In this document: piece by piece, positions 1 through 32,000 of the stretch
Layout: each line of letters starts with the position of its first letter
Numbering within the stretch: position 1 is the stretch's first letter
From: Desulfotalea psychrophila LSv54
Lineage (GTDB): Bacteria; Desulfobacterota; Desulfobulbia; Desulfobulbales; Desulfocapsaceae
Direction of reading: 5' to 3'
Assembly (NCBI RefSeq): GCF_000025945.1
Contig: NC_006138.1
Span: 2,790,001-2,822,000 of the forward strand
DNA length: 32,000 nt
Program-made: the position numbers and the translations under genes
The notes under the pieces: generated by a model
Seen by the model: the letters and a program-made list of their open reading frames with translations, nothing else
Told to the model about the DNA's origin: nothing
Database searches by the model: none

Positions 1-1350
1 ACCTCCGCTCCATTCCAAATTATCAAATGCGCTCCAGACAAAGTTGCCCTTTATGGGTACGCCCTCAGCGCTTGCTCTCTGTAGCTGTCCCATAGCGTTG
101 CGCAGGTACATGACGCGATCGGTATCGTAGATATTGCCGTCGGCAGATATCTCGTCGCTGGCAGCACAGCCATTTTCAGTTATGTAAATCGCCTTCGGCT
201 TCCAGATGGAGTGGGTCAGACGTGGAGCCCAATAAAGAACTTCAGGCGCGAAGGTATGCCAGGGCGAGGACATTTTTGGATGTGATACGCTCATAGGCAC
301 TTCTTTATAGCCAGATTCATCCTCAGAGGCCATAACGTACATTTTGGGGATGTAAACATTGATACCAACAAAATCTACCGGTGAGCCAATGGCTTGCAGA
401 TCTTCTTCTGTGAATTTCGGAGCGTCCTTACCTGCCTCTTGCAGGTAGGCATCACTGTATTTTCCGGTCAGCATGACGTCCAAAAAACGGGCATTGAGAC
501 GACGTGTAGCTAACTCCGCAGCTTTAACATGCTCTGGGCTGTCCATTATTGGTACCCCGCAAAACATTACCTCTGCAGGACCTACTTTAGTACCTTTTTT
601 TCCCATTGCCCGAATGGCCTGCACCGACAGACCATGGGCCAGCACGGTATGATGGGCAACCTGGTTCAAAGCTTGATTGTCGAGCTTAAGACCCGGAGCC
701 AGTTCAATATGCACTGGTTTACCTTGAACCACCATATCTACACCACGGTGGCCCATATCTACAATATTTTGAAATTCATTTAGAGTGAAGAAATTTTTCA
801 CCCTATCACTCAATTTTTCCGCCATATAACCCGCATATTGGGCGAAACATTCAGCTGTTTCGCGTGACTGCCATCCCCCTTTGTCCTGCAGTGCCTGTGG
901 CAGATCCCAGTGGTAGAGTGTGGCAAAGGGTTGAATGCCAGCATTAAGTAGCTCATCGACAAGACGATTATAAAAATCCAGCCCCTTCGGATTTGCCAGC
1001 CCCGTACCGCTCGGGAAGATGCGAGACCAGGCAATGGAGAACCTGTATCCGGTTGCCCCCATCTCCTTCATTATTTGTACATCTTCCTTATATCGCTGGT
1101 AGTGGTCAATAGCGACATCACCGGTATCATTATTTTTCATCTTTCCCGGTATGTGTGCATAGGTATCCCATATTGACATGCCCTTGCCATCCACTTTAGG
1201 GGAGCCCTCAATCTGATAAGACGCTGTAGCCAGTCCCCAGCAAAAACCGTCTGGAAATTTTGCCAAGTTGGACGCTGATGTAATGAGAGCACCATCATCT
1301 TGGGTCTTTACAGACAGAGTACCTCCAGGAAGAACGGAATTAATAGGCAT
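1..1350 (-). CDS. Glycoside hydrolase family 1 beta-glucosidase; the C-terminus runs off the window and the gene is absent from the supplied ORF track
   Basis: Manual minus-strand translation from the ATG at 1350-1348 gives 450 uninterrupted codons to position 1. The sequence reads MPINSVLPGG...FPDGFCWGLATASYQIEG...YRFSIAWSRIFP...TLYHWDLPQAL...FFTLNEF (GH1 acid/base Glu motif)...IYITENG (GH1 nucleophile motif)...NLEWSGG. An AAGGA motif lies just upstream of the ATG. Confidence 0.9.
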   Translation of the reverse strand, partial: MPINSVLPGGTLSVKTQDDGALITSASNLAKFPDGFCWGLATASYQIEGSPKVDGKGMSIWDTYAHIPGKMKNNDTGDVAIDHYQRYKEDVQIMKEMGATGYRFSIAWSRIFPSGTGLANPKGLDFYNRLVDELLNAGIQPFATLYHWDLPQALQDKGGWQSRETAECFAQYAGYMAEKLSDRVKNFFTLNEFQNIVDMGHRGVDMVVQGKPVHIELAPGLKLDNQALNQVAHHTVLAHGLSVQAIRAMGKKGTKVGPAEVMFCGVPIMDSPEHVKAAELATRRLNARFLDVMLTGKYSDAYLQEAGKDAPKFTEEDLQAIGSPVDFVGINVYIPKMYVMASEDESGYKEVPMSVSHPKMSSPWHTFAPEVLYWAPRLTHSIWKPKAIYITENGCAASDEISADGNIYDTDRVMYLRNAMGQLQRASAEGVPIKGNFVWSAFDNLEWSGG

Positions 1351-1503
1351 ACACTTTCCTTCTTTGAATTGAGTAGTTAGTAATTATTGCCCTTTTCTTA
1401 GGTCTGGTTCTGCAAGACACTGTTTGCAAAGTTATTATTGCATGTCAGGGGACAGAATGCCATTTTTCATAGTGCACAGCACCTCAACACCGGACGGTGA
1501 TCA

Positions 1504-3273
1504 TCAAGTCCTGCGGTATTTCTTTTTTAAGACGCCAACCATCCTTGCCGTCAATGAATTGGAAAGTCGGGCATTATACGAGGCATGATATTGAACCGGC
1601 AAGTCAGCAAGTGACAGATCAACGGGTAACTGAACAGAGGGGTCTTCTTGATTATCTTGAGGACGGCTGGGGTCCATGGACGGAAGATCCTTAAATGGTC
1701 CAACCTCTGTTATATTTTTAAAGTTGGGCAGGAGCGGATTCTGCACGATTTGTTGAGTTGCAATCGCATATTTTCGTGAAATTTCAGCAGGAGTCCCCTT
1801 TTTTACGGCAGGGTCAACATTAACAGCGTCAATTGAGATTGTATCGTCATCAGCAAAAAAGATCTCAAAGTTTCTAAACTGCTGAGGAAAATCACGAAGC
1901 GACGACGTCTCAACCTGCCAAAATCCTCTTTCCGGTTTGGTTACATCATCCGATGTAATTGCCTTGACAGTGTTAAAATGGCGATGACCGGCTATCCACA
2001 TCAAAAGATTAGGGGTGTCTCTCAGCAGATCAACAAGCTCAACAAGAGTACAGCCATTTTGTGCTTTTGTAGTGGGGTCACCCAATGGGTTATTTTTTGT
2101 TTTACCACCTGCCCACCATTCAAGTTCACTGCCAATTCCTGCAACACAGATTGGAATATGGGCAGCAATGACCATCAGCTGATCCTTCTCCTGCCCCTCT
2201 TGCAGCTCCTTTTTTAGCCACTTCCACCTCAGTGAATCGAGAAAACCATGGCCATGAATATCACGGGAGCCGTCATCTTCTCTTTGGGTGTCATCCAATA
2301 CAATTATTTTAACAGGTACCTCCAACTCGGGATCGGATTTGTATTCGGGCTGGAAGCTGTAACAGGCAAAACCCTTCGGTCTTTTTTCATGAGTGAGTCC
2401 GAAAGAGTCCTTAACCCGGTTAAAGCCGTGCCCTTCAGGTAGCGAAGAGGTGGTGAAAAACTCTTCTATCCACTCCTCTCTCTTGAGAGGACGCCGCTCG
2501 ACATCGGCCATAATTTTCGGTATTTTTGCCCCTTTTTCAATGGGGCCACCAGCGTAAATAATGTCTCCATTTTCTGTTGAGCCATCAATGACACCTCCCA
2601 AATACCTCTCTTTTCCATTTCCTTTCTGGAGCGTATTCGTATCAAAAAGAGCAGGGAAATTAGGTAAATAAGGATCAAGAAAGTCCGTGACAGTCCATAC
2701 CTTATTGTCAGTGAATGACTCTGCAAGACCAAGCTTTGAATAATCTTCAAATATGGGGAAGGAACCGATAAGGAAATGATCATGGTTACCTAATACTTGA
2801 TAAAAAGGAATATCCTTATTAAGGCCTGCTGCCTGGAAAGGTTTCTGATAGTCAACTCTCTCTTCTCCCAAATGAGCGCCTGAACTTGGTCTGATTTTCT
2901 CGCCATCGAGAATATCAATATACCACCTAAGTTCTTTATACATAGCCGTATTGCTGACATCGCCTAGCGAAATGCCAAAATCATAGCTTTTCTTTTCGTG
3001 AAGGGCATTAACTGTCTGAATAGCAGCATCGAAGACATGGGGGGTATACACCATCACCGGGGAATAGATGGATGTATTATTAGCAAGAAGAGTCCTCTTG
3101 CTGGTTGTGAATAAACTGGGTGGGCGCCTCCTTATCTGTAAGATGGATATCGGCCATGGTAAAAAAGTTGAGTAAGGAAGGTCTCTTCTCACATCTGGAG
3201 GCAGATAGCCCTCTGGCATAATATCAAGGCGGGGAACAACGGGGGAGGCCTGAACCGTAACTCCAACTCCCAT
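1504..3273 (-). CDS. Calcineurin-like metallophosphoesterase, catalytic body; probably the 3' part of a frameshifted Tat-exported enzyme
   Basis: 589-aa ORF carrying metallophosphoesterase motifs GISLGDVSN, LGNHDHF, AAHIP and AGHRHFN. It has no signal peptide of its own and overlaps the upstream Tat-signal ORF by 50 nt in another frame. Confidence 0.8.
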   Translation of the reverse strand: MGVGVTVQASPVVPRLDIMPEGYLPPDVRRDLPYSTFLPWPISILQIRRRPPSLFTTSKRTLLANNTSIYSPVMVYTPHVFDAAIQTVNALHEKKSYDFGISLGDVSNTAMYKELRWYIDILDGEKIRPSSGAHLGEERVDYQKPFQAAGLNKDIPFYQVLGNHDHFLIGSFPIFEDYSKLGLAESFTDNKVWTVTDFLDPYLPNFPALFDTNTLQKGNGKERYLGGVIDGSTENGDIIYAGGPIEKGAKIPKIMADVERRPLKREEWIEEFFTTSSLPEGHGFNRVKDSFGLTHEKRPKGFACYSFQPEYKSDPELEVPVKIIVLDDTQREDDGSRDIHGHGFLDSLRWKWLKKELQEGQEKDQLMVIAAHIPICVAGIGSELEWWAGGKTKNNPLGDPTTKAQNGCTLVELVDLLRDTPNLLMWIAGHRHFNTVKAITSDDVTKPERGFWQVETSSLRDFPQQFRNFEIFFADDDTISIDAVNVDPAVKKGTPAEISRKYAIATQQIVQNPLLPNFKNITEVGPFKDLPSMDPSRPQDNQEDPSVQLPVDLSLADLPVQYHASYNARLSNSLTARMVGVLKKKYRRT

Positions 3274-3679
3274 AGCCTAGACTTTGGTACTCTGAAACCT
3301 TATGCAGATCTTTCACTGCCAGCCCGTCGCTCTTGCCATCCGGAGCCATGGGGGGAGGCTCCATACCTTTAGGTGGAACCTCTGCCAGATTCATATTAAA
3401 GGCAATCATCCGCTCTTGCGTCGTTTGTACGACCGTATCTATCTCATAACGTGGCAGATCAAAATCCGACCAATGAGCGTTTTTGGAAGCGCAGCCAACT
3501 AAAGGCATTGGCAGGGCCACACCAGCCAACAGGACAGTGCTATACTGTATGAATTTTCGTCTTGTTATATCCATGTCCGACCGGACTTCACCGTCGAAGC
3601 TGAGAGCCTTATCCTCTTCTTCAAGAGAAACCATATTTTTTTTGCTCATAATATTTACTCGTGGGTTAGGGGAAGACAA
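3224..3679 (-). CDS. N-terminal Tat-signal (lipoprotein-like) segment, probably the 5' part of the metallophosphoesterase gene
   Basis: Contains TRRKFIQYSTVLLAGVALPMPLVGC, which is a twin-arginine motif, a hydrophobic stretch and a lipobox-like LVGC. It ends inside the next ORF. The two frames can be joined by removing one base from the G5 run at 3241-3245. Confidence 0.6.
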   Translation of the reverse strand: MSSPNPRVNIMSKKNMVSLEEEDKALSFDGEVRSDMDITRRKFIQYSTVLLAGVALPMPLVGCASKNAHWSDFDLPRYEIDTVVQTTQERMIAFNMNLAEVPPKGMEPPPMAPDGKSDGLAVKDLHKVSEYQSLGYGSWSYGSGLPRCSPP

Positions 3680-4796
3680 CTAATATTTAAGCCATTCATT
3701 GACGATAATTCGCCTGAACTCATTCAGGCTACTCCTAGAGCAGCGATAACAGGAGTGAAGAGGGAGCTTATTGATTTGCGATCTGTATGTAAAGGCATCT
3801 TTTATCTTCATCACTCCTTTATTCCTTGAGTAGATTTCAATATCACCGGTTCCAGCAATAGCAGACTTGGCTATTACAGTAACAGAGCCGTCGCTTTGAC
3901 TGATAATGGGTACATTAATGGCACCGATGCTTACCTTCCTAATATCATTTCAACTACCTAAGGTATTGCCCTTGATAGTTATTTTACAGCCCTCCTTACA
4001 GCATGCGCAATTAGGCGTAATAGTAAAAAGGGTTTGAGCGTTTTGCTTTCCCACCAAGGCTTTCATCTCCTGCATAGTGAACCATTAGGGACCCAGCAAG
4101 TAGGGCTGTGAACCTTTGCCGAGACAGTTTCTAGACCTCCTGAGAGGTAAGTTTCGAATCGTTTCTAAATTTTATTAGATGAGCCATCAGTTTAATTATA
4201 TTCATAAAAGTCTCGCTAATGCTCGCATTTTAAGAGAAGCATTTGAAGTCGAAAAACAGCCATCCTGATTGAGTGGGCTAGATTCAGGGCTGAATTGAAG
4301 CGATCAGCCGAGCCTATCAATAAAGACCACGGCACTCGACCTGCCAACAACCACGGATATGCCCTGAGACAGGGGTGTACCTTGACAATCCCTAACTATC
4401 GTCCTACACTGTTTTCTTGTTATGGTCAATAATTAAGAGCTCTTAGTGGTACACAAGAGAGGACTGTAGCATGCCCCATACAGGGGTATTGGCCTCATCC
4501 TCTGAGGAGTGCAAGAAGGTTGAAAAGAGTATCAGCCCTGGCAGAAGCAAAAAGCGAAACAGATCAATATCGCAGGCCATATCTCAGGGCGATTAGCATA
4601 CTAATAGCAGTGTATTATGGTCTACTTAGCCGAATAAAGCGGGTACCCCTGAGGGGCAGGAAAAAAGTACAGGGGCACTTGCCCGCTATGATCACAATAG
4701 ATGTCCAGCATTACCCATGGCGAGCCCTGGCGGAGACGACAGGAGTCTCACCGGCTTAGTGTCATAATTCAAACCGTTACATATTGGATTTCCAAT

Positions 4797-5400
4797 GATT
4801 CCCTAGACATTCGCAGTGCAAGAGTGATAGGCTCACATAAGTAGAGTAAGGACTTTATCTCTTTTCTCTTAAAAGGAGCTTCTGGGCCAAAAGCTCCACG
4901 TAAACGCGACCACAAGGCCTCGAATTCGTCACAATTCAAGAGTTAGATAAACCAGCGTGAACCCTTGCTCGCGAGCAGGGAATTGCTGATACGGCCGTTT
5001 CACGTTTGGCGTGAGCGTGATAGCGTAGAAGACAGATCTCATACTGCTCATAGGCTTCAGACAACATTGGAGTACGAGAGAATTGTAATTGAGCTTCGAA
5101 AAACACTCCTTCTCTCACTGGGTGATCTCTTGCTTGTTGTGCGACACTTTCTTCACCCCAAAGTTTCGCGTTCTGTACTACAGGCCAAAGAAAACCGACA
5201 GGAAACCACATTTTTGCTAAAGAACGCACCTTGACTCCAGTGACAATCTAAAAGATACCTTATGCAGGTAAAATATTGTTTACAATCAACATATCGGATA
5301 AAAAAACACTGGCTCATATCAATCCGATGGAGAAGTTGCAGGAGTACCATAAAACGACACCAACCACTGTCACAGAAATCAAACAAGCCGGGCACGCAGA
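4797..5400 (+). mobile_element. Internally deleted, stop-riddled IS481-family transposase relic (copy 1), reading toward the GT operon
   Basis: Translated fragments RPQGLEFV.IQELDKP, WRERDSVEDRSHTAHRLQTTLEYERIVIELRKTLLLSLGDLLLVVRHFLHPKVSRSVL, then LDSSDNLKDTL..YNIVYNQHI..K.TLAHINPMEKLQEYHK. They resemble the N-terminal HTH region (EDRSHTAHRLQTTL / RKTLLLPLDDLL type) and the extreme C-terminus of IS481-group transposases. The catalytic core is missing. The DNA aligns by eye with the inverted copy at 12640-13345. Boundaries are approximate. Confidence 0.6.
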
Positions 5401-5491
5401 ATATTAAAATCTTCTGACCCATCGTGTTGCCTGTCATTTTATATAATGAAGCCACCGCCGATCCCTCGGCATAAGAATTAAAAGGATTAAA

Positions 5492-7726
5492 ATGAAAAAA
5501 ATAACCATTGCATGCATCGGTAATTACCCGCCACGGGAATGCGGGATAGCAACTTTTACCAAGAATCTTATCGATGCGGTGGAAAAAACCGGCAAGGCCG
5601 AAGGCTACGTTGTGGCCATGAACGATCTGGGCCAAAGCTATGCTTACCCTAAAAAAGTAAAATGCGTTATCCGCCAGAACCATCAACGGGATTATTTAAA
5701 AGCGGTTAAATTTATCAATTACAGCGAGGCCGATGTTTGTGTAATAGAACATGAGTTTGGCATCTTCGGCGGAAACAGCGGCATTTATATTCTTCCCTTG
5801 ATCCATCGTTTGGAAATACCGCTGATTGTAACCCTGCATACAGTGCTTCAAAAGCCTTCCTATGATCAAAGGGCCATTATTCAAGGAATCGGGAAAAAAG
5901 CCGCAAAAATAGTGGTAATGAGCCGGCGAGCCGTTGATTTTTTAACCGATATCTACGATGTGCCGCGGGAAAAAGTAGTACAGATTGAACACGGGGTGCC
6001 TGATTTCGATTTTATCCAAGGGCAACAAAGTTACAAAAAGAAATTTAACCTGGAAAACAGAAAATCTTTATTAACCTTTGGTTTGTTAAGCCGAAATAAA
6101 GGCATTGAGACCGTCATTCAGGCCTTGCCGAAAGTCGTTAAAAAACATCCGGAAATCATCTATATTGTTTTAGGAAAAACGCATCCGGCGGTGTTACGCG
6201 CTTCCGACGAGGAATACAGAAATTATTTAAGACGCCTGGTGGAAAAAAACAACCTGAGAAAAAATGTTTATTTTTATAACAGTTTTGTCAGTCCCCAGGA
6301 GCTCTTTGAATATTTATCCGCCATCGATATTTATATTACCCCTTATCTAAATGAGGCCCAGATTACCAGCGGAACCCTGGCCTATGCGGTGGGGGCAGGT
6401 GCGGCCGTGATTTCAACCCCCTATTGGCATGCCCAGGAGCTTTTAGCAGATGGTCGGGGAAGACTTTTTGATTTTCACGATTCAGATGCACTGGCCGACA
6501 TCCTCATTGAGCTGCTGGACAACCCCCCGGCCTTGCTTGAATTGAGAGAAAAGGCTTACACCTACGGCCGCCAGACACTTTGGTCCGCCATGGGTGAAAA
6601 ATATCTTCAACTCATCTCCGATGCGGTGCAGTCCTATCCGGCAATTACCACCCAAGAACAGTCCATCGTCGATCCATTGGTGCTACCTGTTTTTAATTTA
6701 GCCCATGTCCTGCGGCTCACCGACGATACCGGAATTATCCAGCATGCAAAGTACAGTGTACCGAATCGGAAAGAGGGGTACTGCCTGGATGATGTTGCCC
6801 GAGGGCTTTTAATGGCGACCATGACCTATCGCCAGAAAAAAGACCAAGCTGCCCTGGATCTGCTGCCCATTTATCTGAGTTTTATTCATTATATGCAAAA
6901 TGAGGACGGCTCATTTCGTAATTTTTTAAGCTATAACCGGAACTTCATGGATGAGGTCGGATCGGAGGATTCTTTTGGACGAGCCATATGGGCGCTGGGA
7001 TATCTTATTCGTTTTTCTCCCCATGACGCCTTTTTGCAACTAGCCAAAGAACTATTCGCCAATGCGTATTCGCATTTTCAAAATTTACAAACTATTCGCG
7101 GCAATGCCGATACGATCATCGGAATCTGTCATTATCTTCATCGTTATTCCGATGATGAGGGGATGAACAAGACCCTTAAAGATATGACCTGTAAAATCGT
7201 CGCCCAATACGAAAACAAAGCAGATCCGGACTGGCAGTGGTTTGAGCCGGAATTAACCTATGACAACGGAATTATCCCCCTGGCCCTTTTGCATGCCCAT
7301 GAAATAAGAGGTGATGAAAAGCTTCTAGAAGTCGCCTTAGAGACAGCGGACTTTTTGGAAACAATTATGTTTAAAGACGGTTGCCTCTCGCCGGTAGGAA
7401 ACGACGGCTGGTATCAAAAAGGCGCATCATGTCCCCAATATGATCAGCAGCCCATCGATGCCATGGCCGCTGTAATGATGTTTTATCAAGCCTATGTCGT
7501 GACCGGAAACAAACGGTATATTGACCGGATGTTTGCTTCTTTTATGTGGTTTTTAGGGGAAAATGATCTGCGAATCCCATTATATGATTTTGAAACCAGC
7601 GGCTGTTGTGACGGCCTGGAAAGCCACGGTGTCAACCGGAACCAGGGGGCGGAAAGTGTGCTGGCGTATTTGCTTTCCCATCTGACCGTTCTTCAGGCCT
7701 ATGAGCAGGAAGACCAGGCGGAGTAA
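5492..7726 (+). CDS. Two-domain glycosyltransferase: N-terminal GT4 (group 1) domain of about 380 aa fused to an uncharacterised C-terminal domain of about 350 aa
   Basis: 744-aa ORF with an AAGGA Shine-Dalgarno motif before the ATG. GT4-like features include MKKITIACIGNYPPRECGIATF, IEHEFGIFGG and TPYLNEAQITSGTLAYAVGAGAAVISTPY. I cannot assign the Trp/Tyr-rich C-terminal half (from about aa 390) to a family by eye. Confidence 0.8.
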   Translation: MKKITIACIGNYPPRECGIATFTKNLIDAVEKTGKAEGYVVAMNDLGQSYAYPKKVKCVIRQNHQRDYLKAVKFINYSEADVCVIEHEFGIFGGNSGIYILPLIHRLEIPLIVTLHTVLQKPSYDQRAIIQGIGKKAAKIVVMSRRAVDFLTDIYDVPREKVVQIEHGVPDFDFIQGQQSYKKKFNLENRKSLLTFGLLSRNKGIETVIQALPKVVKKHPEIIYIVLGKTHPAVLRASDEEYRNYLRRLVEKNNLRKNVYFYNSFVSPQELFEYLSAIDIYITPYLNEAQITSGTLAYAVGAGAAVISTPYWHAQELLADGRGRLFDFHDSDALADILIELLDNPPALLELREKAYTYGRQTLWSAMGEKYLQLISDAVQSYPAITTQEQSIVDPLVLPVFNLAHVLRLTDDTGIIQHAKYSVPNRKEGYCLDDVARGLLMATMTYRQKKDQAALDLLPIYLSFIHYMQNEDGSFRNFLSYNRNFMDEVGSEDSFGRAIWALGYLIRFSPHDAFLQLAKELFANAYSHFQNLQTIRGNADTIIGICHYLHRYSDDEGMNKTLKDMTCKIVAQYENKADPDWQWFEPELTYDNGIIPLALLHAHEIRGDEKLLEVALETADFLETIMFKDGCLSPVGNDGWYQKGASCPQYDQQPIDAMAAVMMFYQAYVVTGNKRYIDRMFASFMWFLGENDLRIPLYDFETSGCCDGLESHGVNRNQGAESVLAYLLSHLTVLQAYEQEDQAE

Positions 7727-7766
7727 GAGATTTCGCCCTTAAATCAATAAAATAAGGAATTGGTAC

Positions 7767-8696
7767 ATGTCAATTATCCACAGATATGAAAAAAACCCAA
7801 TTTTAAGCAAAGACGATGTGCCCTATCCTGTGGCAACGGTTCATAATGCCGGGGTGACAAAGTTTAATGACAAATACATCATGATATTCCGCTCGCACTT
7901 AACCAGCGGTCGCAGTATTTTGGGGCTGGCTGTAAGCGATGATGGGTTCAGGTTCAAGGTAAGCGACAAACCCTTTATGACCCCGGCAAAAGAAGGGCTT
8001 TTCCAGATATATGAAGAATACGGCCTTGAGGATCCCCGCATCACCTGTATAGATGATGAATATCTGATCACGTACAGTGCGTATTCCAGATACGGCGTGC
8101 GCATCGCCCTGGCCAAAACAAGGGACTTTAAAACAATCCAAAGAGTTGCCTTAATTACCGAGGCGGATTATCGCAACCTCGTTATATTTCCTGAAAAAAT
8201 CGACGGCATGTATGTCCGTATGGACAGACCGCATTCAGAGATCAGCCCCTGGTCCATCTGGATCTCTTATTCTCCCGATCTGAAATACTGGGGAGACGCC
8301 AAGGTAATTATGAAACCGGCGGCCTATCACTGGGATGAGATGAAAATCGGACCTGGAGCGCCTCCCATTAAAACCGATCAAGGCTGGCTGAATATCTACC
8401 ACGGGGCCTTTCAGACCATGGCCGGCTGTGTCTACCGCCTGGGGGTTGCCCTGCACGACTTGGCCGATCCTTCTAAGATCAGGGGCGTCAGTGACGACTG
8501 GATTTTAGAGCCTGAAACAGAATACGAACGCATCGGGTATGTGCCCAATGTCGTTTTCACCTGCGGTGCGGTGCCTGAACCGGACGGTACGCTGAAAATT
8601 TACTGGGGAGCAGCCGATACCGTCATGTGCGCGGGTACGGCCAGCATAAAAGACCTGGTTAACCTTTGTTTACAACATCCAAGAGAGGCGGTGTAA
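7767..8696 (+). CDS. GH130-family glycoside phosphorylase/hydrolase (beta-mannoside phosphorylase-like)
   Basis: 309-aa ORF preceded by an AAGGAA Shine-Dalgarno motif. GH130/DUF377-type motifs are present: EKNPIL, GLEDPRIT, RNLVIFPEKIDGMY, GPGAPPIKTDQGWLNIYHG, YRLGVALHDLADP and GYVPNVVFTCGA. Confidence 0.8.
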   Translation: MSIIHRYEKNPILSKDDVPYPVATVHNAGVTKFNDKYIMIFRSHLTSGRSILGLAVSDDGFRFKVSDKPFMTPAKEGLFQIYEEYGLEDPRITCIDDEYLITYSAYSRYGVRIALAKTRDFKTIQRVALITEADYRNLVIFPEKIDGMYVRMDRPHSEISPWSIWISYSPDLKYWGDAKVIMKPAAYHWDEMKIGPGAPPIKTDQGWLNIYHGAFQTMAGCVYRLGVALHDLADPSKIRGVSDDWILEPETEYERIGYVPNVVFTCGAVPEPDGTLKIYWGAADTVMCAGTASIKDLVNLCLQHPREAV

Positions 8697-8697
8697 A

Positions 8698-9714
8698 ATG
8701 AAAATTGCAGTTTTAGCCCCGATTTGCTGGAGAACCCCACCGCGACACTACGGGCCATGGGAGCAGGTGGCATCCAATATCGCCGAAGGTCTGGTCAAGC
8801 GCGGGTGCGAGGTAACTCTTTTTGCAACGGGTGATTCCCTTACCCAGGGCAAACTTTCCTCTACCTGCCAGCGACCCTATGAAGAAGATAAGAGCCTTGA
8901 TCCAAAGGTATGGGAATGTTTACATATCGCCCACATGATGGAACGCGCCGATGAATTCGACATCATCCATAACAACTATGATTTTCTCCCCCTGAGCTAT
9001 TCAAGACTGATCAAAACACCGATGGTGACCACCATTCACGGTTTTTCTTCCCCCCAAATCATACCGGTTTTCAAACAGTACAATAAAAAGAATCATTATG
9101 TTTCCATCAGCAATGCCGACCGCAGCCCTGAACTAGAATATATCGCAACGGTGTATAACGGTATCGATATGGATAATTTCACATTGAAAGAATCGGTGGG
9201 TGAATATTTACTGTATTTTGGCCGGATTCATCCGGATAAAGGAACCCATGAAGCCATCCAGATTGCTAAAAAGAGCAAGATGAAGCTGATCATTTCCGGT
9301 TTTATCCAGGATCAGAACTATTATAAGGAAAAAGTAGAACCGTTTATAAATGGCGACGATATCGTTTATGTAGGCAACTCCGGCCCCGAAAAAAGAGATA
9401 CATTACTCGGCAATGCATATGCCTTACTGCATCCCATCAATTTCGCCGAACCCTTTGGTTTAAGTGTGGCCGAATCGATGCTGTGCGGGACACCGGTGAT
9501 CGCCTTCAATAAAGGCTCCATGCCGGAACTAATCGCTGACAAAAAGACCGGCTTTCTGGTCGACAATGTGGACGAAGCCGTTTGCACCTTAAAAGACATA
9601 AAGCACATTGACCGCAACTCCTGCCGGCGATGGGCTGAGAAAAAATTCAGTCAGGAAAAAATGATCGATAATTATATTGAGGTTTACCAAAAAATACTAG
9701 ATTCTGCCCCTTGA
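8698..9714 (+). CDS. GT4 (group 1) glycosyltransferase
   Basis: 338-aa ORF whose ATG starts 1 nt after the stop of the GH130 gene, indicating an operon. Typical GT4 C-terminal region: YLLYFGRIHPDKG ... PINFAEPFGLSVAESMLCGTPVIAF..GSMPELI. Confidence 0.85.
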   Translation: MKIAVLAPICWRTPPRHYGPWEQVASNIAEGLVKRGCEVTLFATGDSLTQGKLSSTCQRPYEEDKSLDPKVWECLHIAHMMERADEFDIIHNNYDFLPLSYSRLIKTPMVTTIHGFSSPQIIPVFKQYNKKNHYVSISNADRSPELEYIATVYNGIDMDNFTLKESVGEYLLYFGRIHPDKGTHEAIQIAKKSKMKLIISGFIQDQNYYKEKVEPFINGDDIVYVGNSGPEKRDTLLGNAYALLHPINFAEPFGLSVAESMLCGTPVIAFNKGSMPELIADKKTGFLVDNVDEAVCTLKDIKHIDRNSCRRWAEKKFSQEKMIDNYIEVYQKILDSAP

Positions 9715-9721
9715 TCGTTGT

Positions 9722-9772
9722 GGTGGTCCGTTGCGAAAGGCTACCATTTTGGGTAACAGTCAACGGACCACC
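9722..9772. terminator. Long stem-loop between convergent genes (perfect 12-bp stem), candidate bidirectional terminator
   Basis: GGTGGTCCGTTG (9722-9733) pairs perfectly with CAACGGACCACC (9761-9772). The element starts 8 nt after the GT4 stop. A near-identical hairpin occurs at 13812-13853. There is no clear U-tract. Confidence 0.5.
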
Positions 9773-9782
9773 GATAGCATCC

Positions 9783-10090
9783 TCAACCATTTAAGAATTT
9801 AGCCAAAATACCATCCACAGACGGGGCCGTAGCCCGAGGCAGAACCGAACATCCGCACGGTAGTGCGCACCCCTATGAATAATCGCTCCACAAGAATAGA
9901 CACATTGGGCACATCCCCTTCTCTTTCTTCCGCATTTGGCTCCAACAACAGCTCCCAGATCTGCCCGATGATTTTAGAGGGATCTTCCAGCTCCAGCAGT
10001 ATGGCCCCTAAACAATACCTTCTCATGGGCCCCACCCCATGGGTGAGCATCAGCCACCCTTGTGCGGTTTCAATAAGAGATCCACAATAG
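9783..10090 (-). pseudogene. Decayed 3' fragment (about the last 100 codons) of a GH130-domain gene, paralogous to 13865-15334
   Basis: The translation GWLMLTHGVGPMRRYCLGAILLELEDPSKIIGQIWELLLEPNAEEREGDVPNV matches GWLMLTHGVGPMRRYSLGAVLLDLEDPSQIIGQLREPLLMANAEEREGYVPNV of the intact gene. The frame is then lost, and the terminal ..AKFLNG* is recovered in another frame. Everything upstream of about 10090 is absent. Confidence 0.75.
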
Positions 10091-10117
10091 TATGAACTGC
10101 TTCATGCTGATACCCTG

Positions 10118-11038
10118 CTATGCCGCAGTATAGATTTTCATCGCTTCATTTACTGTTTTTCCATCCACGGTAATGGCATAAATGGCATTGCACATCCTGA
10201 TAGCCTCTTTAAGGGCCTTTTGATGAATATTTCTGCCGGTTGCATTTCCTGAAGCTCCGCTTACATGAATTTGGTCGTAAAGCCTTTCCAGAAAGCCCTC
10301 GACATCATCGCTTGAACCTCCGGCACAAACCACCTTGGTGCGACCTGCCGCCATGACAGCCTCTTTGAATATCTCTTTTGATGCACAGTCTTCCTTCTTG
10401 GGATAATTCACCTTAACAAAATCGCTGCCCAGACATGCGGCCGCACCAGTGGCGCCCGCAATCAGATGAGGATCTTTCTCATCTGCCACTGCTTTACCAC
10501 GGGGATAGACCCATAAGACGGAGATCAACCCATGTTGATGCGCATGGGAAATAATCTGGGCGGCCTGATGCAGCATCTCGGGCTCATACTCGCTTCCCAA
10601 ATAAACCGTATAGCCCACTGCCAAGATATTTAGCCCGCTGTTTTTACGAAAGTCCACTACCTGCTGAACATCCAGCCATTGATTGCTGAAGGGGTCGGAC
10701 TGGGAGGTTTTGACAAGATTGGTTCTAGAATTCAGCTTTACCAGATAAGGGACATCCGCATAGGAACTACCATATCTGGCAATAAGGCCAAGCTGGGTCG
10801 CAAAAACACCAATATTTGCCTGACTTGCAATCCTGAAGAGATGTTCCGGATTACCGTCATCCGGGTGAATCCCTTCTCCATAAAAATCGCTATTTAAATG
10901 CTCGACTTTCTGATCGCCTGCAAATAGCATCAATCGTCCGCAATTTTGAGTTATCGCCAAATAATTGTGGATATAATTTTCTCTTTCTGCCTTTGGAACA
11001 TCCAATGGCACCAAAATATCATCTTCTTTAAGATTCAT
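10118..11038 (-). CDS. Class I aldolase of the DhnA/FbaB family (fructose-bisphosphate aldolase-like)
   Basis: Family motifs LFAGDQKVEHLN, YLVKLNSRTNL, VGYTVYLGSEYE, VLWVYPRG, SDFVKVNYP (candidate Schiff-base Lys), VVCAGGS and TGRNIHQ. The preferred start is MNLKEDD at 11038, with AGGAG 9 nt upstream. The maximal ORF extends to 11104. Confidence 0.75.
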   Translation of the reverse strand: MNLKEDDILVPLDVPKAERENYIHNYLAITQNCGRLMLFAGDQKVEHLNSDFYGEGIHPDDGNPEHLFRIASQANIGVFATQLGLIARYGSSYADVPYLVKLNSRTNLVKTSQSDPFSNQWLDVQQVVDFRKNSGLNILAVGYTVYLGSEYEPEMLHQAAQIISHAHQHGLISVLWVYPRGKAVADEKDPHLIAGATGAAACLGSDFVKVNYPKKEDCASKEIFKEAVMAAGRTKVVCAGGSSDDVEGFLERLYDQIHVSGASGNATGRNIHQKALKEAIRMCNAIYAITVDGKTVNEAMKIYTAA

Positions 11039-11377
11039 AGCTGCATTCTCCTTTTGAATTCTTTCACTCCTTTTCATCGTGGAGTACAAAGTTTCAAACA
11101 TCAATCTCTATCCTCGGGTCATGGTAGCCCCATATTCCAGACACTTCTGCTCAAAACAGGGCATTCCTCATTGATGAATGGCTTTTCCCCACAGTTTGGG
11201 CAAATACAGTCTCCACTCCTTTGCCGATGCACAGAACATCTACTTCGGTCATGTCAAGACCAGCAATTCCCTTGATACCGTACTCCCTGAACATCTCCGG
11301 ATTGAGACACCTCCCCGGACACTCTATTTTTTAAAAAAATCCATTTTTAAACAGTTAAAATCCAGTATTTTTTTCAG

Positions 11378-12634
11378 TTAACTAATCCGGAAAAGGCTCG
11401 AAGAACTCTGGGGCACGGTAGCCTTATAGAACATCGCCGTATGGTCGGCACGGATGGTATAGGGGACGCCGAAGGGAACAAAAAAAGAACTGCCCTGTTG
11501 CAGATTCAGGCTTAACTCGCCGGAGGTGACGACCACATGGGCATCTCTATTAACATCCACAAGGATGAGAATTTCCGCGCTGTGGTCTGACCCATTTTGG
11601 TGAGGTTGCGCCTCTGTCACCTCGATACAGCGCAGCTCGAACTCGGTAACGGGTGTTTTGAATACCCACTCCCGACTGTCTGGAAGTCTTGTAGGATGAA
11701 GGATCTCAGGCTCAGATCCTGCAAAACTCACATTGTTGAGTAGTTCAGGGACGTCAACGTGTTTGGACGTTAGTCCGCCCCGAATCACGTTGTTGGAGCA
11801 GGCCATGATTTCCATACCCGCTCCCTCCAGATAGGTATGCAGCACCCCGGCCGGCAGGTACATGCCTTCACCCGGTTTGAGATGAACCAAATTCAGCAAA
11901 TAAATGGAAAAAATTCCGCGATCCCGATGGCCTTGCTTTGAATATTCCCGGTCCGCCCGAAGGATCCAAAACTGGCGGTCATCACGAATAAAGGCCTTTT
12001 TACGGTCGGCTTCCGTCAGCCGCTTGATCATGGGTTCTAAAACAGCATCCACACGATCCTGGGAAAGATTCATCAAATGCCCATAAAACGACTTGAGACC
12101 GGCGGAGGTCGGTTTGAAATCCAGCTGCAATGACCGAAACTCCGGAATATCGGTAAGAACTTGGGCGATCTGGACCAATGGCCGAAAGCCTCGTAGGCCA
12201 TAAAAATCGGTGAGAGCAACGATCAGCTCCGGTTTGTGGTTGATGTCGCGGTAGTTGCGGTGCCCGGCAGAACGCGGAATACCAGCGGCATTCTCGCGAG
12301 TAAAACCTTCACGGGCACGCGCCTTCGACGGGTGGACTTGGAGGGAAAGTGGTGCGGCAGCCGATAGAACCTTAAAGAGATAGGGCAGCTTCCCTTGAAA
12401 TTTTCGAGTGACCATCGGCCCCAGGACCTCTTCGGCCGATGTTGTGATCACCTCGTTAAGGGCTACCGATCGATCCTTTACCTCAATTTCGGATGGAAGG
12501 TCGGGGTGAGCACCCATCCAGAGCTCCGCAAATGGCCGCCCTTCCGGATTTTTAACGCCCAGAAGATTGGGAATGAAACTTTTATCTCCCCAGACATAGT
12601 GCTGAATACCAGCTTGTAACGGCATAACACCCAT
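11378..12634 (-). CDS. manA: Mannose-6-phosphate isomerase, class I
   Basis: Strong by-eye match to type I PMI. Shared segments include QHYVWG, FAELWMGAHP, GKLPYLFKVLSAAAPLSLQVHPSK, ENAAGIP....RNYRDINHKPELIVALTDF, LKPGEGMYLPAGVLHTYLEG and EIMACSNNVIRGGLTSKHVDVPELL. The start is placed at MGVMPLQAGIQHYVWG (12634) because the 50 codons upstream in the maximal ORF (to 12784) look transposase-derived. Confidence 0.85.
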   Translation of the reverse strand: MGVMPLQAGIQHYVWGDKSFIPNLLGVKNPEGRPFAELWMGAHPDLPSEIEVKDRSVALNEVITTSAEEVLGPMVTRKFQGKLPYLFKVLSAAAPLSLQVHPSKARAREGFTRENAAGIPRSAGHRNYRDINHKPELIVALTDFYGLRGFRPLVQIAQVLTDIPEFRSLQLDFKPTSAGLKSFYGHLMNLSQDRVDAVLEPMIKRLTEADRKKAFIRDDRQFWILRADREYSKQGHRDRGIFSIYLLNLVHLKPGEGMYLPAGVLHTYLEGAGMEIMACSNNVIRGGLTSKHVDVPELLNNVSFAGSEPEILHPTRLPDSREWVFKTPVTEFELRCIEVTEAQPHQNGSDHSAEILILVDVNRDAHVVVTSGELSLNLQQGSSFFVPFGVPYTIRADHTAMFYKATVPQSSSSLFRIS

Positions 12635-12639
12635 GATGG

Positions 12640-13345
12640 CATCAGGTTCCTGACGATTAATTGCCTTCTTGTAAAGAAGATTTAGCATCGTTTTACGGTA
12701 CTCCTTAAATTTCTCCATCAACTTGACATAATTCAATGTTTTTTTGGGCGATATCTGATTGCAAACAAGATCATACCTGTACAAAGCATCTCTCAGATTG
12801 GCACCGGAGTCAAAACGCGTTCGTTTTAAAATATCCGCATGGGCAATTAAAACGCTCTACCATACCATTAGTCTGATTGGTTTGATCAAACGATGTTTGA
12901 TCTGTAAGGCATTGCAGTCTTTATCAAAAATATGTTTTCCTATCGGTTTTCTTTGGCCTGTAGTATGGAACGCGAAACTTTGGGTGAAGAGAGTGCCATA
13001 CAAGGAGCAAAAGACCATCCAGTGAGAGAAGGAGTGTTTTTCGCAACTCAACTACAACTCTTTCGTACTCTTTTGGCAATGTTGTCTGAAGCTTATAAGC
13101 AGTACGAGATCTATCTTCTACGCTATCACGCTCACACCAAATGCGAACGCTTATCTCAACAATCCCAAGCTCAAGAGCAAGGGTAGGCACTGGTTTATCT
13201 AATTTTTGAATTATTGCGAATTCAAGGCCTTGTGGTCGCATTTGCCTATAGCTTATGGCACAAAAATTCCTTGTAAGAAAAAAAGAGATAAACCACTGAT
13301 AAGAGTCTAGCACTCTTTCACCGCGAATGTCTAAGAATTCCTAAC
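12640..13345 (-). mobile_element. Internally deleted IS481-family transposase relic (copy 2), inverted relative to copy 1 and reading toward manA
   Basis: Minus-strand fragments RPQGLEFAIIQKLDKPVPTLALELGI, WCERDSVEDRSRTAYKLQTTL.KEYERVVVELRKTLLLSLDGLLLLVWHSLHPK, then QTNGMVERFN, F.LRCQSERC / LYRYDLVCNQISPKKTLNYVKLMEKFKEYRK. These correspond to the N-terminal and C-terminal parts of an IS481-group transposase, broken by stops and frameshifts and lacking the central catalytic region. Boundaries are approximate. Confidence 0.65.
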
Positions 13346-13481
13346 AATTGTGTTTTTTCCGGCAGATCATGCCATGGGTGTCGACGATTTCCACAGGAAA
13401 CTGAGGACGGCTATAGGGCTTGCCGGGCGGGGATTGTCACGTTCGGTATTACTAGCGATTATCCCGAAACCGGATACGGGT

Positions 13482-13493
13482 GGGGGGGGGGGG
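13482..13493 (+). repeat. Homopolymeric G12 tract in apparently non-coding DNA
   Basis: Direct reading shows ...cggatacgggt gggggggggggg acggat..., with 12 consecutive G from 13482 to 13493. Confidence 0.9.
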
Positions 13494-13670
13494 ACGGATA
13501 TCTCGAAAGGTGCGCTTTTAATAAGACGGTTTGTTGAAAATCCGGACGAAAATGCCACAAAAAAACACGTATTTCCCTGCCCGGAAGGCCTAAGGACAAT
13601 TACCGGCTATTTCCATCGACTACATCATCATAGAGAGGGGTGGTGAGCCTAGCGGCGGACTTCGGCTGAA

Positions 13671-13805
13671 GCTATCCTTACCCTGATAAGGGTCTAATAT
13701 GTTATCCGGCAAAACCATCAACGGGATTATTTGAAGGCAGTTAAATTTATCAATTACAGTAAGGCCGATGTCTGCGTAAGAGAAGACTATATCCTGTCCC
13801 TTGAG
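13671..13805 (+). pseudogene. Fragment of the 5' region of the 744-aa glycosyltransferase gene (paralogous to about 5637-5802)
   Basis: gctatccttaccct...gttatccggcaaaaccatcaacgggattatttgaaggcagttaaatttatcaattacagtaaggccgatgtctgcgtaag aligns by eye with gctatgcttaccct...gttatccgccagaaccatcaacgggattatttaaaagcggttaaatttatcaattacagcgaggccgatgtttgtgtaat (5637 onward). The fragment has an internal deletion of about 35 nt and then joins directly to the hairpin copy. Confidence 0.7.
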
Positions 13806-13811
13806 CGCTAT

Positions 13812-13853
13812 GGTGATCCGTTGCGAAAGGTTACCTTTGGGCAACGGACCACC
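13812..13853. terminator. Second copy of the long stem-loop (12-bp stem with one mismatch) downstream of the GH130-domain gene
   Basis: GGTGATCCGTTG (13812-13823) pairs with CAACGGACCACC (13842-13853). Same sequence family as 9722-9772, with a shorter loop. Confidence 0.5.
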
Positions 13854-13864
13854 GAATAACATCC

Positions 13865-15334
13865 TCAACCATTTAATAATTTAGCCAAAAGATCATCCAC
13901 AGATACCGACGCAAAGCCCGAGGCAGAATCGGACATCCCGTACGGTATAATCAGCATATCGTTATGAATAATCGCTCCGCAGGAATAGACGACATTGGGC
14001 ACATACCCTTCTCTTTCCTCCGCATTTGCCATCAACAACGGCTCCCGGAGTTGACCTATAATTTGGGAGGGATCTTCCAAATCCAGCAGTACAGCCCCCA
14101 AAGAATACCTTCTCATGGGACCCACCCCATGGGTGAGCATCAGCCACCCTTTTGCGGTTTCCATGGGAGAGCCACAATTGCCCAGTTGAATAAATTCCCA
14201 GGGATATTTAGGCTCTTGTATTTTTTGAGCATCATGCCAGACATGAATGTCATCGGAAAACATAAGGTAGTTATTCACCCCATCGTGACGGGAGATCATG
14301 GCATATTGCCCCTTAATTTTTCTCGGGAAAAAGGCCAGATTTTTATTTTGGGTATACTTACCGTGGATCGGGAATACCTGAAAATGATAAAAATCTTTTG
14401 TTTTAAGGCATTTTGGTAAAATACTATATCCGTTATACGCCGTGTAGGTTGCAAAATAGGTAATACTGCCGTCATCATCCATGAATTTGACGAATCGCGC
14501 ATCTTCAATACCGTTGCGTTCATGGGCCGAGACAGGAAAAATAACGCGTTCCGAGATAGCAGTATCCAGTGAAAAACTGATTTCATAATGAGAACTGGCC
14601 AGCCAGTTTATCGAATCGATCACCATTCTTTTACTATAGCTTAGCTCTATGTTTTCGATGCTTGCGGCAATACTTTCCTGCAATTCACGATAGATGAATT
14701 TATCTCCCAGTTTATCCATAATCGATTCGATGATATTTTTGTGAATATCCATCTCGTGCAATTTTTGCAAAAATTGTTCTTTATCATATACATGGCGTTT
14801 TAAGGCTTCCGGCAAATCAACGAATTGCCCGGCCGAGGCGAAGACCAATTCATTATTTCGGGTAATGACACCGCTTCTGAATACGATGGATGAGATATGC
14901 CCCTCCCCGATCGCCCGAAAACTGACAATAACGCGTTTTTGTCCTTCTTCCAGGTTACCCTGATCGGGATCTGCGACGATGGAAGGATTAAAGAAGGCGG
15001 CCGCCTCAATCGCGTATTCCGATGTAAAGTAGGAACCAATCAGTAATTTTCTTTCTAATGACAAGGAATCCGGAGAAACATGAAAATTCGGCTCCAGAAC
15101 GTCGTACAGTCTATCGTAATTGTCCTCAAAAATTTTTGAGATATTGCGGTGCCGTTTTGAAAAATCCTTCAGTACCTGATTGAACGCCAAATCCACTTCC
15201 TGCTTAGATAAATCCAATACTCGCTTAATTATCGTGTTCGCCCTGTCTTTGTGGCCGGGCATATAAAATCTGGCAATGACCCTTGTGGGGTCTGGATAAA
15301 ATTTTTTCGGCAATCTATTTACGGTTAGTGTCAT
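13865..15334 (-). CDS. Two-domain protein: uncharacterised N-terminal domain of about 290 aa plus a C-terminal GH130-like glycosidase/phosphorylase domain
   Basis: The start is set at MTLTVNRLPKKFYPDP, where AAGAGG lies 7 nt upstream of the ATG at 15334. The ORF-track start at 15448 has no such signal. The C-terminal half contains IEDARFVKF, ATYTAYNG, KNLAFFPRKIKGQYAMISR, GWLMLTHGVGP, YSLGAVLLDLEDP and GYVPNVVYSCGA. Confidence 0.8.
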   Translation of the reverse strand: MTLTVNRLPKKFYPDPTRVIARFYMPGHKDRANTIIKRVLDLSKQEVDLAFNQVLKDFSKRHRNISKIFEDNYDRLYDVLEPNFHVSPDSLSLERKLLIGSYFTSEYAIEAAAFFNPSIVADPDQGNLEEGQKRVIVSFRAIGEGHISSIVFRSGVITRNNELVFASAGQFVDLPEALKRHVYDKEQFLQKLHEMDIHKNIIESIMDKLGDKFIYRELQESIAASIENIELSYSKRMVIDSINWLASSHYEISFSLDTAISERVIFPVSAHERNGIEDARFVKFMDDDGSITYFATYTAYNGYSILPKCLKTKDFYHFQVFPIHGKYTQNKNLAFFPRKIKGQYAMISRHDGVNNYLMFSDDIHVWHDAQKIQEPKYPWEFIQLGNCGSPMETAKGWLMLTHGVGPMRRYSLGAVLLDLEDPSQIIGQLREPLLMANAEEREGYVPNVVYSCGAIIHNDMLIIPYGMSDSASGFASVSVDDLLAKLLNG

Positions 15335-15772
15335 TATTACCTCTTTTGGTGATTGATTATAATCGTTCGCCATGGATTTCCACAAAACTGTATGGGCCTT
15401 TCTTATTATAAATTGGAATTTTTTGAGAATCAACAAGCAATTATCCAAAAAACAACTGGCAAAATCAGCAAGAAGGGGCTCGTCATGCTGCTGCCTCCCT
15501 CCCCATGGTTAGTACCAAAGGACATGGTAGAGGAGGTGGGCTGTCGAGTGGTAACCATAGGGGAGGAGGCAAAGACAACGACCATGCAAGCCGTACAGAT
15601 AGTTCAGAACCTTCGGATAACCAAGGTCACAAAGGCAACGGAGTCAACCTACTAAAAATTATTCTGAAAGACGGCGAACTTTTCTCTTTAAAAGATGTTC
15701 GTACAAGAAGTTGAGTTGGATCGTCTCAATATATCCAGAGCGGCGGACAAGGTTCTAGATCGTCCTCTTTAA

Positions 15773-16262
15773 AAGGCTCTAAGTAACCTCATTGGCCTCC
15801 CCAACATCACCCATGCAGACCTTAACGCGCTGACTGAAGAAGAACTTAAAGAGCTGGAAGCTATTTCGACAAAGGGAGGAAGAACTACTCGAACCGTTTT
15901 GTACGCAAGAGCACTCCTATTGCTTGATGCTGGTGAGTACAGACCAAAATGGATTGGAGCAAATATTGCAGAAGTGCTTGGGGCGACAACTCGTGGTCTA
16001 CGAATATCTGAAAAAACGGTTTGTTGAACAGGGAATTTCAATTGCTCTTGAGCACAAGAAACGACTAAACCCACCCAGGGAAATTCAATTTGGCGGATAA
16101 GTTGAAGCTCATCTATTGATACTTAAGTACCTAAGACTCCAGAAGTAGGGAGCGGCAGTGTCTCGCAGGTCGCATTGCCTGTTGATCTGCTGAGAGACAG
16201 GATTGCTGCCTGGAGTATCGATCGAAATAATCGGCAAACAAAAGTTGACTGGCATTATCCTG
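15773..16262 (+). mobile_element. IS630-family transposase relic: frameshifted N-terminal HTH part plus a short C-terminal tail, with the core deleted
   Basis: Translation gives LTEEELKELEAISTKGGRTTRTVLYARALLLLDAGE....IAEVLG. After a frameshift it continues LKKRFVEQGISIALEHKKRLNPPREIQFGG*, a typical IS630 N-terminal HTH layout. A later fragment, LLRDRIAAWSIDRNNRQTKVDWHY (16184-16255), resembles the IS630 C-terminal end. No DDE core lies between them. Confidence 0.6.
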
Positions 16263-16264
16263 TA

Positions 16265-17365
16265 CTAGGCACCAAGCAGGCGGACAATGTCCTGCCTGCT
16301 CTTCTCTATATGCTCCAATACCTTGCGCGGCCCTGCCGAAAAGCCATGACGAGCCAGGGCCTGCCAGTCACAGAGACGTTGTTCCTCTCCCTGACAGCCC
16401 GCCTCCCCTCTGAGCAGATAACAGTGAAACTGGACCCGGTACTTGGTATAGGCATGCTTCACCGTCACCATGGGTTCTAGCACTCTGTTTTCCGACGGGA
16501 GTAAGCCAAGAAGACGGGTAATTCCCACCTCCACTGCCTCCTCCTCCTGAAGATCCGTATGAGGAAACTCCCACAGGCCCTGCCAGAGGGTGGGATGCCG
16601 ACTCGGCTGAATAAGCAGGCGCCCCTCAGATACCTGAAATATGGCCACCCGCCTTATATGAATAAGCTTTTGCTTAGGTAGCGGCACCGGTCTGAGCTGA
16701 ACGGTCTGCCGGGCAAAGGCCAGGCACATTTCCTGGATAGGACAGAGGGTACAACGAGGAGCCCGAGGCAAACAGACCAATCCTCCCAAATCCATAAGGG
16801 CCTGATTCCAATGACGGGCCCTACCAGAGGGCAAACAGTCGCAGGCCACCTTCTCAATGGCACGCGCCACCTGAGTCTCCCTTACCGGCCTATCAATATC
16901 GAACAGACGGGAGAAGATACGGGCAACATTTGCATCAATGGTGGGAATATCAATATTGCAGGCAACAGAACCGATAGCCGCGGCAGTGTAGGGACCAATC
17001 CCCGGCAGAGAGCGAAGCAGATCAATATCGCAGGGCAATTCTCCTGCAAATTCCTCAACTATTTTCTTGGCGGCCCTGTGCAGGTTACGGGCCCGGGCAT
17101 AATAGCCCAAGCCCTCCCACATTTTAAAGATCTCCTGCTCATCCGCCTCGGCGACCGCCTCCACCTGCGGGAAACGCTCTATCCAGCGATTAAAGTAGGA
17201 CACCCCCCGATCCATCTGGGTCTGCTGTAGCATAATCTCTGAAATCCACACATGATAGGGATCATAGGTCTGACGCCAGGGAAGGAATCGATCCTGCAAC
17301 CTAAACCAGGTAAGAAGCTGAGACTGAAATCTATCCAGATCAGCCCCAAGAGAATAGTCCGTCAT
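16265..17365 (-). CDS. mutY: A/G-specific adenine DNA glycosylase
   Basis: 366-aa ORF containing LPWRQTYDPYHVWISEIMLQQTQ and the HhH-GPD element LPGIGPYTAAAI. It also has the 4Fe-4S cluster loop CLPRAPRCTLCPIQEMC and a C-terminal NUDIX-like domain (LWQGLWEFP). Confidence 0.9.
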   Translation of the reverse strand: MTDYSLGADLDRFQSQLLTWFRLQDRFLPWRQTYDPYHVWISEIMLQQTQMDRGVSYFNRWIERFPQVEAVAEADEQEIFKMWEGLGYYARARNLHRAAKKIVEEFAGELPCDIDLLRSLPGIGPYTAAAIGSVACNIDIPTIDANVARIFSRLFDIDRPVRETQVARAIEKVACDCLPSGRARHWNQALMDLGGLVCLPRAPRCTLCPIQEMCLAFARQTVQLRPVPLPKQKLIHIRRVAIFQVSEGRLLIQPSRHPTLWQGLWEFPHTDLQEEEAVEVGITRLLGLLPSENRVLEPMVTVKHAYTKYRVQFHCYLLRGEAGCQGEEQRLCDWQALARHGFSAGPRKVLEHIEKSRQDIVRLLGA

Positions 17366-17369
17366 AAAA

Positions 17370-17696
17370 TCAAATACCTAAATAGCGGCCCAGGGCAACA
17401 AGACCCATACCGACGATAACAGTAAGACAAAGACTTTTGGTCTTTATAGCCACAGGAAAGGCGATAAGAGAGGACCAAAAGAAGAGATTACTAAAGGAGA
17501 GGTCAATCGACTTTTCCGGACAGAGCAGGGCCGGCACCAACATGGCGGCAAGAATTGCCGGCGGCACAAGACGGAGCCAAGAGACAAAAAGAGGGGGGAG
17601 ACTTCGCCCACTGAGAAAAATAATGGGCAGGCAACGGGGAATATAGGTCACCACTGCCATACCCAAAATGGTTAAGAAGATTTCTGTTTGATCCAC
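17370..17696 (-). CDS. azlD: Branched-chain amino acid exporter small subunit (AzlD family)
   Basis: 108-aa hydrophobic ORF directly downstream of azlC and overlapping it by 25 nt. It has an AzlD-like N-terminus, LTILGMAVVTYIPRCLPIIFL. An alternative internal start is possible. Confidence 0.7.
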   Translation of the reverse strand: MDQTEIFLTILGMAVVTYIPRCLPIIFLSGRSLPPLFVSWLRLVPPAILAAMLVPALLCPEKSIDLSFSNLFFWSSLIAFPVAIKTKSLCLTVIVGMGLVALGRYLGI

Positions 17697-18373
17697 TGCT
17701 CAACACCCAAGCCAATAGTTGCGGAAATAACGCTTGCCACAATCACATATAATTGTTCAAGCCCCAAGAGATACAATGTTGTTGCCACAATACCGGCAAT
17801 TATAGCCGTAAGCAGGCGAATAAAATCAAGACACTGCCCCACAAGTAGACCTATAAACATGGCTGAAAGGGCATAATCAAGGCCCAGCGGTCTGATATCG
17901 TCAATCAAGCCGGCAGCAAGAATACCAAGAACACCCCCAAAGACCCAAGCAGACTGAGCCGTCACATTCAAAGAAAGGGCCTCAAGGGTACAAGTCTCAA
18001 GGGAGGCGGCCTTAGTTGAGTGCAGGGCAAAGGTCTCATCGGTCAGTTCAAAGGCAAAAAATGCCTGAGTGGACCTCTTCCAGCGGGAGAGAAAGGGGGC
18101 AAGGGAGGCGGCCATCAAGAGATGACGCAGATTAACTATAAAGGTTGTTAAAATAATGGCCGCAGGGCCAGCGCCCGCGGCAAAAAGGCCTACTGCAATA
18201 AACTGGGCTGAACCTGCAAAGAGAAGCAGGGACATGGCAAAGGTGTTCATCTCTGAAATACCACTCTTACCCGCCAGGACGCCGTAGGCAAAACCAATGG
18301 GGACATAACCAAGCACAACGGGCATGGCCCGTTGTGCTCCTGTTATGATCGCTTTATACTTCGCAGATCTCAC
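17672..18373 (-). CDS. azlC: Branched-chain amino acid exporter large subunit (AzlC family)
   Basis: 233-aa polytopic membrane ORF with AzlC-type motifs PVVLGYVPIGFAYGVLA and LLFAGSAQFIAVGL. Confidence 0.8.
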   Translation of the reverse strand: MRSAKYKAIITGAQRAMPVVLGYVPIGFAYGVLAGKSGISEMNTFAMSLLLFAGSAQFIAVGLFAAGAGPAAIILTTFIVNLRHLLMAASLAPFLSRWKRSTQAFFAFELTDETFALHSTKAASLETCTLEALSLNVTAQSAWVFGGVLGILAAGLIDDIRPLGLDYALSAMFIGLLVGQCLDFIRLLTAIIAGIVATTLYLLGLEQLYVIVASVISATIGLGVEQWIKQKSS

Positions 18374-18388
18374 AAATAAACCTTATGA

Positions 18389-19459
18389 CTACATGCGTTT
18401 GAAAAGTTCAAGGGTTCTCTCTCGGGTCATGATGTTTTTCCAATCAGATCCAAGGCAGTTCTCCCAGAGAGGCACAAGATTAAGGGCGGTGGTAACCATC
18501 AGGTCAAGGGAGGCATCGTCCATTCCCTTGGTGAGATTACGGGGCAGGGAAATCTCGTGTTTATCCATCATCTGCCTGAACTCTTTCACCCCTGCAGGGT
18601 AAATTTCATCGAGATAATCAAAGGTAATACAACAGCCGATACCATGATGGGTGCCCAACACATAGGAGAGTCCATAGGAGAGGGCATGGCAGGCGCCAAC
18701 CTGACTATAGGCAATACTCATACCACCAAAATAGGAAGCCATCATCAGCTTATCACCCTGTGCTGAATCATTCTCGCCGAGGAAGACTTCACGACAGAGA
18801 TCAATGGATTTTTCCCCATAGGACTTACTGAACTGATTAATGAAGGTTCCATTAAGAGATTCCACATCATGAATATAACAGTCCATACCGGTATAAAACC
18901 ACTGCTCCTTAGGCACTCCGGCAAGAAGATCCGGATCAAGCATGATCTGATCAAAGAGGGTGTAGTCAGAGTTGATACCGAGCTTTTTATCCGGTCCTGT
19001 CAGGATAGCAGTTCGGGAAATTTCCGCACCGGTTCCGGCGATGGTTGGTACGGCAACGTGATAAACAGCACGGTTCTGAATAATATCCCAACCCTGATAA
19101 TCCGCAGAGGAGCCAGGATTATTAAGCATAAGAGATACTGCCTTGGCAATATCCAGGGTAGAACCACCACCAAGACCAATGATACCATCCGGGGTAACAT
19201 CGCTATAGGCTCTGATCTGGGCAACAAGGGCATCGATATAGGTGGTCTTCGGCTCATCGGCAACGTTCACCCGCAAGAGAAGGTCTTTTCCTTCCATGGG
19301 CAAACGGCCTTCAAGTGGTTTGTCGGTGAAAACATCATCGATGACAAAAACCATATAACCGCCATCGGTCACACGCTTCTCCTTAAGCACATCACCAAGT
19401 TGATTCAAAGAACCACGGCCAAATATAATCCTGGGAACAATTGCAAAATTTCTATACAT
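18389..19459 (-). CDS. Iron-containing (group III) alcohol dehydrogenase family oxidoreductase
   Basis: 356-aa ORF containing GLGGGSTLDIAKA, AVPTIAGTGAEISR and His-rich metal-site segments (HDVESL, ACHALSYGL..GTHHG). GAGG lies upstream of the ATG. Confidence 0.8.
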   Translation of the reverse strand: MYRNFAIVPRIIFGRGSLNQLGDVLKEKRVTDGGYMVFVIDDVFTDKPLEGRLPMEGKDLLLRVNVADEPKTTYIDALVAQIRAYSDVTPDGIIGLGGGSTLDIAKAVSLMLNNPGSSADYQGWDIIQNRAVYHVAVPTIAGTGAEISRTAILTGPDKKLGINSDYTLFDQIMLDPDLLAGVPKEQWFYTGMDCYIHDVESLNGTFINQFSKSYGEKSIDLCREVFLGENDSAQGDKLMMASYFGGMSIAYSQVGACHALSYGLSYVLGTHHGIGCCITFDYLDEIYPAGVKEFRQMMDKHEISLPRNLTKGMDDASLDLMVTTALNLVPLWENCLGSDWKNIMTRERTLELFKRM

Positions 19460-19491
19460 TTATAACCTCATTATTAATGGATCACGATACA

Positions 19492-19508
19492 ATGCTACAT
19501 TGTAGCAT
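19492..19508. promoter_or_regulatory. Perfect 17-bp palindrome upstream of the alcohol dehydrogenase gene, candidate operator
   Basis: ATGCTACA-T-TGTAGCAT read directly, centred 41 nt upstream of the ATG at 19459. Confidence 0.3.
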
Positions 19509-19635
19509 CAACGGATAATTTTTTACTGCGCCTAGACAAACTCTGTGAGAAGTCAGCTAGTTTGCAAGTATATTTTTGCACTCAAAAACAAATCTTCGCC
19601 TATACTCTATAACCATATATACAGAAAAAGCTAAA

Positions 19636-20475
19636 TTATTTAAGAGAAAAATCAACCAACATGGGATTATGATCAGAACTTTTTGCAGGGAGGACCTTAG
19701 AGGCAAGAACAGTCAGGCCACGACTGTAGACATGGTCTAAATTACGGCCAAAAACCGAAATGCGCTTATCATCGCTGAATATTACCGGTGCAAGGTCAAG
19801 GTCTGCGGCAAAGGCATCGACCACCTCCTGTCTCCTCTCGGACCAGGTATTAAAATCTCCAGCAACAACAATGGGGCCACTGTGATGAACAAGTACCTGA
19901 TAAATTTTTTCCAACTGACGAGAGTAGCCCTCCACCCCCAGACTGAAATTCACCAGATGGAGATTAACAAAGAGCAGATCTTGCTCCCCGTTCAACGAAT
20001 AACGACTCAGCAACGCTGTCTTAGGCAAACCGATAATGGATTCTTCCTCACGGAGCAGGCAACTCTCCTGCGGAGAGGCCTGAGAGGCAGTGACAACCCC
20101 TGAATCTGCCCCCTCATAGGAAAAGGCCTGGGCCTGCTGCCATGCCATATCCCTCTCTGTTAAACTTCCAGCCAGTTCACTGGTCAAGGCCCCCTCCTGC
20201 AGGGCGACGAGGTCGGCATCACCGGCAAAGGTAGCTAGCTCTTTTTCCCAACCCGGCTTCTGTTCTTTATATATATTCCAGACAAGCAGACGGAAGGAGT
20301 CTCCAGACAGATCACCAACATTTTTCTCTGAGCTGCGGGCTGAAAAACTCCCTGCAACACAGGACTGAACCTCTGGGTGAACTATTGTCTGGGGCAGGGC
20401 AATGGCACCGGTATAGACGGCAAGCAAAAGACAAAAAGAGAGCACTATTGAGCCGCTAAGACATATTTTTTTCAA
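19636..20475 (-). CDS. Secreted endonuclease/exonuclease/phosphatase (EEP) family protein
   Basis: 279-aa ORF with signal peptide MKKICLSGSIVLSFCLLLAVYTGAIA. EEP motifs include LLVWNIYK, VALQE, GDFN and the C-terminal SDHNPMLVDF. Confidence 0.75.
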   Translation of the reverse strand: MKKICLSGSIVLSFCLLLAVYTGAIALPQTIVHPEVQSCVAGSFSARSSEKNVGDLSGDSFRLLVWNIYKEQKPGWEKELATFAGDADLVALQEGALTSELAGSLTERDMAWQQAQAFSYEGADSGVVTASQASPQESCLLREEESIIGLPKTALLSRYSLNGEQDLLFVNLHLVNFSLGVEGYSRQLEKIYQVLVHHSGPIVVAGDFNTWSERRQEVVDAFAADLDLAPVIFSDDKRISVFGRNLDHVYSRGLTVLASKVLPAKSSDHNPMLVDFSLK

Positions 20476-20830
20476 GAAAACTCCTCCTGGTAGAGGGCAG
20501 ACAAAAACGGCCCCTTTTTTCCCAACTCACAATCGTTCCCTACTACGCATTAAAACCGCAGCTCTCTCACCACGAAAAGCGCACAAACACAACGAGGTAA
20601 AACAATAAGCACGATATCGTCATAAATAAATTAAAAAACTTCCTTAATATTTAACCATGACTAAGGTATTCACACTATGAGAAGCCACCATGGGGACGTT
20701 TCAGAGATAGCCTCCGATATGAACAGTGCCAGAATCATATGCCTCGCAATCGGGGCTGCTCCTTATAAGAATTACCGTTTCAAACCAACCCACAGCAAGA
20801 TTAGCAAAAGTCTCAACCAGGATAAGCCCA

Positions 20831-21487
20831 ATGAATATACTCTTTGACCTCGACGGAACCCTTACCGATTCCAGTGACGGAATTACCCGCTGCATCCAAC
20901 ACGCCCTCACAGAACTTGGCCATCCTGCCCCTCCCAAGGAGGAGCTGTTTGCCTGTATTGGCCCACCACTCATCCACAGTTTTCTCAATCGACTGGGAGT
21001 AAAGGAGGAGAAGGATGCCCTACGCGCCGTAGCGATCTACCGGGAACGCTATACAAGAATCGGTTGCTTTGAAAACAGACTCTATCCAAATATTGAAGAG
21101 ATCCTTGAAGAGCTCAAATCTGCGGGGCACCAACTCTTTGTGGCAACGGCTAAGCCGCAACCACAGGTAGCCCCGATCCTTGACCATTTCCAGATTATCT
21201 CTTTTTTTAGCGGAATCTACGGCGCTCACCCCGATGGCAGACATACAGACAAGACAGAGCTCATCGCCTCCATAATAGAGAGAGAGCAGATCGACCCAAA
21301 AAATACGGTGATGATCGGAGACAGGGAGTACGATATGCTTGGGGCAAGAAATAATAGGGTGGGAGCAATTGGAGCCAACTACGGCTACGGCTCCGCCCAA
21401 GAGCTGAAGAAATCCGGGGCCCAATACCTGGTGGAGAATGCCGGCGACATCCCCGCCTGCATCGCCGGATTGAACCTGCCCCTCTGA
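20831..21487 (+). CDS. HAD-superfamily phosphatase (phosphoglycolate phosphatase-like)
   Basis: The start is set at MNILFDLDGTLTDS, the HAD motif I that normally lies at the extreme N-terminus, with AGGA upstream. Also present: VATAKP (motif II region) and MIGDREYDMLGA (motif IV). The ORF-track start at 20726 adds 35 unlikely codons. Confidence 0.8.
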   Translation: MNILFDLDGTLTDSSDGITRCIQHALTELGHPAPPKEELFACIGPPLIHSFLNRLGVKEEKDALRAVAIYRERYTRIGCFENRLYPNIEEILEELKSAGHQLFVATAKPQPQVAPILDHFQIISFFSGIYGAHPDGRHTDKTELIASIIEREQIDPKNTVMIGDREYDMLGARNNRVGAIGANYGYGSAQELKKSGAQYLVENAGDIPACIAGLNLPL

Positions 21488-21501
21488 TAATTTTCAAGCC
21501 T

Positions 21502-21521
21502 CCTCCACCTAAGGGTGGAGG
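21502..21521 (+). terminator. Stem-loop after the HAD gene (8-bp GC-rich stem, tetraloop)
   Basis: CCTCCACC-taag-GGTGGAGG lies 15 nt after the stop. A second hairpin, CCGGGGCG-gatt-CGCCCCGG, occupies 21537-21556. There is no U-tract. Confidence 0.45.
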
Positions 21522-21645
21522 CGAGCCCGGAAATGGCCGGGGCGGATTCGCCCCGGGGATCTCCAAGCCACACCCAACCTATCATCCCCAGACCCGCCAA
21601 GACGCCTAATACGAAAAACAGCTAAACCACTAAATCTACACCTTT

Positions 21646-21674
21646 TTCATGGACAGAAGAAACCTTCCTGTGAT
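21646..21674 (+). promoter_or_regulatory. Candidate sigma70-type promoter of autotransporter gene 1
   Basis: TTCATG-17 nt-TGTGAT. The same block (TRTGATACCAT after a T-run) is conserved upstream of all three paralogues, about 90-100 nt before each ATG. Confidence 0.3.
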
Positions 21675-21760
21675 ACCATCTTTACGACAGGCAGCTCCAT
21701 CTATTTCCATCAAGACCGGGTGCTCTTTCGCCTGCCTCAAACCAGCGATAAGGAGAAAGT

Positions 21761-24700
21761 ATGAAGGATGTAGAGAGACGAGGACGGAGAAAGGTCTATG
21801 CCACCAAGAGTGCCCTGGCGGGCCTGCTGGCCCTGAGCATGGGAGCAACCAACGCCTGGGCAGGAGTTACCATCGGAGAGGGAGGAGCGGGGAGATGGGA
21901 TGAGCCATTTTATTATGCCCTCGCCACCGCCCCGGCGACAACGAGAACTGCCATCACTCATGGCAAGCCAGGAGCCCCTAATATAAAAAAGATGGCTGGT
22001 TCCGAGCCATTTCTCACCGGGATAAGAGTTGAGAGTGGTAGCCTCGACAATGAGGGAGAGATCAGGCTCTACTTCAGGAATGAAAAGGGATCTATCAGCC
22101 TCATTGGCATTATAGGCGACACCAGCCGGAACGGGGCAGACGTTGAGCTGGGGGCCGAGGGCGGCACGGCCACCTCCGCCACCGTCAAAGCCAAATCCTT
22201 CGCCTACACCTACGCCTGCGGCATACAGGGTGAGGTGGGGGACAATGAGGGCAAGATAAACATCACCGCTCAGAGCGGCACCGCCGAAGCCAACGCCGCC
22301 AAAGCCAAAACCTCCGCCTACGCCCACGCCCACGCCCACGCCTACGGAATAAGGGGTAGGGTAGGAGACAATATTGGTCACATAGAGCTCAAAGCCCTAG
22401 GCGGCAAGGCCACCGCCAAGACTACCGGCACCGCCTACGCCAATGCCTCCGCCTACGCCTACGGCATAGTGAGTAATGTGACAAACAATAGTGGGGAGAT
22501 GGAGCTCAGGGCTCAGGGCGGCACCACCAACGCCACCGCCCTCGCCAAAGCCTCCGCCTACGCCCACGCCCGTGCCCACGGAATAATGCATGGGGTGGGA
22601 AGCAATGAGGGCAAAATGACCATCACCGCTCAAGGCGGTGAGGCCGAAGCTACCGCCGCCGAAACCAACGGTCGTGTCGGCGCCACCGCCGGCGCCATCG
22701 GCATATCAGGTACGGTGGGAAACAATGAGGGCAAGATGACCATCAGAGCTACGGGCGGCAAGACCAACGGTCACGGCTACAGCTCCTCCTACGCCTACGC
22801 CGCCGGCATAAATGGTAAGGTAGGAGACAATATTGGTCATATGGAAATCAGGGCTGAGGGCGGCACGGCCACCGCCAAAGCTACCGGCACCGCCGACGCC
22901 CTGGCCTACGCCCTATCCTCCGCCCACGGCATAAAGGGTAATGTGGCAAACAATAATGGGGAAATGGAGATCAGGGCTGAGGGCGGCAAGGCCACCGCCA
23001 AGACTACCGCCAACGCGACCACCCTCGCCCTCGCCAACACCAACGCCACAGCCTACGGCATAGAGGGTCAGGTGGGAAGCAATAAGGGCAAGATGACCAT
23101 CATTGCTCAGAGCGGTAAGGCCGAAGCCACCGCCGCCAAAGCCGAAGCCTATGCCTACGCCCACGCCTGCGGCATAAAGGGTGGGGTGGGAAGCAGTAGT
23201 GGTAATATTACTGTTAGGGCAACGGGTGGTAGCGCCATTGCTACCTCCACTGCGACTGCCATTGCTAATGCCAAAGCCTATGGTATGCAGAGTTCGGTTG
23301 CAGATTTAGTAAATACGGGGGCCATAGAGGTGGTGGCACGGGCGGGACGATATTCCACCGACGGTGGAACAACCTATCACAGTGATTCCGCTACCGCCTA
23401 TGGGGTCTATTTTAATGGATTGGAGGAAAGCTCTCTTGATTCCCGTGCTCTTATTTCAGTGAGCGCCCTGCCGGCACAGGATGAGGCGGGTAAGGCAATA
23501 GCCTTAGGCACTGACAAGACTCTCCAGGCCCATCAGGTCTATAGCGGGGGAGACCTAACCATAAAGGGCTATGCCATGAAGTTTAATAACCAGGAGCAGG
23601 TTACTGCTGATTATAAAGGGACTATTGGCGTTGCCGATGGCAAAAGAGTCACCTTTGCCCCCGATGCACAAGTCTATGCCTTCATCGATAATGATTTTGG
23701 CACGGTGCCCAATTACAGCATACCTATGTTGGTTGAGGGGGAAACGCGTAACTACAATCAATTCTCCGTGGCCCAGCTTGTCGTCAGTAGCCCGGACTAT
23801 AGTATATCTTTGCTTGACGGCAATGGCGGAACACTTCAGCAACTGGCCATCGCCTACGTCCCCAAAGTTTCCACCCCCCTGGTCACGGCCCAGGTCAACC
23901 AAAAGATGCTGACCAGTGGCACCACCATTGTAGAAAAGAGCTCTTTATCGCCTATGCTTGCCATGATGGAGAGGAGTAATCCTCGCGCTTCGGCCTACGA
24001 CGGTGTTCTTCTGGCCAGCACATCACCTATCCTGACTGTCCCTGATATGGAGATTTTACCCCAAAAAAGGGGCTGGGCCTTTGCCATGCCCTATTATAGT
24101 AATGTGAGTAATAACGCCTCGCCCATGGGCTATGATGCCGATATTTATGGAGCCACAGCTGGATATAACCACTGGATAGATTCTGATCTCATCCTCGGTT
24201 TTCATGCTGGTTATGGTTCCGGTGATATTAATTATACGGGCAAGGGCTATGAGCAGAAGAAGGAGAATCTTAAGGCTGGATCCCTCGGGGTGCAAAGCCT
24301 GTATCGTTTTGCTGATGACTGGTTGTTACAGAGCATAGCCTCCTTTTATTATAGCAGTAACGATTATAGCGATAATAACCCGCTCAACCGGGAGCAGGGC
24401 GACTACCATGGCTACGGGGTGAATGCCAAGCTTGACCTTGACTATGTCTTCAGTTTTATCAATAACCGCCTGATACCCAGTGTGGGGCTGCGCTATCTCT
24501 GGCAGCACGTCGATAGCTATACCGCTTATAATCTGGACAACGCCGATGTGAACTACGGTGATATGGATGAGAATCAGCTCTATGCCAGCCTGGGCCTTGA
24601 TTGGTACGGTGATTACCAGACGGAATCAAATTGGCAGATAGTGCCCAGTCTCGGCCTGGGCATCGAGCAGGCCCTCACCGATAACGAATTTGGCAACAGC

Positions 24701-24880
24701 ATGGGAGTGGGAAGTGTCATCATTCCGGTGACAAACTCAATGGATAAGACCTCTGTCTCCGCCCGGGCCTCCATTGAGTTTGTTAAGGATTCCTATGCGC
24801 TGAGCGCTGGATATGCTGGAGCCTATTCGAGTGACACCAAGAACAGCTCCTTCTATCTGCAGATGAAGTATTTCTTTTAA
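21761..24880 (+). CDS. Type Va autotransporter paralogue 1 (1039 aa): signal peptide, repeat passenger of about 12 units, conserved linker, C-terminal beta-barrel
   Basis: AAGGAGAA Shine-Dalgarno motif 6 nt before the ATG. Signal peptide MKDVERRGRRKVYATKSALAGLLALSMGATNAWA. Tandem units of the type GI.G.VG.N.G.M.I.A.GG.A.A....AYA.A.AY. The last 270 or so aa alternate hydrophobic and polar residues, are rich in Y/G/S/N/D, and end in FYLQMKYFF, an outer-membrane beta-signal with terminal Phe. Confidence 0.85.
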   Translation: MKDVERRGRRKVYATKSALAGLLALSMGATNAWAGVTIGEGGAGRWDEPFYYALATAPATTRTAITHGKPGAPNIKKMAGSEPFLTGIRVESGSLDNEGEIRLYFRNEKGSISLIGIIGDTSRNGADVELGAEGGTATSATVKAKSFAYTYACGIQGEVGDNEGKINITAQSGTAEANAAKAKTSAYAHAHAHAYGIRGRVGDNIGHIELKALGGKATAKTTGTAYANASAYAYGIVSNVTNNSGEMELRAQGGTTNATALAKASAYAHARAHGIMHGVGSNEGKMTITAQGGEAEATAAETNGRVGATAGAIGISGTVGNNEGKMTIRATGGKTNGHGYSSSYAYAAGINGKVGDNIGHMEIRAEGGTATAKATGTADALAYALSSAHGIKGNVANNNGEMEIRAEGGKATAKTTANATTLALANTNATAYGIEGQVGSNKGKMTIIAQSGKAEATAAKAEAYAYAHACGIKGGVGSSSGNITVRATGGSAIATSTATAIANAKAYGMQSSVADLVNTGAIEVVARAGRYSTDGGTTYHSDSATAYGVYFNGLEESSLDSRALISVSALPAQDEAGKAIALGTDKTLQAHQVYSGGDLTIKGYAMKFNNQEQVTADYKGTIGVADGKRVTFAPDAQVYAFIDNDFGTVPNYSIPMLVEGETRNYNQFSVAQLVVSSPDYSISLLDGNGGTLQQLAIAYVPKVSTPLVTAQVNQKMLTSGTTIVEKSSLSPMLAMMERSNPRASAYDGVLLASTSPILTVPDMEILPQKRGWAFAMPYYSNVSNNASPMGYDADIYGATAGYNHWIDSDLILGFHAGYGSGDINYTGKGYEQKKENLKAGSLGVQSLYRFADDWLLQSIASFYYSSNDYSDNNPLNREQGDYHGYGVNAKLDLDYVFSFINNRLIPSVGLRYLWQHVDSYTAYNLDNADVNYGDMDENQLYASLGLDWYGDYQTESNWQIVPSLGLGIEQALTDNEFGNSMGVGSVIIPVTNSMDKTSVSARASIEFVKDSYALSAGYAGAYSSDTKNSSFYLQMKYFF
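22019..23400 (+). repeat. In-frame tandem coding repeats (period about 105-130 nt) in the passenger of paralogue 1
   Basis: Successive units read from the translation include GIQGEVGDNEGKINITAQSGTAEANAAKAKTSAYAHAHAHAY and GIRGRVGDNIGHIELKALGGKATAKTTGTAYANASAYAY. They continue with GIVSNVTNNSGEMELRAQGGTTNATALAKASAYAHARAH and further units. Confidence 0.85.
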
Positions 24881-24883
24881 AAA

Positions 24884-24911
24884 ATGCCCGGGAAAGATTC
24901 TCCCCGGGCAT
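24884..24911 (+). terminator. Stem-loop directly after autotransporter gene 1
   Basis: ATGCCCGGG (24884-24892) pairs with CCCGGGCAT (24903-24911), starting 4 nt after the stop. A weaker equivalent (CCGGGG/CCCCGG) follows gene 2 at about 27294-27316. Confidence 0.45.
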
Positions 24912-24998
24912 CTCCAAGCCACACCCAACCTGTCATCCCCAGACCCGCCAAGACTCCTGATGCGAGAAACAGCTAAGCCATTAGATCTCCACATTTTT

Positions 24999-25026
24999 TT
25001 GTAGACAACAGAAACCTTCCTATGAT
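24999..25026 (+). promoter_or_regulatory. Candidate sigma70-type promoter of autotransporter gene 2
   Basis: TTGTAG-16 nt-TATGAT, at the position equivalent to the blocks upstream of genes 1 and 3. Confidence 0.3.
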
Positions 25027-25120
25027 ACCATCTTTACGACAGGCAGCGCCATCGCTCCATCTATTTCCATCAAGACCGGCTGCTCTTTCGCCTGCCCCCA
25101 AGCCACCGACGAGGAGAACT

Positions 25121-27286
25121 ATGAAGGATGCAGAGAAGCGAGACGGCAGAAAAGTCTATGCCACCAGGAGTGCCCTGGCGGGCCTGCTCGCCCTGAGCAT
25201 GGGAGCAACCAACGCCTGGGCGGGTGTCACTTTCGCCGAGAAAGGAGGAGACGGGACAGATAAAAATCCATTTTACTATGCCCTCGCCACCGGCACAGCG
25301 ATAAATACGACCCCAATCAAGCATGGCACACCAGCAGGCCCCATGACAAGGAATGGCGGTGATATTTTCATTTACGGAATAAAGATCACGGGTGGCAACC
25401 TCGACAATAAGGGAGAGATCAGGATCCACTCCAAAAATGACACGGGTTCGACCAATCTCCTTGCTATTAAGAGCACTGGTGATGCCAGTAGCACAATTCA
25501 GAACGAGGCGAACATTGAACTGGAGGCCAAGGGCGGTTCCTCCACCTCCTCCTCCAGCGCCTACACCTTCGGCATAATGGGTGAGATAACAAGGAATGAG
25601 GGCAATATGACCATCAGATCTACGGGCGGCACGCTCACCGCCGCCTCCGCTGAGGCCTCTGCCGAAGCCGGCGCTGCCGGCATAGGCAGCTATGGTGATC
25701 TCTACAATCAGGGGCGGATAGAGGTGGTGGCCCAGGCAGGCCGATACTCCGCCGACGGTGGGGCAACCTATCAGAGTGATTCCGCTACGGCCTTGGGTAT
25801 TCTTTTTGCAAGGGAAGGAACCCTTGATTCCCGTGCTCCCATCGCTGTTCAGGCCAGAGGGGCAACGAATACAGCGGACAGTGAGAGATCCATTTTCAGC
25901 GGCACAGAGGAACTGAAAAGTGGAAAATTCCTTCGGGCCTATCAAGTGCTCACCTATAGTGCATTGACAATCAAAGGTTACTCCATGGTCTTTAACAACC
26001 AGGAGGAGGTGGACGAGCACTATCGGGGAGCCATCGGCACAATAGGCGACGGTACGGCAACATTTGCCCCCGATGCCGTCCTCTATGTCTTCACCGACAA
26101 TAACTTTGCCAAGGCAACAACTTACAAAATCCCCACCCTGGTGGAAGATGCGGCCATCAGCGATCAATTTACCTCGGCCCAACTGGCCCTGACCAGTCCC
26201 GACTACAGGGCCAACCTGGTGGATGGAGATGGCAAAAAACTCCAGCAACTGGCCATCGCCTACGCCCCCGAGGTTTCCACTCCCCTGGTCTCAGCACAGG
26301 TCAATCAAAAGATACTGGCCAGTGGCACCACCATTGTAAGGGCGAGCTCGTTATCGCCTATGCTTGCCAAGATGGAGAGGAGTAATCCTCGCGCTTCGGC
26401 CTACGATGGTGTTCTTCTTGCCAGCACATCACCTGTCCTGGCTGTCCCTGATATGGAGATTTTACCCCAAAAAAGGGGCTGGGCCTTTGCCATGCCCTAT
26501 TATAGTAATGTGAGTAACAACGCCTCGCCCATGGGCTATGATGCCGATATTTATGGGGCCACGGCTGGATATAACCACTGGATAGACTCTGATCTCATCC
26601 TCGGTTTTCATGCTGGTTATGGTTCCGGTGATATTAATTATACGGGCAAGGGCTATGAGCAGAAGAAGGAGAATCTTAAGGCTGGATCCCTCGGGGTGCA
26701 AAGCCTGTATCGTTTTGCTGATGACTGGTTGTTACAGAGCATAGCCTCCTTTTATTATAGCAGTAACGATTATAGCGATAATAACCCGCTCAACCGGGAG
26801 CAGGGCGACTACCATGGCTACGGGGTGAATGCCAATCTTGACCTTGACTATGTCTTTAGTTTTACCAATAATCGCCTGGTACCCAGTGTAGGCCTGCGCT
26901 ATCTCTGGCAGCACGTCGATAGCTATACCGCTTATAATCTGGACAACGCCGATGTGAACTACGGTGATATGGATGAGAATCAGCTCTATGCCAACCTGGG
27001 CCTTGATTGGTACGGTGATTATCGCACGGAATCGAATTGGCAGATAGTGCCAAGTTTGGGCTTGGGAGTTGAGCAGGCACTCACCGATAACGAATTTGGC
27101 AACAGCATGGGAGTGGGCAGTATCATCATTCCGGTGACAAACTCAATGGATAAGACCTCTGTCTCCGCCCGGGCCTCCATTGAGTTTGTTAAGGATTCCT
27201 ATGCGCTGAGCGCTGGATATGCTGGAGCCTATTCGAGTGACACCAAGAACAGCTCCTTCTATCTGCAGATGAAGTATTTCTTTTAA
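25121..27286 (+). CDS. Type Va autotransporter paralogue 2 (721 aa): same architecture with only about 4 repeat units
   Basis: The start is set at the conserved MKDAEKRDGRKVYATRSALAGLLALSMGATNAWA, with GAGGAGAA upstream. The passenger is short (GIMGEITRNEGNMTIRSTGGTLTAASAEASAEAGAA ...). The linker and barrel are nearly identical to paralogues 1 and 3 and end in FYLQMKYFF. Confidence 0.85.
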   Translation: MKDAEKRDGRKVYATRSALAGLLALSMGATNAWAGVTFAEKGGDGTDKNPFYYALATGTAINTTPIKHGTPAGPMTRNGGDIFIYGIKITGGNLDNKGEIRIHSKNDTGSTNLLAIKSTGDASSTIQNEANIELEAKGGSSTSSSSAYTFGIMGEITRNEGNMTIRSTGGTLTAASAEASAEAGAAGIGSYGDLYNQGRIEVVAQAGRYSADGGATYQSDSATALGILFAREGTLDSRAPIAVQARGATNTADSERSIFSGTEELKSGKFLRAYQVLTYSALTIKGYSMVFNNQEEVDEHYRGAIGTIGDGTATFAPDAVLYVFTDNNFAKATTYKIPTLVEDAAISDQFTSAQLALTSPDYRANLVDGDGKKLQQLAIAYAPEVSTPLVSAQVNQKILASGTTIVRASSLSPMLAKMERSNPRASAYDGVLLASTSPVLAVPDMEILPQKRGWAFAMPYYSNVSNNASPMGYDADIYGATAGYNHWIDSDLILGFHAGYGSGDINYTGKGYEQKKENLKAGSLGVQSLYRFADDWLLQSIASFYYSSNDYSDNNPLNREQGDYHGYGVNANLDLDYVFSFTNNRLVPSVGLRYLWQHVDSYTAYNLDNADVNYGDMDENQLYANLGLDWYGDYRTESNWQIVPSLGLGVEQALTDNEFGNSMGVGSIIIPVTNSMDKTSVSARASIEFVKDSYALSAGYAGAYSSDTKNSSFYLQMKYFF

Positions 27287-27405
27287 AAAATGCCCGGGGA
27301 TCCTCCACGCCCCGGCCATCGCCCCTCCCCCTGCCTGCCATCCCAGGACCGCCAGGAACCCTTATGCCCAGGAAAAGCAACTAACTCACCAAGTCTTCAG
27401 ATTTT

Positions 27406-27433
27406 TTTTAGACAACAGCCCTCCCCCTGTGAT
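27406..27433 (+). promoter_or_regulatory. Candidate sigma70-type promoter of autotransporter gene 3
   Basis: TTTTAG-16 nt-TGTGAT in the conserved block. The match to the -35 consensus is weak. Confidence 0.25.
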
Positions 27434-27526
27434 ACCATTTTCATGACAGGCAGCACCATCATTCCATCTATTTCCATCAAGACCGGCTGCTCTTTCGCCT
27501 GCCGCAAACCAGCGATAAGGAGAACT

Positions 27527-30500
27527 ATGAAGGATGTAGAGAGACGAGGACGGAGAAAGGTCTATGCCGCCAAGAGTGCCCTGGCGGGCCTGCTCGCCCT
27601 GAGCATGGGAACAACGAACGTCTGGGCAGGAGTTACCATCGGAGAGGGAGGATCGGGATACTGGAACAATCCATATTTCTATGCCCTCGCCAACGGCGAG
27701 ACGGCGACAAATACGACTCCAATCAAACATGGCGAGTCAACAGGCCCCATCATAGATAAACTGATGGCCGACAAGGGCTATCTCAGCGGGATAATGGTTG
27801 GGAGTGGCAGCCTCAACAATGAGGGAGAGATCCACCTCTACTTCAAGAATGAAACGGGGGATGTCCGCCTCTATGGCATTGAAGGCGACACCAGCCGGAA
27901 CGGGGCGGACATTGAGCTGAGGGCCGAGGTCGGCACGGCCACCTCCACCCCCGCTAAAGCCTCCGCCTTCGCCTACGGCATACAGGGTGAGGTGGGAAGC
28001 AATGAGGGCAAGATGATCATCAAAGTTGAGGGCGGCACGGCCAGCTCCGCCTCCACCTACGCCCACGCCTACGCCTACGCCTACGCCTACGCCTACGGCA
28101 TAAGGGGTGAGGTAGGAGACAATATTGGTCATATGACGATCAAGGCTGAGGGCGGCAAGGTCACCTCCAACGCTACCGGCACCGCCTACGCCACCGCCTA
28201 CGCCAAAGCCTACGGCATATGGGGTAATGTGACAAACAATAGTGGGGCGATGGAGATCAGAGCTCAGGGCAGCAAGGCCACCTCCAAGGCTACCGACAAC
28301 GCCTTCGCAGACACCAGCGCCGTCGCCTACGCCATACGGGGTACGGTGGGAAGCAATGAGGGCAAGATGAGCATCACCGCTCAGGGCGGTGAGGACGAAG
28401 CCACCAGCACCGCCCAGGCCTACGCCCAGGCCTACGACCAGGCCTACGGTATATGGAGTGGAGTAAAAAGCAATATTGGGAAGATGGGAATCAAGGCTCA
28501 GGGCGGCACGGCCACCTCCAACGCTACCAACATCGCCTACGCCTACACCCCCGCCTCTGCCTACGGCATAAAGGGTGGGGTGGGAAACAATAGTGGGGAG
28601 ATGGAGATCAGTGCTCAAGGCGGCACGGCCACCTCCACCACCGTCACCGCCAAAGCCAAATCCTTCGCCCACGCCTACGCCAAGACCTACGGCATAGAGG
28701 GTGAGGTAGGAGACAATAGGGGAAAGATGGAGATCGGGGCTGAGGGAGGCACGGCCTCCGCCTACTCCTGGACCGACGCCGAAGCCAACGCCATCGTCTC
28801 CGCCCACGGCATAGAGGGCAAGGTGGGAAAAAATAGTGGGGAGATGAAGATCAGGGCTCAAGGTGGCAGGGCCACCGCCGAAGCCACCGTTAAAGCCTTG
28901 GCCACAGCCAGCGCCGACGCCTTGGGCATAAGGGGTCAGGTTGGGAAAAATAGTAAGGAGATGAAGGTCAAGGCCACGGGCGGCACCGCCAAGACCACCA
29001 CCAATGCCACCACCGCTAGTGCCTCCGCCAACGCCTACGCCCGCGCCTCTGCTTCCGCCCACGGCATATTTGGTGGGATGGGAGGCAATAGTGGTAATAT
29101 GACCATCAGATCCCTGGGCGGCAAGGCCACCGCCTACGATACCGCCTTCGCCAACGCCATGGTCGACGCCATCGCCTACGGCATACGAGGGCAGGTGAGA
29201 AGCAATGAGGGCAAGATGGAGATCGAAACCCAGGGCGGCACCGCCGAGGCCACCGCCGCCAAAGCCACAACCTCTGCCAACGCTTGGGCCTACGGCATAG
29301 AGGGTGAGGTGGGAGACAATGATGGCAAGCTGGAGATCAGAGCTCAGAGCGGTGAGGCCAACGCCAACGCTACTGGCACCGGCACCGCCGACGCCTGGGC
29401 CGACGCCTACGGCATAAGGGGTACAGTGGGAAGCAATGGCGGCAAGATGACTATCACTGCTCAGAGTGACACCGCCACCGCCACTACCGCTGCCAAAGCC
29501 AAAACCTCCGCCTACGCCCAGGCCTACGGCATAGAGGGCAGGATAGGAGACAATATTGGTCATATGGTGATCAAGGCTCAGGGCGGCAAGGCCACCTCCA
29601 AGACTACCGGCACCGCCTGGGCCTGGGCCTGGGCCGACGCCTATGGCATAGATGGTGGGGTGGGAAGCAATGAGGGTAAGATGACCATCAGGGCTCAGGG
29701 CGGTGAGGCCGAAGCCACCGCCGCCGACGCCAATGCCTACACCATCGCCGCCGCCCACGGCATAGAGGGCAAAGTGGAAAAAAATAGTGGGGAGATGGAG
29801 ATCAGGGCTCAGGGTGGCACCACCAACGCCACCACCACCACCAACGCCAAAGCCTCCGCCGACGCCAGCGCCCGGGCCTTCGGCATAGAGGGTCAGGTGG
29901 GAAGCAATGAGGGCAATATGAACATCGGGGCTCAGGGCGGTGAGGCCGAAGCCACTGCTGCTGAAACCACCGCCTACGGCAACGCCGACGCCCGGGCCAA
30001 GGCCTACGCCACCGCCTCCGCCTACGGCATAATTGGTGGGGTGGGAAGCAATGAGGGCAAGATGACCATCACGGCCACAGGCGGCAAGGCCAACGGTCAC
30101 AGCTACATCTCCTCCTACGCCTTCGCCTCCGGCATAGAGGGTGATGTGGGAAAAAATAGTGGGGAAATGGAGATCAGGGCTGAGGGCGGCACGGCCACCA
30201 CCACCGGCACCGGCACCACCAAGGCCTATGCAAGGGCCATTGGCATAGGCAGCTCTGCTGATCTCTACAATGAGGGGCAGCTAGAGGTGATGGCCCGGGC
30301 GGGACGATATTCCACCGATGGCGGAACAACGTATCAGAGTGATTCTGCCAGGGCCGTGGGTATTTCTTTTTCAGGGGAGGCAGAACTTGACTCCCGTGCT
30401 CTTATTTCAGTGAGCGCCCTGCCGGCACAGGATGAGGCGGGTAAGGCAATAGCCTTAGGCACTGGCAAGACTCTCCACGCCTATCAAGTCTATAGCGGGG

Positions 30501-31831
30501 AAGACTTAAGCATAAAGGGCTATGCCATGAAGTTTAATAATCAGGCGCAGGTTACTGCTGATTATAAGGGAACTATTGGCGTTGCCGAGGGCAAAAGAGT
30601 CACCTTTGCCCCCGATGCACAAGTCTATGCCTTCACCGATAATGATTTTGGCAAGGTGCCCAATTACAGCATACCTATGTTGGTTGAGGGGGAGACTCGC
30701 AGATATAATCAATTCTCCGCGGCCCAGCTTGTCGTCAGTAGCCCGGACTATAGTATATCTTTGCTTGACAGTAATGGCGGAACACTTCAAAGGCTGGCCA
30801 TAAAGTATACTCCCGAGGTTTCCACTCCTCTGGTCTCAGCACAGGTCAATCAAAAGATGCTGGCCAGTGGCACCACCATTGTAACGAACAACTCTTTATC
30901 GCCTATGCTTGCCATGATGGACAGGAGCAATCCTCAAACTTCGGCCTACGACGGTGTTCTTCTTGCCAGCACATCACCTGTCCTGGCTGTCCCTGATATG
31001 GAGATTTTACCCCAAAAAAGGGGCTGGGCCTTTGCCATGCCCTATTATAGTAATGTGAGTAACAATGCCTCGCCCATGGGCTATGATGCCGATATTTATG
31101 GGGCCACGGCTGGATATAACCACTGGATAGACTCTGATCTCATCCTTGGTTTTCATGCTGGTTATGGTTCCGGTGATATTAATTATACGGGCAAGGGCTA
31201 TGAGCAGAAGAAGGAGAATCTTAAGGCTGGATCCCTCGGGGTGCAAAGCCTGTATCGTTTTGCTGATGACTGGTTGTTACAGAGCATAGCCTCCTTTTAT
31301 TATAGCAGTAACGATTATAGCGATAATAACCCGCTCAACCGGGAGCAGGGCGACTACCATGGCTACGGGGTGAATGCCAATCTTGACCTTGACTATGTCT
31401 TTAGTTTTACCAATAATCGTCTGGTACCCAGTGTAGGCCTGCGCTATCTCTGGCAGCACGTCGATAGCTATACCGCTTATAATCTGGACAACGCCGACAT
31501 TCACTACGGTGATATGGATGAAAATCAGCTCTATGCCAACCTGGGTCTTGATTGGTACGGTGATTACCAAACGGAATCAAATTGGCAGATAGTGCCCAGT
31601 CTCGGCCTGGGCATCGAGCAGGCCCTCACCGATAACAAATTTGGCAACAGCATGGGAGTGGGCAGTATCATCATTCCGGTGACAAACTCAATGGATAAGA
31701 CCTCTGTCTCCGCCCGGGCCTCCATTGAGTTTGTTAAGGATTCCTATGCGCTGAGCGCTGGATATGCTGGAGCCTATTCGAATGACACCAAGAACAGCTC
31801 CTTCTATCTGCAGATGAAGTATTTCTTTTAA
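27527..31831 (+). CDS. Type Va autotransporter paralogue 3 (1434 aa): same architecture with about 23 repeat units
   Basis: The start is set at the conserved MKDVERRGRRKVYAAKSALAGLLALSMGTTNVWA, with AAGGAGAA at 27517-27524. It has a long run of GI.G.VG.N.G.M.I.A.GG units, and its linker and barrel are nearly identical to the other two copies. It ends in FYLQMKYFF. Confidence 0.85.
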   Translation: MKDVERRGRRKVYAAKSALAGLLALSMGTTNVWAGVTIGEGGSGYWNNPYFYALANGETATNTTPIKHGESTGPIIDKLMADKGYLSGIMVGSGSLNNEGEIHLYFKNETGDVRLYGIEGDTSRNGADIELRAEVGTATSTPAKASAFAYGIQGEVGSNEGKMIIKVEGGTASSASTYAHAYAYAYAYAYGIRGEVGDNIGHMTIKAEGGKVTSNATGTAYATAYAKAYGIWGNVTNNSGAMEIRAQGSKATSKATDNAFADTSAVAYAIRGTVGSNEGKMSITAQGGEDEATSTAQAYAQAYDQAYGIWSGVKSNIGKMGIKAQGGTATSNATNIAYAYTPASAYGIKGGVGNNSGEMEISAQGGTATSTTVTAKAKSFAHAYAKTYGIEGEVGDNRGKMEIGAEGGTASAYSWTDAEANAIVSAHGIEGKVGKNSGEMKIRAQGGRATAEATVKALATASADALGIRGQVGKNSKEMKVKATGGTAKTTTNATTASASANAYARASASAHGIFGGMGGNSGNMTIRSLGGKATAYDTAFANAMVDAIAYGIRGQVRSNEGKMEIETQGGTAEATAAKATTSANAWAYGIEGEVGDNDGKLEIRAQSGEANANATGTGTADAWADAYGIRGTVGSNGGKMTITAQSDTATATTAAKAKTSAYAQAYGIEGRIGDNIGHMVIKAQGGKATSKTTGTAWAWAWADAYGIDGGVGSNEGKMTIRAQGGEAEATAADANAYTIAAAHGIEGKVEKNSGEMEIRAQGGTTNATTTTNAKASADASARAFGIEGQVGSNEGNMNIGAQGGEAEATAAETTAYGNADARAKAYATASAYGIIGGVGSNEGKMTITATGGKANGHSYISSYAFASGIEGDVGKNSGEMEIRAEGGTATTTGTGTTKAYARAIGIGSSADLYNEGQLEVMARAGRYSTDGGTTYQSDSARAVGISFSGEAELDSRALISVSALPAQDEAGKAIALGTGKTLHAYQVYSGEDLSIKGYAMKFNNQAQVTADYKGTIGVAEGKRVTFAPDAQVYAFTDNDFGKVPNYSIPMLVEGETRRYNQFSAAQLVVSSPDYSISLLDSNGGTLQRLAIKYTPEVSTPLVSAQVNQKMLASGTTIVTNNSLSPMLAMMDRSNPQTSAYDGVLLASTSPVLAVPDMEILPQKRGWAFAMPYYSNVSNNASPMGYDADIYGATAGYNHWIDSDLILGFHAGYGSGDINYTGKGYEQKKENLKAGSLGVQSLYRFADDWLLQSIASFYYSSNDYSDNNPLNREQGDYHGYGVNANLDLDYVFSFTNNRLVPSVGLRYLWQHVDSYTAYNLDNADIHYGDMDENQLYANLGLDWYGDYQTESNWQIVPSLGLGIEQALTDNKFGNSMGVGSIIIPVTNSMDKTSVSARASIEFVKDSYALSAGYAGAYSNDTKNSSFYLQMKYFF
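27788..30360 (+). repeat. In-frame tandem coding repeats in the passenger of paralogue 3
   Basis: About 23 units counted by eye, from GIMVGSGSLNNEGEIHLYF to GIGSSADLYNEGQLEVMARAGRYSTDGGTTYQSDSARAV. Unit length is 35-48 aa. Confidence 0.85.
28058..28096 (+). repeat. In-frame hexanucleotide microsatellite (GCCTAC)5 encoding YAHAYAYAYAYAY
   Basis: Five perfect GCCTAC units at 28067-28096, preceded by tacgcccac. Shorter analogues are (GCCCAC)3 at 22322-22339 (AHAHAH) and (GCCTGG)3 at 29615-29632 (AWAWAW). Confidence 0.9.
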
Positions 31832-31858
31832 AAAGGGCCAGCTTAAGGATTGGTTGCT

Positions 31859-31885
31859 CCGGTGATTATCAGACGAAATCACCGG
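31859..31885. terminator. Stem-loop between convergent genes (9-bp perfect stem)
   Basis: CCGGTGATT (31859-31867) pairs with AATCACCGG (31877-31885). It lies between the stop of autotransporter 3 (31831) and the stop of the minus-strand gene (31894). Confidence 0.5.
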
Positions 31886-31893
31886 AAGCGCTT

Positions 31894-32000
31894 CTACTTA
31901 AGCTTGAGCAGACTCGGTTCATAGTCTGTAGGTGGATTAAAGCCCAGAAGCAGACAGAGGGTGGCCGCCACATTGGCAAGGCCTCGCTCTGCCAGATCGG
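31894..32000 (-). CDS. 3' end (35 codons) of an alkaline-phosphatase-superfamily mutase (GpmI/DeoB-like C-terminus); the rest lies outside the window
   Basis: Manual minus-strand translation gives DLAERGLANVAATLCLLLGFNPPTDYEPSLLKLK*. It resembles the C-terminal G.L.D.APT.L.L.G...P.EM.G.SL segment of cofactor-independent phosphoglycerate mutase and phosphopentomutase. The fragment is too short for a firm call. Confidence 0.35.
   Translation of the reverse strand, partial: DLAERGLANVAATLCLLLGFNPPTDYEPSLLKLK

Follow-up and report, generated by a model that had tools for sequence, protein, structure and literature searches.

Type Va autotransporters are marked by a C-terminal 12-stranded barrel, a Sec signal peptide, a helical linker in the barrel lumen and a passenger that the cell surface either displays or releases. 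In pertactin-like passengers, the rungs are about 19-25 aa long and consist of three strands. The chlamydial Pmp proteins are paralogous autotransporters, often encoded in tandem, and carry Gly/Asn motifs (GGA[ILV]/FxxN) along a predicted beta-helix. In rickettsial rOmpA (Sca0) and similar autotransporters, the count of tandem repeats determines how long the passenger is; the rOmpA repeats are 72-75 aa long and nearly identical among themselves.

Desulfotalea psychrophila is a psychrophilic sulfate reducer from Arctic sediment. We analyzed 32,000 nt of DNA from D. psychrophila LSv54 (this whole stretch is called the window), and exact protein matches identified three of its genes as DP2469, DP2470 and DP2471 (hereafter A, B and C). 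Public annotation lists their products as autotransporter family protein or hypothetical protein, and a literature search returned nothing on DP2469-71 or on D. psychrophila autotransporters.

Organization of the locus

Three ORFs lie on the same strand (21761-24880, 25022-27286 and 27290-31831). The product of A exactly matches CAG37198.1/WP_011189710.1. B and C in fact begin at 25121 and 27527, at the shared MKD start with AAGGAGAA 5' of it. The RefSeq start of B agrees with 25121 (721 aa), and the GenBank version of DP2471 has 1513 aa and starts at 27290, an annotation in which the leader of C (27290..27526) is coding. The three genes are as follows.

21761..24880, + strand: gene A, DP2469, 1039 aa, putative type Va autotransporter, 10 clear units (ORF, translation, PF03797)
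25121..27286, + strand: gene B, DP2470, 721 aa from MKD, 1 clear unit and 2-3 degenerate ones (unit HMM, AF2)
27527..31831, + strand: gene C, DP2471, 1434 aa counted from MKD, 20 clear units (unit HMM, database match)

Leaders and signal peptides

21537..21760, + strand: leader of A, with a GC hairpin at 21537-21556 and the RBS AAGGAGAA (alignment, promoter scan, hairpin fold)
24884..25120, + strand: leader of B; hairpin, 24884-24911; promoter-like site, 25002-25031 (alignment, promoter scan, hairpin fold)
27290..27526, + strand: leader of C; hairpin, 27290-27319; promoter-like site, 27409-27438 (alignment, promoter scan, hairpin fold)
21761..21862, + strand: signal peptide of A, aa 1-34, MKDVERRGRRKVYATKSALAGLLALSMGATNAWA followed by G (read directly from the sequence)
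25121-25222, + strand: signal peptide of B (equivalent of the A stretch)
27527-27628, + strand: signal peptide of C (equivalent of the A stretch)

Alignment of the three upstream regions revealed a conserved leader of about 240 nt before each gene. In the leader of A, the promoter scan identified TGGACA-18-TACCAT at 21650-21679. Each of DP2469, DP2470 and DP2471 probably has its own promoter; because the promoter-like sites are consensus matches within duplicated DNA, their conservation is not independent evidence. RNA folding of the three leaders paired the RBS region without covariation, since the three leader sequences are nearly identical. Rfam had no match anywhere in the window.

In the signal peptide, read directly, the basic n-region is RRGRRK, ALAGLLALSMGA forms the hydrophobic core, and A-W-A precedes Gly35. 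This layout indicates that each of the three proteins carries a Sec-type signal peptide. The first-pass annotation had claimed that the genes share the upstream leader, a signal peptide of the form MKD[VA]E[RK]R..KVYA.[KR]SALAGLLALSMG.TN.WA and a C-terminus reading ...FYLQMKYFF; all of these were found in A, B and C.

The C-terminal barrel

24074..24814, + strand: beta-barrel of A, PF03797 (Pfam match)
31025..31765, + strand: beta-barrel of C, PF03797 (Pfam match)

PF03797 matched all three proteins with E-values of 3e-31 to 9e-31, at 108-110 bits where the cut-off is 26; in A the match covers aa 772-1018 (E 7e-31). In the full-length AF2 model of B (pLDDT 83.8), a helix at 387-434 lies directly before the barrel at 453-720. 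Foldseek matched the barrel of this model to those of EstA, AaaA, EspP, NalP, AIDA-I, Hbp and BrkA (E 1e-14 to 1e-9), with target TM scores of 0.66-0.81 against solved autotransporter barrels. All three proteins end in an aromatic residue (...KYFF). Judged by sequence, DP2469-DP2471 are ordinary type Va autotransporters in which the exported part alone is unusual. The earlier proposal of tandem classical autotransporters is thus borne out by PF03797 at E of about 1e-31 and by the barrel model matching solved autotransporter barrels.

A passenger repeat outside the curated families

22106..23287, + strand: repeat array of A, 10 units, aa 116-509 (unit HMM, AF2)
25571..25684, + strand: sole clear unit of B, aa 151-188 (unit HMM, i-Evalue 8e-14)
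27875..30244, + strand: repeat array of C, 20 units, aa 117-906 (unit HMM, TRF)

The consensus of the unit is G-I-x-G-x-V-G-x-N-x-G-x-M-x-I-x-A-x-G-G-x-A-x-A, followed by a Thr/Ala spacer and then by alternating Ala-x, and the unit is 35-48 aa long with a mode of 39. This pattern and this length, both described earlier, were confirmed by the unit HMM and by TRF, which independently recovered a period of 117 nt (117, 234 and 351 nt in the array of C). Clear units score i-Evalues of 1e-15 to 1e-21 each against the unit HMM, which counts 10, 1 and 20 solid units in A, B and C, with 1-3 extra degenerate units at the flanks. The first-pass annotation was right about the presence of repeats; its copy numbers of about 12, 4 and 23 take in the weak flanking units. 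Along the unit, conserved positions (G/I/V/N/M/A) are interleaved with variable ones that are charged, Thr-rich or aromatic, a pattern that fits a packed core beneath a variable surface.

Pfam and NCBIfam scans at E <= 1 gave no real match on the passengers; the DUF5979, KOW5 and Oxysterol_BP matches obtained there were judged to be chance. The Pfam models of Pmp (Chlam_PMP / ChlamPMP_M), pertactin (PF03212), AIDA (PF16168) and PATR (PF12951) did not match the repeat or the proteins even at E <= 1. A single-sequence search of the PDB had no match. The sole match of a unit-profile search of the PDB, to designed 'Cake' propellers, was also attributed to chance, as it rests on a repeated 8-residue VGSNDGHL at about 1 bit per copy. 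We also rejected a beta-propeller reading of the 39-aa unit, because arrays of 1, 10 and 20 units (3-24 in the family) and the beta-helix neighbours described below misfit a closed propeller. The earlier claim that the repeat lies outside curated families thus held in the Pfam/hmm scan, in NCBIfam, and in the sequence and profile searches of the PDB.

The unit profile matches about 37 of 1.84 billion protein clusters, and almost all of these clusters are autotransporters that share the barrel type. The homologues occur in Desulfobulbia-like MAGs, Pseudovibrio and Phycisphaerae (P0003-P0036, P0048-P0063), are 25-49% identical, and have 3-24 units with a period of 36-43 aa that read AYG[IL]-x(6)-N-x-G-x-I-x-V-x-A-x-GG-x-A... 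They share the pre-helix domain and the barrel subtype with DP2469-DP2471, and all homologue loci inspected are single-copy. We regard the Phycisphaerae, Pseudovibrio and Desulfobulbia-like proteins as true, uncharacterised members of the family. A scan of the genome collection with alignment A3 found one locus, and a metagenome scan found no match. The repeat thus appears to be rare and to lie outside all curated families and solved structures tested.

A precomputed Pfam column lists PF27417.1 for the Pseudovibrio-like homologue P0008 only, and not for the D. psychrophila proteins.

Predicted structure of the passenger

23288..23875, + strand: non-repetitive C-terminal passenger domain of A, aa 510-705 (alignment consensus, AF2)

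The AF2 passenger model has a pLDDT of 88.1 and a pTM of 0.89; in the array of A, pLDDT is about 97 and each unit forms five strands. The passenger is thus predicted with high confidence to be all-beta, solenoid-like and regular, as had been suggested before modelling, with the caveat that AlphaFold tends to favour solenoids for repeats. Foldseek, which is weak on solenoids, found no match of the passenger model in the PDB at E <= 1e-3 and no significant match in a viral library; given this weakness, the passenger may still belong to the beta-helix class in general. The weak neighbours were all beta-helices, namely pertactin, Ag43, UpaB, EspP, PL6 lyases and tailspikes, and the best scores were those of pertactin (E 0.21, TM 0.19) and Ag43 (E 0.37, TM 0.13).

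Between the array and the helix lies a non-repetitive domain of about 190 residues, which is conserved across the family. In A it is beta-rich with a pLDDT of 65-98 in the AF2 model, and it has no Pfam match. Pfam and NCBIfam revealed no catalytic or other Pfam domain in the passengers, and no autochaperone or pertactin-type Pfam domain was found. According to sequence and models, the passenger starts with an N-terminal tip of poor order, continues as a beta-solenoid-like rod and closes with the conserved non-repetitive domain.

Divergence and gene conversion

The N-terminal 150 aa of A, B and C are 56-67% identical, and the passenger region of B behind the repeats shares about 50-70% DNA identity with A and C. 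Identity of 88-100% is confined to the last ~750 nt of the three genes; the barrels are 97-100% identical, with identical DNA runs of up to 233-272 nt. It was an overstatement, then, that the genes differ almost only in repeat number on an identical anchor. The final 1000 nt contain 61 variable sites, which fall 24/18/17 over the three possible groupings and are clustered in runs. Neighbouring sites had the same pattern in 35 of 60 cases, against 18.5 +/- 3.5 in shuffles, and none of 100000 shuffles reached 35. The near-identity of the barrels is thus attributed to mosaic gene conversion.

The repeat units share 64% DNA identity on average and 86% at most. They are old and diverged, and at this mean identity the array is not slippage-prone. 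Because B differs throughout its tip and its distal passenger, it is not a recent deletion product; we refuse that origin and read B as an old divergent paralogue.

Proposed explanation and alternatives

We consider it probable that DP2469-DP2471 are three paralogous type Va autotransporters with repeat rods, which arose by duplication, were shaped by gene conversion and likely act as surface rods or adhesins. By family precedent, Sec would export each protein by means of its 34-residue signal peptide, BAM would place the C-terminal barrel in the outer membrane, and the barrel, its lumen occupied by the helix that precedes it, would present the passenger at the cell surface. The rod would consist of n 39-residue units, with n = 10, 1 and 20 in A, B and C. 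A block of hairpin, 240-nt leader and gene was probably duplicated, and the copies have since diverged in tip, repeats and distal passenger, with gene conversion keeping the barrels nearly identical. By analogy with other repeat-rich autotransporters, the three proteins likely serve as rods or adhesins at the cell surface, without enzymatic activity and in three lengths on a common type of anchor. The graded reach that the first-pass annotation proposed for such adhesins is conjectural.

The signs of conversion could also be read as length or antigenic variation, in which recombination between the near-identical 3' ends and leaders, or among units, would frequently reshuffle or resize the passengers and so give a population changing surface rods for evasion of phages or grazers. 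The long identical runs and near-identical barrels flank variable passengers, the mosaic of conversion tracts is clear, and units are rearranged between A and C (A314 is closest to C834, and A235 to C745). However, in their identity the units do not resemble slippage-prone contingency loci, tip and distal passenger of B both depart from those of A and C, and the window contains no invertase, recombinase or silent cassettes. The related loci are single-copy, and D. psychrophila is represented by one genome. We think variation unlikely, and this earlier suggestion is unsupported. Divergence of B could instead mean that only the long genes function and that B is decaying, its intact look owed to gene conversion of the 3' half; B has one clear unit with degenerate neighbours and the most divergent passenger of the three. 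Its ORF is nevertheless intact, free of frameshifts or stops, with signal peptide, RBS, leader, promoter-like site and layout as in A and C, and the full-length model is well folded at the pLDDT given above, which makes decay quite improbable.

Two further readings concern the surface of the rod. A flat solenoid face with a Thr ladder (positions 21/23/25/27) and an aromatic ladder (Y/H/W before G-I) might bind ice, minerals or particle surfaces, in the manner of beta-solenoid ice-binding proteins and adhesins. Points in favour are the origin of the psychrophilic host in Arctic sediment, Thr as the most frequent residue at positions 21, 23, 25 and 27, aromatics at alternate positions of the last strand, and a predicted solenoid that is regular. 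Yet Thr occupies these positions in 11-13 of 26 units (~40-50%), mixed with Lys, Glu and Asn, unlike the clean faces of beta-solenoid ice-binding proteins, where one flat side bears a regular, uncharged Thr (TxT/TxN) array. The homologues from Pseudovibrio and Phycisphaerae, lineages not known for any particular link to cold habitats, conserve the GGTAT and AYAYG[IL] motifs just as well. Moreover, no ice-binding protein was matched by PDB sequence, unit profile or Foldseek. Such binding is therefore highly improbable. A broader proposal, that the passenger is a new structural class, is very unlikely; its 39-residue unit would form either one unusually wide coil or two coils with an alternating large/small core ladder (I, V and M over Ala), and the Thr and aromatic ladders on its long flat face would bind ice, mineral or polysaccharide. 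If this were true, D. psychrophila would use three fixed rod lengths for graded attachment in its permanently cold sediment.

Comparison with known autotransporters

The novelty of DP2469-DP2471 lies in the passenger repeat; the secretion system is well known, and the general picture of autotransporter function is left unchanged. This is a rare passenger family with neither curated model nor structural template, and hence a candidate for domain databases. One genome with 1, 10 and 20 units on near-identical anchors offers a natural series for relating passenger length to secretion or surface function. The locus also illustrates cleanly how gene conversion can act on the membrane anchor alone and leave the exposed parts to diverge.

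Pertactin (1DAB), Ag43 (4KH3/7KOH), UpaB (6BEA) and AIDA-I have the same order of signal peptide, beta-rich repetitive passenger, helix and PF03797 barrel. Type Va beta-helical passengers and other right-handed beta-helices are the sole structural neighbours of the passenger model and are weak ones: the Pfam models of the former miss this repeat, and Foldseek gives E 0.2-8 and TM 0.1-0.2. The DP2469-71 unit has a period of 39 aa and five predicted strands, whereas pertactin-like rungs have about 19-25 aa and three. The V-G-x-N and G-G-x-A of the unit have a flavour similar to the Pmp motifs, but motif spacing, the alternating Ala-x strand and host lineages differ. As in rOmpA, passenger length follows unit number; the repeats are unrelated in sequence, the units here are 39 aa long and diverged, and the length series runs across three paralogous genes, not across strains.

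Gene structure and annotation

Three open reading frames (ORFs) lie adjacent on the plus strand in the window, with no other plus-strand ORF between them. Exact protein look-ups identified them as DP2469, DP2470 and DP2471 of Desulfotalea psychrophila LSv54. Their translations have in common an MKD start, an N-terminus resembling a signal peptide and a repetitive middle part rich in Gly, Ala and Thr, followed by a near-identical C-terminal half ending in FYLQMKYFF. AAGGAGAA precedes the MKD codon in all three genes, and the DNA upstream of MKD in DP2470 and DP2471 is homologous to non-coding DNA upstream of DP2469 in the alignment. Therefore, the true starts of DP2470 and DP2471 are the MKD codons.

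Table. ORFs from the ORF listing of the window, and genes as read from the MKD codon
21761–24880, plus strand, ORF
25022–27286, plus strand, ORF
27290–31831, plus strand, ORF
21761–24880, plus strand, DP2469, 1039 aa from MKD
25121–27286, plus strand, DP2470, 721 aa from MKD
27527–31831, plus strand, DP2471, 1434 aa from MKD

GenBank lists DP2471 with 1513 aa and DP2470 with 754 aa; as annotated, both read through the conserved non-coding leader (27290–27526 and 25022–25120, respectively), and the MKD start with its ribosome-binding site lies 79 and 33 codons further downstream. RefSeq already starts DP2470 at MKD; the 1513-aa form of DP2471 persists. The duplicated unit extends from a GC hairpin through the leader of ~240 nt to the stop codon. 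Within the leader are a ribosome-binding site and, about 80–110 nt 5' of each ATG, a candidate promoter that resembles the consensus (T[AG]GACA-18-TACCAT, preceded by TG). It was also observed that the leader (21675–21775, 25027–25135 and 27434–27541) can fold, with CUCUUUCG pairing with the AAGGAG ribosome-binding site and, in the same predicted fold, UCUAUUUCCAUC pairing with the start-codon region. This fold may or may not be a translational control element, as the three copies are near-identical and show no covariation.

Barrel and signal peptide

A Pfam search placed the autotransporter beta-domain PF03797 on the last ~250 aa of all three proteins (E ~1e-31), as the first-pass annotation had expected. 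The N-terminus reads as a Sec signal peptide, with A-W-A at the cut site. The AlphaFold2 model of full-length DP2470 (mean pLDDT 83.8, pTM 0.74) consists of a beta-rich passenger, a helix at 387–434 and a barrel at 453–720. In Foldseek, this model matched the translocators of EstA, AaaA, EspP, NalP, AIDA-I, Hbp and BrkA (E 1e-14 to 1e-9), with a TM score on the target of up to 0.81 against solved translocators. Thus, DP2469–DP2471 are classical type Va autotransporters. This assignment is correct but already present in public annotation, where the proteins are named 'hypothetical protein' or 'autotransporter family protein'.

The passenger repeat

A strict pattern found 9, 1 and 19 units in DP2469, DP2470 and DP2471, respectively, spaced 35–48 aa apart, mostly 39. 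An HMM built from these units recovered the clear units listed below, each array unit with an i-Evalue of 1e-15 to 1e-21, and 1–3 weak flanking matches per protein. Tandem Repeats Finder independently reported periods of 117, 234 and 351 nt. The repeat is real. The counts of about 12, 4 and 23 first proposed from the sequence were close but generous, since the HMM gives 10, 1 and 20 clear units plus the weak flanking ones.

Table. Clear passenger units found with the unit HMM
DP2469, aa 116–509, 10 units
DP2470, aa 151–188, 1 unit
DP2471, aa 117–906, 20 units

Per-position statistics revealed near-invariant positions at G1, I2, G4, V6, G7, N9, G11, M13, I15, A17, G19, G20, A22 and A24, after which Ala occupies alternate positions as far as the residue preceding the last of the unit. 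The residue immediately ahead of the following G-I is Tyr or His. The variable positions in between are charged in the first half of the unit, Thr, Lys or Glu at 21–27, and aromatic or polar in the last strand. Such alternation of conserved and variable residues is what would be expected of a beta-strand stack whose core is conserved and whose surface is free to vary.

The repeat arrays also differ in composition from the rest of the window, with a GC content of 0.60–0.63 and an AT skew of +0.33 versus a GC content of ~0.45–0.49 elsewhere. Long antisense ORFs of up to 787 aa are found in the arrays (27737–30100, 25070–26248, 21737–22381 and 23555–23902, all minus strand). They look like a by-product of GCC/GGC/ACC-rich codon periodicity and not like genes.

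Passenger fold

The passenger has no match in Pfam or NCBIfam at E ≤ 1, and none among PDB sequences. The sole PDB match of the unit profile, to designed 'Cake' propellers, was rejected as a chance coincidence of 8 residues. The AlphaFold2 model of the DP2469 passenger (aa 36–705) has a mean pLDDT of 88.1 (~97 in the array) and a pTM of 0.89, to be read with AlphaFold's bias toward solenoids for repeats, and it has five beta-strands per unit. Foldseek, which is weak on solenoids, found nothing at E ≤ 1e-3 for this model in the PDB or a viral library. Its weak neighbours (E 0.2–8, TM 0.1–0.2) were beta-helices without exception: pertactin, Ag43, UpaB, EspP, Pet, PL6 lyases and tailspikes. The model cannot be superposed on solved autotransporter passengers. 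From the model we conclude that the passenger is probably a beta-solenoid-like rod distinct from these in superposition. A unit may form a single wide coil or a pair of coils of ~19–20 residues each. The unbroken Ala ladder at even positions 22–38, opposite I2/G4/V6 and M13/I15/A17, would be compatible with a pair whose core alternates between large and small residues. Rods of 10 and 20 units would measure about 5 and 10 nm with one coil per unit, or about 10 and 19 nm with two. The proposal that the repeat lies outside known families held, as it is without a match in any curated family or solved structure that could be tested.

Distribution

Among 1.84 billion representative proteins, a profile built from 26 units matched 37 clusters at E ≤ 1e-3, 20 of them at E ≤ 1e-10. 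A full-length search gave 47 relatives; those named belong to Phycisphaerales/Phycisphaerae, Sedimentisphaera-related MAGs, Pseudovibrio and an uncultured delta proteobacterium MAG. About 55 of the 73 collected proteins have the barrel subtype of DP2469–DP2471 and also an N-x-G-x-I-x-V motif with a median spacing of 35–44 aa, in 3–24 units. This indicates a coherent, rare and uncharacterised autotransporter family; the repeat defines a small environmental family. The closest relatives (46–47% identity) are in single-copy loci, so that, in the available data, only LSv54 has the tandem triplet.

The closest metagenomic relatives adjoin mobile-element genes: a transposase HTH in one locus (L002, 3193–3492), and a RelE-like toxin, an HTH antitoxin and a phage-type integrase beside the relative in another (L004, 3587–5388). 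These neighbours hint that the family may move horizontally. Pfam PF27417.1 appears in the precomputed annotation of P0008, a Pseudovibrio-like homologue of 1829 aa, and could be a newly added model that extends to this autotransporter family.

Divergence and gene conversion

The three genes had been thought to differ almost only in unit number. This is not the case: the N-terminal 150 aa are 56–67% identical, the post-repeat passenger DNA is 74–96% identical between DP2469 and DP2471 but only ~50–70% between DP2470 and either, and the units have a mean identity of 64% at the DNA level (maximum 86%). The unit order is also rearranged between DP2469 and DP2471. In contrast to these exposed parts, the last ~750 nt are 88–100% identical, with identical runs of 233–272 nt. 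Among 61 variable sites in the last 1000 nt, the three possible groupings are supported almost equally (24/18/17), and 35 of 60 neighbouring variable sites have a common pattern (18.5 ± 3.5 in shuffles; 35 reached in 0 of 100000). These clustered, conflicting patterns are a hallmark of repeated gene conversion, here restricted to the anchor, the barrel part. The exposed parts evolve apart while the anchor is converted, which argues for long-term maintenance of three distinct forms.

Other features of the window

Mannose-related genes are clustered at 5492–15448. Two encode GT4-type glycosyltransferases, one of them fused to a long C-terminal domain, and two resemble GH130 beta-mannoside phosphorylase genes; the others encode a type I phosphomannose isomerase and a DeoC/LacD aldolase. 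Together they may form a pathway for mannan or a mannosylated compatible solute. At 1504–3679 on the minus strand, an ORF of 151 aa carries a twin-arginine-like signal (TRRKFIQYSTVLLAG) and shares 50 nt with the start of a second ORF, of 589 aa, which has a GNHDHF metallophosphoesterase-like motif and no Pfam match. Both may belong to a single gene for an exported phosphoesterase that a frameshift or a wrongly called start has divided.

Possible function

Pfam and NCBIfam revealed nothing enzymatic in the passengers, and a literature search found neither papers nor expression data on DP2469–DP2471. Our best guess, from the analogy to other autotransporters rich in repeats, is that the passengers would serve as rods or adhesins on the cell surface, non-enzymatic and of three lengths. 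That these would have a graded reach, as first suggested, is conceivable. The long identical flanks would suit a recombinational variation system, which is possible but unsupported; gene conversion confined to the anchor argues against a fast length-switching mechanism. A passenger face that binds ice or mineral is attractive for a psychrophile, but its Thr ladder is interrupted by other residues, and homologues from lineages with no particular link to cold habitats carry the same motifs. It is unlikely that the short DP2470 is decaying, because every part of it is intact and its AlphaFold2 model folds well. Surface rods or adhesins on a common type of anchor stay our preferred reading, and DP2469–DP2471 represent a new passenger variant on a very well-known secretion system, mainly a lead for curation and structural biology.

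Follow-up and report, generated by a model that had tools for sequence, protein, structure and literature searches.

Short in-frame hexanucleotide repeats in the passengers of tandem Desulfotalea psychrophila autotransporters and a predicted solenoid with Ala-X tail strands

Two members of a tandem trio of paralogous type Va autotransporter genes in Desulfotalea psychrophila LSv54 (genes A and C) contain three hexanucleotide microsatellites that encode alternating alanine and aromatic residues. The passengers that carry them belong to a rare autotransporter passenger family without a Pfam family or a PDB fold match, and the general motif at the end of their repeat units is a near-universal (Ala-X)5, not an Ala-aromatic run. 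On balance we favour a picture in which this tail would form one strand of a beta-solenoid, its alanines turned in and its X residues out, in which its DNA would be a decayed (GCC-NNC)n array produced by hexamer duplication, and in which the strand would present the variable face of an adhesin.

The window analysed is a stretch of 32,000 nucleotides, and all positions are given within it. Gene A (21761-24880, 1039 amino acids), gene B (25121-27286, 721 amino acids) and gene C (27527-31831, 1434 amino acids) lie on the plus strand, as do the features described within them. Gene B is a short paralogue with 1-2 recognisable repeat units, one of which was detected in the unit scan, and its 3' part is near-identical to the 3' parts of A and C. 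The mechanical open reading frame of gene C begins at 27290, and its likely start is the ATG at 27527, with AAGGAG upstream. A promoter-like element, TAGACA-18-TACCAT with a TG extension (27409-27438, plus strand; a consensus match only), is kept 5' of all three paralogues, with the other copies at 21650-21679 and 25002-25031.

All three proteins matched the autotransporter beta-barrel PF03797 over profile positions 2-254 (253 of 255): A at 24074-24814 (E 7.2e-31), B at 26480-27220 (E 2.9e-31) and C at 31025-31765 (E 8.1e-31). Signal peptides, read by eye from the translations, are predicted at 21761-21862 in A, 25121-25222 in B and 27527-27628 in C (MKDVERRGRRKVYAAKSALAGLLALSMGTTNVWA). They have a charged N-region, a hydrophobic core and V/A-W-A preceding Gly; the peptide of A and C reads MKDVERRGRRKVYA[AT]KSALAGLLALSMG[AT]TN[AV]WA, then Gly, and that of B is similar. 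The full-length AlphaFold2 model of A has a helix (residues 705-739) followed directly by barrel strands (771-1038), and the C-terminal end of the modelled C passenger is likewise a helix (1069-1101). In Foldseek searches the barrel of A matched the EstA (E 1.1e-12), NalP (TMt 0.80-0.81), EspP, BrkA and AIDA-I translocators. As PF03797 is present in all three proteins and the helix-then-barrel model of A matches known translocators, we identify A, B and C as autotransporters, with the type Va combination of an N-terminal Sec signal peptide (by eye), an alpha-helical linker after the passenger and a 12-stranded PF03797 barrel. The gene neighbourhood contained nothing that pointed to a function or to a metal or redox role.

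The preliminary description had reported three perfect microsatellites lying in frame within the passenger repeats. Exact-pattern searches recovered all three and translation places each of them in frame. The first (28058-28096) is the tail of the first full repeat unit of C. It encodes Y-A-H-(AY)5, translates in the frame of the gene to YAHAYAYAYAYAY and includes a perfect (GCCTAC)5 at 28067-28096, where the pattern (GCCTAC)3 matches three times, overlapping, to give five perfect copies. The second, in gene A (22316-22345), is paralogous in position to the first; it encodes AYAHAHAHAY and includes a perfect (GCCCAC)3 at 22322-22339. The third, again in C (29615-29644), encodes AWAWAWADAY and includes a perfect (GCCTGG)3 at 29615-29632. 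For each tract 0 matches were expected from 100 dinucleotide-preserving shuffles. Tandem Repeats Finder likewise picked up period-6 arrays and the unit repeat of 117 nt, as well as longer periods of 234 and 351 nt. The tracts are short, with 5, 3 and 3 copies.

The repeat array of gene C (27977-30241) holds about 19-20 units of about 117 nt (35-48 amino acids, mode 39) with the consensus GIxGxVGxNxGxMxIxAQGGxA…AxAxAxAx, and that of gene A (22220-23281) holds 9-10 units of the same kind, so that the passenger unit common to A and C, of about 39 residues, reads GIxGxVGxNxGxMxIxAxGGxA…(Ala-X)5. The earlier statement that nearly every unit ends in (Ala-aromatic)n was too strong. An Ala-Tyr/His/Phe/Trp pair ends 22 of the 30 tails of A and C, and 10 of the 30 contain at least two consecutive Ala-aromatic pairs and 4 at least three. 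Alanine itself occupies positions -2, -4, -6, -8 and -10 before the next GI in 27, 25, 21, 22 and 22 of 29 units. The X residues of A and C comprise 47 Tyr, 18 Ser, 11 His, 9 Thr, 8 Lys, 8 Asn, 7 Asp and others, about 46% of them aromatic.

A continuous Tyr/His/Trp ladder along the fibre had also been proposed. In the sequence, near-continuity is confined to the last tail position: -1 is aromatic in 22 of 30 units, with Leu, Ser, Ile and Cys as the interruptions. Elsewhere Ser, Asp, Asn, Lys, Gln and Arg break the X columns; aromatics at -9 occur only in the tails ahead of units 2-7 of C, and -3, -5 and -7 are mixed. Aromatic pairs in adjacent units were more frequent than in shuffles in C (27 vs 20.6-22.9, p 0.001-0.04), but not in A. 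In the homologous 'DNIGH' units the 10-residue tail is kept, with X reading YNSYY, YTYKY or WWWDY.

AlphaFold2 predicted an all-beta solenoid, with the repeats mostly above pLDDT 90 and means of 86.9 for the C passenger and 89.0 for full-length A. The 10-residue blocks at the tracts were modelled as beta-strand with mean pLDDT of 88-98. The (GCCTAC)5 tract of C falls in the strand HAYAYAYAYAYGIR (residues 148-161), the AYAHAHAHAY tract of A in strands 185-189 and 192-198, and the AWAWAWADAY tract of C in a strand that is in register with the other units. The predicted tail strand spans -11 to +3 around the GI anchor and the strand pattern is identical in every unit; in many of them DSSP interrupts the strand for two residues at -6/-5. 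The Ala-aromatic segments are predicted to be ordered and in register, rather than disordered or staggered, in all units of these two independently modelled paralogues. That the aromatic side chains lie on one face of the strand, as first suggested, follows from the alternation within the predicted in-register strands.

Each unit would comprise four predicted strands, (Ala-X)5-GIx, VGxN, MxIxAx and xATSxA, and the units would stack in register as a beta-solenoid; one wide coil per unit is the simplest arrangement. Two coils of about 19.5 residues each seem less likely. Rungs of 19 residues are usual in autotransporters, but here the two halves would have unbalanced strand lengths (23 + 16), the run of five alanines in one has no counterpart in the other, and Foldseek gave no canonical beta-helix match.

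Which way the tail strand faces can be approached through conservation. In the family as a whole (about 730 units, about 55 members) even positions carry Ala, with Val, Ser, Thr and Gly as alternates, and odd positions carry Tyr together with Asp, Glu, Asn, Ser and Arg. Because Ala is conserved across the family and X, where it is not aromatic, is polar or charged, the X side chains most likely face outward, and the tail alanines would point into a tightly packed interior. Neighbouring units of A and C place Trp beside Asp, Asn or Ser at the same X position, which is incompatible with a packed core. In pooled unit pairs dN exceeds dS at X positions (1.08 vs 0.60) and the Ala codons are near-invariant (dS 0.07). 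Tyr would be the default X, replaced in places by His, Asn, Asp, Ser, Phe, Trp, Lys and others, and the outer face so formed would be flat, Tyr-rich and patchy; a single near-continuous aromatic ladder would run along the corner position before Gly-Ile. This arrangement requires a two-residue arc or bulge at Tyr-Gly, as Tyr(-1) would otherwise lie on the face of Ile2.

The same geometry provides a case for the opposite orientation, in which the aromatics point inward and stabilise the solenoid as a ladder in its core, with the alanines on the surface. If alternation is strict and there is no bulge, Tyr(-1) lies on one face with the core-like, invariant Ile2 (28 of 28). Among the X positions -1 is also the most conserved (Y302, V57, T53 and F35 of about 730 units). 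By geometry, the strands opposite in a flat cross-section would carry small inward residues (A17, G19/G20, A22 and A24), which could make space for large side chains. We nevertheless think this orientation unlikely. Family-wide, Asp, Glu, Asn, Arg, Lys or Gln make up 20-50% of the residues at positions -3 to -9. These positions change from Trp to Ser or Asp between adjacent units of A and C and share the excess of dN over dS, and the Ala positions accept only small or Val substitutions, as expected of a tight interior. The stabilising ladder of the preliminary description needs buried aromatics, and the family pattern is the reverse, with Ala conserved and X variable and often charged.

With X outward, the face formed by the tails is most likely a variable binding face of a surface adhesin, serving self-association or a polymeric or planar ligand such as a polysaccharide. 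For a passenger without an enzymatic domain, a role in adhesion or aggregation is the default expectation. Engineered binding surfaces could also be built on such a rigid solenoid, in which alternate residues of a 10-residue strand are on show along about 20 coils. The host appears to be an environmental relative of sulfate reducers, and nothing in these findings concerns pathogenicity.

It had been suggested that the ladder could be a binding face for minerals or metals, or a path for charge hopping. On this reading AHAHAH would be a His-X-His chelating strand and the Tyr/Trp ladders an electron path. Metal chelation by histidines at i and i+2 of an exposed beta-strand is established, and the host group, the Desulfobulbales, has extracellular redox biology. 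The free peptide Ac-HAHAHAHAH binds Zn(II) with a Kd of about 1.8 µM (PMC11938343). Even so, we consider such a role very improbable: there is a single His run, in one paralogue only; X family-wide is mostly Tyr, Asp, Asn or Ser, not His; the sole ladder, at -1, is interrupted by the four residue types listed above; the translations of A, B and C contain no redox cofactor motifs or haem-binding sites; and the neighbourhood offers no contextual link.

The family is small. Searches found 55 relatives among 1.84 billion representative proteins, and in 5.8 billion clusters the nearest relative besides paralogue A had 38% identity. A scan of genome contigs yielded one distant locus only (L001, 46% identity), metagenome contigs matched neither the protein pattern nor the 32-nt DNA flank of the tract, and an exact look-up of protein A found no record. 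The passenger matched no Pfam or NCBIfam family at E<=0.1. Foldseek searches of the PDB with the high-confidence passenger model gave nothing significant (best Hbp, E 0.39, TMq 0.13; Ag43, E ~5), and the passenger has neither the sequence nor the fold similarity that would place it with the three-sided right-handed beta-helices of pertactin/AIDA type. Searches of PDB sequences with phmmer and hmmsearch returned spurious matches only. A phmmer match to ribosomal protein uS11 (E 0.1) was judged to be chance, and matches to designer 'Cake' propeller profiles were spurious, resting on one 8-residue motif with a per-stretch E of ~4e3. Literature searches on tyrosine and aromatic ladders of autotransporters, on hexanucleotide slippage in surface proteins and on autotransporters of Desulfobulbaceae and cable bacteria turned up no description of the repeat, nor did one for the literal strings AYAYAY, AWAWAW and AHAHAH. 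If the model is true, these proteins have an autotransporter passenger architecture without a Pfam or PDB representative.

The overall organisation is that of type Va adhesins such as pertactin, Ag43, AIDA-I/TibA and Hbp, with a signal peptide, a repetitive all-beta passenger, a helical linker, the 12-stranded PF03797 barrel, a C-terminal aromatic residue (…KYFF) and tandem paralogues, as at many adhesin loci. However, the unit of A and C has about 39 residues where theirs have about 19-25 per rung, and the (Ala-X)5 strand has no known counterpart in their passengers. Chlamydial Pmp proteins are autotransporters whose passengers are made of short motifs (GGA[ILV], FxxN) and which form paralogous gene families. 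We take A, B and C to resemble them in their short conserved motifs, with GG-A and an Asn turn, and in their paralogy. They differ in that a Pfam scan of A, B and C gave no passenger-repeat family, Pmp included, at E<=0.1, that the motif order and spacing in A and C is N-x-G-x-M-x-I-x-A-x-GG-x-A, and that Pmp proteins are not known to have an Ala-X tail. The predicted strand may also be compared with flat-faced beta-solenoids, the insect and bacterial antifreeze proteins and the Tyr/Thr ladders of ice-nucleation protein, in which alternate residues of one strand are similarly shown on a flat outer face and a thin interior is made possible by small residues. This likeness is by analogy, as there is no sequence or fold match (MpAFP 3p4g, E 8.5), and A and C would display a mixed array (Tyr, Ser, Asp, His, Trp, Lys) with one ladder-like column rather than the uniform Thr array of antifreeze solenoids.

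In their DNA the tails are set apart by codon usage. Tyrosine is encoded by TAC at 41 of 45 tail positions vs 16 of 73 in the rest of genes A and C, and tail alanine by GCC at 111 of 117. C at third positions has a frequency of 0.78-0.82 in tails, against 0.32-0.33 in the corresponding unit cores and about 0.35 in the rest of the genes. The probability of the perfect (AY)5 tract is ~6e-5 under the codon usage of the rest of the genes (TAC ~25%, GCC ~58%) and ~0.29 under the passenger's own (TAC ~94%, GCC ~83%). As the excess over chance depends on the null model, the real anomaly is the tail-specific codon usage and not a single tract. GC-biased conversion was rejected as the cause of the GCC and TAC preference, as AT-ending codons (ATA, AAT, GGT, GGA, GCT) are used in the core positions of these units.

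The tail-specific GCC/NNC contrast recurs in homologues from three other genomes. One homologue (L003) has its own (GCCTAC)3, and L001 uses GCC for 16 of 30 tail alanines vs 0 of 24 core alanines. This usage, now in four genomes, points to hexamer duplication followed by point mutation. New Ala-X pairs and the same-residue runs (AYAYAY, AHAHAH, AWAWAW) would arise by duplication or slippage of a GCC-TAC-type hexamer, and the copies would later diverge through single-base changes, leaving the tail DNA as the decayed array proposed above; 56% of X codons are TAC or one step away. The excess of same-residue runs is marginal (p ~0.04-0.06). Aligned in register, the paralogous tracts of A and C read TAC(CAC)3TAC and TAC-CAC-(TAC)5, 5 vs 7 hexamers. 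Slippage at the tracts is consistent with this difference, with the tail codon usage and with the homogenised CAC and TGG runs. The tail signature in four distant genomes offers a testable footprint of microsatellite birth and decay inside a structured protein.

The microsatellites could instead be passive by-products of a selected (Ala-X)n pattern and of recently amplified or homogenised 117-nt units that all inherited GCC and TAC, with tracts that are stable today and no hexamer slippage. Synonymous codons are indeed kept position by position throughout the units (I2 ATA 28/28, I15 ATC 24/24, N9 AAT 27/27), and part of the TAC and GCC uniformity could on this account reflect recent unit amplification rather than hexamer slippage. 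The 234- and 351-nt higher-order repeats show amplification at the level of the unit, and the perfect tract is unsurprising under the passenger's codon usage. For five homologues, the 90%-identity clusters showed neither tail-length variants nor indels in tails, the only indel there being a 9-amino-acid deletion in a core motif of P0198. Yet within a unit the C-ending bias marks the tail and is lacking in the core, and it recurs at about 45% amino acid identity in three other genomes, which amplification in one genome cannot explain. Moreover, three adjacent TGG codons would take six independent changes from TAC, and the A and C tracts differ by two hexamers. A purely passive origin is quite conceivable, although we do not favour it.

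If hexamer duplication does operate, a change in copy number would alter strand length by Ala-X pairs and leave expression unaffected. The tracts have the perfect short tandem repeat within a gene that is typical of contingency loci, but classical contingency loci switch expression by frameshift, which is impossible with a 6-nt unit, and switching through promoter spacing does not apply either. Another likeness is to the staphylococcal Ser-Asp repeats of ClfA/Sdr, where in-frame DNA of hexanucleotide periodicity encodes a dipeptide repeat in a surface protein; there, as in A and C, slippage or recombination would alter length and keep the frame. The Ser-Asp repeats span hundreds of nucleotides, form an extended stalk and have documented strain variation, whereas the tracts of A and C are 18-30 nt and lie inside a predicted folded strand. 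If the model is true, a short in-frame DNA repeat can write and rewrite an exposed strand face and the buried alanine face stays fixed.

Taken to its furthest, the model would give these passengers a class of their own among beta-solenoids, wide (about 39 residues per coil), with an alanine-zipper interior and a 'Tyr-by-default' outer face continually rebuilt by GCC-TAC slippage and single-base steps from Tyr to His, Asn, Asp, Ser or Phe. It would be a natural low-complexity, diversity-generating adhesin scaffold extending from Desulfobacterota to Pseudovibrio and Phycisphaerales, a generalisation that we offer tentatively and regard as rather doubtful. In the distant homologue L001, AYAYAY is encoded by the mixed codons GCC TAC GCA TAC GCG TAT, which suggests that the amino acid pattern is selected independently of the microsatellite.

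The preliminary description attributed alternating Ala-aromatic strands to in-frame hexanucleotide microsatellites. Exact pattern searches confirmed the tracts and their positions: (GCCTAC)5 at 28067-28096, (GCCCAC)3 at 22322-22339 and (GCCTGG)3 at 29615-29632. Dinucleotide-preserving shuffles gave an expectation of 0 for each, and the gene-frame translation of 28058-28096 is YAHAYAYAYAYAY. The tracts fall in two of three tandem paralogues, A and C. Tandem Repeats Finder returned period-6 arrays, a 117-nt unit repeat and higher-order periods of 234 and 351 nt. The higher-order repeats lie at 27959-28637 and 29252-29698, with a three-unit period of 351 nt and a two-unit period of 234 nt. A and C share unit subtypes, for example the 'DNIGH…KTTGTA' and 'SNEGKMTITAQGGEAEATAA' types.

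Gene A (21761-24880, 1039 aa), gene B (25121-27286) and gene C (27527-31831) share a strand, and the direct tandem spans 21761-31831. Each has an N-terminal predicted signal peptide of typical form and a C-terminal PF03797 autotransporter beta-domain (E about 1e-31). When A was modelled at full length with AlphaFold2 (pLDDT 89.0, pTM 0.80), a long helix at 705-739 preceded a barrel that matches the translocators of EstA, AaaA, NalP (TMt 0.80), EspP, BrkA and AIDA-I. On this evidence A, B and C are type Va autotransporters. For B and C, the mechanical ORF begins upstream of the likely start, a conserved MKD… preceded by AAGGAG. The Pro/Ser-rich extensions cover 33 codons in B (25022-25120) and 79 in C (27290-27526); to judge from the alignment with A and from AAGGAG, they are untranslated.

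The three genes share 96-97% identity over their last 600 nt, and about 200 nt upstream of each is also conserved. Over the last 1500 nt, A and C match at 92% identity. With the direct tandem layout, this makes the locus an obvious substrate for gene conversion, or for unequal recombination by which passenger arrays would be exchanged or lost. A promoter-like T[GA]GACA-18-TACCAT is conserved before all three genes, with a T-run directly upstream of each (T5 at 21642-21649 for A, T7 at 24994-25001 for B, T8 at 27401-27409 for C); these runs could be UP-element-like or a variable homopolymer.

The passenger arrays hold 9-10 units in A (22220-23281) and 19-20 in C (27977-30241), with one or two recognisable in B. 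Units range from 35 to 48 residues, most commonly 39, and the variation is mostly within and just before the tail, the alternating strand that ends each unit. The consensus is GIxGxVGxNxGxMxIxAQGGxA, a variable stretch, then AxAxAxAx. Counting back from the next Gly-Ile, Ala occupies positions -2, -4, -6, -8 and -10 in 27, 25, 21, 22 and 22 of 29 units. Position -1 is Tyr (16), His (5), Phe (2) and Cys (2), and positions -3 to -9 mix Tyr, Ser, Asp, His, Lys, Gln, Arg, Asn, Thr and Trp. The suggestion that nearly every unit ends in an (Ala-aromatic)n stretch is too strong: the final pair is Ala-aromatic in 22 of 30 tails, but only 10 tails have at least two consecutive pairs and only 4 at least three, with 46% of X residues aromatic overall. 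Given these counts, the universal motif is (Ala-X)5, of which uninterrupted Ala-aromatic runs are the extreme form.

For the C passenger (27623-31024), AlphaFold2 with an alignment of 32 sequences gave a model with a mean pLDDT of 86.9 and a pTM of 0.83, with nearly all 10-residue repeat blocks above 90. It is all-beta, with the same four strands in each unit, and the model of A agrees on the strand pattern. The longest strand is the Ala-X tail extended across Gly-Ile, as in HAYAYAYAYAYGIR (residues 148-161 of the C model). Mapping DSSP onto the units placed the tail strand in one register in every unit of both models, with a two-residue break at -6/-5 in many. Neither disorder nor loss of register, either of which would have counted against the preliminary description, is seen in the models. 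On the simplest reading, each 39-residue unit would form one wide, flattened coil, with a 14-residue tail strand opposite MxIxAx-GG-xATSxA. Foldseek of the C passenger model against the PDB gave no significant match (best Hbp, E 0.39, TMq 0.13; Ag43, E about 5), sequence and profile searches of PDB chains returned spurious matches only, and Pfam and NCBIfam scans found no passenger family.

Which way the aromatics point was judged from conservation. The family set (about 730 units, about 55 members) has Ala at the even tail positions (374-544 counts at each), with Val, Ser, Thr and Gly as alternates, and odd positions carry Tyr with Asp, Glu, Asn, Ser and Arg. In the window, one X position can hold Trp in one unit and Asp, Asn or Ser in the next, swaps that a packed core could not tolerate. 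Pooled Nei-Gojobori estimates gave dN 1.08 against dS 0.60 at X positions, and dN 0.11 at conserved core positions. Together these patterns suggest that Ala faces inward and that the tail aromatics probably face outward. One difficulty is that an unbroken strand would put Tyr(-1) on one face with the invariant Ile(+2), as expected were X directed inward. The difficulty would disappear with a standard two-residue arc at Tyr-Gly, which would also explain the invariant Gly. The continuous aromatic ladder proposed in the preliminary description survives only in part: position -1 forms a near-continuous column, but the column at -9 is limited to tails before C units 2-7, and the rest are mixed.

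The tails of A and C have a distinctive codon usage. Ala is GCC in 111 of 117 cases and Tyr is TAC in 41 of 45, whereas Tyr outside the tails of the same genes prefers TAT (TAC 16/73). Third-position C reaches 0.78-0.82 in tails against 0.32-0.33 in cores (Fisher p 8e-14, 5e-32). Neither general codon bias nor GC-biased conversion explains this, as conserved core positions within these units have ATA, AAT, GGT, GGA and GCT. Core codons are themselves nearly fixed by position: across 28 units Ile2 is ATA (28/28), Asn9 AAT (27/27) and Ile15 ATC (24/24), and Gly4 GGT, Gly7 GGA, Ala17 GCT and Ala22 GCC are near-invariant. Differences at variable unit positions are instead mainly non-synonymous (dN 0.79 vs dS 0.57). 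The combination resembles concerted evolution, or a recent amplification, together with diversification of surface positions.

Homologues in three other genomes, only about 30-47% identical in amino acids to the window proteins, also favour C-ending codons in the tails specifically, with other codons used in unit cores and elsewhere in each gene. GCC encodes 16 of 30 tail Ala against 0 of 24 core Ala in L001 (7989-10916), and 29 of 32 against 3 of 19 in L003 (501-3377), which has its own perfect (GCCTAC)3; the contrast in L002 (501-3575) is weaker but in the same direction. The L003 tract is in the first full unit, N-proximal like the longest runs in A and C. TAC itself or a codon one step away accounts for 56% of X codons in the window genes. 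Paralogous tracts align in register, with TAC(CAC)3TAC in A against TAC-CAC-(TAC)5 in C, and homologous 'DNIGH' units keep a 10-residue tail whose X residues are YNSYY, YTYKY or WWWDY. Reaching three adjacent TGG from TAC would need six independent changes. On these grounds we favour birth and decay of hexamers, in which GCC-TAC-type hexamers would duplicate or homogenise by slippage and then diverge by point mutation. The 6-nt step keeps both the frame and the in/out parity of the strand, so such changes would be structurally tolerable.

A perfect (AY)5 is unsurprising given the passenger's own codon usage (P about 0.29) and surprising only against that of the rest of the genes (about 6e-5). 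Same-residue runs are in marginal excess over column-shuffled tails (p 0.04-0.06). L001 encodes AYAYAY in mixed codons (GCC TAC GCA TAC GCG TAT), indicating that the amino-acid pattern is selected in its own right. Searches for sequences of the tracts from other strains or from populations returned none.

A profile of 28 units searched against 1.84 billion representative proteins matched only 55 at E<=1e-3, of which 25 reach E<=1e-10. Searching 5.8 billion clusters by word index gave 31 matches, the best besides paralogue A being 38% identical. Members with a named source are from Pseudovibrio, a Phycisphaerales MAG and an uncultured deltaproteobacterial MAG, and all bear generic names only. 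The family is thus rare and has no characterised member; we regard it as a variant of autotransporter passenger not described before.

By analogy with enzyme-free solenoid autotransporters, we favour a variable adhesin or aggregation face on the outside of the coil, and the presumed outer-face composition (Tyr, Ser, Asp, Asn, His) is consistent with this. Of the metal or mineral binding suggested for the ladder, an exposed AHAHAH strand could chelate metal, although it occurs only once, in one of the paralogues; for Zn(II), a free HAHAHAHAH peptide has an affinity of about 1.8 µM (PMC11938343). The suggested charge-hopping path is not supported, as non-aromatic residues interrupt the only continuous column and cofactor motifs are absent.

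Antisense ORFs lie at 21737-22381 (-), 25070-26248 (-) and, opposite the gene C repeats, 27737-30100 (-; 787 aa). The last is codon-aligned with the sense frame, its exact bounds being sense TCA at 27737 and CTA at 30281. Its reading frame stays open solely through the passenger's avoidance of TTA, CTA and TCA codons, and it almost certainly does not represent a gene.

The genes around the autotransporters serve housekeeping or carbohydrate metabolism and include two GT4, two GH130, PMI, DeoC, MutY, AzlCD, Fe-ADH and HAD; one of them, MutY, indicates that the host probably belongs to the Desulfobulbales. A 589-aa ORF at 1504-3273 (-) has no Pfam match at E<=0.001. The carbohydrate cluster (5492-15448) has no evident link to the autotransporters. 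Of its two GT4 glycosyltransferases, one carries a fused, weak GH88-like region; the cluster also holds two genes resembling GH130 mannoside phosphorylases, a type I phosphomannose isomerase and a DeoC/LacD aldolase. The best named relatives of the MutY gene near A-C are from Desulfobulbaceae, Desulforhopalus and Desulfopila, at 50-57% identity.
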